Both the position numbers and the translations under genes were made by a program. Positions 1-64,000 of a DNA stretch of 64,000 nt are shown one piece after another. The first letter of the stretch is position 1; the number at the start of each line of letters is the position of its first letter. The stretch is from Cellvibrionaceae bacterium (lineage in GTDB: Bacteria > Pseudomonadota > Gammaproteobacteria > Pseudomonadales > Cellvibrionaceae): positions 12,815 through 76,814 of the forward strand of contig JAWUVI010000021.1 of the NCBI GenBank assembly GCA_034112445.1, given 5' to 3'. The notes under the pieces were generated by a model, which worked only from the letters and a program-made list of their open reading frames with translations, had not been told where the DNA came from and did no database searches.

Positions 1-248
1 GCCAATTGTTGCAATGGAATATTCCAACGCTTATCCGCAAAGCCTTCCTCATCAAAGCTAATGTAAAAAAACACGGCTGATTTGACTAATAATTGCCCCG
101 TCAACTGTACAAAGACAGCCTCAACGTTTTTACTGCTAAGCTCAGGCATAGGAGCAAAGCCATCTAAAATCGCTTCAAATTCAGAATACAGCATTTCCCG
201 TGAGACTTTATTGTCTTCAAAGATTAGAACTGCCGTTAGGTCTTGCAT
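1..248 (-). CDS. Partial CDS (first 82 codons; continues past the left edge), hypothetical protein
   Basis: ATG at 248-246 on the minus strand, with an open frame to position 1 (MQDLTAVLIFEDNKVSREMLYSEFEAILDGFAPMPELSSKNVEAVFVQLTGQLL...). It diverges from the kinase gene at 313. No motif recognised. Confidence 0.4.
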   Translation of the reverse strand, partial: MQDLTAVLIFEDNKVSREMLYSEFEAILDGFAPMPELSSKNVEAVFVQLTGQLLVKSAVFFYISFDEEGFADKRWNIPLQQL

Positions 249-312
249 GTTTGGTTTCCATATTGGGTCTTGGGTATAATAATAACCGTCATTTACACAG
301 CTCAGAATACTT

Positions 313-1773
313 ATGATACATGACCTAATCATCCGCGCCAGTGAAAGCTATGCCATTGATTTCAATCAACTAACATTGGCCATTATTTTTTTATTGATCA
401 TTATCATCATAATTTCTCAAGCAAGTCGTTTAAAGCATAAAAAGAACAGAAATTACCTACAATTAACCCAAAAAGAGTTAGAACAAAGAATTACTGAAAG
501 AACTGAAAAGTTGCGCACATTGAACAGTCAACTATACAGTGAAATAGAAAAGCACAAAGACACTGAAATGCTACTAAGCAACACTCGAAACTACCTCAGT
601 AGCATCATCAACTCCATGCCCTCTATATTAATAGGGGTAACGGCCAATGGCTTTATTACGCACTGGAATACCGCTGCGCAAGATGCCACCCAAATCAGTG
701 AAGAAAATGCTCTTGGAAAGTATTTACTGGATGTTTATCCCACTATTCCGGTAACACTAACCGCCATTAAAGAAACGATAGACACTAGAATGCCTCGTCT
801 TACAGAAAATATTCAAGAAGGCCACGGTAGCCATACCCATAATACCGACTTAACAATTTACCCTTTGGTTAAAGGCGAAATGACAGGTGCCGTTATTCGC
901 TTAGATGATGTAACCATGCGGGTTAGGGTTGAGAATATGATGATTCATAATGAGAAAATGATGTCGCTTGGTGAACTTGCCGCAGGCATGGCGCATGAAA
1001 TAAACAATCCCCTAAGTGCGATGATCAATAGCGTCCAAAACATTCAACGTCGTACATCAGATAGTCTCCCCGCCAACCGAGAAACCGCCGCAAAACACGG
1101 CATGAAAATAGAACAAATCCGCAACTATCTGAGCGACAGGGAAATATTTAAATTTTTAGACTCTATCCGTGAAGCAGGTGACAGAGCAGCACGTATCGTT
1201 ACCAACATGCTCGAGTTCTCGCGTAACAACAATAAAAACCACGAACTCATAGATATTATCAAGTTAACCGAGCACGCACTGGAACTTGCTGGAAACTCTT
1301 TTGAACTGAAAACCCCTGATGGCTGCTATAAAATTAATGTCATAACAGAGTTCGAAACAAACATACCCGCATTCAAGTGTTCAGCACCAGAGCTGCAGCA
1401 AGTTATTCTTAATTTATTGCACAATGCCTGCCAAGCATTTACCGACACCAAATGGCCAGATTACAAGCACAACTCTTATGCTAACGCCGCTACGCCTAAA
1501 GTCCCTACTATCACTCTACGATTGTATCAATGGGATAACAATATTTGCATAGAGGTAGAAGACAACGGCAATGGCATGCCAGAAAGTGTCCGACGCCACG
1601 TATTTGAGCCTTTCTATACAACCAAAGAAGTTGGCAAAGGGACAGGTCTAGGCTTATCAGTAACTTATTTTATTGTTACAGAGCACCATGAAGGAACAAT
1701 TGATGTTGAGTCGACACCCGGTGAAGGTACAAACTTCATCGTCACCTTGCCAATGAATTCAACCAAGCAATAA
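313..1773 (+). CDS. Membrane-anchored PAS sensor histidine kinase
   Basis: 486-aa ORF. N-terminal TM helix (LAIIFLLIIIIIISQA), coiled-coil linker and PAS-like segment. H-box HEINNPLS, plus HATPase N/G boxes (LLHNACQAF, EDNGNGMP, GKGTGLGLS). Confidence 0.9.
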   Translation: MIHDLIIRASESYAIDFNQLTLAIIFLLIIIIIISQASRLKHKKNRNYLQLTQKELEQRITERTEKLRTLNSQLYSEIEKHKDTEMLLSNTRNYLSSIINSMPSILIGVTANGFITHWNTAAQDATQISEENALGKYLLDVYPTIPVTLTAIKETIDTRMPRLTENIQEGHGSHTHNTDLTIYPLVKGEMTGAVIRLDDVTMRVRVENMMIHNEKMMSLGELAAGMAHEINNPLSAMINSVQNIQRRTSDSLPANRETAAKHGMKIEQIRNYLSDREIFKFLDSIREAGDRAARIVTNMLEFSRNNNKNHELIDIIKLTEHALELAGNSFELKTPDGCYKINVITEFETNIPAFKCSAPELQQVILNLLHNACQAFTDTKWPDYKHNSYANAATPKVPTITLRLYQWDNNICIEVEDNGNGMPESVRRHVFEPFYTTKEVGKGTGLGLSVTYFIVTEHHEGTIDVESTPGEGTNFIVTLPMNSTKQ

Positions 1774-1890
1774 ACCGATTCAACCGTCTCCTCTTAACGA
1801 CATTTTCAATTCGATCGTTTTGACCTAGGCTTTGGACTTAATTATAACTAGGTGGAAATAGCCATGATGGACTTCAACTTCTGTGGTCTT

Positions 1891-2394
1891 TTAGAGTGTG
1901 TGATAATTGCCATTCAAATAGACTAGTGGATTAATTTTTTCTATATCACCTTCAGTCTCATTAACCAGTACTCGGTCTATCCGGCCAATAAGGATGCCAT
2001 GAGTGCCATAATCGATCATTTCATCGCGTGTACACATAAAACACGCCAGTGCACTTTCTAAGTAGGGCTCTGTTGCTGACATATTCCAATCGCCCAGTTC
2101 GAAACGGGACAAACCGGAATCACCAAAAGCACATCGATTTGATATTTCTTCGTGTTCGGCAGAGAGTAAATTAATACAAAATTTTGAATTAGGTAACTGT
2201 AAAGCCTCATAAACTCGAGTGTCTTCATTAATACACACCAACAAAGAAGCCGGTGAATCGGAGACGGACGTCACTGAAGTGGCCGTCATCGCGCATGGCT
2301 CACCGTTGGCATCACTAGCGGTTATAACACACACACCAGAAGCTAAACGGCGCATGCCTTCTTTCATTGCCTGTCCTATATCCACTACTTTCAT
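1891..2394 (-). CDS. Flavin reductase-like (FMN-binding split-barrel) family protein
   Basis: 167-aa ORF with typical flavin-reductase-domain segments (RLASGVCVITA, TATSVTSVSDSPASLLVCIN, FCINLL). Confidence 0.75.
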   Translation of the reverse strand: MKVVDIGQAMKEGMRRLASGVCVITASDANGEPCAMTATSVTSVSDSPASLLVCINEDTRVYEALQLPNSKFCINLLSAEHEEISNRCAFGDSGLSRFELGDWNMSATEPYLESALACFMCTRDEMIDYGTHGILIGRIDRVLVNETEGDIEKINPLVYLNGNYHTL

Positions 2395-2531
2395 AAACCT
2401 ACCTAACCACTCATGTTAATAAATACTTAATCTAGACGAACTCAAGATTCATTTTAGCTTGTATAAAGTTATAATGATTCAAAATTAATGACCCATCCGA
2501 ATTTATTTTAAAAGATAACGAATAACATGCC

Positions 2532-3620
2532 ATGTCAGTAGATCAAATACAGCCAAACCAATATCAAACTCAGCTCTATGAGAAATACGACAGAATAAAG
2601 AGTCAATTTTCAGACTTTGATTTACCAGAAATTGAAGTTTATGAATCACCCGATGCATTTTATCGCATGCGCGCTGAGTTTAAAATCTGGCACGAAGGTG
2701 ATGCCTCACATTATGCGATGTACAAACCAGGTGAATACAGAAAGCCTTTTATTGTGGATGAGTTTCCGGTTGCCAACAAACACATTAATAACTTAATGCC
2801 ACTTTTGTTAGACGCTATTAATTCAAACAATATTATTCGAAACCGTTTATTCCAAGCTGAATTTCTAACCAGCCAAACCAACGATACAGTCATTACTTTA
2901 ATTTACCACAAGGCTTTAGACGAAGAATGGCAAGAGGCTGCAACAGATTTATCTGATTTACTTAATGCAAACATTATTGGTCGGAGCAAAAAACAAAAAC
3001 TTGTTATTGGCCGTGATTACGTAGAAGAAACCTTAACAGTTGAAAATAAACCTTATTATTATCAACAGGTTGAGGCTAGCTTTACCCAGCCTAACGCTGC
3101 TGTATGTGAAAAAATGCTGGATTGGGCCGTTAACTCAATAAAAGATAAAAATCGTGATTTTTTAGAACTCTACTGTGGCAACGGTAATTTTACCGTTCCT
3201 CTGTCACTTAATTTCCGTCAAGTTCTTGCCACAGAAATTTCTAAAACATCGGTTAAATCTGCGACTCATAATTTTGAAAAGAATAACATTGAAAATGCCA
3301 AAGTCGTTCGAATGTCGAGTGAAGAGTTTTCTGATGCAATGGATAGTGTTCGAGAGTTCAGACGATTAGAAGGCATTAATTTAACCGAATATGACTTCTC
3401 TACTGTTTTGGTCGATCCACCAAGAGCAGGTTTAGATGAACATACAGAACAAATGGTTTGCCGCTTTGATACCATTCTTTATATTTCATGCAACCCAGAT
3501 ACTCTCTATAAAAATCTAGAGCGCATTTGCGCAAGCCATAAAATCATACGATTTGCTCTATTTGATCAGTTTCCTTACACATCCCATATTGAATGCGGGG
3601 TTGTATTAAGTAAAAGGTAA
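2532..3620 (+). CDS. trmA: tRNA/tmRNA (uracil-C5)-methyltransferase TrmA
   Basis: 362 aa, colinear with E. coli TrmA. SAM-binding motif LELYCGNGNF, VDPPRAGLD motif and catalytic-Cys motif YISCNP near the C-terminus. Confidence 0.9.
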   Translation: MSVDQIQPNQYQTQLYEKYDRIKSQFSDFDLPEIEVYESPDAFYRMRAEFKIWHEGDASHYAMYKPGEYRKPFIVDEFPVANKHINNLMPLLLDAINSNNIIRNRLFQAEFLTSQTNDTVITLIYHKALDEEWQEAATDLSDLLNANIIGRSKKQKLVIGRDYVEETLTVENKPYYYQQVEASFTQPNAAVCEKMLDWAVNSIKDKNRDFLELYCGNGNFTVPLSLNFRQVLATEISKTSVKSATHNFEKNNIENAKVVRMSSEEFSDAMDSVREFRRLEGINLTEYDFSTVLVDPPRAGLDEHTEQMVCRFDTILYISCNPDTLYKNLERICASHKIIRFALFDQFPYTSHIECGVVLSKR

Positions 3621-3621
3621 C

Positions 3622-4077
3622 TTAACTGAATTCTTTCAAAACTCGCAGGCTCGCATCAATAATAAATTCTTGGTGATCTTTTTCGAGTTTCAGTCTTTCA
3701 TTATCGAAGGTTAATTTTTTCTTTATAGGTAATGTTTTCCACGCTTCCAAAACAGGGATATGCGCCGTAGCTTCTGCTAACAAATGAAACGGCTTATAAC
3801 TATCTCGATAATGTTCAGCCCCTTCAAGAGAATCTAGTAAGACACTTATTCGAATCGCACCTTCGGTAAAACTTAATTGCTTATCGAGCAATCCTTGGGC
3901 GAGTATTTGTATGCTTTTAATTCTGCGTTGAGTTTGTTCCTGCGCAGCATCATCAATTATCTGCTGCGCTGCAATATTACGCTTTTTAAGCTGTTCAACT
4001 CGATATAAATAATGGGCAGCAACCACACTAAGAACTAAAATAATAACCACTGCCAGCCAAAATAATACTCCCATCAT
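3622..4077 (-). CDS. Small membrane-anchored protein (DUF2489-like), translationally coupled to rmuC
   Basis: 151-aa ORF with an N-terminal TM helix (VLFWLAVVIILVLSVVAA). Its start overlaps the rmuC stop by 4 nt (4074-4077). The family assignment is from memory of the sequence pattern only. Confidence 0.6.
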   Translation of the reverse strand: MMGVLFWLAVVIILVLSVVAAHYLYRVEQLKKRNIAAQQIIDDAAQEQTQRRIKSIQILAQGLLDKQLSFTEGAIRISVLLDSLEGAEHYRDSYKPFHLLAEATAHIPVLEAWKTLPIKKKLTFDNERLKLEKDHQEFIIDASLRVLKEFS

Positions 4078-5513
4078 ATTTTTACCGTGTCATCTTGGTT
4101 AGTTATTAAATGGGGTGTGCTAGTCGCATTGTCAATTTTATCAGCTGACAACTGGCGTTTTGTTTTCGCACCCAACGTTCGGAGATCTTCAACCCGCTTG
4201 AGCAAATTACCTTTGCCTGTCGATAGGCGCTTTTGCGCAGTATCGTATGCCGTATTGGTTTTACTTATTTGCTTACCAATTTCATCTAAAGAATCGACCA
4301 TGAGAACAAATTGATCGTATAAACCACCAGCCTGCCGCGCAATTTCTTCTGCGTTTTTGTTCTGTTTCTCATAGCGCCAGATATTTTCAACGGTTCGTAA
4401 TGTGGCCAATAAAGTCGTCGGGCTAACCAAAACAATGTGTTTATCATAAGCCTCTTTAAATAAACCAGGCTCTGTCTGTAAAGCCAACATAAAAGCGGCC
4501 TCGACAGGAATAAAAATAAAAACGAAATCAAGGGTTCTAATACCCTCTAAATCTTCATAGGATTTCAGACTAAGTTGTTTTATATGGTTGCGTAATGAAG
4601 CCACGTGTTGCTTTAATAAATCAGCTCGTTCAACGTCATTATCGCTCGAAAAATATCGTTCGTAGTGCACTAAAGATACTTTCGAATCTATTACAATATC
4701 TTTTTGTTCTGGCAACCTGATAATAACATCAGGGTTTCTACGGCCACCGTCTTCATTTTTTAATGATACTTGGAGATCGTATTCACGGCCTTTTTGCAGA
4801 CCAGACTCCTCTAATAAGCGCTCTAAAATCACCTCTCCCCAATTACCTTGAGCTTTATTATCACCCTTAATTGCATTGGCTAAATTTAGAGCGTCAGCGC
4901 CAATCTTACTGGTTTGTTTTTGTAATTCTGTGATTTGGCCGACCAATTGATTGCGTTCAGCGGCCTCTTTACCGTAAACATCCTCCACTTTTTTCCGAAA
5001 TTCTTGTAATTGTTCCTTCAGTGGATTAACCGACGCATCAAGTGTGGTTTTACTCTGTTCCGTAAAGGTTTTTTGTTTGCTATCAAAAATTCTATTGGCG
5101 ACCAACTCAAACTCTTTACTTAATTGATTCTTTGTTTCTGATAAATTATTTAATTGAGCGGTTAAGTTATCTTGCTGAGCCTCACTTTTGGCTTTAAGTT
5201 CAGCAAACGCAACTTTAAGCTGATCATGCTCTTTCTGCTCTACTTGCAGCTCCTGAATTCTTTCAAAACTACCGAGTTGTTTCGTTTGTTCCGTCACCAG
5301 ATTTAACTCTAATTGTTTCTGGTCTTCGAACGCCTTGATCAGTTGTTGCTTCAAATCGGTAATTTCAAGGCTGAGCTCACTCTGTGCGTGATCTAAAATA
5401 CGGCATTGCTGTTTCAACTGTCGATATAAAAACAGTGCTAAGATTAAGAGCATTATTGCCGCAAAAGATAGCAGCATAAAAACCTCATTAGGGATTGATG
5501 TCAAAAGACTCAT
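4074..5513 (-). CDS. rmuC: DNA recombination protein RmuC
   Basis: 479 aa. N-terminal TM helix and a long coiled-coil. RmuC-type C-terminal region (GNWGEVILERLLEESGL, PDVIIRLPEQKDIVIDSK, VLVSPTTLLATLR). Confidence 0.85.
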   Translation of the reverse strand: MSLLTSIPNEVFMLLSFAAIMLLILALFLYRQLKQQCRILDHAQSELSLEITDLKQQLIKAFEDQKQLELNLVTEQTKQLGSFERIQELQVEQKEHDQLKVAFAELKAKSEAQQDNLTAQLNNLSETKNQLSKEFELVANRIFDSKQKTFTEQSKTTLDASVNPLKEQLQEFRKKVEDVYGKEAAERNQLVGQITELQKQTSKIGADALNLANAIKGDNKAQGNWGEVILERLLEESGLQKGREYDLQVSLKNEDGGRRNPDVIIRLPEQKDIVIDSKVSLVHYERYFSSDNDVERADLLKQHVASLRNHIKQLSLKSYEDLEGIRTLDFVFIFIPVEAAFMLALQTEPGLFKEAYDKHIVLVSPTTLLATLRTVENIWRYEKQNKNAEEIARQAGGLYDQFVLMVDSLDEIGKQISKTNTAYDTAQKRLSTGKGNLLKRVEDLRTLGAKTKRQLSADKIDNATSTPHLITNQDDTVKI

Positions 5514-5553
5514 TTTGCATACTCTTACAATCTAAAATATTAAAGCCAGAATA

Positions 5554-5997
5554 ATGACCGATTTAAACAAACACTTATTAGATGAGCAAGCCGTGAAACA
5601 TATTAAAGACTTGTGCTCAAAAGGTTATTCTTTGTATGACGCTGACGATTACAAATCGGCACTGAGAGTATTCTATCAAGCTTGGATGATTCTACCTAAA
5701 CCTCAAATAGATTATGAGCAAGCAGGATGGGTCTTAACATGTATAGGCGATACCTATTTTCGACTGCAGCAATACGATCAAGCTCTGGAAGCTATTAATT
5801 CTGCCATGCACTGCCCTGCAGCCAACCGCAATCCATTCTTAACTTTACGTCAAGGACAGTGCCTACTAAAGCAACAAGACTTACCAGCGGCTAGAAAGGC
5901 TTTGTATAAGGCTTATCAAACTGGAGGAATGGATATTTTCACCAAAGAACCAACGGTATATTTAGATTCAATACGCGATTTAATAAGAGATCAATAG
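5554..5997 (+). CDS. Hypothetical TPR-like helical protein
   Basis: 147-aa ORF with helical-repeat-like segments (ALRVFYQAW, GDTYFRLQQYDQALEAINSA). No catalytic motif. Confidence 0.55.
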   Translation: MTDLNKHLLDEQAVKHIKDLCSKGYSLYDADDYKSALRVFYQAWMILPKPQIDYEQAGWVLTCIGDTYFRLQQYDQALEAINSAMHCPAANRNPFLTLRQGQCLLKQQDLPAARKALYKAYQTGGMDIFTKEPTVYLDSIRDLIRDQ

Positions 5998-5999
5998 CG

Positions 6000-8084
6000 T
6001 TAACCAGAGCAGTTTTGATTAAAAATAGATTTTTGTACACCATTAAAAACGTACACCATAAATTCATCCGGTGGTAAGGGCTTTGAAAATAAGTAGCCTT
6101 GAATTAAATCACAATCCATACCCTGTAAATATTGAAATTGCTCTTTTGTTTCAACCCCTTCGGCCACGACTTCTAATGATAAACGTTGTGCCATGGTGAT
6201 AATTAACTCGGTAATAACGCAGTCTTCCTCATCACCTGGAATATCCATAATAAACGATCGATCTATTTTTAATTGATCAATGGGCAACCGTTTTAAATAG
6301 CTTAACGAAGAAAACCCCGTGCCGAAATCATCAACGGATATCCTTAGCCCAAGCGCTCTTAATGCCGATAAATGCTCAATAGTCTGAGACAAGTTATCCA
6401 TGAACAAACTTTCAGTAATTTCCAGCTCAATTAATGACGGGTCTACGCCAACTTCTTTGATTACATTCTCAACCGAGCTGACAAAGCCAGGCGCCATTAA
6501 TTGCCTAGGCGATACATTAACGCTGATAAGGATACGACGACGCAGGGACTTATAAAGAGTTTTAGCCTGCTGACAGCCGCTACGTATTACCCATAGCCCA
6601 AAAGGTATGATTAAGTCACCGTTTTCAATAATATCAATAAATTCAACTGGCGCTCTAATCTTACCATCAGGGGATTGCCAGCGAACTAAAGCTTCAGCAG
6701 AATCAACCTCTCCTGTGCGGACATTAACTTTAGGCTGGTAATATAAGATAAATTCTTGGTTCTCAAATGCACTCTGTATTTCATGTTCTTTCTGTACACG
6801 GTTAGCAACGTTACGATCCATATCTGGAGTGAAAAAGCGAAAGCTATTTTTACCTTTTTGTTTCGCTTCGTACATAGCCACATCGGCATTTTTCATTAAT
6901 TCAGCAGAACCCATGCCATCTTGTGGCGCTATGGTTATACCTAAACTGGCTTTAATAGACAGGCCTTGTCCATCGATATAGACGGGTTGATTTAGCGCAC
7001 GAATAATTTTATTCGCAACAATAGACGCATAATGGACAGCATCGATTCCCGTTAATATTATGGCGAATTCATCTCCGCCTAAGCGAGCTATGGAATCTTC
7101 TTCACGCAAGCATTTTGTAAGCCTTTCAGCCGCCGTAATTAATAACTGATCACCTGCTTCATGCCCCATTGAGTCATTAATCATCTTGAAATTATCTAAA
7201 TCTAAATAGAGTAACGCGATTAAGCTGTCTTCACGTTTGACAGATAGCAACTCTTTTTCGAGTTGGTTCTTAAAATAGGTTCGGTTTTGTAAGCCGGTTA
7301 AATGATCGTAATAAGCTAGCCATGCCATCTTTTCGTTGTGCTCAGAGCCCTGAAAAGTATTTTGAGCACTGTATATATAGCTAACAAAATCACCTGACTC
7401 ATCGATGTACTTATAAACTGTCTGGAAGAGTTCACAAATCGGAACGACATTGTCAGCCGATTTAACTTCTGACTCCCAGAGTGATTCAGTTGCCAATTTT
7501 TCAGTGATTATTTTAGTAAGAGGCTCGAATTCGTCTGGAAATTTATCTCGGTAACAGTCATCAAAGTTAGAGTCGATGGCATTTTCACCAAAGGTATTGA
7601 GGAAGTTTTTATTGGCGTAAGTGATTTCCCAATCAGGGGATAATACAGCGGTTAAATCTTGGCTATTATCTACGATTGAATTCATCTTAGAGAGCGACTG
7701 ATTTACAGAATCCAATCTCTTAATGTTTTTATCGTGACTAGATAGAACCTCTCTGAGTTTTCGCGACATGCTTTCAATAATATTACCGAGCACACCTATT
7801 TCATCATCACTTGTTACCGGTGAAATAAACTTCCAGTCATTTTCTGAGATGTTTTTCGACTCGTCTGTAAGGCGTCGAACAGGATTAACGAAAAGAAAAC
7901 GTAAAGACACCAAACAGACAATAACGGAAGTCAGTATTATGAATGGTAAAATAATCAGCAGGCTATGAAGGTCTTTTTCATCAAAAAAAATACGCGATAG
8001 AATAAAAACCATGACCGATGAACATAAAACACCGATGAGTATCGTCATAAGAGTGATTTTTTTGCTAAGCAATGACTTACGCAC
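6000..8084 (-). CDS. Membrane HAMP-PAS-GGDEF-EAL cyclic-di-GMP signalling protein
   Basis: 694 aa. Two TM helices, a HAMP-like linker and a PAS-like region. Intact GGDEF (RLGGDEFAI) and EAL signatures (EALVRW, DDFGTGFSSLSYL, KIDRSF). Confidence 0.9.
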   Translation of the reverse strand: MRKSLLSKKITLMTILIGVLCSSVMVFILSRIFFDEKDLHSLLIILPFIILTSVIVCLVSLRFLFVNPVRRLTDESKNISENDWKFISPVTSDDEIGVLGNIIESMSRKLREVLSSHDKNIKRLDSVNQSLSKMNSIVDNSQDLTAVLSPDWEITYANKNFLNTFGENAIDSNFDDCYRDKFPDEFEPLTKIITEKLATESLWESEVKSADNVVPICELFQTVYKYIDESGDFVSYIYSAQNTFQGSEHNEKMAWLAYYDHLTGLQNRTYFKNQLEKELLSVKREDSLIALLYLDLDNFKMINDSMGHEAGDQLLITAAERLTKCLREEDSIARLGGDEFAIILTGIDAVHYASIVANKIIRALNQPVYIDGQGLSIKASLGITIAPQDGMGSAELMKNADVAMYEAKQKGKNSFRFFTPDMDRNVANRVQKEHEIQSAFENQEFILYYQPKVNVRTGEVDSAEALVRWQSPDGKIRAPVEFIDIIENGDLIIPFGLWVIRSGCQQAKTLYKSLRRRILISVNVSPRQLMAPGFVSSVENVIKEVGVDPSLIELEITESLFMDNLSQTIEHLSALRALGLRISVDDFGTGFSSLSYLKRLPIDQLKIDRSFIMDIPGDEEDCVITELIITMAQRLSLEVVAEGVETKEQFQYLQGMDCDLIQGYLFSKPLPPDEFMVYVFNGVQKSIFNQNCSG

Positions 8085-8261
8085 GAATTAAAGGCCTTAT
8101 ACTCTATTGAGTTTATCTGGGATAACACAGTCCATTATGTATTTTGGTGGATTCCAATATCACCAACTTACAGCTTAGACAATAAAGCCATAAACACCCA
8201 AAAATTAATGTAATTCAGCGAGTTATAATCGTTTCTGATACCATATTCTCACCATTAAAAA

Positions 8262-11018
8262 ATGCGTGAATTCGTTCTTATGTCTCTCATCAATCTAGAT
8301 CCACTTTTACATGCTATTGAACAAGATTACTTGATTCTTACTCCCAACAGCCGCCTAAAAAACAAGCTGATTGATGCCTATAATTCTCAACAGCTACGTA
8401 TAGGTAAAACGACTTGGCGCAACATTAGAGTTAAATCTGTACAAGAATGGTTGCATGAGTGCCATCAGCAACTATTAGACCAAGCACTCGTAAGCAGCCC
8501 CAAGGCTTTGATCAGCTCATTACAACGTCAATATCTTTGGCAGCAAATCATTGAAAGCAATAACACGGGCACTGAATTAATAAATTCACTGCGTCTAGCA
8601 ACTGATGCCGACAGCACTTACACCAATATTCAACGATGGAATCTTGACGACCATTCTTATTTATTAAGTATCACCGAAAACACACTGCACAAGCGTTTTG
8701 TTGAATGGTTACAGGTATTTACTGACACATTAAATGAATTGAAGCTGCACACATTCGAGGACATGCAAAAAACTATTATTCAAGCCTATAAGCAAGGCGC
8801 TCTAATCCAAGAACCTGAAGTCGTTACCTTAGGTTTTGGAGAGTTATCCCCTTTAGTTAGAAATACGTTTAGTGCTATAAGCAACAAAATAACCAGCCTT
8901 TCACCCACGGTAAACAAAGTTCAGAGCTGCGCAAAACTTGCTTGTAGGGATCGTGATAACGAAGCGGAAAATGCCTCGACTTGGGCCAAATCAGTGCTCG
9001 AGACCAATCAGGACGCTCGTATAGGCATTATTGTTCCAAACCTTGGACAAGACAGAGAAACTCTCGAGCGCCATCTATTACAAACATTTGAACCGCATTA
9101 TCTATTGCCCGAAACCAACCGCTACACTTTACCCTTTAACTTTTCAACCGGTGTCCCTCTAGGCTCTACCCCCTTTATTAAAGACACGCTAAACCTTCTC
9201 AAACTACTGCAACACGAGTATCAAACAAACACGTTAATTAGTTTATTGAACTCTCCTTTTTGGGGCCCCGAACATAGCACCCTAAAATGTATTGCTTTTG
9301 GACCCGATGAGCTAGACATTAAGTGTCAGTTAATCGATACGATTAAACGCAAAGGTCGAGCCACGCTATCGGCAACTCAATTTCGATATCTTGTGCGTAA
9401 ATGTGCCGAAACTCAGGCTAAAGATTCAGAATTTAATTACGAGGCTTGGTTAAATGATGCACTACAAACCATAGAGACAAATTCACGTTCAACCCCTACA
9501 AAACAATTGCCCAGCCGTTGGATTGTATTTTTTCAGCAGCAGCTAGAAGCCTTAAACTGGCCAGGACAAAGGCGTTTAGACAGTATTGAATATCAACAGG
9601 CGCAGCAATGGTTCACCTTTTTAGAAGATGTTTGTCGTTTAGATCAACTGCAAGCTCCAATAAGCTGCTATGACATGTTAGAGCGCCTCAGTAGCAGCGC
9701 CAACAACAGCCCTTTTCAGGCTCAGACCCAAGAATCCCCAATTCAAGTACTTGGAGCCCTTGAAGGCGCGGGACTCTTATTTACCGATTGCTGGGTTATG
9801 GGCATGACTGACAAAGACTGGCCCCCCACCCCACAGCCCAGCCCACTATTATCAATATCGGTTCAACGCCAGCATGGTATGCCTCATGCTGATGCAGCTC
9901 GTGAATTGATGTTTGCCGAAACACTGACTCACGACTATCAACATTGTGCCGAGCGGGTTATTTTTTCACACGCCACCGCCGACACCGAAAGTAAACTTCA
10001 GCACAGTCCACTTATCGATTCAATCAACGACGTAAATCTCGACGAGGTCATAGCTCAGAGCGACGGCTATCTAACCACCTATATCAATCAATTACAGGCT
10101 TCACCCAAAAGTGAAAGCGTAGACGTATCGTCTGCGCCAATAATGAGCACTGCGGAAAAGCAGTTCGTGCGCGGCGGCAGCCAAATTCTCCGCAACCAAG
10201 CCATTAACCCACTAGCCGCCTTCTTTATTCATCGCCTTGGCGCACAGCAGCCACAACCAATAAATCTTGGGTTTACACCGCAACAGAGAGGTCAAATATT
10301 ACACGATACTTTGGCTACTTTTTGGACGGACATTCAAGGCCAAGAAAACTTATTAGCGCTGGACAATGAACACATAGAAACCACTATTTTATCCTTAATC
10401 AATAGCCAGATGCTTAGCTATCAACAACGTGAACCTAAGGTTTATAACCCCCAATATTTAACCCTTGAGGCTAACCGACAAACACAACTCATCATGCAAT
10501 GGTTAGAACAAGAAAAACAACGACCAGCGTTTACGGTAAAAGGCTGTGAAACACCTATTACTGCAAATATCGCCGGCCTGACGTTGAATCTTCGTCTAGA
10601 TCGGCTTGATCAACTGCAAACCGGCGAATTGATTATTATCGACTATAAAACCGGCACACCCACATTAAAACAATGGGGTTCAGATAAACCAGAAGAACCT
10701 CAATTACCACTCTACGCCTTAACTTATGAACCCCAAATTCAGGCGCTCATGTTTGTGCAAATCAATATGAAGGCCGTTGCCATGAAAGGCATCGGTGACT
10801 TGACGGATCACCATGACGGGGTTATCCCTACAAGCAAAGGCGCCAGCCTAGATTTACCGGAAGACTGGCAGGCTATGCTTGAACATTGGCAACACACTTT
10901 GGAGCAATTATCGTTGGATTTTCAAAATGGCGTTTCTAGCAACGATTTTAAAACACCGGCACTGTCGCGTTATTACGAACACCTTAATGCCTGTCTCAGA
11001 ACACAGGAGCAGCAGTAA
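8262..11018 (+). CDS. PD-(D/E)XK nuclease family protein, AddB-type partner of the downstream helicase-nuclease
   Basis: 918 aa with a C-terminal nuclease motif (ELIIIDYKTGTP). Its stop overlaps the start of the next gene (TAATG at 11016-11020). No obvious helicase Walker motifs. The start could instead be the Met at codon 7. Confidence 0.75.
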   Translation: MREFVLMSLINLDPLLHAIEQDYLILTPNSRLKNKLIDAYNSQQLRIGKTTWRNIRVKSVQEWLHECHQQLLDQALVSSPKALISSLQRQYLWQQIIESNNTGTELINSLRLATDADSTYTNIQRWNLDDHSYLLSITENTLHKRFVEWLQVFTDTLNELKLHTFEDMQKTIIQAYKQGALIQEPEVVTLGFGELSPLVRNTFSAISNKITSLSPTVNKVQSCAKLACRDRDNEAENASTWAKSVLETNQDARIGIIVPNLGQDRETLERHLLQTFEPHYLLPETNRYTLPFNFSTGVPLGSTPFIKDTLNLLKLLQHEYQTNTLISLLNSPFWGPEHSTLKCIAFGPDELDIKCQLIDTIKRKGRATLSATQFRYLVRKCAETQAKDSEFNYEAWLNDALQTIETNSRSTPTKQLPSRWIVFFQQQLEALNWPGQRRLDSIEYQQAQQWFTFLEDVCRLDQLQAPISCYDMLERLSSSANNSPFQAQTQESPIQVLGALEGAGLLFTDCWVMGMTDKDWPPTPQPSPLLSISVQRQHGMPHADAARELMFAETLTHDYQHCAERVIFSHATADTESKLQHSPLIDSINDVNLDEVIAQSDGYLTTYINQLQASPKSESVDVSSAPIMSTAEKQFVRGGSQILRNQAINPLAAFFIHRLGAQQPQPINLGFTPQQRGQILHDTLATFWTDIQGQENLLALDNEHIETTILSLINSQMLSYQQREPKVYNPQYLTLEANRQTQLIMQWLEQEKQRPAFTVKGCETPITANIAGLTLNLRLDRLDQLQTGELIIIDYKTGTPTLKQWGSDKPEEPQLPLYALTYEPQIQALMFVQINMKAVAMKGIGDLTDHHDGVIPTSKGASLDLPEDWQAMLEHWQHTLEQLSLDFQNGVSSNDFKTPALSRYYEHLNACLRTQEQQ

Positions 11019-14000
11019 TGATCAACCATATTGTTACAGGGCATGGGGTTACAGGGCATAGGGTTACAGGGCATGGTGATACAGTTTCAATTGACTCTGC
11101 ACCTATCGATTATTCTGCACCTATCGATTATAAGGCACGGCAACAAGCTTTAGACCCATCACAATCTTTTGCTGTAAGCGCACCTGCAGGGTCAGGTAAA
11201 ACTGGATTATTAACCCAGCGAGTGTTGACCCTGTTAGCGTATGCGCAAACGCCAGAAGAAATTCTAAGCATTACCTTTACCCGAAAAGCCGCCGCTGAGA
11301 TGCGCGAACGAATCACCCTGGCGTTACATAAAGCCAATACTGAGGATCGACCAGCCCTAGCTCACGAACAGTTATCGTGGGATTTAGCGCGTAAAGTTCT
11401 CGACCGAGACCAACAACTCAACTGGCAACTATTGAAGTCACCAGGACGTTTACGAATTCAAACCATTGATGGATTAAGCCGCTCTTTAACGCAATATCAG
11501 CCTCTCAGCAGTGGTCTCGGTGGTGCGACAAACATGTTGGATGAACCCTACTTTGCTTATCAGCAAGCTGTTCGCCAAGCTCTGCAGTTGCTTAATCAAG
11601 ATCATCCGCTTAATCAAGATATCAGCACCCTGTTGACGCACCTGGATAATAATTTAGAAACCATCTCTGAGTTACTTATTGGGCTTTTATCACGCCGTGA
11701 TCAATGGTTATCTTCATTGCTACAAGCACGTGATGCACGTACTTATCTTGAATCAGTATTGCTCGACCTCTGCCATGAAACCCTAGGTGAGCTACATGAC
11801 AAACTGTGTTTACACGGAAGTGAACTGAGTTTATTGGCTGACTACGCAGGGCAAAATTGTCAACAAGACAAACCACAATCGGCCATTTGTTTGTTACAAG
11901 GGATTGTTGGATTACCTGAAATAGATCACACGCAATTAGATGTTTGGCGGGCGCTTACACAACTATTACTTACGGATAATGGTGGCTGGAGAAAAAAACT
12001 AGATAAAAATATGGGGTTCCCTACCAGCGCCAAAAAAGATGAAAAAGAGATTCGTGCGCGTAAAAAACAAGACTTAATGGCCCTTATAGGGGAACTCAAA
12101 GAGGTGCCTAAGCTCCAGAGTTTATTGCACGTAGTACGCTATTTGCCGCCAACTCAATATAACCCGCAACAATGGCAACTGCTGGATTCATTAACTCGAA
12201 TATTGCCCTACCTAGTTGGCCAATTAAAACTGGTTTTTAAACAGCTTAACGCTACAGATTTTAGTGAAATAACCCAAGGCGCTCTTAGGGCGTTAACTGA
12301 CGGTAGCGAACCAACTGAGACCACTTTATTGTTGGACTATCAAATCCAGCATATCTTAGTTGATGAATTCCAAGATACAGCCACCCCTCAATTGCAACTA
12401 CTCGAAAATCTTACCGAAGGTTGGGAAGTTGGCGATGGCCGTACGTTATTTATCGTCGGTGATGGAATGCAATCGTGTTATGGGTTTCGTGATGCAAATG
12501 TCGGCATATTTTTAGACGCTCGCAGTAACGGAATTGGTTCGGTGCCATTAATACCGTTAGATTTACAAGTTAATTTTCGATCACAAGCCAAGCTTGTCGA
12601 GTGGACTAATGCCGTTTTTACCGAGGCGTTTCCAGATAGTGATGACATTGCTCGCGGCGCGGTTAGCTATTCAAAAGCAACCGCGATTAAACCAGCACTC
12701 GATAATAAAGCGGTGAACGTGTATGGCTTTTCTGATGCAGAGCAGCGGTACGAAGAAGCCGATAAAATTGCTGATATTATTTTCGCAATAAAAACACAGC
12801 AAGAGAAAAATTCTTCCGAAACAATTGCCATTCTGGTTCGCAGCCGTCCTCACTTAAAACAAATCATTAGCGCTTTACAGAACAACAAAATCAACTGGCA
12901 AGCCACTGACATTGAACCTTTATCACAGCGTATGGCCGTGGTCGATTTACTCACCTTAACTCGTGCCATCTTAGATCCAAGTGATCGTAATGCATGGCTA
13001 GCTTTGTTGCGCACACCGTGGTTTGGTTTAGATAATAATGATTTACTCGCCGTTGCAGGCATGCATATTATTGATGGAAAAACATCATTTCCTCTCCTTA
13101 TAAAAGAACTCGTAAATCACATAGATTCGGATCATCCACCGTCACAGCACCTCACAAAACTCAGTGAATCAGGCAAAATTATTTTAAAACGCAACATGCC
13201 TGTATTGAATTTCACTTGGAACAATCGTCGTCGAAAAAAATTACGTCATACCATTCAAGGACTTTGGTTGGCATTAGGCGGTCCAGCGACTGTGGCATCC
13301 GATACTGACATTGATAATGCGGATGACTATTTCCGACTACTTGAACGTTTCGATGATGGTGGCAGCATTACCAATTGGCAAGAGTTCGATAAAGCCGTTA
13401 ATAAACTCTACGCTCGACCTGCGGCAACGGACGACAACCCAGTTCAAGTGATGACTATTCATAAATCCAAAGGCTTAGAGTTTGACCACGTTATTATCCC
13501 CGCGCTGGATAAAAGCACTAAAGCTGATGATCACCAACTGTTACTCTGGCAAGAAAGAATTAACCAGAACCATGAAAAACAATTATTGCTGAGTCCTCTA
13601 TTCGCCTCTGGACAAGATCCAGACCCTCTATACAAATACTTACGCGAAGAAGAGAAACTTAAACAATCCCTCGAATCTACTAGGCTGCTTTATGTCGGAT
13701 GTACCCGCGCCATTAAAAGTCTGCATGTTCTAGCCAATGTAAAAACCAATAGCAAAGATGAATCGCTCAAAACACCATCTAGCACCAGCCTCTTAGCGTC
13801 TATCTGGCCGTCGGTAGCCGATGATTTTTCGATCAATACCATTCCTTGCTGTAATTCAAAAGATCCAAGTCAGTCTGGACTCGAAATTGAATCTACGAGT
13901 AAGAATTCAAAACGATTTCATATCCAACGGTTGCCACCTCAGTGGCAAGCGCCCTACCTACCACGCTCATCAATTCTTGAGTCTTATCGTGGGCATGAAT

Positions 14001-14566
14001 ATGAGGATGATGACAACAAGCCTAAAACAGATCTATTTGATCATCGTGTCGCCCTTAATATAGGTACGGTATTGCACCGCAGCTTGGCTCAAATTGTTAT
14101 TGATGGTTCCCATGAGTGGAATCAAGAGCGAATAGATAAGCAACGTAGCAGCTGGTCAACCCAGTTATTTGAGCTTGGTGTAAATCAACAAGAAATTAAA
14201 ACGTCTGTTGCTTTACTAGAACAGGGAATTCAGCAAACCTTAAACGATCAAATTGGTCGTTGGATTTTAGATTCAAATCATCTAGACAGTGAATGTGAAC
14301 TTGAGATTTGGTCAGGGACCAAAACACCACGCTTATCGATCATCGATCGAACCTTTGTTGAAGACAAGGTGCGTTGGATTATAGATTACAAAAGTAGCTC
14401 TCCCTCTAAAGGCCAAGCACTGAAAGATTTTTTAACGGCAGAAACAGAGCTTTATTCAGGTCAACTAGTACGCTACGCAAGTCTGTTTAACCCTGAAGAC
14501 TACCAGGCAATTAAAATGGCTTTATACTTTCCGCTACTGCAACATTTGGAAATAGTGACTGTTTGA
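11018..14566 (+). CDS. UvrD/Rep-superfamily helicase with C-terminal PD-(D/E)XK nuclease (AddA-type)
   Basis: 1182 aa. Motif I APAGSGKTG, motif II VDEFQDT, then TIHKSKGLEFD and LLYVGCTRA. C-terminal nuclease motif RWIIDYKSS. Confidence 0.85.
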   Translation: MINHIVTGHGVTGHRVTGHGDTVSIDSAPIDYSAPIDYKARQQALDPSQSFAVSAPAGSGKTGLLTQRVLTLLAYAQTPEEILSITFTRKAAAEMRERITLALHKANTEDRPALAHEQLSWDLARKVLDRDQQLNWQLLKSPGRLRIQTIDGLSRSLTQYQPLSSGLGGATNMLDEPYFAYQQAVRQALQLLNQDHPLNQDISTLLTHLDNNLETISELLIGLLSRRDQWLSSLLQARDARTYLESVLLDLCHETLGELHDKLCLHGSELSLLADYAGQNCQQDKPQSAICLLQGIVGLPEIDHTQLDVWRALTQLLLTDNGGWRKKLDKNMGFPTSAKKDEKEIRARKKQDLMALIGELKEVPKLQSLLHVVRYLPPTQYNPQQWQLLDSLTRILPYLVGQLKLVFKQLNATDFSEITQGALRALTDGSEPTETTLLLDYQIQHILVDEFQDTATPQLQLLENLTEGWEVGDGRTLFIVGDGMQSCYGFRDANVGIFLDARSNGIGSVPLIPLDLQVNFRSQAKLVEWTNAVFTEAFPDSDDIARGAVSYSKATAIKPALDNKAVNVYGFSDAEQRYEEADKIADIIFAIKTQQEKNSSETIAILVRSRPHLKQIISALQNNKINWQATDIEPLSQRMAVVDLLTLTRAILDPSDRNAWLALLRTPWFGLDNNDLLAVAGMHIIDGKTSFPLLIKELVNHIDSDHPPSQHLTKLSESGKIILKRNMPVLNFTWNNRRRKKLRHTIQGLWLALGGPATVASDTDIDNADDYFRLLERFDDGGSITNWQEFDKAVNKLYARPAATDDNPVQVMTIHKSKGLEFDHVIIPALDKSTKADDHQLLLWQERINQNHEKQLLLSPLFASGQDPDPLYKYLREEEKLKQSLESTRLLYVGCTRAIKSLHVLANVKTNSKDESLKTPSSTSLLASIWPSVADDFSINTIPCCNSKDPSQSGLEIESTSKNSKRFHIQRLPPQWQAPYLPRSSILESYRGHEYEDDDNKPKTDLFDHRVALNIGTVLHRSLAQIVIDGSHEWNQERIDKQRSSWSTQLFELGVNQQEIKTSVALLEQGIQQTLNDQIGRWILDSNHLDSECELEIWSGTKTPRLSIIDRTFVEDKVRWIIDYKSSSPSKGQALKDFLTAETELYSGQLVRYASLFNPEDYQAIKMALYFPLLQHLEIVTV
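11033..11084 (+). repeat. In-frame 15-bp tandem repeat (3.5 copies) in the first codons of the AddA-type gene
   Basis: GTTACAGGGCATGGG / GTTACAGGGCATAGG / GTTACAGGGCATGGT / GATACAG, encoding VTGHG-VTGHR-VTGHG-DT. Confidence 0.9.
11097..11132 (+). repeat. In-frame 18-bp tandem duplication
   Basis: CTGCACCTATCGATTATT followed by CTGCACCTATCGATTATA, encoding SAPIDY twice. It lies upstream of helicase motif I. Confidence 0.9.
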
Positions 14567-14687
14567 GCCATTTATTTGATTATATTCAAAGAAAACATCA
14601 ATTAGAGACTCCTAATTTCATTTTATTTGAGTAGAATGTTCATCTCTAATAAAAACTCATACTTAAAAATTAAGCGCGGAATCAGTA

Positions 14688-15761
14688 ATGACACAGACAG
14701 CAGTAGAAAATCTCAACATTGTTTCCCAAGAAATTTTAATTTCTCCTGAAGCTCTAAAACAAGAACTGCCTATGAGTGATCAAGCTCGTAAAACAGTTAC
14801 CGAAGGGCGTCAGATTATTCGCGATATTCTTGATGGCAAAGATCATCGCTTGATGGTCGTTATTGGCCCCTGCTCTATTCACGATACCGATGCCGCTATA
14901 GATTATGCTAAACGCCTTAAAGCATTATCGGATGAAGTATCCGATAGCTTATTCATTGTTATGCGTGTTTATTTTGAAAAGCCCAGAACCACAGTTGGCT
15001 GGAAAGGCTTGATTAATGATCCTCATCTTAATGACTCTTTTAAGATTCAAGAAGGTCTACATATTGGCCGCCAATTATTATTAGACATTTCTGAACTAGG
15101 ATTACCGACTTCTACAGAAGCACTTGATCCGATCTCGCCCCAATACCTGCAAGATCTTATTGGCTGGTCAGCGATTGGCGCACGTACCACTGAATCACAA
15201 ACTCACCGTGAATTAGCCAGCGGCTTATCTTCTGCAGTGGGCTTTAAGAACGGAACTGATGGTGGTTTGACTGTTGCGATTAATGCCCTTGAGTCAGTTT
15301 CAAGCCCGCATCGATTTTTGGGTATTGACGGCCAAGGTCAAGTAGCCATCACCCACACCAAAGGAAATGCATACGGCCATGTGGTATTACGTGGCGGAAA
15401 CGACAAACCTAATTACGATTCAGTTAGCATTGCTGTTTGCGAACAAGAATTAGCAAAAGCCGGTGTATCGACCAACATAATGGTTGACTGCAGCCACGCC
15501 AATTCAAATAAAAATCACGAACTGCAACCGTTGGTTATGGAAAATATTGCCAATCAAATTATTGAAGGTAATAAATCCATCATCGGCATTATGGTTGAAA
15601 GTAACATTGGTGCTGGCAATCAAAAACTATCTTCTAACCGTGATGAAATGGAATACGGAATTTCGGTAACCGATAAGTGTATTGACTGGGAAACTACAGA
15701 GGCCACATTGAAAAAGATGGCTAAAAATTTAAAGCAGCCTTTGTTAGATCGTCTTAAATAA
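14688..15761 (+). CDS. aroF: Class I 3-deoxy-7-phosphoheptulonate (DAHP) synthase, closest by eye to the Tyr-sensitive AroF isozyme
   Basis: 357 aa, colinear with E. coli AroF/AroG (VIGPCSIHD, VMRVYFEKPRTTVGWKGLINDP, IGARTTESQTHRELASGLS, GFKNGTDG, MVDCSHANSNK). Several segments match AroF better than AroG (EVSDSLFIVMRVYF, TEALDPISPQYL, PHRFLGIDGQGQVA). The isozyme assignment is tentative. Confidence 0.9.
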   Translation: MTQTAVENLNIVSQEILISPEALKQELPMSDQARKTVTEGRQIIRDILDGKDHRLMVVIGPCSIHDTDAAIDYAKRLKALSDEVSDSLFIVMRVYFEKPRTTVGWKGLINDPHLNDSFKIQEGLHIGRQLLLDISELGLPTSTEALDPISPQYLQDLIGWSAIGARTTESQTHRELASGLSSAVGFKNGTDGGLTVAINALESVSSPHRFLGIDGQGQVAITHTKGNAYGHVVLRGGNDKPNYDSVSIAVCEQELAKAGVSTNIMVDCSHANSNKNHELQPLVMENIANQIIEGNKSIIGIMVESNIGAGNQKLSSNRDEMEYGISVTDKCIDWETTEATLKKMAKNLKQPLLDRLK

Positions 15762-15809
15762 AGAGCATCCAACACTGGCACACTGCATAAGTCCGTCATC
15801 CTGTATAAG

Positions 15810-15843
15810 CACCGTCATCCTGAACTTGTTTCAGGATGACGGT
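15810..15843. terminator. 15-bp perfect stem-loop between convergent genes (possible bidirectional terminator)
   Basis: CACCGTCATCCTGAA-cttg-TTCAGGATGACGGTG. It lies between the aroF stop (15761) and the stop of the minus-strand cluster (15942). There is no clear U-tract on either strand. Confidence 0.45.
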
Positions 15844-15941
15844 GGAACCAGATAACGGTGAAGCCAGACGGTAGAGCCAGAATAACGGTGAAGCCAAAGG
15901 TTGTGAAGTTGAAGGCATGGAGTAAGAATAAGAATGTGTTT

Positions 15942-16754
15942 TTACAAACTGGCTAGACACTTAATTCCCGCTGGTAATTCTCCTTTAGGGTTCGCCAACT
16001 CTGCTCTGATTCGATAAGTCCCACTGGCTGCATCAATAATAGGGTCAACCATGGTGATTTTCGCTTGGTATTGACCATTAATCGGTGCCTCTGGATAAAT
16101 AGTCAAACTCCCCTTGGCAGAAATACTACCAAAGCTTTCATAAGGCATAACCAATTCAACTTTTAACGGATCTAAACGCGCAAGCGTTAATACTGGGTCA
16201 GTGCCGACAAACTCTCCAGACTCGTTAAACAAATCAATGACCACCCCATTGATTGGGCTTTTAATTTTTCTTAAATCCAAAACCTCACGGGAGTGGCGCA
16301 ACTCTTTTTGTGACACCTGATATTCAGTAGCAAATTCATCCCGCTCATGTATTGATATGAGGTCTTCATTATAAAGACTGTCATTTCGTTCAACTTGGCG
16401 CTGGGCAAATTCAGACCGAACTTTTGCTAGCTCAACCGACGCTGCTTCGACACCAGACTTGAGTGAAAATATAGGCTGCCCCTTACGAACTTTATCACCC
16501 AATTTAACTGAAACTGAATCTATTACGCCAGGTACTGGACTACTAATATCCACACGCATACTTGGCTCAATCATGCAGCCCATGGCCGGCAAATACTGTA
16601 TCACCACTGGTTGAGTAAGCTTGTTTTCTAGCGTGCTGGTTTCTATAGCACTTATCTCTAATGTATTTACCCCTGAAGTACTTGGCTCTTGAGCCAAGCT
16701 GGAAACACACACACACGATAAAATAAAGCTCGCTAGGCATTGCTTCAATGCCAT
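15942..16754 (-). CDS. Exported HlyD/membrane-fusion-protein-like periplasmic adaptor (short form)
   Basis: 270 aa. Signal peptide MALKQCLASFILSCVCVSSLAQE. Lipoyl/barrel-sandwich halves (GVIDSVSVKLGDKVRKGQPIFSL and IKSPINGVVIDL) separated by a short helical hairpin. AGGAGG Shine-Dalgarno 6 nt upstream. The start overlaps the SecA-like stop by 10 nt. Confidence 0.75.
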   Translation of the reverse strand: MALKQCLASFILSCVCVSSLAQEPSTSGVNTLEISAIETSTLENKLTQPVVIQYLPAMGCMIEPSMRVDISSPVPGVIDSVSVKLGDKVRKGQPIFSLKSGVEAASVELAKVRSEFAQRQVERNDSLYNEDLISIHERDEFATEYQVSQKELRHSREVLDLRKIKSPINGVVIDLFNESGEFVGTDPVLTLARLDPLKVELVMPYESFGSISAKGSLTIYPEAPINGQYQAKITMVDPIIDAASGTYRIRAELANPKGELPAGIKCLASL

Positions 16755-18832
16755 TTACTACCTCCTAAAAATGCTAAGGATGAACGTTCTTTCTCATCCA
16801 TCTTTAATGTCATTTTACGTTCACCAGCATGTTTCAACTCAAGCCGCCACTGACAATAACGTTGCAACCAACGAGCTAAGAAATTAAACGCAAATGGGAT
16901 TTTCCCGCTGACTAGAATGACTAATTTAGATAAATTTTTACCGTACATTCGAACCACAGAATCATCTAATGCCAAGATATATTCTACGCTGCCAGGATCA
17001 CCTTGTCTGGCTGATCTTCCAGCCAATTGCCTATCAACTCTCGCTGAATCATTCAGTTCGCAAATAATAACGTGTAAACCACCTGCCTCTCTGCATTCTT
17101 TATCGAGTTTTATATCGGTACCACGTCCTGCCATTGATGTGGCAATAGTAATGGCACCACTCACGCCAGCATCAGAAATAATTTCAGCCTCGGCACCATC
17201 TTGTTTTGCTGTTAGCAAAAAGTACGGTTGCTGCATTTCATCCATAATAGCCGCTAGACTTTCAGATTGATGTACCGAAGCTGTACCTATGAGAACTGAA
17301 CGTCCATCTAAAGCTTGTTTAACCGCTGCATCAACAATCACTTTTTCTTTACTGGGCTGATCGCGCAGCACTGTGTAAGCCGTGATTTTACGCAGTGATT
17401 TTTTTAACAGTGGCACTTTTTTTACAGGTAAATTATAAACCTTTAATAACTCAGACCGAACCTCTTTGGCCGTACCTGTCATACCAGCCACATTAAAATA
17501 TTTCTTAAAGAAATTTTGATAACTGATTTTGGCCAGTGTTTTACGTGGTTTGGTTAAAGGACAGCCCTCTTTAATTTCTATCAGTTGATGTAAGCCCCCT
17601 TCCCACGATCTATCTCCAGCCGGACGACCGGTGTACTCATCGACAATAACAATTTTGTCATCATCGACTATGTAGTGTTTATCTAAATCAAACAAATACA
17701 AAGCGGTTAAAGCTTGAGTCAACATTTGTTGGCGTCGAATGAGGTTGTACCACGGAGTATTTAAATCCAAACATATTTCTTCTGCAGCCTTACCACCTTC
17801 TTTAAGCATAACAATTTTACGGTTCGGCCAATCTATTTCATAGTGTTTACCATCGACCAAGTTACGAGCAACATCCAACACGGTTCGTAAAAAATCTTCT
17901 TCATCGTCCATATCGACTTCGCCACCAGAAATCACTAATGGGGTGCGTGACTCATCTATAAATACACTGTCAGCCTCATCGACTAAGGCAAAATTCAAAC
18001 CTTGATGCATAAGATTATTTAAAAAACCGGTATCGTCTTCGAGTACTTGGCGATGAATATCCAATGAATCTTGGCGTTCATCTAAAACTAACGAGTCTTT
18101 TAAGTAATCAAATACCAATTCATTATTTGAACAATAAACAATGTCACCGGCATAGATCGCCTTGCGGTCTTCAATGGTGTGCTCATTAATGATCGCCTGA
18201 GCACGCAAACCTAAATAACTGTAGAGCGGCAGCATTTCTTCACAGTCGCGCTCAGCCAAATAATCGTTGGTGGTAATTACGTGAACTTTAACACCGGCCA
18301 TTGCAGCGGTAGCGGTAGCCAATGTTCCGGCTAATGTTTTCCCTTCTCCGGTAGCCATTTCAGCCACCATGCCTTGCAATAAAATGAGCGACGCCCGAAT
18401 TTGGGTGTGATGATGACGCATACCTACAGAGCGCCCTGCAGCCTCACGGATAAGCGCAAATGATTCAATCACAGTCTTATTGTTTAGCCCACAACTAAGT
18501 AATGTAAGTTTGACCCGAGCAACTTCAGCTAAAAAATCTTCTTCCGATAATGCCGTATAAATATCTGATTGTTTAATGATTTTTTTAACGAGATGGCCGT
18601 CATTGATGAACAACTTTAAAATTGGAAACAGAACGGTTCGATAGGTTCCTCGTAAAAAACTATCAAGCCATGTGAGTTTAGGAATCGTTTTCTCAGGTCG
18701 ATTCTTGATTGAACTCATTTGCCGCATCGGGTATCGGAACAGAAGGTTTCTCAATGAAATAGACGGTAAAGATGTTGACCTTACAGATGTTGACCTTAAA
18801 GACTTCAATTTAAAAAACAGTTTATTAAACAT
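16745..18832 (-). CDS. Truncated SecA-like motor ATPase (NBD1, preprotein cross-linking domain and NBD2 only)
   Basis: 695 aa. Colinear with E. coli SecA from about residue 60 to the start of the scaffold helix. Matching segments: GMRHHHTQI, EMATGEGKTLAG (Walker A), VHVITTNDYLAERD, YCSNNELVFDYLKD, ALVDEADSVFIDESRTPLVISG (Walker B), YIVDDDKIVIVDEYTGR, WEGGLHQLIEIKEG, ISYQNFFKKY, GMTGTA, ATSMAGRGTDIKL, GGLHVI and RVDRQLAGRSARQGDPGS. It ends about 75 aa after NBD2. It therefore lacks most of the helical scaffold, the wing domain, the two-helix finger and the C-terminal SecB/zinc-binding tail. It carries a basic N-terminal extension of about 55 aa. Confidence 0.85.
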   Translation of the reverse strand: MFNKLFFKLKSLRSTSVRSTSLPSISLRNLLFRYPMRQMSSIKNRPEKTIPKLTWLDSFLRGTYRTVLFPILKLFINDGHLVKKIIKQSDIYTALSEEDFLAEVARVKLTLLSCGLNNKTVIESFALIREAAGRSVGMRHHHTQIRASLILLQGMVAEMATGEGKTLAGTLATATAAMAGVKVHVITTNDYLAERDCEEMLPLYSYLGLRAQAIINEHTIEDRKAIYAGDIVYCSNNELVFDYLKDSLVLDERQDSLDIHRQVLEDDTGFLNNLMHQGLNFALVDEADSVFIDESRTPLVISGGEVDMDDEEDFLRTVLDVARNLVDGKHYEIDWPNRKIVMLKEGGKAAEEICLDLNTPWYNLIRRQQMLTQALTALYLFDLDKHYIVDDDKIVIVDEYTGRPAGDRSWEGGLHQLIEIKEGCPLTKPRKTLAKISYQNFFKKYFNVAGMTGTAKEVRSELLKVYNLPVKKVPLLKKSLRKITAYTVLRDQPSKEKVIVDAAVKQALDGRSVLIGTASVHQSESLAAIMDEMQQPYFLLTAKQDGAEAEIISDAGVSGAITIATSMAGRGTDIKLDKECREAGGLHVIICELNDSARVDRQLAGRSARQGDPGSVEYILALDDSVVRMYGKNLSKLVILVSGKIPFAFNFLARWLQRYCQWRLELKHAGERKMTLKMDEKERSSLAFLGGSKWH

Positions 18833-20969
18833 TAAACTGCTCCAAAAAGCTGCGTCTGACGCTGCGATAAACGCGCCAAAAAATAGGTTCTTCGATCAAG
18901 TTAAATTTAACAAAAAATCTCTCTTCAACACGCTCAAGTAAAGATTCATCCGTCACCACACGAACCAAAACAAAATTCTCAACCGCCGTAGGGGCATCTG
19001 ATTTACTCGGATCAATGACTAAATCACCGCCAGCTTCAGTCGATAAAATAACACTGGGCAACTCCTTGGTTACCTGTGGAGTAACATTGAGCATCTGCGC
19101 ATTAAATTCAACTTGGCGATCAGAAGCAGGCCGAACATCTATAGAGTTTGTATCTGCTAGAACTTGCTCTGCCAAGCCCTCAGGAATAAGAACTTTAAGG
19201 GTTAGCTTATCGTCAGCTGACAACACGTAACCAACCAATTCACCACGTTTAAGAAAGCCACCTTGAAAGGAATCGATTTTAGACAAAACTACCTTACCAG
19301 GAGATAAACTGGTTACTTTGGTTTGTTCAAGGTGGGTTTGAATTTCGTAGTGTTCGCGCTCTAATCGTTTTTTCTCTTCTTTGATCAATAAAAATTTAGC
19401 TCGATCGGCATAAGAGGCTTGAAGTCTTGCCTCTGTAGCTTGTAGTTGAGCGTTCAACACCGCTAACTTGTCTTCAAGCTCATAGTTCTTCAAGTTGATA
19501 AGAGTTTCACCTATAGCAACCTGCTCACCACTTTTTTTCACTATGCTATCAATAAAACCAGACTCACCCGCATACAAACGTTGTTTTTCATTCACCCACG
19601 AAACTCCTGAAACAGTAACACTATAGGGCAAGGGAATTTCAAACAACAATATCCAGAAGCTCGCCGTCACGATAACCATAACCATGATTGGATTTCGCTT
19701 GGATGTTTTAAATTCATTATCGGTAAAAGGTTTGCTCACCGTTTTTGAAAACGGCATTAACCAGCCAGAGGTAAAAGCCCATATAGCCAAAAGAATACCG
19801 AGGATAAAGTATTTCTGACCAACAAATATAATAATGGATATCGAAATAAATAAACGATAAGCAAAGGCGAACATATTGTAGAAGAAGAGCCAATAAGCTT
19901 CGCGTATATCCACCGCTGGACTCATGACAGATTTAATATTGAACATATAGCGTTTACATAAATACCCCCAATAAGACGTCGCCTTTTTGGCCAAATTGGG
20001 GATTTCTAAATAATCTGACAAAGCAAAATAGGCATCAAACTTTAGCAGCGGATTACCATTAAATAGCAGCGTTGAGATACCCGCCATAAAAACAATATTG
20101 AACAGTAAGGCTTTTAAAAATCCAGCCTCTGAAATATTCCAAATAATCAATGCTACCGCGGCAATGAACAGCTCAACGATCACGCCTGAAGCCGACACCA
20201 TAATCCGCTGATATTTACTGGCAAAACTGGCCGACTCTGACGCGTTCACATAAGGCATGGGGAAAAATACCAAAAACATAACGCCCACTTCCGAGACTTG
20301 ACCGCCATAGTAGCGTACACAAAACGCATGCCCCAGTTCGTGCAAAATCTTGATCAATGGATATAAAAACCACAACAGTAGTAAATTTTCTGCGGCTAAA
20401 ACACGATCCGATAAATTGGACGTCAACGCCTCATAATTTTGTGCCGCAATAACCAACGCGTAAGTAATGAATAATCCATAAACTAACCATAAGCGCCAAT
20501 TAATAAAACGCTCTAATACGGGACACAATTTATCCAGTAATTTAGTAGGATCAAATAGAGGGAGTTGAAGAGACATGGGAGACTGCACTTTTTGCAGCCG
20601 CTTTTTATCGCTTTTACTTTGTTTACGATGGAATAAATCCTTAGCATTAGCCGGAATATTCAGATGAATCATATCGGCTTGATGCAACGATGTTATTAAA
20701 GTCACCACCTCATCTTGAGTCGGCATATCTTTTTCAAGCTGATTGCCAGACTCTTCCCACATTTCATTAAGGGTGTGCTGACCATCCATCATGCCAATCA
20801 ATAAATAGGCGTGAGATGAAAAGAGTTGAACCGTACCAGAAATGGTATCGCGTAAAACGTACCAACGTTCATTGCGGTGAATCTGTGATGAGATATCGAT
20901 TTGGACTTTGAGTTTAGGTTTCAGGTTTTCAACCCGGTACCAATTTTTACTGAAGACAGATACTGACAT
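18825..20969 (-). CDS. Polytopic M50 (site-2-protease-like) zinc metalloprotease fused to a C-terminal HlyD-like adaptor domain
   Basis: HExxH in a TM helix (ILHELGHAFCVRYYGG) and a downstream N-x-x-P-x-x-x-x-D motif (FNGNPLLKFDAYF). There are several TM helices. The C-terminal part has barrel-sandwich and coiled-coil character (SGFIDSIVKKSGEQVAIGETLINL ... SLSPGKVVL). The N-terminal ~90 aa (NWYRVENLKP...WYVLRD...LIGMMDGQHTLNEMW) resembles a PqqD-like peptide-binding domain. The ORF track extends to a TTG at 21005. The ATG at 20969 (MSVSVFSKNWYRV) lies 4 nt after the upstream stop and looks the more likely start. Confidence 0.75.
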   Translation of the reverse strand: MSVSVFSKNWYRVENLKPKLKVQIDISSQIHRNERWYVLRDTISGTVQLFSSHAYLLIGMMDGQHTLNEMWEESGNQLEKDMPTQDEVVTLITSLHQADMIHLNIPANAKDLFHRKQSKSDKKRLQKVQSPMSLQLPLFDPTKLLDKLCPVLERFINWRLWLVYGLFITYALVIAAQNYEALTSNLSDRVLAAENLLLLWFLYPLIKILHELGHAFCVRYYGGQVSEVGVMFLVFFPMPYVNASESASFASKYQRIMVSASGVIVELFIAAVALIIWNISEAGFLKALLFNIVFMAGISTLLFNGNPLLKFDAYFALSDYLEIPNLAKKATSYWGYLCKRYMFNIKSVMSPAVDIREAYWLFFYNMFAFAYRLFISISIIIFVGQKYFILGILLAIWAFTSGWLMPFSKTVSKPFTDNEFKTSKRNPIMVMVIVTASFWILLFEIPLPYSVTVSGVSWVNEKQRLYAGESGFIDSIVKKSGEQVAIGETLINLKNYELEDKLAVLNAQLQATEARLQASYADRAKFLLIKEEKKRLEREHYEIQTHLEQTKVTSLSPGKVVLSKIDSFQGGFLKRGELVGYVLSADDKLTLKVLIPEGLAEQVLADTNSIDVRPASDRQVEFNAQMLNVTPQVTKELPSVILSTEAGGDLVIDPSKSDAPTAVENFVLVRVVTDESLLERVEERFFVKFNLIEEPIFWRVYRSVRRSFLEQFNV

Positions 20970-20973
20970 AAAC

Positions 20974-22839
20974 CTAGCCCCAGAAAGACCACAGTTTAAG
21001 AGCAAGCCACTTTCTTAAATCGTGAGTCCAAATATCTATCAGCAGGCGCCGGTCTACAAACACCTTACCTACCCCCACCATGCCCGGTCTAAAGGCAACC
21101 TCATTGGAGTCAAAACCGGCCTCTACACGGTAAAAGGTACTTTTGTCCTTCACTTCAGTTATGGGCGTGATTTTTTCAATGGTGAACTTGAACTCCTGAC
21201 TCGACAGAGATGAAAACAACACATGACCTTGCTGTTCAAGCTCAACGTCTAAGATTTTATATTCACTGACAAATAAGATAAGTCGATAATCATTTAGCGG
21301 CGAGATTTGATACAGCTCTTCACCTTGATTCACCGAACCACCAACTCTCTTACTTAAATCCCCGGCCACGACCAAAGAATCAAACGGAGCCTTAAGAATG
21401 GAGCGTTCCAGTTGACTCGTGGTAACCGCTAATTGTGCTCTCGACTGTGCCATTTTGGCGTACAGTATTTGCGCTTTTGAACGATCATAAGCCGCCATCG
21501 ACTCATTGTATTCTTTATTATCTTGCTCTATTTGGCTTAACCATTTGATTCTTTCGAGGCGTAAATCACGATCCTCCATGGCTAACAATTCGCTACCTTG
21601 TTGAACTTGATCACCGGCACTGACTTCAACCGATTTAATAAAGCCATTATAAGGAGCAGAAACGATTCTTATTTGTCTGGGTTCTAAAGTGACATCGGCA
21701 TTGACCGTATAACCCCCTTCAACCACAGAGAAAAAGACTAAAGCAAAGACAGAAACAATTAAGAATATTTTTCTTTTAAGGTAGCCCGGCGCTAACATCC
21801 GCTCTAGTTGTTTACGCGACTGTTTAGCTATATGAGTAAATAGGGAAACTTGAGCTTGTTTCTTTTCATTAAGAGCCAACCCAACCAAAGAGGTTGTAGC
21901 TTCTATAAAATTAATATCGTGCTCTATAAAAGGTTGTTCCGCTGTTCTTTCAAACAACGCCATCGCGTATATATCATCATCTTTAACCAGTGGAATAATG
22001 AGTATCTGAGAGTTGTGATGACTGAATGATAATTTTTCAGTGTTGTGACAGATAATGTTTTTATCATCGATTAAAGGCCACCGAATTATAGAGCGCTGAT
22101 CAAATGATTCCTGCATCGCTGCGCGCATTTTCTTAGCCGATACCGAACGTAAATCATTATCGGTACTGCCTGATATTACGGCCAGTTTTATCTGTTGGTG
22201 TTTAACAAAACCGAAACTAACGCGTTCACAAGAGAAAACCTTGGCTAAATTATCAGCCCACTGGAGTGCAGACTCGTGCCATTCATCAGCTTTAGTGACC
22301 GACAGATAGCCATCGAGTGTAATATTTTGACGTTTTACTAATGCGGCCTGTTGCTGCCCTGCAGACGATTGATAAAAAAGCTCAACCCACAAACACAGCC
22401 ACTCTAGGCGTGACATGAAGGTTTCTATTTCTTCGGCTTTCGTTAATATCACTCGACATGAAAAAACCGCTTTAATCTCAACGCCTAACTTAATTGGATA
22501 GGCAACGCCATAGACACCGTGTTCATCCTGTGGGATAACAATCGGGGACTGACTATGTGCGGCTTCATCAATAAGATCACCCAATAAATTGGTTAGCTCA
22601 GGATCTTGAATCGAAGCGGCAACAGGCTTAAGTCGACTGGAACTGTCGTCAGCGGTTAATAGTGCATCCGTTATACCACTGGTTTCTTGTAGGCAGTATT
22701 CCAGCCAAACCTCGTACCAATCCGCATCTTTTGCCGATTGATTTAATTGATCAAGGGTGATGTGAGACCTGCCAGAAAACGACTCAACGGAAATGACTGA
22801 ATCGTCGTTATTCTGAGTTAATGAAGTATCTATATTCAC
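20974..22839 (-). CDS. Cytoplasmic GAF-like sensor region, single TM helix and periplasmic HlyD-family adaptor
   Basis: 621 aa with a GTG start. The N-terminal ~340 aa has GAF-like patterns (VSFGFVKHQQIKLAVISGS ... LIIPLVKDDDIYAMALFER). TM helix IFLIVSVFALVFFSVVEGG. It then has HlyD features (APYNGFIKSVEVSAGDQVQQGSELLAM, a long coiled-coil, ILKAPFDSLV, GEELYQISP). Confidence 0.7.
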   Translation of the reverse strand: MNIDTSLTQNNDDSVISVESFSGRSHITLDQLNQSAKDADWYEVWLEYCLQETSGITDALLTADDSSSRLKPVAASIQDPELTNLLGDLIDEAAHSQSPIVIPQDEHGVYGVAYPIKLGVEIKAVFSCRVILTKAEEIETFMSRLEWLCLWVELFYQSSAGQQQAALVKRQNITLDGYLSVTKADEWHESALQWADNLAKVFSCERVSFGFVKHQQIKLAVISGSTDNDLRSVSAKKMRAAMQESFDQRSIIRWPLIDDKNIICHNTEKLSFSHHNSQILIIPLVKDDDIYAMALFERTAEQPFIEHDINFIEATTSLVGLALNEKKQAQVSLFTHIAKQSRKQLERMLAPGYLKRKIFLIVSVFALVFFSVVEGGYTVNADVTLEPRQIRIVSAPYNGFIKSVEVSAGDQVQQGSELLAMEDRDLRLERIKWLSQIEQDNKEYNESMAAYDRSKAQILYAKMAQSRAQLAVTTSQLERSILKAPFDSLVVAGDLSKRVGGSVNQGEELYQISPLNDYRLILFVSEYKILDVELEQQGHVLFSSLSSQEFKFTIEKITPITEVKDKSTFYRVEAGFDSNEVAFRPGMVGVGKVFVDRRLLIDIWTHDLRKWLALKLWSFWG

Positions 22840-22911
22840 GCAGGCTCATTACTTATTATTGGGTTGATGTATATTTATGTCGACGTAAAAGCACCTCTAC
22901 TAGAAAGTGTT

Positions 22912-23199
22912 TTATTCGGCGTTATCACCAATAGCACCAAAGCGGTTCTCATACTCATCGACTACTTTACCCAACAACAAACTCAAACGTTTGGCCGCAT
23001 ACGGGTTTAAAATAATACGATCAGAAAGGTTAATCGCCACTTCTTTCTGGCCCGTATGCCATGTCTGATTGGTTCCAAACAATAATGTGACTTCCTCACG
23101 AGTACTCGACACATTACACACATTCGCATACGAACTGCGCATTTGTGAATCATTCCACGTTAATTTTGGTGTGTTTTGCGCCTGCTTTTTATCGGTCAT
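22912..23199 (-). CDS. Small cytoplasmic protein, DUF3467-like
   Basis: 95 aa with an AAGGA Shine-Dalgarno upstream. Pattern SSYANVCNVSSTREEVTLLFG...RIILNPYAAKRLSLLLGKVVDEYENRFGAI matches my recollection of the DUF3467 family. No signal peptide. It lies immediately downstream of the giant gene (42-nt gap). Confidence 0.6.
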   Translation of the reverse strand: MTDKKQAQNTPKLTWNDSQMRSSYANVCNVSSTREEVTLLFGTNQTWHTGQKEVAINLSDRIILNPYAAKRLSLLLGKVVDEYENRFGAIGDNAE

Positions 23200-23241
23200 T
23201 GTTCATCCTTAATTTATAGTGTGTTAATTGTTTTGTTTGGT

Positions 23242-26200
23242 TTATTTACTCGTCTTACGACGAACTAGCTCACCATCACTCCAAGTAAACAGATTCTGCT
23301 CTTTGGCTTTTTGTGTCATTAATTCTTCTGAATTCTCAACACTGTAGCTCTGTTTGTTTTGGGTTTTCTGGCGAACTTGCCAGCCACGTCGCATGGCAGC
23401 CAAAGATATTACACCCAAGATAGCTTCAGCTCCACGACTAACACCTGAATTGTCATCGGAGTCAACGTTCGATACCTTCATCGTCGCATCATCCTCAGCT
23501 TTCTCTTGTGGAATTGGGTTGCCATCTTCATCAAGAAGCACACAGCCTTCCGGTATAATTGGATCGCCGTTTTCATCAAGTTCAACTTCAATGGGCTCGC
23601 CGTTTTCATCGACAACTTGAACGTCACATGAGACCTCAGACTCACCAGTATCTTCAGTTTCTTCACCAGCCGCCGTAGCCGGTAAGCTCTGTAAAAAGTC
23701 TTGCAGAGAATCATTAGCCGATGCGCCTTCACTTCCCGTACCCACTCGTACCAGCAATAAATTACTGCTGTGGATATTGGTGGTGAATTCGCCCGCTACT
23801 TGATAAACGTCTGACCAATCCAAGTCCAACTCAATGGCGAAGGCGCTGTAGTATTGCCCCTGAGTCGCACCGATTAATTCAAGCGATGCTGGATCCGTAG
23901 AAATCAGTACACCACCAACGGTTTGAGTAAAGCGACCATAACCACCCAAGGCGATATCTTCTATGAAGTTGGCCTCAAACAAATCACTCTCGTGTCCGCC
24001 AAGTAACCAATCAAATCCTTCACCACCATCAATGGTATCGGCGCCACCTTTTAACGGATCGATCGTATCAGCAAAGAACTGGCCGACTTGATCGTAACCG
24101 ATGATGCCGAAATCACCGAAGATGATGTCATTACCAGCGTCACCATAAAGTTCATCTTCGGCGCCGCCACCCATAATCCAGTCGTTGTCATCGCCACCAT
24201 GAACCACATCCTGACCGCCTTGGTCAGGCAAGGTGGTTACCATTTCAACAAAGACATCATTCTGGAAGGTCATTTCACCGCTGTCAGCCAAGACCATATC
24301 GTCCCCGGCACCTGCATCAACGGTATCGTCATCAAGGCCAGCAATAATACGATCCTTACCGGCACCTGAGTCGATTGAATCATCACCCGTAGTACTTGGG
24401 TCTGAATCAGTTGAGGCTAAGCGAGACGCTATGCCATTGGTGTATTCAATGATGCCGTTATCACCAAAGATGTCATCGTCACCACCGGTGGTAGTAATCG
24501 TGTCATCGCCCTGACCTGCCAGGATGGTGTTGTCTCCGCCAGTGCTGCGAATTATGTCCTTACCGCCATTGATGAGATCAGTGTTCTCGATGGTTTCAAT
24601 AACACCGGCTGAATCGTAATTAATCTCGCCGTTGTCACCAATGACGCGATCATTGCCTGTGCCCGTATCCACGGTATCACTACCTTGGCCTGCAATAACG
24701 GTGTTATCACCTTCGCCTGCATCAATAACGTCATCACCACCTAGGTCGGTTACCGTACTGGTGGCGCGAGTTAAAATTGCGTCAACATAGATAAGTTCAC
24801 CGCTGTCAGCTAACACAACATCGTTACCAGAGCTCGTGGTGATTTGGTCGTTATCTAGACCGGCAATAATACGATTATTACCAATACCCGCATTAATAAT
24901 GTCGTCGCCTGTAGTGGACTCATCAACATCAATGGAAACCAAGCGAGAAGCAACACCAGTGGTGTATTCAATTAAGCCGTTATCACCAAATATGTCATCA
25001 TCGCCATCGAGTGTAGTAACCGTGTCGTTACCTTGACCAGCAATAATAACGTTACCGCCATGGCCAGCGGTAATAACGTCATTGGCGCCATTAACAATAG
25101 ATGTACTGCTCAGACGATCAATAACTCCCGCTGTTGTCCAAATCATTTCGCCGCTATCGCCAATGATATGATTAGAACCCGCACCGGCTGTTACTGTATC
25201 TTCACCATTACCGGCGATGATCCAACCAGTAACGTCCGTTAATGTAATTTGATCATTACCGCCTTCAGTCTCAACTGTAGAGACCATGCGGGTAACAACA
25301 TCATTAACCACTTCTATTTGACCATTATCAGCTAAGACATGAGCCGTTCCAGCATCAACGGTAACAACATCATCACCGAGTCCAGCTAATACGCGATTAT
25401 TACCATCCGTTACCGTAATCGTATCTATTGATGCTGTAGCAGGCGTTATATCCGAAGTTTGTAGTAGAACAGCCAAGCCATTTGCATCGAAGTCAATAGA
25501 GCCATTGTCACCTATAAGATTATTGGTGCCGCTAGCATTAATCGTGTCCTCACCAAAGCCAGCAATAACACTGTTAACGCCAGTGCCGCCGACGGTAATA
25601 TCATCCGCGCCACCATTACCGGAGACATCGGATTCAATTCGCGAAATAACGCTACCGTTGTAAGTAATTGTACCTAGATCACCAATAACGACATTGCTGC
25701 CAAGGCTATCGATAACCGTGTCATTGCCTAATCCAGCAATGATTCGATCATCGCCTTCATTGCCCATTATGTAGTCATTACCCATAACACTGGTGCTATG
25801 CGATTGAATCGTAATAGCCATGGTGCTGGTGATTTCATCGGCAAACAATGGCGTCGCAGTACCATCGCTATTATCAGTAACTACGCCCTCATCGCCAAGG
25901 ATGATGTCAACACCTTCACCGCCGTATAAGTAGTCATCACTCGCACTACCAATAATCAAGTCATTACCAATTTGGCCATGGATACGTGTCGCCAAAGTTG
26001 AGCCACTGGCATTAACTGTATCGTCTCCATCTTGGCCAAAAATATCTAAGCGACGCGCTCCGGTATCGCCGCCAGTATTAAGAACGTCATGAGAGATGAC
26101 GTCAGTGACTGTGCTGGTAATACGATCGCTGCCTTCATTGCCATAAAGCGTGGTAACGCTAACATCCGAGCCTGTCACATCTTCAAAATAAACACCGGTG

Positions 26201-29200
26201 ACAGCAATAACATCAGCGCCTTGGCTAGCCCAAATAACCAGGTCGTTATTGTAATTTCCAGCGGTTGCGGTGTAAGTAATATCAGCTACGGCCATGCCAA
26301 CCATACGACCATTACTCAAAGTGGCGGTATCGGCTACTAGGCTGTCGAAATCACTGACGTACAGTGAGTTAGCATCAGCGCCGGCATCGATATTTAATAA
26401 GCCATTTATGCCATCTAAAGTACCGTGTGCCACGCCTATATTAGATAAATCACCATTAGCATCACTGGTGATATCTATTCGATCTTCACCGGCGTGCGTA
26501 TTGATATTAGTAACTGTGTTGCTGTTAGTTGATTGAACATTAATAACGTCAGCCGCAGAACCCGTATCAATATTGAGTGTGTCGACACCGTAATAGTTAA
26601 TACCGTTAGTGCGAGTTTCAAGCGAAGCATCACCAGCAGCAACGGTTAATGAAGCTGTTTCATGCTCACCTTGGAAGCTAATCAACCAACCCTCAGCGAT
26701 TTTAATCAAACCGAAGTTATTGGTATGCGGTAAAGCATCATTACTGTTATTTGGGTTCAGAATAAGAGTCAACGCATCTCTAAGAGCTTTTTCATCATCA
26801 ACTTCATTTCCAAGCCAATATTCAGCCCAATCGATATTGGTTGTGCCTAGCTCTTTGGGGCCCAGACCTTCAGGGTCAATTCCAATCACGGTTAATTGAT
26901 AATTACTGGTGCCATCAACTGTTAGAATCTGAGTGTTTCCTGCAACGCTAATAGGTGAACCATCACGTAGCGTGGTGATACGTGCATCGACAGAAATATC
27001 ATCCGCTGCGAACAGACCTGTTGTCGTAGGATCAATATCGACAGTCATTTGTGGAATATTAACACCCGACATTTCACCACCAAAGGTGATGCTGTATAGG
27101 TTGCCACTGGCTGATACTTCTCTTTCAACCGTAATGCCTTGCATATTGGTCATTTCTAGAAGAGTACCAAAGTGATTATTGAGTGCCATTGCCATGTCGT
27201 CAGAACTGATACCGTAGGCCATTGTGGCTATACCGTAATCAACCCCAAAGTTCATCCCGAAAGTTCCACCAGCGGCACGAATGGCTAACTGCTGTTTCTC
27301 CGCTAACGAAGGCATATCCAAACCAATCAAACTGGTGCGTCGAACTTGCAACTCATTGCTGACCTCATCACCAGAGTCATCAACATTAAGGATGTCTCCA
27401 ATATTATCGCCATCCGTTAGATCCGCTTCACCCATATCAATGGTCAGTAAGGCGGCAATTTCATCGGCCAACTGCTCATTACTGCGAACGGTAATAACAT
27501 CATCGCCCGCTTCAGTATTGATACTCGTCACACCTGAAACGGTTTTGACTAGAACATCGTCATCACCTTTACCGGTGGTGATGTTGGTTGCTCCCTCGTG
27601 AGTCGATTCAATGATGACCTGATCGATACCATGACCAAGGTCAAGACTCAGTATTTCAAGGCCTTCATAATGAATACCACCAGTAATATCAGTACCCGCA
27701 ATGGTCACATCATCGCCCATACCTAAGCCGTAAACGCGGCTTTCCGTTATGGTGACGCTTTCATCGGCCGGGCTATTACCGTTGTATATATTCAATACAT
27801 CCACTTGGACAGCTTCATCCACTCGGGTATTGAGGTTTACCGGACGAATAAAGTATGAGTCGGTAGGCAGTATGGTCATGTCCTCCGGTAGATCTAAGGT
27901 CAAGGTCGTTAAGTCTTCAGAAATACCCAATATATCGACAACGGTGAGTAGTTCGCCATTGCGCATGATGGATATTTCATAAGGATTATTCTCAATACGA
28001 GGATCAAAACCATCGGCAAATTCGTTGGATTCAGGATCCCAATGTTCAGCATTTGAATCACTAAATTCATTGCCTGAGACAAAGGTAATTAAACCGTCTT
28101 CTGGGAATAAATTAGTTTCCAGAGGAAGCATGACAGGATTATTGAGTTTGTAATCCGCTCCAATTTGTTCTCCGCCGTTTATAAATACTGGGCCACGTAT
28201 TTGATTAACTCGCTCTGAGCCAGGCGCAAATACTTTGACATCACCTCCATCAATGACCAAATCGTTAAAGGCTTGGACATCTATGGTGCGAATGTCACTC
28301 CAATCTCCGGCAGCTCCAGACGTAAATACTTCACTAGAAACAATTCCAGAATTTAAAATCACCTGAACCTCAGGGTCGAGTTCAGCGGCGTCGGTGAAGA
28401 CTAAATCACCGTTATAGGTTCTGGTTTCAACACCGGCAAAATCAACGGTCACGTCGGCATCTGGAGCACCCGAAAGAACCATGAAGTAATTGTCATCTTG
28501 CCAGTTTGGTGAGGTGTTATAGTCCAGATATTTATCCGCTACATCATAAGTGATTTCATAACGATCACCTTTGTTAATAACGATATCGGTACGATCTAGA
28601 GTAAACGTATCCGACTCTACGTCATAGAATGCAATGGTCGAAGATTCACCCGCATCTACACCCGACAACATAGTCAACGTCATACCTTTCAAATCAACAA
28701 AGTCTTCATCAAGACCATGCCCATCAAGAGAGATATTCAGTTGATAACTGTCAGTCATCCCCTGCTCCCATGTACTCGAATAAAGTACGTTATAGTCAGA
28801 GGTCGTGGTGGAGCTATAGGCCGCTAAATGGATGGCCTCAGGATCAAAGATGTCACCATTCAATTCATAATCGTATACATAGCTGGTTGTTATCACGTTA
28901 GCCGAACGGGAATAGTTAACTTCATAACCTACTTCAACACTGTAAAATCCAGCCGTATCAAACAATAACAACAGCATTGGATCATTGATGTCGGTACTAC
29001 CAACATCCAACTCGTCACTTAAATCCATTATTTCACTATTAGGAATGAGCACTCGGCTCTCGCCAGTTCCCTGATAGATTTTCAAATAAGGAACATAACT
29101 CGCTGTATAGGTAGTAGTGGTGTTTATCTGTTGAATGGTAAGTTCATCAAGATAATCAACAACTTGAGATCCCCAAAAGGTGTCTACCGTTTTAGTGTTA

Positions 29201-32200
29201 AATACAGGTGTCGATATAACTTCGTCATTCGTATAACTACTGGTGTCAGTAAACGATTTACCAAAATCAAGATCAAACAAGCCTTGCGCCGAGGCAATAC
29301 GTTGTTGACTGATAACGGCATCATCTATCTGATTGCCATCCCCAATGACAATAGTTGCACCATTAGCGGTTGCATTATTGGTTAAACCCGCGGCCTCTAA
29401 TTGCAACATCAACCAATCAGCAACAATATTATTAATTGGTTCTGCCACCGTAACAGCGGCTATGTCTGCTTGGGTCACTTCATGAGTAAACGCAACACCA
29501 TTCACCGTCACCATCCAAACATCCCCAATAGCCGGAGAGCTGTCAGCGTTCAGATCAAGAGTGAACTTATCCCAGCGATCGTGTGTATTATCCCATGTTG
29601 GAGCTGGTAAGATTTCTGCATTTTTAATGATTAAGTTGGCGTCTATTTGCCCTTCATCTGCAGCCACAATAACCAATTCATCTCCAGAAGCGGTTACATC
29701 ATAACCGCTACCAAAGTGAGTACTGATCGCCAAGGCCATAGCGTCTAGGTCAGTTGTTGCGGTGCCAATATAAGGTTGCACACCAGACCCGGCGATAGTA
29801 ACAGTCCATTGATCACCAGCTGAAATTAATCCGCTGACATCGATGCTTTGCTCATAAACCGTAACAGTACTTGTTGTAGGCGAGGCTGACGTAATGACAT
29901 CGGCATGCAACGTCAGATTGGGAGCCGCGCCATTTGTGCGTTTAATCAACAAAGTATTGCTATTGGAATCATAAGTAGCCGTATAAGAACCACCAAAATC
30001 ACCCGCTAAATTGTCACCGATGGTACCCAATGCCAGGGATCCATCTGATTCACTAGAGACAACCGTTGAACCTGACAAAACACTCCAATTAGCTGCTGTG
30101 ACGGTATTATCCAACACTAATTTTTGTTGATACTGGCTATTGGAGGAAGCAAACGTGCCATTACCTGAAGCGGACGAGGTTGCTGTCGAAATGCCGCTGC
30201 CACTTGCGGCGGCGATAGCCGTTAATCCAACGCTAAACGATGTTGAATCTATCGAAGTAACAACATAATCAGAACTGAGAGTATTACTTAGGTAAGAACG
30301 TAAATCAGCCGTAACATCCGCCAACGAAGGCCGATCTGCTACATCCGTGAAACTGGCCGTGTAGGTTTTAGTCACCCCATCAATATTGATGGTCCAAGAC
30401 TGGCCACTGCTAACTTGTCCGGCATCGCCTACGGTAAAGGTACGCTGAATTAATTCTGATGAAGCTCCTTGTATCTGCTCATCCTCAGTAACCGTAAGAG
30501 AAACGCTTTTAGAACCAGCATCGACAATTGAAAGCTCATTACCATTAGAAAATCCAGAGTACTCAATTCGGTAATCAGAACCTAGACCTGGTGCTGTGTC
30601 GGTTTTGACTTTAGCGATTAAGCCATTGGCTATTTCGGTGAACGTTGGGTTGCTATCGGTTGGGTAAGTAAAGGTATCACTGCCAATGGTTAGCGCCCAT
30701 ACCTGACCGGTACCATATGCAGATACAGAAGATAAAACAAAATCATTCTCTTGCAGTTCAGTCGACGACTGAGATGAAACTACAGTCGTCTCATGATCTA
30801 CGTCTAGTCGGAATCCAACTTCAGTATTGCTAATCTGTACACTCTTATTATCAGCACTACGAGTCACATTAAAGAAGGTGTTTACAGAGCCATAAAACTG
30901 AGTATTAAGACCAGTGCTAGCATGATTCAACTGGTTGAATAAATCTGTCGTTAGAGAAATATCTGTACTGCTAGGACCTGCAGTAACGGTGTACTCTTCA
31001 CCACTCACATTGACAGTCCAAACATCTCCATCAGTGACAGAAGCAGGAAAATCTATCGTAGAGCTAAGACGCCAGCCACCAGCTGCACCAGTATCACCAA
31101 CATCAGCAGGACTATTGTTGGGAGCTCCAGCTGGACCGGACAACATGTCGGTTGTTACTTCTATAACATAATTATCTTTGTAGTAAGAACCACCGCCTTC
31201 AATGGTGAGGTGATGCATTGAGTCATCAATAGAGCCATCAAGGGTACCAATATTATCATTGGGTTGATCGTACCAGCCGGTGTTCTTACCTGTGATGCTA
31301 TCCGTACTGACCTGTTGACCTGTGGTTAATTTAGATTCTGCTTCATTCTCCAACAGCGGTGCAGGTATAAATTTAAATTCGGCAACCTCTTGGTTTTCAA
31401 GACCGAGGTGTAACTTATAATCTACGCCTTCAGGAACACCGGTTCCGTAAGTCGCTGATTTGTTGGTTCTACCATCGACTTCAAGAACGTAGATGCCAGC
31501 CGTATTAATTGTTGCTGATAAGCGAGCATCATTGATGCTTGTGCTACCAGAGTCGGTTGTCGAACTACCAAAACCAGTAATACTCACTGGTACGTATTCA
31601 CCATCAATTAATTGCAAAAGGCGTAAACTACTCTGCCACCAAATACCATCTCCTGACTCATACCCCGAATCAATATCAGCGCTAAAACTTACAGGACCTT
31701 CTTTGACAACAAACTCGTAATAGTCACGGCTATCATCGCCGGTGCCATTAACGGTTATATGAGGTCTGTCTTCAGACAGTTCGATGTCATCGCTAACAGC
31801 CTCACTCCAACGTGCAAGACTGAGGTCTTGAGCCGTAGCCATGGAATCATTGCCCACTAACTCTTCTACTTCAGCAAGACCAACACTGCCTGTAAATAAA
31901 TTGCCAGCGGCATCAGTAATCGCTTCACCTTGAGCCAGTACACCTGTTGTAGCACGCTCTGCCACTTGGGTAGTGGAGTCACTTTGTAAGCGATAAGAGG
32001 TGATAATGTCATCGACAGTTGAGTCAATACCATCCATATCGGTAATGACTCTCTCAAGTAACAACAGAGTTGGTTCGTCACCATCGGCGATGGTGACGTC
32101 GACTACGCCCATATTAAAGCCGTCGTAGTTAGTGTCTTCACTGGTCACTGTATGAGTAATTCGCCCGTAGTGTGTTCCTTCAACCACATCATCCGCATTC

Positions 32201-35200
32201 GCTTTAAAGGTAACGGTTTGCACATCGCGCCAGTTGTCTTTAGTGAACTTGAGGGTCACCGAATTGGCAAAAGTTACACCATCATCATCACTGAGCGACA
32301 ACTGGCCATCAGTATCAGCCGTTCCGTCAGCCGCTATGGTAACGAATACATCTTCTGCAGGCTCTTGACTCAACACAACTCGATAGCTGTCTTTATTCAA
32401 CTCAGTAATATCTTCAGCAACTAATGGCGAACCATTGTTTTGACTGATAACAACAGACGCTGAATCTTCATCGATTACTTGTACCACCATACGGCTTAAA
32501 GAAAGCCTATCGTAGTCATCACCATCCTGATCGGTAAGACCTTCCATCACACTGTGACGAATTTCTACTGATTGATTGCCTTCGGCGTAATTATCTTCAA
32601 GCGCTGTCACAGTAATGGTTTGAGCAATAAACCAGTTACTTCTGTCAAATAATAACGTCGTGGCTGTTTCATTACCGTTAAGAGCAACGCCTTTAGCGCC
32701 AGCTTCTTGTTCATCTTCAGTTGGAACAACGGCTGTTGCAGAGATACGTACAACATCTTCTGGCGGTCTAGTTAAGACCACTTCGTAAGTTGTAACACTA
32801 TTTGGATCAACCAATGCAGTGCCGTCTTCATCTTCATAAGCGCGGAGTGACCCCGCGATTGGACGAATCAAGACACCGGCTTCATCGGCATCCATTACAT
32901 TAGCTGAAATCATTGCCTTGATGGCATCTAAACGCTCATCGGTGCTGGTTACAATATTTTCAATCAGGCCGCTATGACCAAGCAAATCATCGGCAACCAC
33001 CGATACAGCATCGCCATCATTACCACCAGCCATTTCAAAGGTGTCACTGCCTAAACCGCCAACTAAATTGAGCTGTACGTTTTCATTCGTGCTGTAAACA
33101 AAGAAAGTATCGTTACCTTCCATGCCATCGATGACCAGTTTTTCGATACCTTCAAAGTTGGTGAAGCGCCCTGCTCCATAAACGCCTGTATCAGTAATAA
33201 CAAAATCATCACCAAATTCAGTACCTAAAATAGTGACTGTATCTAAGCCATCACCACCAGAAATATTAACCGGAGCATTTAAAGCGTAACTGATAAAGTC
33301 AGCGCCCTGACCACCATTAATATTAGTAAACGGTGCTTGAGGATCATCAGGATTAACCAACACGAAACTACGAATTAAGAAGGTATCGTTATCTTCATCA
33401 CCATAGAGTGAAATTTCTTTAGTGTTTCGATAAATAGTGAAACTGTCTTCACCTGTGCCACCGCGCAATGTCGCGGGGAAGCTAATGCCGTTACTGATAA
33501 AACCTTTTGTAACCAACGTTGTATCAAAGATATCTTTTGGTTCAATAGGAGACAAACCAGACAATGCATCACGTGGCGAGTTGAATACCTGACCCACTTG
33601 GAAGTTATCGTTACCAGCATCGCCAAATACGGTTAATGCCGCGCTGGTATCATCGAAAGTAAAGTTGTCATCGCCGTCACGACCATAAACGTTAATGCCA
33701 CCATTGAGATCGCTACCATAGTTGACTCGCTCGATGTCACTTCCAGCAACACGATTACCATTGCTGTCTAATTCCATTTGCATCGCATTAATAGAGTTTG
33801 GACGGAACAGGAAGTCATCGACATCATCGGTGCCAAATACGTTCAAGGTATTTATGGCATCTAAATCACCAGCTGATTGATCATCAATATTAATAATTGA
33901 TGACCCAGAACCCGCCAGGGCAATATTGTAAAAATCTGAGCCCTCTTGACCATATAGGTTCAACACACCACCAATACCATTGAGGAATGTTTGTTGATTA
34001 AACTTGTCAAAGTTCACATTAATAGTGTCATCGTCACCATCACCAGCAAAAACAGAGGCCTGAAGACCTGTTCCTGAGAGATTAAGAGTGTCACCACCAG
34101 AGCCTAACTTAATCGTTGTATTTTCGGCTTTCTGTACAGAAACATGAACTTGATCGGCACCTGATCCTGTATCCAAAACCACTCGATTAAAGGTGTTATT
34201 AGCGATGATATTGACTTCATCGGCACCAAAACCTGAATCGACCGTTAAGTTATCCATAACGGTATCGCTGATGATATTAATTACATCTGCACCGCCACCA
34301 GTGTTAAGCGTAATGTCTAGCCAATCAACACCCTCGGTAATATTAACGGTATCGTCAATGTCATGAATTTGAGTCACCACATCATCAAGCGGATCATCAT
34401 TACCTTGATCGTCTATGTCGTCAGCATTAACATTGAACGTGGCATTCTCAAAACCGCGTAACCACAAGCCACTCCAATCGCTATTTTCAAGCTCAATGGT
34501 ATCGTAGCTAACGTCATAGGCCGTATAGTCAAGGCCATCTGTATCAAGTTTGCGACCTTCTACATAATCATTAGTAACTTTTACATCTACTGTGGTGGTT
34601 TTATTAACCGTGATGGTTTCTGGCAAGTAGAAACCAGCGGTATCTTGGAAGGTCGTAATATCAACACTGTACTCATCGCTCGTGCTATCACCGTTTTTAT
34701 CTAAAATGAGGCCGTCACTCAAGGTTGCCTTAACCGCAACGGAGTTTTGTAATTGCGTCACCCGAATCAATTTGTCGACATTAACTTGAGTGAATTGTGT
34801 TCCGATTCCTGAAGTATCAACACCACTCGGTGCCGCACTGATTAGTGCCGCACGATAAGCCGACCAGTTATCAGCCGTTAGATAGAGCTCTTCAGTTTCA
34901 CCGTATTTAACCCCAAAAGCATCTTTTAGATCCGCGGTATATTCCAGCAAATCTTCAAGCGCCACAGGCGCATTAAAGCGATTAATAGCAACGCCTTCTA
35001 GAGCTGGATCGCCATTGGCTGCCACACCATAGTACGAATAGGTGTAATAACTTGTATTCAATGCCGCCAAGGCATCGGCATAAGCCATTTCCATCGCGAT
35101 GGTATTGCCCTTTGGCGCTTCAATAGAGCTAGACACTGAGGTAGTAGGATCAGCAGTCATTTCGCCTACGGTATAAATAATACTGAGCAGACGCAGTGTG

Positions 35201-38200
35201 TCGCCGGTTAAGTCGTTTTCAGCCAGTTTGCTCGTGACATTCTTATCACCAGCAACCAAGCCAGAATACTTACTTATTTCTTCCGCTGTATGTGTTTTTT
35301 GGAACCACTCATTGGCATCGTCTAATAAGCCTTGATCCCACAGTTCCTGACTGTACTCATAGGTCGCTATGCGTTTAGACAAATCTATATCGCTGCGAGT
35401 GTAAACCGTAAGGTTTGTATCACCGCTCCACGTATAATCATCCTTCAGCTCATTTTTGGCAGAAGCTAAAGTGACGTAATCATAAACACTTTGCATCGCG
35501 TCTTTAACGCTTTGAACGCTAGGTGTACTTTCTATCCAATCACGCAAATCAGTATCGATCATTAAGGCGTTCAAACGATCAATAGAAAAGGCGCCAGACC
35601 CCGTTATTTTTTCACCGCTTGAATCTAGCTGACCAATTAACTCTTGGCCTTTCTTAGCAAAATTCTCAAGATAGATAACAAGAGACTGCTGTGCGTCAGA
35701 TACAGGCGCTAATGCGGTGATTTCTGCACGCAATATGGCAAGAACATCCGATAGTACAAACTCTTCTTCCTGCGTATCTATCTGTAGCGTGATCGTTGCA
35801 TCGCTTAAGCTCGCATCCGATAAGCCATCAAGCATACCGAATTGAGTTTGTTTGTTAGCACGCTCAAGCGCGGCTTGTACGTCAGCGTGATCCACATCAC
35901 TTAATAAGCCAGTGAATTCCAATACAGCATTGCCTTGAGCGTCCAAGACAGGTTGGCCGCTGCTATTAAGTACAGGGGTTCCGGCAGACACAAAATTTCC
36001 TGCGTCATCAAGATACGAAATCAGGCTGATGTCTTGGTTGTATTGATATTCAGCCAAATTGAGATCTATTCGGCCAACGTTTAAATCAGCACCTGCGGCT
36101 TCTTTTATATTAAGGGTTATAGAATCGCTATTACCGGGTCCGCCAGCAAGCCGAACAGTTCCGGCTATACGAGCCAAGTCGTAATTTGCAGGTAATATTT
36201 TGCTAACAGTACGTTGAGTTAAGTCGTCAAAGCGATAAGACGCTTCACCATCCACCTCTAATGAAATGTAGTCTTGCGATACGTTGACCTTGCTATCGTT
36301 CGGTAAAATCGCTTCAGGCTCATAGAACATTGAGATTAAATCACGGAATAAATTACCGCCCTGACCTTCGCTGTGTCTATCTTTTGAAATCCAGTGCTGC
36401 TCTGAAGCTCCACCACCATCAATAGCGCCTAAAGGCACGTTCACCGTGTAAGTACGAGACTCCCAACTGGCATCAAACAACCAGTTCCAGTCCCAGTAAT
36501 ATTCTGTAACAGTCTGAGGATAAGTAATTTGGCCAGTGTTGAGATCATCTACATACAAATCTGGATCATAACCCCATTGATCCTGGCGAGTAGCGTCATA
36601 AATTCCCGTATGAGCGCCACCATTGCCGTTATCAACAGAGTTATAAACTTGATCCGCGTGTATATAACCGCCCCATATACTGTAGGCAACCGCGTAACGC
36701 AGGTACTCATTAAAGAAGGTCTCATCCAAGCTACGAGAACTTCCCGCTTGTAAATCACGGTCTTCATTAATAACCGAACCGGTTAACAATTCATCCCAAT
36801 CACTGCCATTACCGTCGCCAAGATTTTCTAAAGCAACAAGTTGTTCAGCGGTTAATACCGCGCGATCGGGCGCTAGGTTCAACAAGGTTTGATAGGAGAT
36901 ATCATCCGGTAAAGTTGGAGCTGTAGAACCGAGCCCAAAGCCAATTTCGAAATCTTCGCCATTAGCGCCGCTCAAACCGGTCATTAGATTACCCAACATC
37001 GCCTGCTCAAAGGCGTCAACATCATCGCCGTACTGATTCGAGCCATAAAATGCTTCGTTAAGCTCTCTGTATACGTTGGTCGTAGGATCACTAAAATCAA
37101 CTTGATCCCATACCGTAGTGCCTGCAACAGGTGCATCCATTGCCCGTTCAACTGCCTGCGAATAGAGTTTTAATACAACCGACAAGTTGGCTTCGAGCAA
37201 TTTCCAATGGACGGAATCCATTTTCACTGCATCAATATCTTCTTGCTTAGAACTGATCCACTTGGCGAAAAACAAACGGAACAAGTCTTCTTTCTCTTGC
37301 TCCGTTTCTAACGCTCTTTTCTTAAAGATAATCTCGTTGAAATCAAGATCGGCATCACCATCGGTTTGAGTCTCTAAAACTTTCTTTTCAACGGTATAGA
37401 TCGCACTGCTTTCAGGATAGGTGACATCAAAATCAACCTGTTCGCCACCCATGATGACTTCATCATCGCCAGAACCGGTGTTAATCAACAATTCTAGCTC
37501 GGCATTCAAACCGTATAGATAAACTTCATCATCATCACCGCCCGTTAAAATAGCTAAGCGTTCGATATTACTGACACCTTCGATTTTAAGGCCAGCACCG
37601 TAGATAAATTGCTTACCTTCGTTATCGGTAAAGACATAAAACACATCGGCCAATGCCGTACCTGCCAGCACAACCGTATCAAAACCTGAGCCACCATTTA
37701 TCAGTACGCGGTTGTTTTGCACGTAATTCAATAAGACGTCTTTATCAGACTCTTCAATATTATTTTCTGCGTCGCCTGCACCTGCTGTAATGGTACTGCC
37801 GTCGAGCTCCGTGCCATCAGCTTGTAAGTGAGCGCGTAAGAAAAAGGTATCGTCGCCTGACTGACCAAACAATTTGAGTTCACCAATGTTGTGATTGACC
37901 TCAAAGTAGTCATCGCCAGAACCACCAAAGAATTCACCGTTATAGCTGACACCGGCGGTAATACCTTCGGTGCCGTCGACGGCGTCAATAACTCGACCGT
38001 CATCTAGAGTCACTTCGGTGGTTTCAATAACACGACCAATAAGGAAGTTATCAGCGCCTTCGTCACCATAAACAAAGGTAGCGGCCATGCTGTCGTCAGA
38101 AATGATGGTGTCATTACCAGCACCACCATGTATTTCTACGTTTTCAGCGCCACGGTTGTAATACACACGCTGGAATTCATCAGGGCTCGACAATGATATA

Positions 38201-41200
38201 GACGGAGCTGTAGTGGCTGCCGCATCGGCAATATCCATTGGATCACTGATAAATGAATTATCAGCGACAGTAAAGTTCGAGAAATTACCTTTGCTGTCTT
38301 TAGCACCATCAATAATTTCGATACGCCATGGATCACGGTGAGTACCAGCACCAGCTACAGAAACCTCATTGATACCTGGAAGCTTTTCTAGCTCGGTAGT
38401 TAAATAATCGATTCGCGCTTGCTTGCGTAGAATATTTTCAGCTTTAGTAAAGTTAACATCATCGTTCGGGTTTGTAGGCAACGTGAAGACGTGTGAATCG
38501 GTTGTAGCCGAATCATTATCGTCATAACTCAGAGTAAATACTGTGCTTGGATCTGTATGGGTTGAGCGCACATAAAACTGCTGTAAAGCAAACTGTGGCT
38601 TATCAAACATGGCATCCACATCGGGTTTGCCTGCTAGTAACGCATCGGTTAAATCGGCATTTAAGCGCTGTACGTAAGCTCGCGCCACCTTGGCATCAGC
38701 AATAGACTTATCACTACTAAATAATTTGTAGTATTTACCTTCAGAATTAGCGTCAGCATCAATAATATCGATAAGCCAAGCATCATCTTCTGCACCAGTT
38801 CCTGTAACCGTAACGTTACGAATTCCGGCCAGTTTTTCTAATGCTGCTTTAATCGCTGCGGCTGAACTCGAACCGTCCAAAATGTCGGTTGTGGATTCTC
38901 CATGATACTCCAACGTAAATGCATCACTCGCAACATCGCTTGTATAAGTCACTTGCTGACTGGCCGTATCAACATCCATATGCAGGGTATCGGCTTGAAC
39001 CAATCCATTGCCCCCACCCCAGATTTCAACGCTGTCAGTTTCTTCCGTATTCGTGCCGCTATCGCGAACCTCAACGGACGACTCACCAGCAATCGCTCCA
39101 CTTAATGTAATCACATAGGTATCTGAGCCTTGATTACCATCCAAAATGGCTTGCTTAGTGAAATCGTTAATGGCAAAGCTGTTGTTAGACGCACCGCCAT
39201 ATAAGGCAAATTCTTCAAACAGCGCCATAGTGACTTCAGTTTCATCAACAGCTACTTGTCTAGTCTCTAAGTTAATAACGCCGTCTACCTGAACGGGGAA
39301 GATTCGATCTTCTATACCCGTAATGTGCAACGTAGAGTTTGACAGTGAGTAATTGAGATCGCGAATTTCAAGCAAGGTGTCTATATCACCAGAACCTTCT
39401 AACGAGCCATCAATGAAGGTATCGACCCCGGCGCCACCGGTAACCAAATCACTACCGGTACCTGAATCGATAGTGTCACCTAGGTGATTGTCACCTACTG
39501 ACAATTGAGTGCCTACAATTCGGTCATCACCAGCACCGCCGACAAGGGTTAGGTTATCGACAACATGGGCGGTAATTATTTCATGAGATTCAATTGCGGT
39601 GATGTCTTCAGGCAGGAAGCCAGCAATAATAATATCATTACCACCTATAACTGGATCACCATTTGAATCTACCGCATTGGTATTGGCATCACCTTTGATA
39701 GTGACATTATCGCGATTACCTGTAATGGGTGCATTCTCGGACATATCATCGGCATTACCATCAAGGTCAATGCCACGAACAATAATGCTTAGATTACGAT
39801 TTTCAGCGATACCGTTTTCATCGATACGATGATGATCTACTTGTAGAACGTCAGTATAAATTGTCTGCGCATCAGTACCGGCACCAGTGACTAAATGGCC
39901 GACAGTGAACGAATCATCTTCAGCGTTTGAACCGGCAATGGTTATGCTATCAACCGCATCATCATTGACATAGGTTGGGTCTAAGAACCAATCGGTTTCT
40001 CCGGTTTTTTGTAACACAGCACCATCAACTGGCTCATTACCTTCTACCCGAACACCATCTTTGTAGTAGGCCCAAACGTCTTTTTCTTTCATCCGTGGGC
40101 CAAGTTCTTCAACGGTCTGATAGGCTGAAATATAGACATCGGCCGACGCATCTGACTGTGCTGTGGTCAATACAGCGAGCTGCGGATTGCTGTCAGAAAT
40201 TGTTTGTAATACCCAACTGCCACTTTCATTGAGTTTCTCAATGGTGTGGAAGGTAGTAACGGTATTTTGTTTCACAGCTTCAAAATCAGAAAAACTGTAT
40301 TGCGCGGTTAATGTTTTAGCTGAATCAAAACTGCCTATAACAAACGCCCAAGGCTCTAAAACAGTGCCTTTACCTTGGACCTCAATAGTTCCGACAGAAG
40401 GGAAAGCGGTAGATAATTGCGATAACAAAGAGGCTTTAACGGCATCTACTTCTGCTTGTGTTGCTGAACTGGATAACCAAGTAAAGTTAATCGCTGCAAC
40501 AGCTGAACCATCGTATGAGAAACCCGCTGAACTGACGCCAAAAGGAATATTAATCGATGCCGATGTACTGCTGTCTGCAGTCGCTTCGGCCACTTGTGGA
40601 TCAAGATCAAAATTAATCGCTAATAATAAATTGCCCATGATTGCGCTAACAATTTTAAATTGTCCGTTTTCATAGGTCACTGCAGCGTCACTTAAAGGTG
40701 ATGAAGAACTCAACAAGCTCTGTAAAGCCACCGCTTTAGCTTCATTTGTGGTCACATCCGTAGTCGCTGAACCAAAGCTGACGCCTAAATCAACTGGGTG
40801 TGACGGATCAATGTTTAGGGTTGTGCCATCAATTATAAATTCAGGTGGTAAAAATTGAGTGGTTATTTCGGTAACGGTATTAAGACTGACTGTTTCACGC
40901 ATTTCTTGAACAGCAACAACATTCGCAAAACTGTGTAATGCGCCTGCACCTGTGCGATCTGCTTCAACAAACGCGACAGACCAAGCAACAGACCAAGGGT
41001 CTTCAGCAGTCACTTGTCTGGCTACTTGTACATTCGTAATACCGTTAAGAGCCTCTAACGCCGCCTCTACTTCTGCGGCGGTCATGTCGGCTTTAATTAA
41101 CGCTTTTTCACCGTTGTAAGAGAAGTATGCACTCGATTGCCACGCTTCCAAACCAATGATTCGCTCAGCCACATCGGCCGTTCGAGTTTCATGTTTTTTA

Positions 41201-44200
41201 CCATGAGTTAACACCGCCGCTGATGAAGCCGCATTTAACTGCAGATATTCACCATTAACATTATCAGCCGAGACCAACGTAACTAACCAGTTACCGGCAA
41301 CTCCGGTAACTTTAACCTGATCAATACCGGTTAAGGATTCCAATGCTTCGGTAATAGAAATCGAGGAACCACTAAAGTTGATATCGACACCTTGGCCGCC
41401 ATACCAAACGGTTTGCGTATCACTGATACTTAATGTTTGAAGGCTATTGTCAATAACATTTCTATTGACAGATACAGTGCGATCGACTGCCTCTAACTCA
41501 GCAAAGAAAAACTTACTAAAGGTATCTTCGGGGTTAGCAATTGGAGTTAACGTAATTGCCCAGTCTGTTTTAAGCGGGTTATCGCCGTTTTCTGATTTCA
41601 CCACCGCAACGTTAGCGTTACTTAACGATTCAAATGCTTCTAGAGCCGCGACTAGTTCAGCGGCTGTCATAGAATCCGTTAGGGTGAGCGAATCATCGCC
41701 ATACCAAAGTTGAGTTTCGTCTGCGGTTAATACGGTAATGGTTTGCGCTGGATCACCATCAACTGGATCACCATCAACTACATCAGCCTGCAACCTAGAT
41801 TTCTGAGCCTTAAGGACAGAGACAGACAATGTAGAAGGCGTGGCTTCATGGAAGGTTATTTCCCAAGGATCAGCCGCTAAGGTAGGTATAACAACACTGA
41901 CATTGCCTAACAAGCTTGCAATGGCACTGGCACGTTGCTCCTTAGACAAACCGACAGCATTAACTGAACCAACGGCAACTCCACCATAACTAAACGCTAA
42001 TTCAGCCGCATCAGCAGGCCAAACGAAGCCTTGTCTCATTAAATTACTTTGGCTTTCAATACTGGCTAGAGTGTCAGTAAGGGTATAGATGACAGTCGTA
42101 TCTACAGATGTTCCACCGTTAACAAATTCAATCACCTCGGCCGCATTCGTAAACACAAATTCCCAAGGTGACTCTTCCGTACCATCACCCGTTACGGTAA
42201 CTGAATTGCCTGAAGCGGCGAGGATAATATTGAGTTGTGCTTGGATATTGATTGGGGATTTTGAACCGCCCAATTCATCGATCGCAAAGCCCTGATCGCC
42301 ATACCAAATAATGCCATTGGTTTCAAAACTCGCTAACGCCAGCAGTTGAATTTTGTTATCAACGAATTCATCCGCATTGACTGTATTTTCAACCAATAAA
42401 GGCTCACCAGAAGCGTCATACAAATACTCAGCGGTCTGGCTGTCTAATCGATAAAACACGTTATTTGAGCGAGTGTCATTATTTTGCAACAAGCTACCCG
42501 TATGGGCTTGCACACTGTATTCATAACCCAATAACTTAGTGACGGCTGATGTGAAAGTAATTACCCAAGGATTGGTTTCTGAGCCTGTGGTACCGGCTGC
42601 AACAGAGACTTGGCTCGCATCAATACTGGCCATAGTTGCCAGTGCAACTTCAATTTCAGTTGCCGACATGCCTTTACTGATTGTTACGCTGTCAGCCGTT
42701 GAATTAGAACCCAAATATAAAGTGACTTGATCTAAGCCATCATCAATCCACAGTGTTTGCTCTGTTTTATCATTAGCAAGACTGGTGTCTTCGGCTGTTT
42801 TAGCTTTGGTAATTAATTCAGGTGAACCATCATCATTAAACTTATAGGTGCCGCCTTCTTCTAGATCGTAACGGTAGAAATAACTACTGCGTTGATAACC
42901 ATCTATTAAGGTTTCTGGCTCAGTTGGAACCAAGATGGGGAAGCCGTTGGAGTCAGTGACAACAATGGTTTCACCATTGACGTCTAACACTAAAGTTCCC
43001 GCGTCATCGCGCAACAGTTTTGGTTCTTTTTGTAATAGTGAAGCGTAATTCGCAGGGTACACTTGGTGGTTACCCTCAGAGTCACGCTCTATTTGATACA
43101 TGGTAGCCTGCTCGTTACCAAGCTGAACATCCACTGACAGTAAGCTGGTATCAAGCAGATCATCAACGGTGATTGTGTCTTCACCGCCTTTCGCGTCGAG
43201 CATAATGTTTTCAACATTAAGGTCTAAGCTGTCGCCATTAATTGTTAGTGTCGCGAAGTTTGGCAAACCAGAACCGATGGCCCTGCCGCTGTCGGTTATA
43301 TTAATCGTACTGTCAGAATCATCGGTGGTGGCTTTTAAGGTGTCTACACCTGCCCCGCCATCAACTTCTAGTAACGCGTTAGGATCAGTTATATCCGCGT
43401 ATTCCCAAACGATAAGATCATCACCCGCATCACCATAGGCACGAACAGCCCCAGTACCAGCGTAAATTGAGTCATTACCTGTACCGCCGTAAATTACATT
43501 ACCACCATCAGAGGTTATAGAGCTGTCACGTGGATCACCGCCATACAGTTGATCCCAACCACCATCGCCATAAATAACGTCACTGCCAGCACCGCCATAA
43601 ATAACGTCGCCATGGAAAGATCGAATAATGACGGCCACGCCACCAATATCATACGGTGTCGCTGAGTAATCACCCGATTCGTTAACGATGAATGAGGAAC
43701 TGGCCACATCGTAATAATGAGTACCGTTACCTTCGTCGGTTATGTATTCACCGGTATCCGTATCAAGTTTAAAATCGCCTACTTTGGCAATGCGGAAAAT
43801 ACCTAAGTCATTATCAAACAAGAAAGGTCCATTCGCTTGATTTGCAAAGACAGAAGGAAAACCAAACTCGTTATAGCCCAGTAAACTGTTGGCTGTACCG
43901 TCACCAAAGCGCTCACCATCTGGCTGGTATATTTCTGCATTGCGCAACACACCATTCACATCAACGTAAACGGCTGCCACTTCGTCTCCACCGCGAATGA
44001 CATCATCGCCTGCGTAGGTTGCTATAACATCAAAACCTGTGCCGCCCTGAACAATGTCATCGCCAAAACCACCAAAGATAGTATCGTCGCCTGAACCACC
44101 GTCAAGAGTCATGGAGCCTGGGCTTGGAACAGAGGAGTTACCGCCATAAGCTGCATTCTGGCCGGTTACTTTCAAGGTGTCCTTACCGGCATCACCAGTC

Positions 44201-47200
44201 AGTAAATAAACGCCTGATTGAGACAACAACATGCTATCTACGTTGATTCGATCGTCTCCAGCGCCACCGATAATGGTGATTTTATCTAACGTGCCATCAT
44301 TTTCAGTATCGGCAAATATATCGACAATATCGGAACCAGCACCGGCATTAATCGTAATGGTATCGACTCGTCCATTGAGTTTACTTAACTTGTAGCGATC
44401 AAAAGCTGCTGCATCAGGATCGCTACCATCATGGTCTGTGCCGTTTATAACAACATGGTTAATTTGTGAGGCCAAGAAGAATTCTGCACGTAGGCCGGTA
44501 CTGACAACAATCACCTCATCATCAAGACTGCGCCAATTAGCCAGCATGTCACGTAGGGCTACTTCTTCATCTCGGGTATAAAATTCAGTATTGATATAAC
44601 CGTTTTCTGACATTTTCTGCAGGGTTAAATCACCATCGATAGGCAAGACTTCTACTGTATAGTTTTGTGCGCCATCGGAATCATCTCCGTAATAATCAAG
44701 TACTAGAGTGTCACCATTGGTGTGCTGTCTTTTACCGTCGGTTATAACAGGGGCAACTGGGTTACCACTAGAGTCTAGGCTTGTGACGTAGGCAATATCT
44801 CGCGCCGCATCGTGAATACACTCCCATGAGAACTCAGCAATAATTTCTTCAACAAAACGGTCTTTGGCTTCAAACAAGGTAATGGTGCTGAAGCCCATGT
44901 CGATTCCGATCCATAAGAAGGCTTCTACAAAAACGGCTAACTGACCTTCCACATCAAACAAACACTGTGGTCCGTGAGTGATGCGCTCTACCAACTCAGA
45001 TCCGTAGAGCTTGCCATCACCAATAGGCAAGTCATTTTGGAAAGCGGTTTCCATATCGTTCAAATCAAAACCGATAACCGCTTCAATACCACCTTTAACA
45101 CCGGCTTCAACAATACCGCCTATACCTAATGAAGCTTTGGCGTAAATTTCTGCTTTAATGGTGGCTTCAAAGGCATCGACATCGGTATTTTCTATACCGT
45201 GATCATCCAAATAGAAACCATTAAATACGCGCCAGCTTTCGGCCATATCAAAACCGGTATCCATCCATTCGCTGATACCACGAGTATCAAAGCCGAAATC
45301 GAAGTTGGTGTAAGCACCAATGGCTCCACCTAAACCAAGGTTTAAACCTGGGTAGACCATAAAGGTTTTTTCATAACCAAACTCTAATTCTAGGTCTGGC
45401 AAGTCGTACCAGAACAGATCCACTTCGCCTTTACCCAAGACGAAATTGAGTACGCTCATTGGGTCTTCAAGTACCGGAATACGGAACTTTTTGGGCCCAG
45501 CCGTAGCGTTTAATCCACCGCCAGCAATGGCATCTGAAGTGCTTGAATCTGCTGAAGATTGAGGATTACTGGTTGCCGTCTCTTGCGCACTGCTTTCATC
45601 CACTTGTTGGTTTGATCCACTTAACGCACCGCCAGTTAAGTTAAAGCTACCAAAGTTGATGCCGCCACTCATGTCTTCGACACTGTCTAAAAAGTCGATG
45701 GTATCGGCTATGGCATTCAATACCTTTTTGGCTGTATCAACGACTGAGGCTGGCAATTTCAAATAAGCAATGTCGATAAATTGCAGCTTGGTGATGCCTA
45801 GATCAATTTCCATGGTTAAAAGATCAACCAGTGGTTTCAATGGCGTTACAATATCGGAGATAACACCGAAGGTGTCTCCAAGGAAGCTGTCAAAAACAGA
45901 ACCAATATCAAGAGTTAAGTCATGCAGGATTACTTCAGGGCTGCCAAGCTCAAAGCTGGCGCCTTCGCCAAGTACAAAACTCGCGGTAAGTTCTTGTGAA
46001 TATTCAAGAATGGTGTGTATTGAAGGCAATATATCACCAACCGAAGTGGCAACTTGTGCGTATAAGTTAGCTTTAGCTTCAGCATTGGCATTTAAAGAAA
46101 CACCAATATCAGAAAGAATATCCCCTGCAGCTAAACGCCCGCCATCACCACCGGTTATGTCTACGCCAAGATGACCCCAAAGACCGGTTTCACCGTCATT
46201 GGTAATATTGGTTGCTTCGCCATTCAACATTTCACCGTTGGTTATATCCATGGCTAAGAAGCCAAGAGTACCGGTAGCTTTGCTGTTCTGTGCCAACTCA
46301 GCTTTAACATCGAGAGCAATCTCTTCACCGGCGGTATTAATACCACTGGTGTCTAAGAAAACACCCATTTCGATGCCATTGTCACTGACGTTACCAATGC
46401 CTAAGCCAAAGCCCATTAGGTAGTCCATCAGCACTTCAATTTCAGAGTCAACTTCTAAGTTGATGCCCGGAATACCAACACTGAAATCAATGGGTATACC
46501 AACTTCTTCTATTATTGTGTCACGGCTGTAGTAGGTTTCATTCACATCATGGGTATAGCTGATGGCATAAGCGCCTTCCGGTGAAAGGGTGTAATAGGTC
46601 TGCCCCCTCTCTTCAAGACTTACTGCAACATCATTTATTTCGGTATAGGTATAATCACCAACCAATAAGCCACCGAATTTCAAGTTAAACGTTATTAAAC
46701 CGGTATCGCTGAAGATCAGTTCAATATCATCGGGACTGGTGGGTACACGGGTAATTAATTTACCAAATTCGTCAAATTGTTCCGCGCCATATTCATCATA
46801 AATAGGCACAACAAACGAGAAGAGCTTGCTGTTAATACCATTTAAGCCTTCAAATAAAGCTTCGCGAATTTCGTCTAGAATCCCTTCAATAACACCTTCG
46901 TTAGCGGCATCTTGGGCTTGTAACCAACCGCCAAGGCTATCGGTAACATAATCACCCGAAGCATCAAGTTCGCCTAACACACCGGCTTTTATGCTTCTTA
47001 ATGTATCGGCTAAATCATCAAACGCATCGCCGCCAATTAATGGCAGCTCTATTTCACCGATACCATCAGCAACGTAATCAATACCACTGAAGAAACCCTC
47101 GATTCCACCCAGTAATAATGCAGGATCATCAAGAAATCCGATTAAAGCAGCCAAAACCGTGGCGTTATCAAAGGCAAACTCTGGGATAGAGTAATCGTAA

Positions 47201-50200
47201 CCAGCCGTAAACTCGCCCGTTAAAGGATTAACGGTAAAACCGGCGCTGGCTCCTAACACATTATCGGCATAGCCATTGCCATCAAGGTCTTCAATTGAAC
47301 CACCGAGAGGCATAGATTCGATGGGGAAATACAATGGTAATTCTAATTCTGCCGTACCGTAGGCTTCTGCTTCAAAGCTATCCACGATTTCATGCAGTTC
47401 TAAATAGCCAACGTGACCATCTGCGTCAGGGGCTGATGCATCAAAGGCACCGAATCCAGCACTAAAGCCTAACTCAAGACCGGCATGGCCGTCCTTACCA
47501 ATCATCCCTAGAACCAAATCTAAGGAATCCGGAATCCCAACGATTCCCAAAGCACCGGCTGTGCCACCAAGATCAATGCCAACCGTTAAATCAATATCTT
47601 CGGCCGTGGCACTTAATAACACCTCAAAACCGGAATTTTCATCGATGTAAAAAATCGGGTCTAATACATTACTGAGATCAAAACCAAAACCTAAGTTCAA
47701 GCCCATTTCGGCCAGAAGATCTATGGTCGCGTCAGAAGTAATTGACAGGACTTCAGTTAAATCATCAATAGGTAGATCCCACTGATCGAGACCTAAGTCG
47801 TCGATACTGAAATCCAGGTCAAAGCTGTGTTCATAGATGGTGTTGATATTAAAATCGACATCAAGAACCGAATTAGCGTACTCGGCTGTGATTAACTCAA
47901 TATCACTGGCCAGGTCAAATAAGGTACGTAACTCTTCATTTAAAAAGTCGACCATTTCATAGAGGTTGTCGGAAGCTCCACGAGCCGCATCCAAAATAGT
48001 CTGGATACCTTCGCCAACACCTGTGGCACCTTCACCAAGCAAGTCTTCAACACTTTTACCTACAAGCGGAATGTCTTGATAAAGAAGTCCAGTTTGTACG
48101 TACCATTCACCGGTAACCGCTTGATAAGCACCTTCTAGTTCTGATGCTGACAAGGCGATAAGTTCAGACTCGAAAATTTCTAAGCTTAAATCGATGCCTC
48201 CATCTGGACGAGAAGCTTTAAGCTCTTGCGCCCAATACTCAGTGCCGTCAAGCATTGTCCATAACTTGAGAGTAATACTTCCTTCTGCTGTACGTACAGA
48301 TTTAACAACCTGCTTACCAAGAGCGTCAATTGTTGGGGTATAATTCGCAGGGGTTATTACAACACCTTCAGAGTCAAGAACTTCGGCTACGAAATCAATG
48401 GCGGGAATCGCGCTTACGGACCAAATCTCTTTTTGGAGGTTGGCTAGCTCAGTGCCTATAGCAAGGTACTCTTCGCCCATAACTTCATTAAGAAGGTTAT
48501 CGAGCATATCGAGAATATTGTCGAGAGACAGTAATCCCATGTTTTTAAGATCGAAAATATCTTGCGGGAAAATGATGTCATAATCGGTTTCAAAGGTACC
48601 CGACTCATAGGCAAAACCAGCACCTAGGTGCATTAGATTATCAGCGTAACCATCCGCATTTAAGTCTTCAGAAGAACCACCCGCTGGGTTAGTTTCAGTT
48701 GGGAAGAACAAGGGCATATCAAAACTGGCGTCGCCAGCCAGAGTTATATCTAAGGCATCGGTCCCTAATTCGCTCAGTTCTACAAGAGAATAACGACCAG
48801 CATCGGTATCAACCAAGTTAGCGCCGGCTTGAAGACCAATAGAGCCTTCACCGTCAACGCCCCACAAGCCAATTTCTTGACCGAATATGCCTATAGTCGC
48901 TTGTGCACCAAGATCTACACCGGCGGCTGTAGCGGTAAAATCAATACCTGAATCATCACCCAAATAGGCGTAGTTTAATGGGTTAACCGGACCTCGGGCT
49001 GCGAATCCAGCTTGGCCAAACTCTTTAACATCGAAATCAAGATTGAAATTAAAATCCAGTGCGGCATCTAACAATAGAGTACCGGAGGTACCGAACACCA
49101 CATCGATCATATCGAGAGGTAATCCTAGTAATTCCCCTATTTCCACTTCGGTTAGAGCAACATCGAAATCTAACTCGTAGAGAAAATCCCAATCGAAATC
49201 CCAGTCAAACCCAAGATTCCAACCGTCAAAGACTAAATCAATATCAATCACAGGCGGAGTGATGCCGAGACTGCCGAACAACGTATTCAACTCTAGCTCT
49301 AGCCAGTCAGCCAATTCAGGCAAAGAGGAGAAACTGGTACGAATGTCGCCAATGAGGCTAGAGAAAAAGTCACTGATGCCATCAAATTCAGGCACCATTA
49401 ATCCACCCACCTCTATTTTGGGCATTAAAGAACTAAAGATTCCGTCTAAGCTGACATTGAAGCCTGGTATCTCAAACCCTAAAACATCGATATCACCTAA
49501 AACATCAAACGCGCCTTGCAACATGGCCAATAAATCATCGAGTGATAGATTAGACAGATCAAACAGCTTCGAGAGATCCGGCATATCAAATTGCAGATCG
49601 CTAAAGAAATCGCCTATATCACCAACAGAAACACTCGGGAAACTAGGTGTACCAAAACTAGGGACATCTGGGAAACCAGGTGCACTAAGACTCGGGAGAC
49701 CAGGAAAATTAGGGGTGCTGATGGATATAGTTGGCAATGGCGGCAAGCCGCCTAAATCTGGAATACCGCCCAAATCTTCAACGGTTGGCAATGAAAGATC
49801 CATACCGCCAACTTGAATGGCTAGCGGCAAGTCAGCTTTAAAACCACTGCCTTTGCTCATGGATATAGCTAATTGATTATCCAGCAGTGCTGTACCTGCG
49901 GCCTCATCATAATCGGCGTGAACCGAATCGAAGGCATTTACAACACCATCAAGATCAGAAAGAGTCAGATCACCACTATTGCCAAGACGCAGCTGCGCCA
50001 ACATTTCTAACGAACCATCAACCACTTCGCCTTTAATAAGGCCGAAGTCTACGGTTACATCAATATCATCTTCACTGATTCGAGATTCGAAATTAATGCC
50101 TGCATCGCGAACGTAAAACTCACCCGCTTCATCGTTAGGACCAACGCCAAAGGCAAAATCAAAGCTGAGGTTATTTGTCAGCCTAGGCTGAAAATCAACA

Positions 50201-53200
50201 CTGACACCGGGAATATTACTGAGAGCACTACCCAGATCAAGACCAACAGCGTCTAGTTCTTCAAACAAATTGACGTTAACGCCAAATTCTAACAAGCGGT
50301 TATTAAGGGTGATATTTAAGATATTACGGTCGGTAACGCTGGCAGTTTCATTTAGAACTAAGTTGCCATCAGCGTCGGCCACAATAGTGTTTCCGTTCAC
50401 CAAAAAGTCGCCAGTGCTCTCATCCTTAGAGATATTAATAATTACTGTTTCAAGTCCGCTTTGTGTTCCCGATAAATAAGCAGCGACATAACGGAAAGAA
50501 ACTTCTTGGCTTTCACCGTTCGCTAAATCTGGAAAATCAGTCGCTGGGTCAATTGAATAGCTGTATGTGCCATCGTCATTGAATACCAATGTGCCCGTAT
50601 TCGGCCCTTCTAGACCATCAAATAAGCTGTAAGAGTTGGGAGCTATCGTATCTAAGAGAGCGAATAATTCATCACTGGTAACTACTTGATCAGCTGGAAG
50701 CACTTCTAAAGCTTTTGCGTCAAAGAACGCCTGTAGCGGGGTGATAATTTGATCTTGAATGGCCGCGCTAATAATACTGGAAAAATCAACCGTACCGCTT
50801 TGCTCGATTGCATCACCATTGGCATCAAAACCAGTGGTTATTTTTTCGTAAAGTTCGCCGAAAGTGGCGTCCATGATTGGCACAGGCGTATCTAATAGTT
50901 CGTCCCAATCGGTGTAATTATCGGCAATTAAATCCACCCATTCTTTGAGTTTTTCAAGGCCGTCAATTAATGAGGTTTGAGCCACTGTATCAATAGTGAT
51001 ATTGGCTTGCTCTTGGGTATTTGCAGATTGGCCTTCAACGAATTTTTCTACATTGAAATCAGTGGTGACCGTATTAGCGCCACTAGTAACCGTTATATCA
51101 CGGGTTATCGCTGTCGCTAGATCTATTGCTGTGCCATCGCCACGGCCCATGTTGTAGGCTAAATCTGTGGTTACTTGTGAAAAGTCTAGGGTGTCAGTAT
51201 CCGCATCACCGGCGGTAATTGTGTCACCACCCCAGTCGTCAGCAAAAATAAAGGTATCATCACCTGCACCACCCGATAATGTGTCGTCACCGGCACCGCC
51301 TGCGATGATATTTGCCGCGCTATCGCCCGTTAATGTGTCATTTCCAGCACTGCCTATCAGGTTTTCAATGCCGGTTAATGTAGCAATACCATTAGCGGGA
51401 ACATCGTTATCAACTGCTGTACCAGTACCAACAGCACCTTGTGACAAGTCAGCATTGACATTAACATTTTCGATGTTGGCAAAGCTGACTGTATCAATAC
51501 CATCACCACCAACGATTACATCGCGCAAATCAGCGCCCGCAGTCCAGGAACCTAGTTTAAATAGGTTGTCTTCATCGCTTCCTGTAATAGTATCTACAGC
51601 TGAAGTAGAGACTGAACCAAAGACATTTTGAATATGGGCAACACTGGTGAAGCCAGTGGCGGTTTGAGTTTCTTTATTACTTAAATCGACGGTTATATTC
51701 GAGGTATAACCTGCAGAGAAATAATCCAGGGTATTGGTGCCCTCACCTGCATCAGCCGTTCCACTAAAGTCTCCACCATCTTCAACAGTAAAAGTATCGT
51801 CACCTGAACCACTGGTTAAAACCCAAGTACCCGAATTGGTACCAGACACAGTTATTGTGTTGTTCACAGACGCTGGTGCCGTTGAAGCTAAGGCGCTCGG
51901 GGTAACATCCGCATTAACAGTTAAACTGTTAGAGGAAAAAGTAAACGACAAATCAGAGCTTGCCGCTGACAAATCAAGCGTGTTTGTACCAGCCGTATCG
52001 GTGATAGTGTCAGCTTGTCCTGTTGGAGAAGCTGCCAACTCAATAGGAGACAAACGATCTGACCAAGTGTCGTCGACTATATAAGTATCGTTATCTCCTT
52101 CTCCTTTGAGCGTGTCATTACCTTTACCACCATCAAGAATATCGTTACCTGCACCACCGCTAATCGTATCGTTGCCTTCACCACCCAGCAGTTTATCAAT
52201 GCCAGCACCGCCTACTATGGTGTCATTAGCACCGCTGCCATCTATAACGTTCGCATTATCATCACCCGTTAAGGTATCTTCGAACTGCGTACCGATCAGA
52301 TTATCAACATTAGTTACTGTTCCTGTAACACTGGTAGTTGTTCCAACAACAAGACTGGATAAATCGACGATTACACCAGAGTCGTCACCTTTATCGTACT
52401 GACTGTAATCCAGTGTGGCTGAACCCGTCCCGCCATCAATATCACCAGCAAACTCAACATCACCAACAAAAACAAATTGATTTTCGCCGCTGCCGCCGAT
52501 TAGTTTTTCTACATTGGTCGCAATAACCGACTGTGTGACTATTTCAGTAAGCGTAAGTGTTTCGGTTCTGTAGACAGGCGTTGTTGTATCGTCTTCCGGT
52601 ATATAAAATTCCGCACCAATTGTGCCGTTGGTCAAGCCAATGCGGACCAATTCTGTAATCGTAACTTCTTGCGTGGTGGAAACGGTAACCTGAATATTGT
52701 TAGTTGGGTCGCCATTCTCGTCCAACTCTTTTTCAATGCTAAACACCAAATCAGATGTGACAGCGCTAAAGTCTAAAGTACCTTTTTTACCGGTAGCCGT
52801 AGCAGAATCATCAAGCAGAAGTTCTGTCTCAGAATCCCCCCCCCACTGGTTTTTAAAGACGTAACTATTGTTACCTTCACCGCCTTTAATCAATTCAATA
52901 TTTTCTAATGAACCGGAACCGACATAAACGCTGCTAGCCGAATCGGCAGCAACCAAAGAGCCTGAGTCGAAAGTCATGGTTAAATCGGTGGTTACCGCAT
53001 CAACCTGTGCAATGCCTAGGGTTCCATCAGAAGCCGTAACGGCCTCTATACCCGCAAAACTGATGGTATCTTCACCACCTTCAATACCTTCAATAACCCC
53101 ACGCACAGTCAAATGAGCGCCATTGGTTAAACCTTTGGCCGCTGTTACGATGAGATCCGCACCACCACTGACGGTGTTTTCTCCTTCTGTAACAACCAAA

Positions 53201-56200
53201 CCACTGGCTGCTTGAGCCGTGAAAGTTAAATTAATGGTTTGCTGAGTACCATCGGATAAGTTGAGAACGATGCTATGAGAAATATTTTCAGCAACTGTAT
53301 CAAGCTGCGCTTCATCGCCAACCACAAAATGGTAACTTCCGTCTGCATTGACAACAATATAATCTTGGCCGCCCCAACTGTAGCTCTCCCCTAAAGGAAA
53401 TGAGCCACTATTGCCAATTGCAGAAACTTTAACGCCTTCATTTAATGTAAATTGACCATTCAACACTAAGCCCGCCGCTTTAGTGTCAACACTCACAGTA
53501 CCGGAATTAACCGTAATTTCACCGTTAACCAGTGTTACTGTTTTGGTCAGTGTTTCTTCTGTACCCAGCTCGTTTTGAACGGTTACTGTGAACTCATCAG
53601 TAAAGGTTTTACCTATAGCTTGTGTGGCAGCACCAACAGCTGGCTTGTATGCATAACCGCCATCTGTATTGACAGTTAACGTGGCACCACTGGTTAATGT
53701 AATCGGTGACCCACTGGTAATGGCGGCATCGTTAATTTTAGCAACGCTAAAGGTATCTATATCTTGGCCCCAATCACCCGAAAATAGATAAAGATCATCA
53801 CCATGGCTGCCAACAAGACCATCAGCTCCTGCACCGCCGAGTAAAATGTCATCTCCCGTACCGCCAAAGATCAAATCGTTATCAGCACCGCCGTCTATGT
53901 AGTCGTTATCGTCTCCGCCATAAATAGAGTCCGCACCTGCCCCACCACTGATGTGATCAGCTCCGGCTTGGCCTTCGATAATATCGCCTTGGGTAACATC
54001 AGATTCATCACCACCAACAATGGTGTCCATACCGGCACCAGCAATAATAAGGTCTGCTGATGAACCTCCAGTTAGAGTGTCATCATCAATATCACCAAAT
54101 AATTGAGTCTCAATACCGTCAGCAGCAGTGAACGTATCATCTTTATATGTGCCAACTAAGAGGTTAATGCCGGTAACGTTTCCACCAAATCCTAAAACAC
54201 CAGCCGCTGTTGCACCGGTTTTCAAATCAACGGTTAAGCCTGTTCCTGCAATTACAGTGTGTGCTGAACTAGGGCTGGAAGCACCTTCAGTAGCCGTTGA
54301 GTCAACAGTTAGAACACCTTCCGCTGAACGACTAATAACAAAATCTAGGCTATGAACTGTTGGTGTAATGTCATCGCCTGCAGCATTGGCAACTGAATAT
54401 GACACAGATAAATTTGTAGACGCGCCATTGGCTAGGTTTTTAAAGTCTTTATCTAGGTTAACGAGATACTCATAACTACCATTAGCTGCCAGCTCAACTT
54501 CACCGAACCCAGTAACAGGGTTTGATGTGAGAACGTAATTAACCGCATTAGTTACGGATAATTGACCCGATACGACAGCTGGGATTGTGACCGCTGCTTC
54601 GTAAGCCAAAGTTTGAACATTACCGGTGAGCTCGCCGGCTGTGGAATTTAGATATCCGCTTATGCTTCCATCTTTTTCCACAAAATATGAATTATTACCT
54701 GCACCACCAATAATGTTGTCCACTTTCTCGAAAGAAGCGCGGCGAACTTTATCATCCGTGCCAATAGTGGAGACAATTACGGTTCCGTCTTCTTTAATAG
54801 TGAATTTTAGATCGGTTGTAACTTGACTGAAATCGAGGGTTACGGTCGAAGACTCGCCATTCTCAATCAGTAACGTATTGAGCCAATTATTTTGAAAGGC
54901 ATAAGTGTTAACCGCACTACCACCAACCAGTTTCTCTATATTAGTGATGCCACTGATACTATCAGTACCAACTGTTGCACCAACTCCTGTAGAACCAATG
55001 GTAAACAAAACATCCGAGCTGGTGTAGGTGAAATCTATAGAATCTAAAGAGCCGTCGGCTGAGCCTTCATTAATAACGGTGCCATTCCAACCCGTGCCGC
55101 TGAAAACATAAGCATCGTCGCCTTTGCCGCCGGTTAAGTTATCACTACCGGTTGAGCTGTAAAGAACGTCTGAGCCGTCGCCACCTAAAACAGTATCATG
55201 GCCTTCACCACCAAAGAGCAAATCGTCTCCACTACCGCCTTCTAGAGTATCTGCGCCGCCTTGGCCCCATATTTCATCATCGCCTGCACCGCCTATCAAG
55301 GTATCAGCCACCGAACCATCAGCTCCGATTAATGTATCGTTACCCTGACCACCATCAACCGTTAACTGGGATGTTGTGGTATTGGAGATATAATCATCAC
55401 TAGAGCTGCCTTGTACGAGGTTGTCACTGAATATTAAGCCTTCACCTTCGGCAGCGCCTAGATCAATATAATTAAATGTGAAACCTTCAAAGTTAACCCA
55501 ACTGTCATCTGAATTCTGCGCTGAAAGAGCATCGTATAATTCATCAGCTTGAGCTGTAGAGGTGTTATTAACGACTACAGCACCTTCAAAGTTAGCGGCG
55601 TAACTGAGATTAAAGCTGGTGGTATTACTGTTGGTACCCGCTGCCGCTTTAAGCGAACCAGATAAACTACCCGCGCCACTGAAGATCACATTATTATCAG
55701 ATCCTTTACCCAAAATAACGTCGGAAACACCTTCCGCAAAAATAACGTACTCGCCGCTGGATAGATGAATCGTTACCTTAACTTCGCCGTCACCATGTAT
55801 ATCAACATCGACAACACCGGTAACACTGGATAGATCAAGTAAATTACTGCTTTGCGAACCGTCAAACTGAAGACTTATAGAGCCCGCTTCTGTAATGGTA
55901 CCGATAACATAGGTACTCGAGGAAAGGCCCGACGAAGGTACTTTAATGCTCTCAATATTAGAGCCACTGATATTAAAGGTAAGGTCTTTTTGTACAAAAC
56001 TGGTGATTTTATTAGTGACCGTTAAGGTCTGCTCTGGCGCATCAACAAACAAAATGCCTTCATCGTTAATGTCTATTTCAACTTGATTTAGGTCTACTCC
56101 ACCTTTTATACCATTTGCTTGAATTTTGGTTTCTACTTTTTCTTTCCAAAGCTGCATAATGACTTCAGTTAGCTTTTCATTACTGACGACTTTGGCAATA

Positions 56201-59097: not shown

Positions 59098-59178
59098 CTT
59101 TGGTTTTAACGTTTGTTTTACTTAATTTTTAAGCTTTAAATTTTCTAGCAACTTGGTTCTAATCAATCAACGGCCAAC

Positions 59179-60507
59179 TCATTGCAGCCAGCCATTAATA
59201 AATTCTATGTCCGTATCGATCAGTACGCCGGCGGCGCGCTTTAAACGGATGTAGTTAATGGCGTAATCATTGCGGGCAGCAATGTAATTTTGCTGAGCGC
59301 TGGCAAGATCTTGCTGAGCATCTAACACCGCAATAATGCTGTACAAGCCCGTTTGAAAACCGCGCTCTTTGTTGTCTAACACCGCGTTCTGCGCCACAAC
59401 CGTCTGCTTAAGTGCTTTGATTTGAGCGATATTAGCTACGATACCCTGAAACGAGGATTGCGCTTGGTTCTGCACAGTACGCTGAGCCAACACGATGTCT
59501 TCTTGAGCTTTATACATCCGCTGATAGGCTTCACGACGACGCGAAGAAACGGCGCCACCTTGGTAAAGAGGCAGATCAAATTTAAGCGTCAGATCTTCTT
59601 GTTCGATATCATTCAAACCACCGTACAAAGACCCCTCTTTGACTTGCGTAAAATTCTGCATCGTCAATGACAAGGTTGGGTAATGCCCTGCCGTTTGCGC
59701 TTTGATTTCATAGCGAGCTTCTTCTTGCTTTTTCTGTGCGATTTTTACGTCAGGGTTATTGGCTAAACCTTGGGTAATCCAAGCTTCTGGATCGGCTGGT
59801 TCAGGTAATACCAAGGGTATTTGATCGCGCATAGCCGCTAGCGGCTCAGGCAAACGCCCAATAATTTCAAACAACGCATAACGTGCGTCGTTGTAAGCCT
59901 TGTTAAATTCACTTTGTTTGGCCACAGAGGACAAATAGCGAGCTTCCGCATCGTTCACTTCAGCCGAACGGCCTATGCCCGCCGAGTGACTTTTTTGTGC
60001 GTACTGCAAGTGTCTTTTCAGTGCCGCTTTTTCAGCGCCTATGGAGGCCAATTGCTCACGAGCCTTAATTGATTCAAAATAGGCTTCCGCTACCCGCAGC
60101 AACAAATCTTGGCTGGCCTTTTCAAACTCTGAATCAGCGCGCGTATTAGCCGCTTTCGACTGACCGTAACGCATCCAGTATTCATAGTTAAAAATAGATT
60201 GAGACAGCGTTAATGAATTGGTTTCAGAGGTGAAATTCTGAGCACCCGTTGAACCGAACACCGTATCACTGGTTTCGTTAATTGTTTGATCTGATTCAGT
60301 ATTTTCTATCGAATAAGACAGGCTAGGTAACAATCTAGCTCGGGCTTGCTTTATCCCTTCAGCGGTTGCTGCGCGCTCAAAGCCAGCTCCACGAAACATA
60401 GGGTCTGATTGTTTGGCCAGCGTCATTATGTCGACCAGATCTTCTGACCAACTGGTGGCGGCAACTGTCATGGCTACTGCAAATGCACATCCGTGAACCA
60501 ACTTCAT
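59179..60507 (-). CDS. TolC-family outer-membrane efflux/type I secretion duct protein
   Basis: 442 aa. Signal peptide (MKLVHGCAFAVAMTVAATSWSED). Two-fold internal repeat of the helix-rich TolC pattern (LPSLSYSIENTES..., YPTLSLTMQN..., LDAQQDLASAQQNYIAARNDYAINYIRLKRAAG). GAGGG Shine-Dalgarno. It lies 82 nt upstream of the giant ORF. Confidence 0.85.
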   Translation of the reverse strand: MKLVHGCAFAVAMTVAATSWSEDLVDIMTLAKQSDPMFRGAGFERAATAEGIKQARARLLPSLSYSIENTESDQTINETSDTVFGSTGAQNFTSETNSLTLSQSIFNYEYWMRYGQSKAANTRADSEFEKASQDLLLRVAEAYFESIKAREQLASIGAEKAALKRHLQYAQKSHSAGIGRSAEVNDAEARYLSSVAKQSEFNKAYNDARYALFEIIGRLPEPLAAMRDQIPLVLPEPADPEAWITQGLANNPDVKIAQKKQEEARYEIKAQTAGHYPTLSLTMQNFTQVKEGSLYGGLNDIEQEDLTLKFDLPLYQGGAVSSRRREAYQRMYKAQEDIVLAQRTVQNQAQSSFQGIVANIAQIKALKQTVVAQNAVLDNKERGFQTGLYSIIAVLDAQQDLASAQQNYIAARNDYAINYIRLKRAAGVLIDTDIEFINGWLQ

Positions 60508-60543
60508 CCCAAAACCCTCATTATTTTTTAATAATTATTATGA

Positions 60544-61053
60544 TTAAACTGCACTCAAACGAATGCCATACACCTGATAACTGTCACTGCGAATGGCCAG
60601 AGTGATTTTTAACTCACCCTCATCACCAAATTCACTTTGTGGAGAAAACTCAATTTCGTAATGGAGCACAAACACTCGAGCGTTACCTTTGGTGGCCGCC
60701 AAGGTCGAATAATTGTATGAACCCGATTCAATCGAGTGGAATGCTTTGCGTAACTTTTGGAACTCGGAGGTTATGTCTTCTCGAGTTAATTTGGCCTTAG
60801 TCGCCGAACCGAATAAATCGTATAATTTTTGGTCGTCGTTTTTGTTAAACGCATAGGTAAATTGCGACAACAAATGCCTGCGAATATCGGGAGTGATTAT
60901 GTCGGGAAGTTGATTATCTGAAGTCGATTGCGAGGCGTTTTGCGACGATATTTGGAGAGAGTTTTTAGCACTTATGTTTTGCTGGCCGAACCATACCGTG
61001 GCTGACAGATTCGTCAACAGAAGCACCACGACTAAAGCCCTAAAAAAGGTCAC
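60544..61053 (-). CDS. Hypothetical exported or membrane-anchored protein (first gene of the cluster)
   Basis: 169-aa ORF with a GTG start preceded by GGGAAG. N-terminal hydrophobic helix ALVVVLLLTNLSATVWF, a Ser/Gln-rich linker and then a ~110-aa globular part. It is 36 nt from the tolC-like gene. No family recognised. Confidence 0.55.
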   Translation of the reverse strand: MTFFRALVVVLLLTNLSATVWFGQQNISAKNSLQISSQNASQSTSDNQLPDIITPDIRRHLLSQFTYAFNKNDDQKLYDLFGSATKAKLTREDITSEFQKLRKAFHSIESGSYNYSTLAATKGNARVFVLHYEIEFSPQSEFGDEGELKITLAIRSDSYQVYGIRLSAV

Positions 61054-61288
61054 AAATAAACTTCCCGCTGATCAAAAAAACTCGTTTAAAAGCTCAACCT
61101 ACCGACAATAATTGAGGCTTCCATTCAGCAAATAGCTTCAACAAAATTAAAAACAAACGTAGCAAAAATAAAATACACAATAAAAACAATAAGTTAGAGC
61201 GCAATCTTAATGTAAAAAACATACCCACAAATCGGTAGGAATGATGTATCTTGCGCCACTAAATGATCAAAGGCAAGGCGCAAAATAC

Positions 61289-61876
61289 CTATGAAAAATA
61301 GGCATTAGTCCGGTCAGTATGATCCGTCATATCGCGCACACCTTTTACATCTGGAACCTTCTCCATAAGGGTCTTTTCAACACCTTCTTTCAAGGTCAAA
61401 TCAACTGAACTACACCCCTGACAACCACCGCCAAATTGCAACACAGCAAAGCCATCTTCAGTAAAGGTTTCTAGACTGACATTACCGCCGTGCGAGGCCA
61501 AACCTGGGTTGATATCGTTATACAAAACGTAATTAATTCGATCTTCTATTGGGCTGTCGTCATTCACTTGCGGCATTTTTGAATTAGGTGCGCGAATCGT
61601 CAGCTGACCACCCATGCGATCGGGTGAATAATCAACTTTGGCGTCCACTAAAAAGGCCAAGCTACGCTCTTCAAAATAAGCGGGAAAGCGTGTGTACTCG
61701 ACTTTAATATCGCCTTCTTGCACTTCATCTGGGCGACTATAAGCAATACACGTTTCGGCTTGCGGGGTTCCTGGATTTGCGACAAACATGCGAATACCAA
61801 TCCCTTCACAATCCTGCTTCTCAAGTAATTCACCTAAATAATCTTGCGCAGAATCTGTAATTGTTACATTGACCAT
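61289..61876 (-). CDS. nfuA: Fe/S cluster biogenesis protein NfuA
   Basis: 195 aa, colinear with E. coli NfuA ([79 protein letters not shown]). Confidence 0.9.
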
Positions 61877-61927
61877 GTTAATGCTTATCCAAAGTAGAGT
61901 TAGGCTGTAGAAAATTGAAACCTAATT

Positions 61928-61988
61928 ATTGAAATCGAGTTAAAGTTGAAACCGAGTTAAAAGTTGAAACCGAGTTAAAAGTTGAAAC
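61928..61988. repeat. About 3.5 tandem copies of an 18-bp unit in the nfuA-metH divergent intergenic region
   Basis: ATTGAAATCGAGTTAAA / GTTGAAACCGAGTTAAAA / GTTGAAACCGAGTTAAAA / GTTGAAAC. A related ATTGAAACC lies just upstream at about 61913. Confidence 0.85.
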
Positions 61989-62062
61989 TTATATCACCTA
62001 TTCTACAGTGAAATACTCAGGTATAAAAACACACTTATTGTAGGGTTTTGCCACACCAACCT

Positions 62063-62090
62063 ATCTATATCAAAATATATTGATATAGAT
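62063..62090. promoter_or_regulatory. Operator-like palindrome (11-bp arms, 6-bp spacer) 43 bp upstream of metH
   Basis: ATCTATATCAA-aatata-TTGATATAGAT. Perfect inverted repeat in the AT-rich promoter region. The binding factor is unknown. Confidence 0.4.
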
Positions 62091-62132
62091 TATCATACCG
62101 ACTTAACCGACTGATATTTAGAGCCTTTTACT

Positions 62133-64000
62133 ATGTCCAACCTTGTGATTGAACGCACCCAACGTATTGCTAACCTGCATGAAATCCTTAAGCAACGCAT
62201 CATGATTCTTGATGGCGGCATGGGAACCATGATTCAGGGACACAAACTACAAGAAAGTGATTATCGCGGTGCGCGTTTTGCCGACTATCACATGGATATA
62301 GCCGGCAATAATGACTTGCTGTCTATCACTCAGCCGGATCTTATTAGACAGATCCATATTGACTATATGGAAGCTGGCGCTGACATCATTGAAACCAATA
62401 CCTTTAACGCCACCCAGATATCCATGTCTGATTATGAGATGGAAAGCCTTGCTCATGAATTAAATGTGGCCTCCACCAAGCTTGCCCGTGAAGCGGCTGA
62501 TGAAATGACGGCCCGCGATCCTTCACGTCCGCGCTATGTCGCCGGTGTTGTTGGCCCTACCAGTCGTACCTGCTCTATCTCACCGGACGTTAATGACCCC
62601 AGCGCCCGTAACATTACTTTTGATGAGCTGGTCGAGAACTACATAGAAGCCACTGACGGACTAGTAAAAGGCGGAGCCGACATAATATTAATTGAGACCG
62701 TATTTGATACGCTCAACGCCAAAGCCGCGGTATTTGCCGTTAAAGAATACTTTGAACGCGAAGGTATTGAGCTGCCCATTATGATCTCAGGTACGATTAC
62801 CGATGCATCAGGCCGTACCCTATCAGGTCAAACCACCGAAGCTTTTTATAATGCATTGGCACACGCAAAACCTCTTTCTATCGGTCTGAACTGCGCTCTA
62901 GGAGCCAAGCAATTGCGTCAGTACGTACAAGAGCTGTCTCGTATTGCCGAGTGTCATGTTTCTGCTCATCCTAATGCTGGCCTGCCTAATGAGTTTGGCG
63001 AGTACGATGAGACACCAGAAGAAATGGCCGACGTAGTAGAAGAATTCGCGTCCAGCGGCTTTGTTAACATCATTGGCGGCTGCTGCGGCACTGCTCCTGC
63101 CCACATTAAAGCCATTGCCGATAAGGTGGCACAACATCCACCACGAGCACTTCCTGACATAGAGCCCGCTTGTCGCTTGTCTGGTCTTGAGCCATTCAAC
63201 ATCACTAACGACTCTTTATTCGTCAATGTGGGTGAACGCTGCAATGTCACTGGTTCAGCGCGGTTTAAGCGTCTCATTGTTGAAGGCGATTACGATACCG
63301 CATTAGAAGTTGCCCTAGAGCAAGTAGAGAACGGCGCGCAAATAATTGACATCAATATGGACGAAGGCATGCTTGATGGCGAAGCGGCTATGGTTAAGTT
63401 TTTAAACTTAATTGCCGGTGAACCCGACATTTCTCGCGTTCCTATTATGGTTGATTCATCTAAGTGGGAAGTCATCGAGGCTGGTCTGAAATGTATTCAA
63501 GGCAAACCTATCGTTAACTCCATCAGCATGAAAGAAGGCGAAGCTGAATTTATTGCCAAAGCCCAACTGTGCCAGAAATACGGTGCGGCGATCATCGTCA
63601 TGGCTTTTGATGAAGACGGTCAGGCTGACACCAAACAACGTAAAATTGAAATCTGTGAGCGCTCTTATCGAATTTTGGTAGATAAAGTGGGCTTTAACCC
63701 CGCCGACATTATTTTCGATCCAAACATATTTGCTGTAGCTACCGGCATTGATGAGCACAACAATTACGCCGTTGATTTTATTGAAGCGACCCAGTGGATT
63801 CGTCAAAACCTACCCCACGCTGGCGTATCGGGCGGCGTATCGAATGTGTCATTTTCATTTCGTGGCAACAATCCCGTTCGCGAAGCTATTCACTCTGTCT
63901 TTTTATACCACGCCATCAAAGCCGGCATGAACATGGGCATTGTGAACGCCAGCCAATTGGCCGTATACGATGACCTGCCCGCTGAATTACGTAACACAGT
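62133..64000 (+). CDS. metH: Cobalamin-dependent methionine synthase MetH (5' part; continues past the right edge)
   Basis: ATG at 62133 with an open frame to the window end. It is absent from the ORF track because no stop lies in the window. The translation [35 protein letters not shown]...[10 protein letters not shown]...[11 protein letters not shown]...[17 protein letters not shown]...[22 protein letters not shown] is colinear with E. coli MetH through the Hcy-binding and pterin-binding domains. Confidence 0.9.

Follow-up and report, generated by a model that had tools for sequence, protein, structure and literature searches.

A locus that combines a secondary SecA_DEAD protein with type I secretion-related components has been described in bacteria (Kamneva, Poudel & Ward 2015, PLoS One, PMC4452313). 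It comprises a SecA_DEAD paralogue, an M50-like HlyD, a GAF-HlyD, a further HlyD and, sometimes, an OEP/TolC protein; the description of the locus in that paper (PMC4452313) deals with the machinery only, names no cargo or signal and states the role as unknown. Searching the literature on DUF3467, DUF4347, LEPR-XLL and the SecA+M50+HlyD combination, we found nothing on a signal besides this cassette paper, and no experiment, cargo or signal for the SecA-paralogue/M50/HlyD cassette. The C-terminal module described here is absent from Pfam and NCBIfam and is a new tag on a cassette known since 2015 from genome comparison.

The window (the whole stretch of 64,000 nucleotides from a Cellvibrionaceae bacterium that was analysed) carries an operon which, from its Pfam and NCBIfam assignments and the 2015 description, is a secondary-SecA/type I-related cassette. 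Its genes are as follows:

15942..16754, minus strand: third, small HlyD-type adaptor (270 aa).
16745..18832, minus strand: SecA paralogue (SecA2, 695 aa), with the preprotein cross-linking domain retained.
18825..21005, minus strand: HExxH intramembrane metalloprotease (M50/daptide-type) fused to a HlyD-type adaptor (M50-HlyD).
20974..22839, minus strand: HlyD-family adaptor with a cytoplasmic GAF-like region (GAF-HlyD).
22912..23199, minus strand: DUF3467 protein (95 aa), starting 42 nt past the cargo stop codon.
23242..59097, minus strand: giant cargo ORF (11,951 aa), with an N-terminal LEPR-XLL-like tag and DUF4347-like region, a C-terminal RTX block and a 244-aa tail.
59179..60507, minus strand: TolC-family outer-membrane channel, upstream of the cargo gene.

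The order giant, DUF3467, GAF-HlyD, M50-HlyD, SecA2 and HlyD is found in about 70 of 80 related loci, and the syntenic loci come from Gammaproteobacteria, Desulfobacterota, Acidobacteriota, Latescibacterota and other groups. Cultivable carriers include Amphritea atlantica DSM 18887, Psychromonas marina NBRC 103166, Simiduia aestuariiviva CECT 8571, a Pseudomaricurvus species and Methylobacterium extorquens AM1. No ABC transporter gene occurs in the operon of the window or in the about 70 syntenic loci, and no sorting enzyme is encoded among the genes neighbouring the cargo. Elsewhere in the genome, the canonical SecA (910-aa frame) lies on a separate contig (C18), and a Lap-type exporter (an ABC protein with a C39-like domain, beside a TolC-OmpA fusion) lies at a contig end. 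The DUF3467 proteins share 60-89% identity with the copy of the window across phyla. When the AF2 model of this protein (four strands and a long helix, pLDDT 69) was compared with the PDB, Foldseek matched nothing (best E 2.2), and a PDB sequence search was likewise negative, so that a SecB-like or other known fold is unsupported. At the N-terminus of the M50-HlyD fusion, a PqqD-like domain was looked for with Pfam and gave no match up to E 10.

The RTX repeats of the giant (PF00353) end at residue 11707, and the tail that then runs to the stop codon is thus 244 aa long, in keeping with the ~250 aa estimated by the initial annotation, which was centred on the last 132 residues of this ORF (window 23245-23640). 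The strings quoted there, SCDVQVVDENGEPIEVELDENGDPIIPEGC and SGVSRGAEAILGVISLAAMRRGWQVRQK, occur verbatim in the ORF, as do the 45 residues following the Trp. Its acidic stretch between two rare cysteines was also correctly placed, since C11824 and C11852, which flank the acidic loop, are two of the 5 cysteines present in the 11,951 residues. The annotation had further described a basic, Lys/Gln/Glu-rich tail of 45 aa; the net charge over the last 48 residues is +4, so that the end of the giant is of mixed charge and mildly, not strongly, basic. The net charge is −24 over the tail residues −140 to −66. The AF2 model of the tail has a mean pLDDT of 61, with the beta-roll as its sole confident part. 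The parts of the tail, together with the conserved N-terminal tag of the same cargo, are as follows:

58909..58971, minus strand: LEPR-XLL-like tag LAEQMEARNLLSADLAP, the second conserved terminus of the cargo (NF012209, 13.5 bits, cut-off 17 bits).
23977..24048, minus strand: last RTX-type Gly/Asp repeat (residues 11684-11707), after which the tail starts; AF2 beta-roll, pLDDT 74-88.
23665..23709, minus strand: short helix SLQDFLQSLPATAAG (AF2), with the (L)xxFLxxLP motif common to many gammaproteobacterial tails.
23542..23628, minus strand: Cys-bracketed acidic loop C11824-C11852; AF2 beta structure, pLDDT 80-86.
23434..23664, minus strand: acidic linker before the hydrophobic segment, mostly of low confidence (AF2 and charge count).
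23380..23433, minus strand: element A, a short hydrophobic helix GAEAILGVISLAAM, then RRGW; Trp-1 is W11906 (tail alignment and AF2).
23296..23346, minus strand: element B, helix YSVENSEELMTQKAKEQ; AF2 helix at tail residues 242-252, pLDDT 63-70.
23257..23295, minus strand: element C, beta-hairpin NLFTW-SDG-ELVRR; Trp-2 is W11939; AF2 strands 256-259 and 262-265, pLDDT 70-74.

The acidic loop lies inside three DENG(E/D)PI-like repeats (window 23506-23613), and an LPATAAG string stands ~90 residues upstream of the hydrophobic stretch. The basic residues that follow Trp-1 are carried by element B and by the linker QVRQKTQNKQS (window 23347-23379). W11906 and W11939 are spaced by 33 residues, and 12 aa separate Trp-2 from the stop codon; the best 19-residue Kyte-Doolittle mean of this tail is 1.18. 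At the other end of the protein, the NF012209 match spans residues 43-63 and, at 13.5 bits, is under the 17-bit cut-off; the ExRxLLSAD motif found there aligns with clear LEPR-XLL tags in other cargos, and the pattern FExLExRxLLSAD is strongly conserved across cargos. Pfam, run on the tail, and NCBIfam, run on the final 552 and the final 152 aa of the giant, returned nothing besides RTX repeats, and no curated type I secretion (T1SS)-target or CTERM model was matched in NCBIfam. These negative scans and the operon devoid of ABC transporter agree with the initial annotation, which had proposed a tail unlike a canonical T1SS signal.

Comparing the cargo-position ORFs of related loci, we found that 59 out of 74 of them end with a module of ~65 aa: after an acidic run comes a short hydrophobic helix that terminates in Trp, then a basic linker, a further helix and lastly an (R/K)(R/K)ΦxxW hairpin. 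We defined the module as an acidic run, a hydrophobic run of 5-16 aa ending in Trp, a spacing of 24-41 aa and (R/K)(R/K)ΦxxW within ~40 aa of the stop codon, with DUF3467 as the next gene; the tail of the window has each of these parts and is followed by DUF3467. The alignment of the 59 sequences shows Trp-1 in at least 90% of them and an invariant Trp-2, and the family consensus of element C is (R/K)(R/K)ΦxxWxxG. The two Trp are 24-41 residues apart (mode 31-35), and Trp-2 stands 0-41 aa before the stop codon. The hydrophobic or uncharged run spans 5-16 aa with a median of 10; it abounds in small residues (A/G/S), ends in GW and is preceded by a median net charge of −6. Only two of the 59 tails reach the Kyte-Doolittle threshold of 1.6 over 19 residues; the module is too short to span a membrane. 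With a mean column identity of 19% in the alignment, its sequence conservation is weak, and the module is shared as a pattern. The tail is conserved in homologous giants, and the non-conservation that the initial annotation had named as a refutation was not observed. A search of 1.84 billion representatives gave 95 protein clusters, and in every one of them the match ends at most ~40 aa from the C-terminus.

The full module is absent from the other 15 of the 74 cargo-position ORFs. Three of these 15 (L077, L078 and L082) have a different tail, and L077 and L078 nonetheless possess SecA2; conversely, L019 keeps the module with no SecA2 between M50-HlyD and HlyD. The Trp-2 motif gives way to MVFDxxSGxL in the four loci whose SecA2-type gene is highly divergent (against the SecA2 of the window, 20-23% identity or no BLAST match; two of the four were confirmed as SecA_DEAD proteins of 635-647 aa). 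The features flanking the module are more variable. The Cys-bracketed acidic loop is lineage-specific, occurring in 17 of the 59 tails; 16 of the 58 tails other than that of the window have exactly two cysteines and 40 have none, and the Cys frequency is 0.004 in those tails versus 0.0002 in the rest of the cargos. RTX repeats lie inside the last 700 aa in nine of ten diverse cargos, and in three loci the RTX block is separated from the tail by a LysM domain. LPxT is not conserved, the relatives displaying LPAPAAG and LPTPTHS. Cargos that appeared short and complete were artefacts, i.e. masked stretches or frame breaks inside giants.

The module is essentially confined to the cassette-adjacent giant. 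The profile built from the 59 sequences, that of the window included, matched a single one of the 16,060 six-frame ORFs of the genome, namely the giant. When the window and its family were left out of the profile, the tail of the window still ranked first (E 0.0016, next 0.15) among the C-terminal 100-aa pieces of 3,575 ORFs; against whole ORFs, the same profile gave the giant only 6.4 bits, which is not significant. A crude regular expression for the two Trp matched 42 of 73 cargo-position ORFs versus nine of 3,160 ORFs of the own genome. Twelve other genomes each gave one strong match, in the cassette-adjacent giant, and one of the twelve gave a weak second match (E 4.8e-6). In a sample of 400 genomes of the class, the three credible matches were all followed by DUF3467 and GAF-HlyD.

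A second type of cassette, which we define as TolC-HlyD-GAFHlyD-M50HlyD (type 2, loci L121-L207), allows the module to be set against the genes that accompany it. In total, 244 type-1 and more than 510 type-2 loci were identified. DUF3467 occurs in none of the 80 type-2 loci, and SecA2 matches occur in two of the 80, both on the opposite strand; two type-2-only genomes each have a single canonical SecA, with no DUF3467 match in one and a weak match on a separate contig in the other. The module has no match in the 23 type-2 cargo tails, 20 of which lack Trp in their last 80 aa, whereas 56 of the 59 type-1 tails have at least two. The type-2 tails are Trp-free and amphipathic, with a ΦS/TxQΦRAAG-like motif, and most have no hydrophobic run; one type-2 genome (G054) does have such a run in its tails. 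A tie between the hydrophobic segment and M50 was considered and dropped, the run being seen in G054 and not in the other type-2 loci. The LEPR-XLL tag is present in all three type-2 cargos whose N-termini were examined. As the type-2 cargos keep the N-terminal tag but are devoid of the module, the module tracks SecA2 and DUF3467, not M50. This co-variation with SecA2 and DUF3467 comes from comparing two deep cassette lineages, not many independent events.

These findings bear directly on whether the tail could be a substrate of the adjacent protease, as the initial annotation had suggested. The module would then be a C-terminal signal-anchor inserted as a hairpin with its basic end in the cytoplasm, the cargo would loop through HlyD/TolC, and clipping by M50 near the helix would release it, mirroring the way in which signal peptides are processed. 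Cleavage of short hydrophobic segments, remnant signal peptides included, is known for M50/S2P enzymes such as RseP, and the operon does encode an HExxH intramembrane protease-adaptor fusion, related to RiPP leader peptidases; the acidic-before/basic-after charge asymmetry suits a C-in topology, and an A/G/S-rich run ending in GW would also fit. We regard this reading as unlikely, because M50-HlyD also occurs in the type-2 cassettes, the cargo tails of which lack the hydrophobic/Trp module (0/23), whereas what accompanies M50-HlyD in both cassette types is the N-terminal LEPR-XLL tag. Furthermore, the run is under the typical length of S2P substrates, and apart from Trp we found no invariant residue resembling a cleavage site. 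The link to the adjacent machinery is supported as one to a non-ABC cassette, with M50 disfavoured as the partner. A different role, retention, starts from the fact that SecA normally operates N-to-C translocation: a cargo leaving N-terminus first through a SecA-type motor would have its tail arriving last, at the inner membrane or in the periplasm, where it could tether the giant. The strong conservation of the N-terminal tag, this usual direction of SecA and the positive charge after the hydrophobic run all speak for such an anchor, and so do the LysM domain before the tail in three loci, which could bind periplasmic peptidoglycan, and the paired-Cys loop just upstream in 17 of the 59 tails. 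We nevertheless hold it to be rather improbable, since the run is shorter than a membrane span, an RTX block immediately before the tail is a hallmark of C-terminus-first type I export, the type-2 cargos have the same N-terminal tag without such an element, and LysM and the Cys pair are each limited to a minority of lineages. In its simple form, the membrane stop-transfer or anchor of the initial annotation fails, as only two of the 59 tails reach 1.6 and the run is too short for a transmembrane helix.

The same shortness, with a median of only 10 aa, defeats the sortase-, exosortase- or rhombosortase-type tripartite sorting signal that had also been suggested, to which we ascribe hardly any probability. 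Its appeal comes from a superficial likeness, i.e. the hydrophobic stretch followed by Arg-Arg and the LPATAAG upstream. The protein does not end after the basic pair, where about 45 further residues hold the conserved Trp element; LPxT gives way to LPAPAAG or LPTPTHS in relatives, the NCBIfam CTERM models do not match, and the neighbouring genes encode no sorting enzyme. Little more can be said for an ordinary type I signal addressed to a classical ABC transporter whose gene lies outside the operon, elsewhere in the genome, even though the tail lies at the extreme C-terminus after RTX repeats and the Lap-type exporter of this genome has no cargo in sight. The poor conservation of type I signals in general also speaks for it. 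What makes this reading very doubtful is that neither the operon nor the about 70 syntenic loci contain an ABC gene, that the pattern of the module is kept across phyla and tracks the SecA2/DUF3467 cassette, and that the curated models of type I C-terminal targets do not match.

The module being found essentially only on giants that lie beside the SecA2 machine, it is probably the address label of that machine, and not an anchor or a sortase-type signal. The reading we favour, to which we give about an even chance, is that the last ~65-70 residues are a cassette-specific C-terminal signal for export by, or docking to, the adjacent non-ABC machine. This machine resembles a type I secretion system, with TolC, three HlyD-type adaptors, the M50-HlyD fusion, the SecA paralogue and DUF3467; the placement of the RTX repeats and the near absence of Cys are typical of type I-style substrates. 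The module itself looks like a Sec signal peptide reversed, i.e. an acidic passenger side, a Trp-capped helix of ~10 residues and then a positive stretch. The binding partner, the direction of export and whether the module is removed are matters of inference, and we propose the following route. Once synthesised, the module would remain at the cytoplasmic face of the inner membrane, to be bound by parts unique to this cassette type. The hydrophobic helix and its flanking Arg/Lys may be recognised by the preprotein-binding SecA paralogue. The helix-hairpin may be read either by SecA2 or by DUF3467, a small protein that we regard as a candidate receptor or chaperone of the module. The C-terminus of the cargo would thereby be docked at the HlyD/TolC duct, and the adjoining RTX block would emerge and fold outside, as in type I secretion, the likelier client of the M50 protease being the N-terminal LEPR-XLL tag. 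It is worth noting that conservation is higher in this tag than in the tail; the true address could thus be the tag, in which case the tail could serve as an anchor or a release element. A more tentative extension of our preferred reading is that the cargo bears two address labels read by different subunits: the C-terminal mirror-image signal by the SecA-family motor (possibly with DUF3467 as an adaptor), and LEPR-XLL by M50 for maturation or release.

A short portable module on the cassette-adjacent giant offers a direct experimental handle on which subunit reads it and on the direction of travel. If this tentative extension holds, the module would be the first known case of a C-terminal signal for a SecA-type ATPase, serving export via a HlyD/TolC duct without ABC transporter; a SecA-family motor reading an inverted C-terminal signal would widen the repertoire of SecA-type ATPases and define a secretion route other than the ABC-driven type I pathway. 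Annotators can also use the module to spot cargo ends in fragmented metagenome assemblies, where genes of 10,000 residues are almost always broken.

Among known systems, the tripartite sorting signals (LPXTG, PEP-CTERM, GlyGly-CTERM and relatives) resemble the module in that basic residues come after a hydrophobic stretch, close to the C-terminal end of a surface protein; their hydrophobic run is about twice as long, and the module differs in having no conserved signature motif directly before its run, 30-45 conserved residues after its basic pair, and neither model match nor sorting enzyme nearby. The type-2 cargos are likewise giants beside TolC, HlyD, GAF-HlyD and M50-HlyD with a conserved element in their last ~50 residues, but this element is Trp-free and amphipathic and their cassettes lack DUF3467 and SecA2. 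The likeness to T1SS substrates (HlyA-type RTX toxins and LapA/MpIBP-type giant RTX adhesins) lies in the uncleaved-looking signal at the extreme C-terminus after the RTX block, in a cargo that is giant, acidic and almost Cys-free, and in the TolC and HlyD-family adaptors encoded alongside it. In contrast to T1SS, the operon has a SecA paralogue, M50-HlyD, GAF-HlyD and DUF3467 instead of an ABC protein, the signal has a defined pattern (a Trp-ended helix, then (R/K)(R/K)ΦxxW), and the cargo also bears the conserved N-terminal LEPR-XLL tag. Similarly to Sec signal peptides, which have a hydrophobic core of 7-15 residues and positive charge on one side, the module has its short run flanked by positive charge and a SecA-family ATPase with a preprotein-binding domain in its operon; unlike them, it is C-terminal, with an inverted polarity (positive toward the terminus, acidic toward the passenger), an extra helix-hairpin and no signal-peptidase motif; the analogy is functional only. 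As for the secondary SecA_DEAD locus, the operon of the window is a member of it, and the C-terminal module is new relative to the machinery described in that paper (Kamneva, Poudel & Ward 2015, PMC4452313).

The segment at 23245-23640 (minus strand) holds the codons for the final 132 residues of a single ORF (23242..59097, minus strand) encoding an 11,951-aa surface protein, the giant, and every string quoted from this region in the initial annotation was found in its tail. The tail comprises the 244 aa after residue 11707, where the last RTX-type repeat stops. The giant has five cysteines in total, of which C11824 and C11852 flank an acidic loop, and its net charge is −24 over residues −140 to −66 and +4 over the final 48. 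It lies in an operon with the following members, all on its strand:

59179-60507, minus strand: TolC
22912-23199, minus strand: DUF3467, starting 42 nt past the giant's stop codon
20974-22839, minus strand: GAF-HlyD
18825-21005, minus strand: HExxH/M50-type intramembrane protease fused to a HlyD adaptor (M50-HlyD)
16745-18832, minus strand: SecA paralogue (SecA2), 695 aa, preprotein cross-linking domain retained
15942-16754, minus strand: HlyD, 270 aa

The canonical SecA is encoded on a different contig of the same genome. A 169-aa ORF directly upstream of TolC (60544-61053, minus strand), with no Pfam or NCBIfam match, is only a possible member of the operon. A PqqD-like domain at the N-terminus of the M50 fusion gave no Pfam match even at E ≤ 10. 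As far as its accessible text goes, Kamneva, Poudel and Ward 2015 (PMC4452313) described this operon in silico as the 'secondary SecA_DEAD / type I-related' locus, naming no cargo or signal and giving its role as unknown; our literature search found nothing further on this locus.

The giants of a same-genus (11,352 aa) and a same-family genome (12,076 aa) are both directly followed by DUF3467, and their tails align with that of the window over all 268 aa queried (48% and 30% identity, respectively). Using the very conserved DUF3467 as a neutral handle, we found 244 loci and took 80 of them with 10-kb flanks. The order DUF3467 > GAF-HlyD > M50-HlyD > SecA2 > HlyD is retained in about 70 of the 80, from Gammaproteobacteria, Desulfobacterota, Acidobacteriota, Latescibacterota and other groups, and in most loci the ORF ending just upstream of DUF3467 is a giant extending beyond the flank; apparent short cargos were assembly artefacts. 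The tail is conserved in homologous giants, the same C-terminal architecture, the two-Trp module, being present in 59 of 74 such cargo-position ORFs. It comprises an acidic stretch (median net charge −6); an uncharged hydrophobic run of 5-16 aa (median 10) closing in (R/x)GW; a stretch of net positive charge (median +3) bearing a helix-like ΦDxxxFxxL segment; and (R/K)(R/K)(F/Y)xxW, often followed by xxG. At least 90% of the 59 aligned sequences have Trp-1, and Trp-2 is invariant, with 24-41 residues between them (mode 31-35) and 0-41 residues from Trp-2 to the stop codon. What is conserved is a pattern and not a sequence, the mean column identity being 19%. DUF3467 (the window's copy and 60 homologues) is far better conserved than the rest of the locus: across phyla, homologues match the window's copy at 60-89% identity, and 25 columns are invariant, among them YANVCN and a single Cys. 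The AF2 model of the tail (52-sequence alignment, mean pLDDT only 61) predicts a beta-roll for the RTX part, beta structure for the Cys-loop/DENGxPI region (pLDDT 80-86), a low-confidence helix for the hydrophobic run, and a terminal helix plus beta-hairpin, LFTW-SDG-ELV (pLDDT 63-74).

A profile of the module that included the window's own tail was run on 16,060 six-frame ORFs of the giant's genome and matched the giant alone. Against 1.84 billion representative proteins it matched 95 clusters at E ≤ 1e-3, mostly 5'-truncated metagenome fragments with a few proteins of 5,000-7,300 aa, and all 95 matches end within about 40 residues of the C-terminus. The tie of the tail to the adjacent machinery was borne out in 12 other genomes, each with a single strong match, in the cassette-adjacent giant; one of them has an additional weak match (E 4.8e-6). 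A class-level sample of 400 genomes gave three credible matches, all with DUF3467 and GAF-HlyD next, and two weak ones in tiny frames without them. A crude regular expression of the pattern matched 42 of 73 cargo-position ORFs versus 9 of 3,160 own-genome ORFs. With the window and its Cellvibrionaceae relatives left out of the profile, the whole 11,959-aa frame scored a non-significant 6.4 bits; when only the C-terminal 100 aa of each of 3,575 ORFs were searched, the giant's tail ranked top (E 0.0016; runner-up 0.15).

The Cys-bracketed polyacidic loop reported earlier is confirmed and non-random, yet restricted to certain lineages. Of 58 other tails, 16 have exactly two cysteines in the 148 residues ahead of the hydrophobic run, 40 have none and 2 have one; Cys frequency there is 0.004 versus 0.0002 in the remainder of the cargos. 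The common form spans about 20 residues, C-x3-5-DxNGxP(I/V)xLPEx-C, whereas the loop in the window is enlarged and contains three DENGxPI repeats. A disulfide could plausibly form here after export.

The cargos are conserved at their other end as well: in 18 giants a basic stretch leads into FExLExRxLLSAD, an N-terminal tag of the LEPR-XLL type (NCBIfam NF012209) that in the window scores slightly under the NCBIfam cut-off and has a DUF4347-like region after it. A basic leader of about 40 residues, far longer than the tag model and common to gammaproteobacterial cargos (MKYxFARxxQSKFxRxRELRKxxWN...RKNRY), precedes the LEPR-like motif at 58972-59097 (minus strand). Genome G054 holds a second cassette, here called type 2, in which two tandem giants with canonical tags (ALEPRILYDASG) are followed by TolC, HlyD, GAF-HlyD and M50-HlyD, with neither the DUF3467 nor the SecA paralogue of type 1. 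Type 2 occurs in three further genomes, two of which have type 2 only; each of these two has one SecA, canonical, and DUF3467 gave no match in one and only a weak match, on a separate contig, in the other. A metagenome scan with the type-2 M50-HlyD added 80 loci, with DUF3467 in 0/80 and a SecA2-like match in 2/80, both on the opposite strand. The type-2 cassette (L121-L127 and L128-L207, from other genomes and metagenomes) is widespread, its TolC-HlyD-GAFHlyD-M50HlyD genes adjoin giants, and no ABC transporter, DUF3467 or SecA paralogue was found in the locus. One type-2 cargo read whole starts ALEPRILLDGAG, and the LEPR-XLL tag is present in all three type-2 cargos whose N-termini were read.

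The two-Trp profile matched none of 23 credible type-2 cargo tails (all E > 0.5). No Trp occurs in the final 80 aa of 20 of these and two Trp in none, versus at least two Trp in 56 of 59 type-1 tails; 13 of the 23 fit a crude pattern of another motif, ΦS/TxQΦRAAG then an amphipathic stretch. In both cassette types, then, the N-terminal tag was seen alongside M50-HlyD, and the module goes with DUF3467 and SecA2, in a comparison between deep lineages rather than many independent events. Within type 1, the SecA2-type gene is very divergent in four loci (against the window's SecA2, 20-23% identity or no BLAST match; two confirmed as SecA_DEAD, 635-647 aa), and the tails of these loci have MVFDxxSGxL in place of the Trp-2 motif. 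Exceptions are L077 and L078, with SecA2 and a different tail, and L019, with the module and no adjacent SecA2. Much shorter or very divergent SecA_DEAD proteins (L041:14565-16472, L055:7443-9386, L018:14500-16086; 528-647 aa, 20-27% identity to the window's SecA2 or no BLAST match to it) accompany variant tails, either with GWRRR...MVFDxxSGxL or with Tyr in the Trp-1 position and RRYSSW at the very end. A third tail type, ending in ...LVNWxxSFxxFGxPxxPFG...FSFLxxxD, occurs in L077, L078 and L082 (Ramlibacter, Caldimonas and an Acidimicrobiales-labelled MAG), in the first two beside an otherwise normal SecA2 cassette with the small HlyD gene inverted. A PDB search with the DUF3467 model (four strands and one long helix, pLDDT 69) turned up no structural relative, and the idea of a SecB-like DUF3467 is therefore unsupported.

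The initial annotation likened the tail to sortase, exosortase or rhombosortase signals or to a membrane anchor. With a median of 10 aa, the hydrophobic run is half as long as a transmembrane helix, and the highest Kyte-Doolittle mean over 19 residues comes to 1.18 in the window's tail and attains 1.6 in only 2 of 59 tails. What follows the RR pair is a second conserved element rather than an appended extension. The LPATAAG string some 90 residues upstream is not kept as LPxT, and no CTERM sorting model matches the tail. The transmembrane or plain stop-transfer reading therefore fails, and so does the sortase-type one, which is hardly credible. The tail also matches no type I target model and is non-canonical, as first noted. 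Dependence on an ordinary ABC transporter is very unlikely: the genome does encode a Lap-type exporter, but nothing links it to the giant, whereas synteny with the giant is seen for the cassette in about 70 loci. This exporter sits at the extreme end of its contig (C9:173240-177338; L114:5241-9338), which cuts off its adaptor and cargo; what is present is a TolC-OmpA fusion beside an ABC protein that has a C39-like domain.

We propose that the module is a cassette-specific C-terminal docking and export signal and that M50 more probably acts on the N-terminal tag, a reading with about an even chance of being right. The SecA paralogue, with its preprotein-binding domain retained, would bind the hydrophobic helix and the flanking Arg/Lys, SecA2 or DUF3467 would bind the helix-hairpin, and the cargo's C-terminal end would thereby be presented to the HlyD/TolC duct. 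An RTX block immediately before the tail, seen in 9 of 10 diverse cargos, and the near-absence of cysteine from cargos fit such a C-terminus-first, type I-style export. A signal-anchor clipped by M50, a refined version of the M50 cleavage first suggested, is unlikely because the cargos of type-2 cassettes lack the module. Rather unlikely, too, is a C-terminal retention element acting after N-first export, some support for which comes from the paired cysteines, the charge asymmetry and, in three loci, a LysM domain ahead of the tail. LysM, above the Pfam cut-off, lies there between the RTX block and the two-Trp tail (approximately L027:9265-9408, L035:9342-9485 and L066:9058-9201), which hints that the C-terminus of the cargo may come into contact with peptidoglycan or some other GlcNAc polymer.

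The original observation is thus confirmed, and its interpretation holds in part: the non-canonical, conserved and machinery-linked tail stands, the sorting signal or transmembrane anchor does not, and the M50 site probably does not. With docking and export as the preferred reading, the module would be an uncatalogued type of C-terminal signal of a known, in silico-described export cassette. Compared with a Sec signal peptide, it resembles one read backwards, with its positive charge toward the terminus, a hydrophobic core of about 10 residues and a polar/acidic passenger side.

Follow-up and report, generated by a model that had tools for sequence, protein, structure and literature searches.

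A giant exoprotein with a tandem array of a ~95-residue module

The window, i.e. the whole stretch of 64,000 nucleotides of Cellvibrionaceae DNA that we analysed, harbours on its minus strand a giant ORF (23242-59097) coding for a protein of 11,951 residues. DUF4347 (aa 150-339) and blocks of RTX nonapeptides are the only Pfam domains of this protein. It contains all the copies of a recurrent module: an array of eight tandem positions of ~95 residues, seven clear and one degenerate (window 40273-42780), two further copies ~430 residues downstream (38251-38988), and a remote eleventh copy (Table 1). The first-pass annotation had placed ten repeats at 40330-42770 and 38310-38930 and a distant degenerate copy at about 27080-27275. 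Our boundaries of the two groups agree with these positions within a few tens of bases, and the distant copy was indeed found there.

The units are 91 to 100 residues long, and pairwise identities among the copies are 22-31 %. No long-period DNA repeat was found in the region. Together with the low identities, this indicates that the duplications are old. The motif [DENSTGA][PDAN]W.[IFVLA].[FLIWV], which corresponds to the C-terminal strand of the copies, occurs nine times between residues 5509 and 6922 and only once elsewhere in the protein, as an unrelated match in DUF4347. A second class of ~100-residue repeats of the same protein (aa 9345-9950, G(D/Q)xW modules) was considered as a relative of the module and rejected, with an hhalign probability of 0.1 %.

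Table 1. Copies of the module in the 11,951-residue protein (LOO, leave-one-out HMM; foreign, HMM built from instances outside the giant protein)
Feature	Window	Strand	Residues	C-terminal strand	LOO E	Foreign iE	Remarks
Copy 1	42493..42780	(-)	5440-5535	NPWVITF	2e-8	2.5e-15	
Copy 2	42088..42375	(-)	5575-5670	SPWEFVF	1.6e-7	9e-12	
Copy 3	41788..42075	(-)	5675-5770	DPWEITF	6.5e-3	4.6e-11	Helix most divergent
Copy 4	41485..41772	(-)	5776-5871	TDWAITL	1.4e-7	2.5e-13	
Copy 5	41212..41484	(-)	5872-5962	GNWLVTL	1.3e-7	1.7e-17	
Copy 6	40918..41205	(-)	5965-6060	DPWSVAW	2e-12	8.5e-22	
Tandem position 7	40588..40875	(-)	~6075-6170	ENGQFKIVS		0.017	Degenerate, P-W lost; marginal
Copy 8	40273..40572	(-)	6176-6275	EPWAFVI	2e-3	8.8e-10	Post-helix insertion
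Copy 9	38701..38988	(-)	6704-6799	DAWLIDI	5e-15	1.3e-26	Top-scoring; AlphaFold2-modelled
Copy 10	38251..38544	(-)	6852-6949	DPWRIEI	2.5e-8	1.1e-14	
Remote eleventh copy	27073..27303	(-)	10599-10675			7.4e-6	

The C-terminal half of the remote copy is of the YSITFGG...NIPQMTVD type, which is common in the wider family.

The copies form a genuine repeat family

Leave-one-out HMMs recovered every clear copy, seven of them with E values between 1e-7 and 5e-15 and two at 2e-3 and 6.5e-3, and no non-seed segment of the giant protein scored better than E 0.2. We also used an HMM built from 298 instances outside the giant protein. This foreign-only HMM recovered nine copies (iE 9e-10 to 1e-26) as well as the remote one. 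Tandem position 7 aligns to the core pattern, and its marginal score is backed by the two orthologous giants (11,352 and 12,076 residues), which keep the layout of eight plus two copies; in one of them (G020), the orthologous position is significant (iE 1.7e-6). The ten repeats of the first-pass annotation are thus real copies, including the degenerate one.

The conserved core of ~75 residues is composed of a strand (Q-x-L), an aromatic strand ((F/Y)-x-(Y/F)-G), a short strand, a helix (AAEVxxALExL), and then two strands (V-x-V-x-G and P-W-x-V-x-F), followed by a variable last strand and a linker. Across the family, the most conserved columns are G28 (82 %), L48 (94 %), L51 (82 %), V59 (93 %), W69 (75 %) and F73 (68 %), in line with the signature initially described, namely an aromatic strand, an AAE(V/I)xxALExL helix, a VxVxG strand and a PWxVxF strand. 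The ten copies contain no Cys residue.

The low mutual identity of the copies and the weak leave-one-out scores of copies 3 and 8 might suggest that there is no real domain and that a short motif merely recurs by chance in an acidic giant protein of low complexity. The foreign-only HMM scores, the conserved layout of the orthologues, the 1,775 database clusters that match the module and a confidently predicted fold that matches solved structures (see below) refute this reading, whose probability we regard as practically nil.

A large family missing from the domain catalogues

Searches for homologous proteins using the 836-residue tandem block, or the giant protein limited to residues 5440-6950, returned nothing at E <= 1e-5, because word seeding fails at the divergence of this family. 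Using profiles, 1,775 clusters at 50 % identity were collected, 531 of them at E <= 1e-10, from several bacterial phyla, and a single protein can contain as many as 41 matched stretches. The architectures of the homologues are very different, and RTX, fn3, Filamin, TIG, PA14 and phage tail modules co-occur with the module. Its occurrence is patchy: of 41 related genomes, 3 have it, and phylum-wide it is present in 3 of 301. As first proposed, the module resides in giant secreted proteins. A restriction to DUF4347-type giants, which had been envisaged, does not hold, as a DUF4347-like N-terminus is present in just three of the 150 best-scoring representatives.

In Pfam-A and NCBIfam, no family matches the window region at E <= 1 other than a sub-threshold HMA match, and no model covers the module in 60 homologues (10 + 50). 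An HMA-like or ferredoxin-like metal-binding domain might be suspected from this match to the helix region (16.6 bits, and 18.6 bits in one homologue), and from a weak PDB sequence match to the HMA domain of a zinc-transporting ATPase (E 0.19). Nevertheless, the Pfam matches span only ~20 residues of the helix and are under the gathering score (24.8 bits), and Foldseek probabilities for ferredoxin-like and RRM folds are only 0.06-0.35. Most importantly, the defining CxxC metal site is missing from the Cys-less copies, which effectively refutes an HMA identity; we consider a metal-binding domain of this kind very improbable.

The module is homologous to the C-terminal extension of Bxb1 virion proteins

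The family-wide profile (A6), a transitive profile made from database homologues on which the following strong E values depend, matched exactly three chains among all 177,635 PDB sequences. All three are virion proteins of mycobacteriophage Bxb1: gp23, the Dit or ‘tail tip cage’ protein (E 8.1e-53), the major capsid protein gp14 at residues 313-377 (E 1.8e-9) and the tail tube protein gp19 at residues 205-255 (E 4.8e-5), the latter two in their C-terminal extensions (CTEs). With a profile made from the window copies only, gp23 was also ranked first, with three tandem matches and an E value that is modest on its own (2.3e-4). The hhalign comparison of window-only and Bxb1-only profiles gave a probability of 79 % and an E value of 1.6e-5 at ~20 % identity. 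One window copy matches phrog_10909, a family of major tail proteins, at its C-terminal end. PDB sequence matches to S-layer/SLH proteins and to uL23 are non-significant (E 0.3-0.7), and these candidates were discarded. No match was obtained by tblastn of the family consensus against a phage collection.

The CTEs encompass residues ~305-397 of gp14 and ~195-283 of gp19, and three CTE-like domains are found in gp23 (PDB 9D9W/9D9X and 9D93), whose sequence record is annotated ‘tail tip cage/Dit’. The Bxb1 structures are from Freeman et al. (2025, Cell, as cited in PMC13033339). The CTEs lie on the exterior of the capsid; they are immunodominant, and the phage can dispense with them (Freeman et al. 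2021, PMC8704799). On the hexamers and pentamers of the capsid, they form distinct assemblies in which the subunits are packed tightly against each other, and the equivalent extension of phage Wildcat bears Ig-like motifs (PMC8704799). In Dit, the barrel or ‘cage’ of the tail tip owes its shape to three additional CTE-like domains (PMC13252515). Kamneva et al. (2015) do not discuss the repeats of the cargo protein.

An AlphaFold2 model of copy 9 (pLDDT 80, pTM 0.75) showed a small alpha/beta domain with a b-b-a-b-b-b topology, as had been anticipated for the module. In Foldseek searches of the PDB with this single-copy model, the top matches were the Bxb1 capsid chains 9d9x_Ha and 9d9w_Aa, together with a protein of phage Patience; the paper on the Patience capsid does not describe the matching domain. 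The alignment with 9d9w_Aa has a TMq of 0.59 and an rmsd of 2.6 A over 87 columns (target residue ranges not given). The single-copy E values are marginal (7e-3 to 7e-2), despite a probability of 1.0. In BFVD, the top matches were major tail, minor tail and minor capsid proteins of actinophages. A three-copy model, for which orthologue rows were included in the MSA, repeated the unit fold with low-confidence linkers (pLDDT 60, pTM 0.38), and its single PDB match at E <= 1e-3 was Bxb1 gp23 (9d93_Md, E 1.1e-4).

Taken together, the profile comparisons and the predicted fold show that the module is homologous to the CTE domain of the Bxb1 capsid, tail tube and Dit proteins. Its length, patchy occurrence and varied architectures also agree with the accessory nature of the Bxb1-type CTE, an autonomous unit of ~90 residues that is appended or inserted and missing from close relatives of its carrier. 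The carrier differs, as in the window it is a chromosomal exoprotein with DUF4347 and RTX repeats, not a phage virion protein. The repeat domain is the cellular counterpart of the extension displayed outside the Bxb1 capsid, tail tube and tail-tip Dit.

The module is of a known kind, yet it is uncatalogued in Pfam and NCBIfam. In the Bxb1 proteins as well, it is not covered by these databases, which returned only a sub-threshold DUF5114 match (16.7 bits for a cut-off of 27). The initial view of an undescribed domain therefore holds for the catalogues and fails for the phage literature, in which the homologous CTE has solved structures and published genetics. A confident match to a characterised family, which was to disprove novelty, was found in part: the phage domain is structurally described, but it has no family database entry and the phage papers assign no role to it.

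Possible functions of the arrays

We propose that the module is an independently folding, CTE-homologous domain, copies of which extend the exoprotein as exposed beads and provide weak adhesive or self-associating contacts; we consider this function, inferred as it is, reasonably likely. The eight tandem and two nearby copies would be beads on a string in the RTX/DUF4347 exoprotein, and we infer that they are exposed at the surface. Such beads would lengthen the molecule and present many weak contact surfaces, for surface polysaccharide or for one another. Ig-like, FN3 and TIG modules play such a part on the virions of other phages and in other adhesins. Nearly all conserved residues belong to the hydrophobic core, and there is neither Cys nor any catalytic-looking constellation of polar residues, which makes an enzymatic or metal-binding role unlikely. 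We also considered whether the conserved Gln of the first strand takes part in a Thr-Gln ester or isopeptide cross-link; this idea was set aside, as the window copies do not conserve the partner residues.

Alternatively, the domains might chiefly associate with each other, either in cis or across neighbouring giant proteins, and so build a cell-surface lattice, sheath or matrix, much as phage CTEs pack together on the virion. The assemblies of the Bxb1 capsid extensions and the ‘cage’ of Dit are consistent with such self-association, as are the longest arrays of matched stretches in the family. Nevertheless, the conserved residues lie in the core and not at the surface, and no confident inter-domain packing was predicted in the three-copy model, although at the low confidence of this model the lack of a fixed interface is an absence of evidence. 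On balance, self-association as the main role appears unlikely.

Similarly, each copy might primarily bind a defined glycan or other ligand, in the manner of a carbohydrate-binding module. The presence of the domain on phage tail and tail-tip proteins is compatible with ligand binding, and so is its co-occurrence in some homologues with PA14, galactose-binding-like and BppU-like receptor-binding modules. However, conservation did not reveal any surface cluster of polar or aromatic residues, and judging from the sequence the conserved Trp of the P-W-x-V-x-F strand probably lies in the core, with the other conserved hydrophobic residues. The divergence between copies and the dispensability of phage CTEs for laboratory infection (PMC8704799) also argue against a dedicated ligand-binding function, which we find improbable.

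More broadly, the CTE module may be a widely exchanged ‘surface decoration’ domain that tailed phages share with giant exoproteins from several bacterial phyla, with a common activity such as binding of an abundant extracellular polymer or formation of homotypic lattices. This idea is rather doubtful at present. If it is true, studies of the cellular tandem arrays would reveal why capsid, tail and tail tip of phages like Bxb1 are coated with this domain.

Because Pfam-A and NCBIfam lack an entry, long parts of hundreds of giant ‘hypothetical’ surface proteins remain without annotation. A curated model, with the copies described here as seed and the Bxb1 structures as anchor, would close this gap. 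Bxb1 serves as a therapeutic and vaccine chassis, and its dominant antigens are the extensions of its capsid and tail. The tandem arrays of the same domain in giant proteins that bacteria secrete suggest a general role in adhesion or as an extracellular scaffold, which can be tested with soluble recombinant arrays.

Comparison with known systems

With the HMA domain (PF00403, ferredoxin-like), the module shares an amphipathic helix followed by a strand (a..v..al..l.GV..v.v), which accounts for the sub-threshold matches. Unlike HMA, it has neither CxxC nor any other Cys, and two to three strands precede its helix, rather than one.

Ig-like, FN3 and Big_2 decoration domains are present both on phage virion proteins and in giant bacterial adhesins. 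Like the module, they extend capsid and tail tube proteins at the C-terminus and form tandem arrays in giant surface proteins, and they are similar in size and dispensable; homologues of the module also carry fn3, Filamin and TIG domains. In contrast with their all-beta sandwich, the module is an alpha/beta domain with a conserved helix, and it has no sequence or profile relationship to them.

The closest known system is the Bxb1 CTE. The differences are that the carrier is a cellular, secreted RTX/DUF4347 protein rather than a virion protein, that ten to eleven copies are present in the giant versus one to three in the Bxb1 proteins, that the window copies have P-W where those of Bxb1 have P-Y or D-Y, and that the strict N-E-V-Q and Y-N-A-S motifs are absent from the window copies. 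Nevertheless, the two share the sequence family, as detected by profiles, the fold, as detected by Foldseek, and a size of ~90 residues. They also have a common signature, composed of an (N-E-V-)Q strand, G-T-F-x-L, T-T-x-x-I and an A-x-A-x-x-V-x-x-A-L helix, then a V-x-V strand and an aromatic-x-(I/V)-x-F strand. Like the module, the CTE occurs in tandem, with three copies in gp23, and it is exposed outside a large assembly, as is probably the case for the copies of the exoprotein.

A repeated module in a giant exoprotein

All copies of the module, an alpha/beta repeat of ~95 aa, are found in a single giant DUF4347/RTX exoprotein (see the table). DUF4347 (aa 150-339) and RTX nonapeptide blocks are the only Pfam matches in the entire giant, >85 % of which is devoid of any. 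A scan of the whole protein for the acidic-Pro-Trp motif revealed nine occurrences at aa 5509-6922 and only one elsewhere, unrelated and inside DUF4347. Leave-one-out HMMs regained every left-out copy, seven with E values from 1e-7 to 5e-15 and two with values of about 1e-3, with no other segment of the protein scoring better than E 0.2. An HMM built from 298 instances, all from proteins of other organisms ('foreign-only'), found nine of nine copies (iE 9e-10 to 1e-26) and the degenerate copy noted far downstream at first pass; tandem position 7, the tenth copy of the first-pass annotation, was marginal (iE 0.017). The layout of eight tandem positions, a gap of ~400 aa and two further copies recurs in two orthologous giants (11,352 and 12,076 aa) from related genomes; in one of these, position 7 reaches significance (iE 1.7e-6). 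Together, these analyses uphold the first-pass count of ten copies and a remote eleventh, although one of the ten proved to be decayed, and the first-pass coordinates are off by no more than a few tens of bases.

Positions of the giant, its remote copy and the matched phage segments
Feature	Residues (aa)	Window position	Strand	Description
Giant ORF		23242-59097	minus	11,951 aa, one open reading frame containing all copies
Remote eleventh, degenerate copy	10599-10675	27073-27303	minus	foreign-only HMM, iE 7e-6
Bxb1 gp23				family-wide profile, E 8.1e-53; three domains, 47-57 bits
Bxb1 major capsid protein	313-377			family-wide profile, E 1.8e-9
Bxb1 tail tube protein	205-255			family-wide profile, E 4.8e-5

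Pairwise identity among the copies is 22-31 %, and the module region contains no long-period DNA repeat; the duplications are therefore old. The sole DNA-level repeat of the region is a 15-bp perfect tandem (2.1-2.3 copies, window 41748-41785) that encodes a DGDPVDGDP linker directly before copy 4. A 170-aa ORF on the plus strand (40163-40675), wholly within the giant gene, is most likely spurious. Another class of ~100-aa repeats, with a G(D/Q)xW motif (window 29290-31035, aa ~9345-9950), was rejected as a relative of the module (hhalign probability 0.1 %). Segments at aa ~640-1000 (window 56100-57200), e.g. QTFTLALGYESTT...AEWIQDVQQAINDA, loosely resemble its strand-helix theme; the family HMM was not significant on them (iE 0.07 at aa 785-810).

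A large family outside the domain catalogues

Pfam-A and NCBIfam gave no match over the repeat region except a sub-threshold HMA helix (16.6 bits vs a cut-off of 24.8), and in 60 homologues the module likewise lay outside every Pfam model. The first-pass view that the module has no catalogue entry was thus right. An HMA-type metal site is ruled out, as the ten copies contain no cysteine.

Within the genome that contains the window, the giant ORF is the module's only location. It was detected in three of 41 related genomes, each time in the orthologous giant, and in 3/301 genomes sampled across the phylum. A nine-copy profile run against 1.84 billion representative proteins collected 1,775 clusters at E <= 1e-3 (531 at <= 1e-10), with up to 41 matched stretches per protein, typically spaced by 80-110 aa. 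Named homologues, nearly all annotated 'hypothetical protein', come from Lentisphaeria, Planctomycetota, Verrucomicrobiota, Cyanobacteriota (Crocosphaera), Chloroflexota and Pseudomonadota. A DUF4347-like N-terminus is present in only three of the 150 representatives with the best scores, a lower bound given the many partial entries; therefore, the module is not tied to DUF4347-type giants, a restriction that the first-pass annotation had raised.

Among 50 homologues, the Pfam domains alongside the module include RTX (7/50), fn3 (4/50), Filamin, TIG and PA14, as well as the phage tail parts Ig_J_second, Baseplate_J and BppU-like_C. The module is used in tandem beside classic extracellular spacer and adhesion modules. 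One metagenomic homologue of 395 aa (P0059) carries four copies after a prokaryotic N-terminal methylation (prepilin) motif, and thus type IV pilin-like proteins may be among those that display the module. A subset of homologues, possibly of eukaryotic origin, harbours a distinct variant of the C-terminal half (V-x-V-x-R-x-G-P-D...G-Y-x-W-x-V-T-F-x-S...G-D-x-P-x-L).

Homology to the C-terminal extensions of phage Bxb1

AlphaFold2 modelled copy 9 from an alignment of the remaining copies (pLDDT 80, pTM 0.75), giving the order strand, strand, helix, strand, strand, strand, in agreement with the alpha/beta fold proposed at first pass. A profile of window copies only, searched against the PDB, had gp23 ('tail tip cage') of mycobacteriophage Bxb1 as its top match (E 2.3e-4, three tandem partial matches). 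A family-wide profile (three window copies and 35 foreign instances) matched only three of 177,635 distinct PDB sequences, all from Bxb1. The window-only and Bxb1-only profiles aligned with a probability of 79 % (hhalign, E 1.6e-5), and PHROG 10909, a family of major tail proteins, was matched at its C-terminal end by one window copy.

In Foldseek searches of the PDB with the single-copy model, the top rank went to capsid chains of Bxb1 (9d9w_Aa: TMq 0.59, rmsd 2.6 A, prob 1.0), with phage Patience next. Among predicted viral structures, the best matches were actinophage major tail, minor tail and minor capsid proteins. With a three-copy model, Bxb1 gp23 was the sole match at E <= 1e-3. Thus, independent sequence and structure routes lead to the same set of solved structures, and the module, a real, autonomous and ancient domain, is homologous to a domain on the virion exterior.

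The phage segments that matched are known as the 'C-terminal extensions' (CTE) of Bxb1; Pfam covers the CTE part in none of the three proteins. The CTE is missing from closely related phages, lies outside the capsid shell, can be removed with the phage remaining viable, and is immunodominant on the particle (Freeman et al. 2021, PMC8704799). A tblastn search with the gp23 CTE block matched 375 phage records, nearly all mycobacteriophages, the hits lying in genes for Dit/minor tail proteins and myophage tail sheaths. In gp23 itself (L009:11928-13982), the family profile delineates three consecutive N-terminal halves of the module (aa 268-328, 328-386 and 385-467), only the third of which runs on into the aromatic-strand half, and then two isolated C-terminal halves (aa 511-553 and 565-595). 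These halves may reflect three domains that are nested or split.

Possible roles and relation to known systems

The positions conserved family-wide (G28, L48, L51, V59, W69 and F73) look like core positions, which, together with the lack of cysteine, argues against catalysis. The three-copy model shows one unit repeated three times with low-confidence linkers (pTM 0.38), a weak indication that the copies have no fixed interface with one another. In the exoprotein, they would most probably act like beads on the outside, making the molecule longer and supplying many weak contacts. Formation of a homotypic lattice may be an alternative role, to which the tight CTE-CTE packing on the Bxb1 hexamers (PMC8704799) and the tail tip cage (PMC13252515) point. 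Specific glycan binding may also be considered.

The module had been taken at first pass as apparently undescribed. It does have a precedent, since phage Bxb1 has provided a solved structure and published genetics; we therefore class it with a known but unnamed kind, structurally described on that phage and functionally uncharacterised. The connection of the phage CTE to cellular surface proteins, in a family of >1,700 clusters, may itself be new.

Follow-up and report, generated by a model that had tools for sequence, protein, structure and literature searches.

A conserved non-RTX module within a giant DUF4347/RTX exoprotein of a Cellvibrionaceae bacterium

Introduction

The closest described counterparts of the locus reported here are the SecA_DEAD/M50-HlyD/GAF-HlyD/TolC loci (PMC4452313), with giant LEPR-XLL/DUF4347 RTX proteins as their cargo. 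The portions of Kamneva, Poudel and Ward (2015; PMC4452313) that concern us here describe the export genes and mention neither the cargo nor the module that is the subject of this work. Our locus has the same gene set, a DUF4347 domain and RTX repeats; it differs from the secondary SecA_DEAD/M50-HlyD loci, as far as these are covered in the same portions, in that the module is found in a minority of the genomes with the exporter.

A second point of comparison is offered by the Chlorochromatium giants Cag_663 and Cag_665, whose N-terminal regions are predicted to form an "extended/laminated beta-sheet with hydrophobic cleft" (bioRxiv 10.64898/2026.03.19.712371). These proteins, which have a LEPRxLL leader, are likewise giant, with an adjacent TolC gene and Ca2+-binding repeats. 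As it is described, their non-repeat region resembles our module: predicted as an extended beta-sheet, it has an uninterrupted hydrophobic surface and no structural match. The Cag regions differ in their N-terminal position and much greater length (up to 13,000 aa), and the C-terminal parts of those proteins are parallel beta-helices, not RTX rolls (bioRxiv 10.64898/2026.03.19.712371).

Results

The giant ORF spans positions 23242..59097 on the minus strand of the window (the whole 64,000-nucleotide stretch of Cellvibrionaceae DNA that was analysed) and encodes a DUF4347/RTX protein of 11,951 aa. DUF4347 lies near the N-terminus (PF14252 at aa 150-339, E 4.9e-49), preceded at aa 43-63 by a weak match to the LEPR-XLL leader model NF012209 (13.1 bits, cutoff 17). 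The protein contains RTX repeats, is otherwise a long repeat array and has just five cysteines (275, 4712, 4760, 11824 and 11852). The gene is flanked by export genes, with a TolC-like OEP upstream and GAF-HlyD, M50-like-HlyD, SecA-like and HlyD genes downstream.

The region singled out in the preliminary description (44815-50300) corresponds to residues 2933-4761 of the giant protein. It was said to lack GGxGxD repeats, and indeed aa 2933-4761 are free of these and of looser RTX motifs, whereas the flanks have 3-8 of them per 500 aa; PF00353 (HemolysinCabind) has no match within these residues and matches only upstream in the tile aa 2501-5000. All the peptides quoted for the region are present in the translation, namely GFDWDFDWDFLYELDFDV (~aa 3293), LDFNFNLDFDV (~3345) and GLNLGFGFDL (~3799), as well as, from its C-terminal part, GLNLGLGGAIGAYTNFDFGFD (~4584), ASLGIGGIVEAGVKGGIEAVIGFDL (~4655) and LAVFVEAFLWIGIDMGF (~4720). 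The composition is strongly acidic (D+E 321 vs K+R 58), with a GRAVY of +0.20 vs -0.10 for the whole protein. The region is thus real, but its boundaries had to be moved: the conserved unit, hereafter the module, runs from aa ~2917 to ~5040 (window 43978-50349), about 280 aa past the end first assigned to it.

Colinear counterparts of the module, 30-79% identical to it, occur in giant proteins of Gammaproteobacteria, Burkholderiales, Planctomycetota, Verrucomicrobiota and others; in alignments with 13 giant homologs, colinear over ~1,370 aa, identity was 30-47%, and a genome scan recovered 116 stretches across phyla. In homologs no other colinear part of the protein is as well conserved, the RTX parts yielding scattered repeat matches only. 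An exhaustive phmmer search returned 694 clusters at E <= 1e-3, of which 134 reached E <= 1e-30, with a recurrent match at aa ~4196-4761. Among the homologs, P0141 is a complete protein of 1,592 aa that consists of a leader-like LEVRRVLS, the two C-terminal subdomains C and D of the module and then RTX repeats. As judged from these alignments, the C-terminal ~560 aa (subdomains C and D) were shown to be independent of the giant context, forming the N-terminal non-RTX part of an ordinary-sized protein.

All parts of the module lie on the minus strand. An N-terminal lead (49381..50349; aa 2917-3239), with a Pro-rich patch at ~aa 3120-3160, follows the last N-terminal RTX block and is colinear with the stretch directly upstream of the single unit of homologs (P0006 with 32% identity and E 9e-64, P0013, L070, L074 and L080). 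It is followed by unit A (48418..49380; aa 3240-3560), and lead and first copy together align without interruption with a single-unit homolog. After an inter-unit segment (48022..48417; aa 3561-3692), which is part of the duplicated ~460-aa period and which, besides the window protein, only its three nearest relatives (L001, L018 and L031) possess, comes the second copy, unit B (47158..48021; aa 3693-3980). The two units had been described as paralogous over ~460 aa; the period is indeed 459 aa, but the alignable core is ~300 aa, residues 3240-3517 aligning with 3693-3977 at 30% identity (pairwise BLASTP, E 6e-23). Homologs mostly have one unit with one loop, and two are found only in the same three relatives. 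The unit with its DxDxDG loop, ~460 aa long, was therefore shown, by sequence comparison, to be tandemly duplicated in the lineage of the window protein.

Each unit carries one loop, EDLNADGYADN in unit A (aa 3477-3487; window 48637-48669) and EDLDGNGYADN in unit B (aa 3936-3946; window 47260-47292), within 3-5 nt of the positions first given, and these are the only two DxDxDGxxD matches in the whole giant protein (aa 3478 and 3937). Both have the generic features of a DxDxDG loop, D-x-[DN]-x-[DN]-G and an acidic ligand downstream. The motif is kept family-wide as P[LA]GG[ST]xxDxDxDGx[AG]DN; 49 aligned sequences have the consensus DLPLYFPxxxxPLGGTxxDxNGDGxADNVLH, whose P, G, D and L are invariant, and Dx[DN]x[DN]Gx[AGS][DE]N was found in 47 of 80 related loci. 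The suggested resemblance to known calcium sites held in this respect, but was not accompanied by a Pfam match to thrombospondin type-3, EF-hand or FG-GAP. On the motif, the unit loops are candidate Ca2+-binding sites. Many distant homologs have in addition canonical DxNxDGK(L/V)xxxE loops in subdomains C and D, where the EF-like loops of the window protein itself are degenerate (DITGGDGGRL and LPIGDGKLYGSE).

Three known loop or repeat classes were considered and rejected. The module shares D-x-(D/N)-x-(D/N)-G-x-(A/G)-D-N, following P[LA]GG[ST], with the DxDxDG loops of EF-hand-like, thrombospondin type-3 and FG-GAP/integrin domains; it differs from those systems in that the loop sits between beta-strands, once per ~460 aa and not in a tandem array, and matches no Pfam family. 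For an EF-hand, a 12-residue loop would be expected in a helix-loop-helix; here the loop is coil flanked by strands, E249-264 and E288-298 of the predicted structure, with Leu or His and not Glu at position 12. For thrombospondin type-3 or FG-GAP, there is one loop per unit and no Pfam match at E <= 1 in the window protein and 12 family members. As for the RTX beta-roll (PF00353), the module belongs to the same protein, has an acidic, Ca2+-related composition and closes in a short RTX block; it differs in its antiparallel strands of 13-24 residues with helices between them and in having no nonapeptides and zero GGxGxD in aa 2933-4761, and the predicted structure shows long antiparallel hairpins and helices with no parallel roll.

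Downstream of unit B, a helical connector (46699..47157; aa 3981-4133) with a conserved LPLIG motif has a mean top-residue conservation of 0.43-0.57. Subdomain C (45628..46698; aa 4134-4490), a beta meander with two long helices, makes up the first half of the stretch that recurs in the 694 phmmer hits. It bears a lineage-specific Tyr/Thr-rich insertion (aa 4145-4198; window 46504-46665; column occupancy 0.21), and hhalign related it to unit B with a probability of 80% (E 1.4e-5). A low-complexity Ser/Thr/Gln-rich linker (45487..45627; aa 4491-4537), which differs in length and sequence between homologs, leads to subdomain D (44803..45486; aa 4538-4765), the most conserved piece. Here the 30-aa blocks of aa 4560-4765 score 0.62-0.76 for conservation, with 0.57 in the block that holds a variable loop (~4680-4709); blocks upstream of aa 4530 range from 0.25 to 0.59, falling to 0.08-0.18 inside the lineage-specific insertion. 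At least 40 positions of subdomain D are invariant or near-invariant, and its motifs comprise DLFxYDxP, PGLN, FGFDTxG, NGFYLDD, SLGIGGLVEAGVxGGIEA, DGK, CLFD and FLEAFxWxG. The module ends in a beta-rich C-terminal tail (43978..44802; aa 4766-5040), outside the region first described, which closes in a short RTX block at ~aa 4965-5040. Homolog alignments stay colinear through this tail, to aa 5031-5060, and RTX-like alignment to CyaA is confined to it.

An AlphaFold2 model (m561db59b3099) covering aa 3660-4775 (1116 residues) reached a mean pLDDT of 76, with 818 of the 1116 residues at >=70, so that the region is not disordered; the pTM was only 0.51. A second, shallower model gave identical secondary structure. 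Both consist of long antiparallel hairpins and helices, with no beta-solenoid continuing the RTX rolls. The model opens with ~20 residues of coil and short strands predicted at low confidence, with helices from ~aa 3683-3727, mostly in unit B. Unit B is an antiparallel meander with strands of 16-24 residues (E85-102, E125-148, E164-183, E203-223 and E249-264); the connector is formed by helices H320-330, H333-355, H365-382, H396-406 and H411-427; subdomain C has strands E559-577, E673-690 and E701-716 and helices H746-769 and H791-815; and subdomain D has strands E986-1000, E1004-1020, E1055-1074 and E1079-1099. The linker between C and D has a pLDDT <60 in both models. With medium confidence, the predicted fold is one of three successive subdomains, each a meander of antiparallel strands of 13-24 residues followed by helices. 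In the models one strand face appears, again with medium confidence, almost purely aliphatic and the other acidic and Gly-rich. Across 48 homologs the apolar face is 80% hydrophobic and 5% charged, the opposite one 25% hydrophobic and 31% charged. The amphipathic alternation is thus real and conserved, and it spans all of the modelled aa 3660-4775, not just the last 350 aa, for which Gly-rich amphipathic stretches had been described.

Two of the five cysteines, C4712 (44962-44964) and C4760 (44818-44820), sit in subdomain D, in agreement with the two first reported for this part. They covary in homologs: 135 sequences have both, nine neither, two only the first and none only the second. This implies a probable C4712-C4760 disulfide.

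Searches of Pfam, NCBIfam, PDB sequences and Foldseek gave nothing significant for the module, and Foldseek of both models against PDB returned 0 matches at E <= 1e-3. The top Foldseek rows were barrels and pore-form MACPF/gasdermin chains with E >= 0.013, TM <= 0.2 and probability <= 0.33 (the best being BamA, E 0.026 and TM 0.08, and the pleurotolysin pore, E 0.013 and TM 0.04); rows of this kind at that level are uninformative, because long hairpins of any kind would yield them. A canonical beta-barrel is therefore unsupported, and the beta-barrel or pore-forming signature proposed at the outset was not borne out. The module belongs to a domain family with neither a Pfam nor an NCBIfam model and no solved relative.

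Among 201 genomes of the same order, the module was present in seven, all of which have the M50-HlyD fusion (Fisher p 9.8e-5). The exporter was found in 56 of these genomes, and 49 of the 56 were without the module, a count that would be inflated if the weaker M50-HlyD matches (24-27% identity), which may be other subfamilies, are indeed such. In module-bearing genomes of other lineages the exporter was present in 35 of 36, mostly within ~30 kb; no exporter genes were found within 10 kb of the P0141 gene. A subset of the giant leader/DUF4347/RTX exoproteins encoded beside SecA-like/M50-HlyD/TolC loci was shown to have the module as its common non-repeat core.

Discussion

The observation made in the preliminary description was confirmed, and its interpretation was partly supported. 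In particular, a functional, non-spacer role, first put forward as plausible, is now well supported, since the region is folded, non-solenoid and colinearly conserved and its loop motif is kept family-wide. We propose, with a probability of roughly 45%, that residues ~2917-5040 are one conserved, autonomously folding non-RTX module, which would serve as an optional, Ca2+- and disulfide-stabilised payload domain offering an apolar sheet face.

A rather unlikely alternative is that the module is a rigid stalk, a Ca2+-stiffened rod that extends the fibre and is conserved for folding, with its apolar faces fully buried in a two-layer sandwich; it would then neither bind anything specifically nor act on membranes. 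The rest of the protein being a long repeat array, the elongated strands suggesting a rod and the lack of any catalytic-looking motif or family among the matches agree with this, as does the amphipathic pattern, which is compatible with a sandwich core; the apolar face is in fact a weak argument for a working surface, because an ordinary beta-sandwich core equally predicts a sheet hydrophobic on one side. Stalks of giant adhesins, however, are usually short tandem repeats, variable in number and sequence, whereas the module is single-copy, non-periodic, ~1,500 aa long and colinear across phyla, with the (near-)invariant positions of subdomain D. Known RTX proteins typically hold their functional domain in the non-RTX part ahead of the repeats, and it is there that the module stands alone in P0141.

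The same position in that small RTX protein is also what would be expected of an adhesin head, whose conserved acidic, Gly-rich face or loops would bind a defined glycan or protein on prey, host or substratum in a Ca2+-dependent manner. Loops of the DxDxDG type are often found at ligand-binding sites of integrin-like and lectin domains, and the module is an optional addition to the exporter cargo; we nevertheless consider this improbable, as surface ligand-binding heads usually diverge fast, while the module is conserved across phyla of very different habitats, and the searches gave no match to a lectin or adhesin family.

Very doubtful, too, is a membrane-inserting or pore-forming role, in which the amphipathic hairpins would form a transmembrane beta-barrel in a target membrane, probably as an oligomer, like beta-pore-forming toxins. 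Hairpin strands of 13-24 residues with one aliphatic face, the raised GRAVY of the region and the pore-state pleurotolysin, MAC, perforin-2 and gasdermin chains among the top, non-significant Foldseek rows would fit this; against it, those scores indicate no fold relationship, sequence comparison with Pfam and PDB linked the region to no toxin family, its composition is extremely acidic, and AlphaFold2 packs the hairpins with decent confidence into compact alpha+beta subdomains and not as unpacked hairpins. Least probable of all is that the module contacts the TolC-like channel or the M50-HlyD/SecA-like machinery as a plug, ratchet or anchor, comparable to the N-terminal retention module of LapA-type adhesins: exporter co-occurrence and physical linkage (35/36 and 7/7 genomes), a place in conserved sequence on the N-proximal side of the protein and a disulfide that could lock a plug speak for it, but the module is absent from 49/56 exporter-positive genomes of the order sample, P0141 has it with no exporter gene nearby, and the N-terminus of the window protein is ~2,900 aa away from it, with long RTX arrays in between.

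According to the payload reading that we prefer, the chain would be exported unfolded and would fold outside the cytoplasm, where Ca2+ at the DxDxDG and EF-like loops, together with the C4712-C4760 disulfide, may stabilise it. The result would be an elongated sheet, whose continuous apolar face would be buried by its own helices, by a second copy, by lipid or by a hydrophobic surface. Such a buried face would point to a payload or contact domain, which may act in surface or membrane association or in self-association of the fibre, and which would be neither a spacer nor needed for export.

Host Protein and Genomic Context

The region under study covers residues 2933-4761 of an 11,951-aa protein, which is encoded as a single open frame on the reverse strand (23242..59097, -), residue i corresponding to window position 59097-3(i-1). 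This giant gene takes up 35.9 kb of the 2.99-Mb assembly. Pfam placed a DUF4347 domain at residues 150-339 and RTX nonapeptide repeats from about residue 500 to 2,800 and again towards the C-terminus; residues 2933-4761 had no Pfam match. On its upstream side the giant gene has a TolC-like OEP gene; genes for a GAF-HlyD protein, an M50-like/HlyD fusion, a truncated SecA-like ATPase and a further HlyD adaptor follow downstream, an arrangement known from comparative genomics as the 'secondary SecA_DEAD' locus (PMC4452313). The assembly carries one copy of the module that contains the region, and the closest relatives are Cellvibrionaceae-type marine Gammaproteobacteria. A second, distant M50-HlyD paralog (25% identity, E 2e-42) lies elsewhere in the same genome (contig 35, 35352-36722).

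Two features were observed at the ends of the giant protein. The LEPR-XLL N-terminal leader model NF012209 reached 13.1 bits (cutoff 17) at residues 43-63 (window 58909-58971), on an EARNLLSADL motif. At the other end, an acidic Pro/Glu-rich segment with Cys 11824 and Cys 11852 precedes a short hydrophobic run and, after it, basic residues (AEAILGVISLAAMRRGW, residues ~11890-11906, window 23380-23430), and this element looks like a membrane anchor or sorting signal rather than a classical T1SS signal.

Sequence Organization of the Module

Residues 2933-4761 contain no GGxGxD or looser RTX motif, compared to 3-8 per 500 aa in the flanks, in agreement with the preliminary description of the region as free of RTX repeats, all of whose quoted peptides were found in the translation. 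The region exceeds the whole protein in hydrophobicity (GRAVY +0.20 vs -0.10) and is strongly acidic (321 D+E vs 58 K+R). Direct comparison of residues 3240-3517 (unit A) with residues 3693-3977 (unit B) gave 30% identity with an E-value of 6e-23 and a 459-aa period, which bears out the two paralogous units proposed earlier; the duplication is visible only in this way, self-BLAST of the giant protein with the whole region as query having returned no internal repeat. The motif DxDxDGxxD occurs exactly twice in the 11,951 residues, at positions 3478 and 3937, once per unit. Profile-profile alignment with hhalign matched unit B to subdomain C (residues 4134-4490) with a probability of 80% (E 1.4e-5), suggesting that these two are distant repeats of one another. 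Subdomain D (residues 4538-4765), considered as a fourth repeat, gained no support as such (probability 18% for B vs D and 5% for C vs D).

In the window protein the module consists of a lead, unit A, unit B and the remainder (~2,140 aa), and in the homologs of a lead, one unit and the remainder (~1,550 aa). Among the homologs, the duplication with its two loops is shared only by the three closest relatives, loci from Ca. Pelagadaptatus (L001), Simiduia (L018) and a Cellvibrionaceae MAG (L031), and 44 other loci have exactly one loop. A short RTX block at residues ~4,965-5,040 closes the module. The region delineated beforehand is real, with one correction, its end having been set ~280 aa too early.

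Two local peculiarities were also noted. A Tyr/Thr-rich insertion of ~54 aa (TYTEINDVAVSLEERGQTYYTLSPEGAYAISYTHDVNETYYSRDTIIEEV) in subdomain C (residues 4145-4198, window 46504-46665) has lower pLDDT and is missing in most homologs (column occupancy 0.21). In the N-terminal lead, a Pro-rich micro-repeat patch (GLPSLSAPGFPDVPSFGTPSFPSVS, residues ~3101-3159, window 49620-49795) sits where several homologs leave gaps (~3053-3157 in loci L033, L069 and L078).

Homologs and Distribution

A word-indexed search restricted to the region identified 13 giant proteins of 5,600-7,400 aa, most of them with DUF4347 and RTX domains and some also with matrixin or LysM domains. In pairwise comparisons, residues ~3,640-5,040 of the window protein align to these homologs in one long colinear stretch at 30-47% identity, and a second alignment pairs residues ~2,920-3,500 with the homolog stretch directly upstream of the first; the RTX parts gave only short, scattered and non-colinear repeat matches. 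An exhaustive phmmer search with residues 3562-4761 against 1.84 billion cluster representatives returned 694 matches at E ≤ 1e-3, of which 134 reached E ≤ 1e-30; the stretch matched recurrently is residues ~4196-4761. A phmmer run with default filtering lost three true homologs to its bias filter and was repeated with --max.

Scanning of genomes gave 116 module-encoding stretches, from Gammaproteobacteria (Amphritea, Psychromonas, Pseudomaricurvus, Simiduia, Thiomicrorhabdus, Chromatiaceae), Planctomycetota (Stieleria, Rubripirellula, Ca. Kuenenia), Burkholderiales, Verrucomicrobiota, Lentisphaeria and Desulfuromonadales; cultivable carriers among them include Simiduia aestuariiviva CECT 8571, Amphritea atlantica DSM 18887 and Pseudomaricurvus alcaniphilus. 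One homolog of ordinary size, P0141 (complete, 1,592 aa), is encoded on a 25.6-kb metagenomic contig (L082:10001-14779); in this protein a LEVRRVLS leader-like N-terminus is followed by a ~560-aa core made of subdomains C and D and by RTX repeats; no exporter genes lie within 10 kb of it, its neighbors being housekeeping genes. P0141 may show the module in its smallest natural setting, and may be a convenient choice for expression.

Conservation is maximal at residues 4560-4765, with a mean top-residue frequency of 0.62-0.76 and one block at 0.57 that includes a variable loop (~4680-4709). The motifs DLFxYDxP, PGLN, FGFDTxG, NGFYLDD, SLGIGGLVEAGVxGGIEA, DGK, CLFD and FLEAFxWxG fall in this segment, and the peak coincides exactly with the Gly-rich stretch flagged in the preliminary description.

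Further conserved blocks, none with a Pfam match, were observed downstream of the module. Residues ~6968-7233 (window 37399-38196) match every giant homolog at 41-45% identity, and the same homolog segment also matches residues ~8450-8691 (window 33025-33750) at ~31%, indicating a ~265-aa domain duplicated within the window protein. Another conserved piece of ~200 aa lies at residues ~6508-6707 (window ~38976-39575).

Calcium-Type Loops and Paired Cysteines

The loop present in each unit follows the family-wide consensus P[LA]GG[ST]xxDx[DN]x[DN]Gx[AG]DN and is, judged by its residues, a DxDxDG-type calcium-loop motif, which the AlphaFold2 model places between strands. EF-hand, TSP3 and FG-GAP profiles of Pfam did not match it in the window protein or in 12 family members. 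In their subdomains C and D, distant homologs have canonical DxNxDGK(L/V)xxxE loops, which are degenerate in the window protein.

Two of the five cysteines of the giant protein, C4712 and C4760, fall towards the C-terminal end of the region, where two of the few Cys had been pointed out. Among 146 distinct family members, 135 have both, nine neither, two the first only and none the second only. Such covariation is the signature expected of a disulfide, and would therefore imply folding in an oxidizing, extracytoplasmic compartment. We considered and rejected two other roles for these residues. The CLFD and LEAFLW motifs resemble the Cys and Gln motifs of a thioester domain, but the Gln position is occupied by Glu, Asp, Asn, Ser or Arg, and the second Cys covaries, as fits a disulfide. 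A Hint/BIL autoprocessing domain beginning at the conserved Cys was discarded as the two Cys are only 48 aa apart and no profile matched.

Predicted Structure

AlphaFold2 was run on residues 4190-4775 with 12 sequences (pLDDT 60.7) and on residues 3660-4775, for which genome loci supplied an alignment of 49 sequences; the second model has a pLDDT of 76.0 (pTM 0.51), with 818 of the 1,116 residues at pLDDT ≥ 70. Both runs agree on successive subdomains, each a very long antiparallel strand meander followed by helices. Unit B is modeled with strands of 18, 24, 20, 21 and 16 residues and a ~100-aa helical connector, subdomain C with strands of 19, 18 and 16 residues and two helices of ~24 residues, and subdomain D with strands of 13, 13, 15, 17, 20 and 21 residues; the Ser/Thr-rich linker between C and D (residues 4491-4537) has low confidence. 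The predicted fold is alpha+beta with very long amphipathic hairpins. Neither disorder nor an RTX-like solenoid, outcomes named beforehand as speaking against a functional region, appears in these models.

The amphipathicity of the strands is striking. In the window protein, strand faces such as LISAILAMLLFF, VLAAAALAV, AIAIAALI and FVGLVVALII lie opposite acidic, Gly-rich faces. Across 48 homologs, the columns of the hydrophobic face are 80% hydrophobic and 5% charged, compared to 25% hydrophobic and 31% charged on the opposite face.

Foldseek found no significant neighbor for the two models in the PDB, nor in BFVD, where one row at E 7e-4 was discarded (probability 0.08, TM 0.06). The top non-significant rows were barrels, pore-state MACPF/gasdermin chains and lipid-binding sheets (LBP/BPI, ApoB100, vitellogenin), all with TM ≤ 0.2, which is what long modeled hairpins would attract by chance; the preliminary suggestion of a beta-barrel or pore is not supported. 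The module had no NCBIfam match, Pfam had none in 12 family members either, and PDB sequences were not matched by single sequence or by profile (best profile E 2.6).

Association With the Export System

A homolog of the M50-HlyD fusion, taken as the marker of the exporter, is encoded in 35 of 36 module-bearing genomes of diverse lineages, at less than ~30 kb from the module in most proteobacterial cases. Among 201 genomes sampled evenly from the window's order, the fusion was found in 56 and the module in seven, always inside open frames of 3,875-11,959 aa, and all seven module carriers are exporter-positive (Fisher p 9.8e-5, 201 genomes). The other 49 exporter-positive genomes are without the module, which accompanies the export system although that system can work without it. 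The pattern speaks for an optional payload domain, not a secretion or retention element.

Discussion

Our results show that the module is conserved, autonomous and non-RTX, and that it contains a tandem duplication specific to one lineage. The preliminary reading of a functional, conserved and Ca-loop-bearing region is supported by the colinear homologs across phyla and by the family-wide loop motif. The class of the host protein and its export locus were already known from comparative genomics, and the module itself appears to be undescribed and devoid of a detectable fold relative; no description of it was found in the literature on DUF4347, LEPR-XLL and giant SecA/M50/HlyD proteins.

In the best-supported reading, the module would be locked after export by Ca2+ and the disulfide, and its continuous apolar sheet face would be used or buried through self-association or through association with a hydrophobic or lipid surface. 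By analogy only, a recent preprint predicts comparable 'extended beta-sheet with hydrophobic cleft' regions, for which structural relatives are likewise lacking, in LEPRxLL-led giant proteins from Chlorochromatium.

A further-reaching reading, to which we give a probability of roughly one in five, is that the module belongs to a novel class of beta-sheet domains that engage lipids or membranes. It would be an elongated sheet-plus-helix structure, locked by Ca2+ and the disulfide, with a groove formed by the continuous aliphatic face. This groove could bind lipids or extract them, or could anchor the giant fiber on a membrane, be it the outer membrane of the cell itself or the membrane of a cell it contacts. 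In function it would resemble the hydrophobic troughs of TULIP/BPI-like and bridge-like lipid-transfer proteins and the clefts predicted in the Chlorochromatium proteins, with a fold that would be unrelated.

All the alternatives keep some weight. That the module is purely a stalk seems to us about as probable as the lipid-engaging reading. A specific adhesin head seems unlikely to us. A pore-former, for which the amphipathicity of the strands speaks and nothing else does, is rather improbable, and an export or retention element, weakened by the exporter-positive genomes that do without the module, is the most doubtful.

Giant RTX-type exoproteins can occupy ~1% of some bacterial genomes, yet they are treated almost wholly as function-unknown repeat arrays. 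This work defines within them a non-repeat core of ~1,500 aa whose boundaries are precise and whose fold is predicted with medium confidence. The core has conserved putative Ca-loop motifs and a covarying candidate disulfide, and recurs in at least 694 protein clusters across phyla without Pfam, NCBIfam or PDB counterpart. Experimenters gain a manageable piece of 230-630 aa for expression and structure determination, and curators a new domain family to build. The module is well suited to structural and biochemical study and as the basis of a new family model. Through it, the role that the cargo of the uncharacterized SecA-like/M50-HlyD exporter plays at the cell surface may also become approachable.
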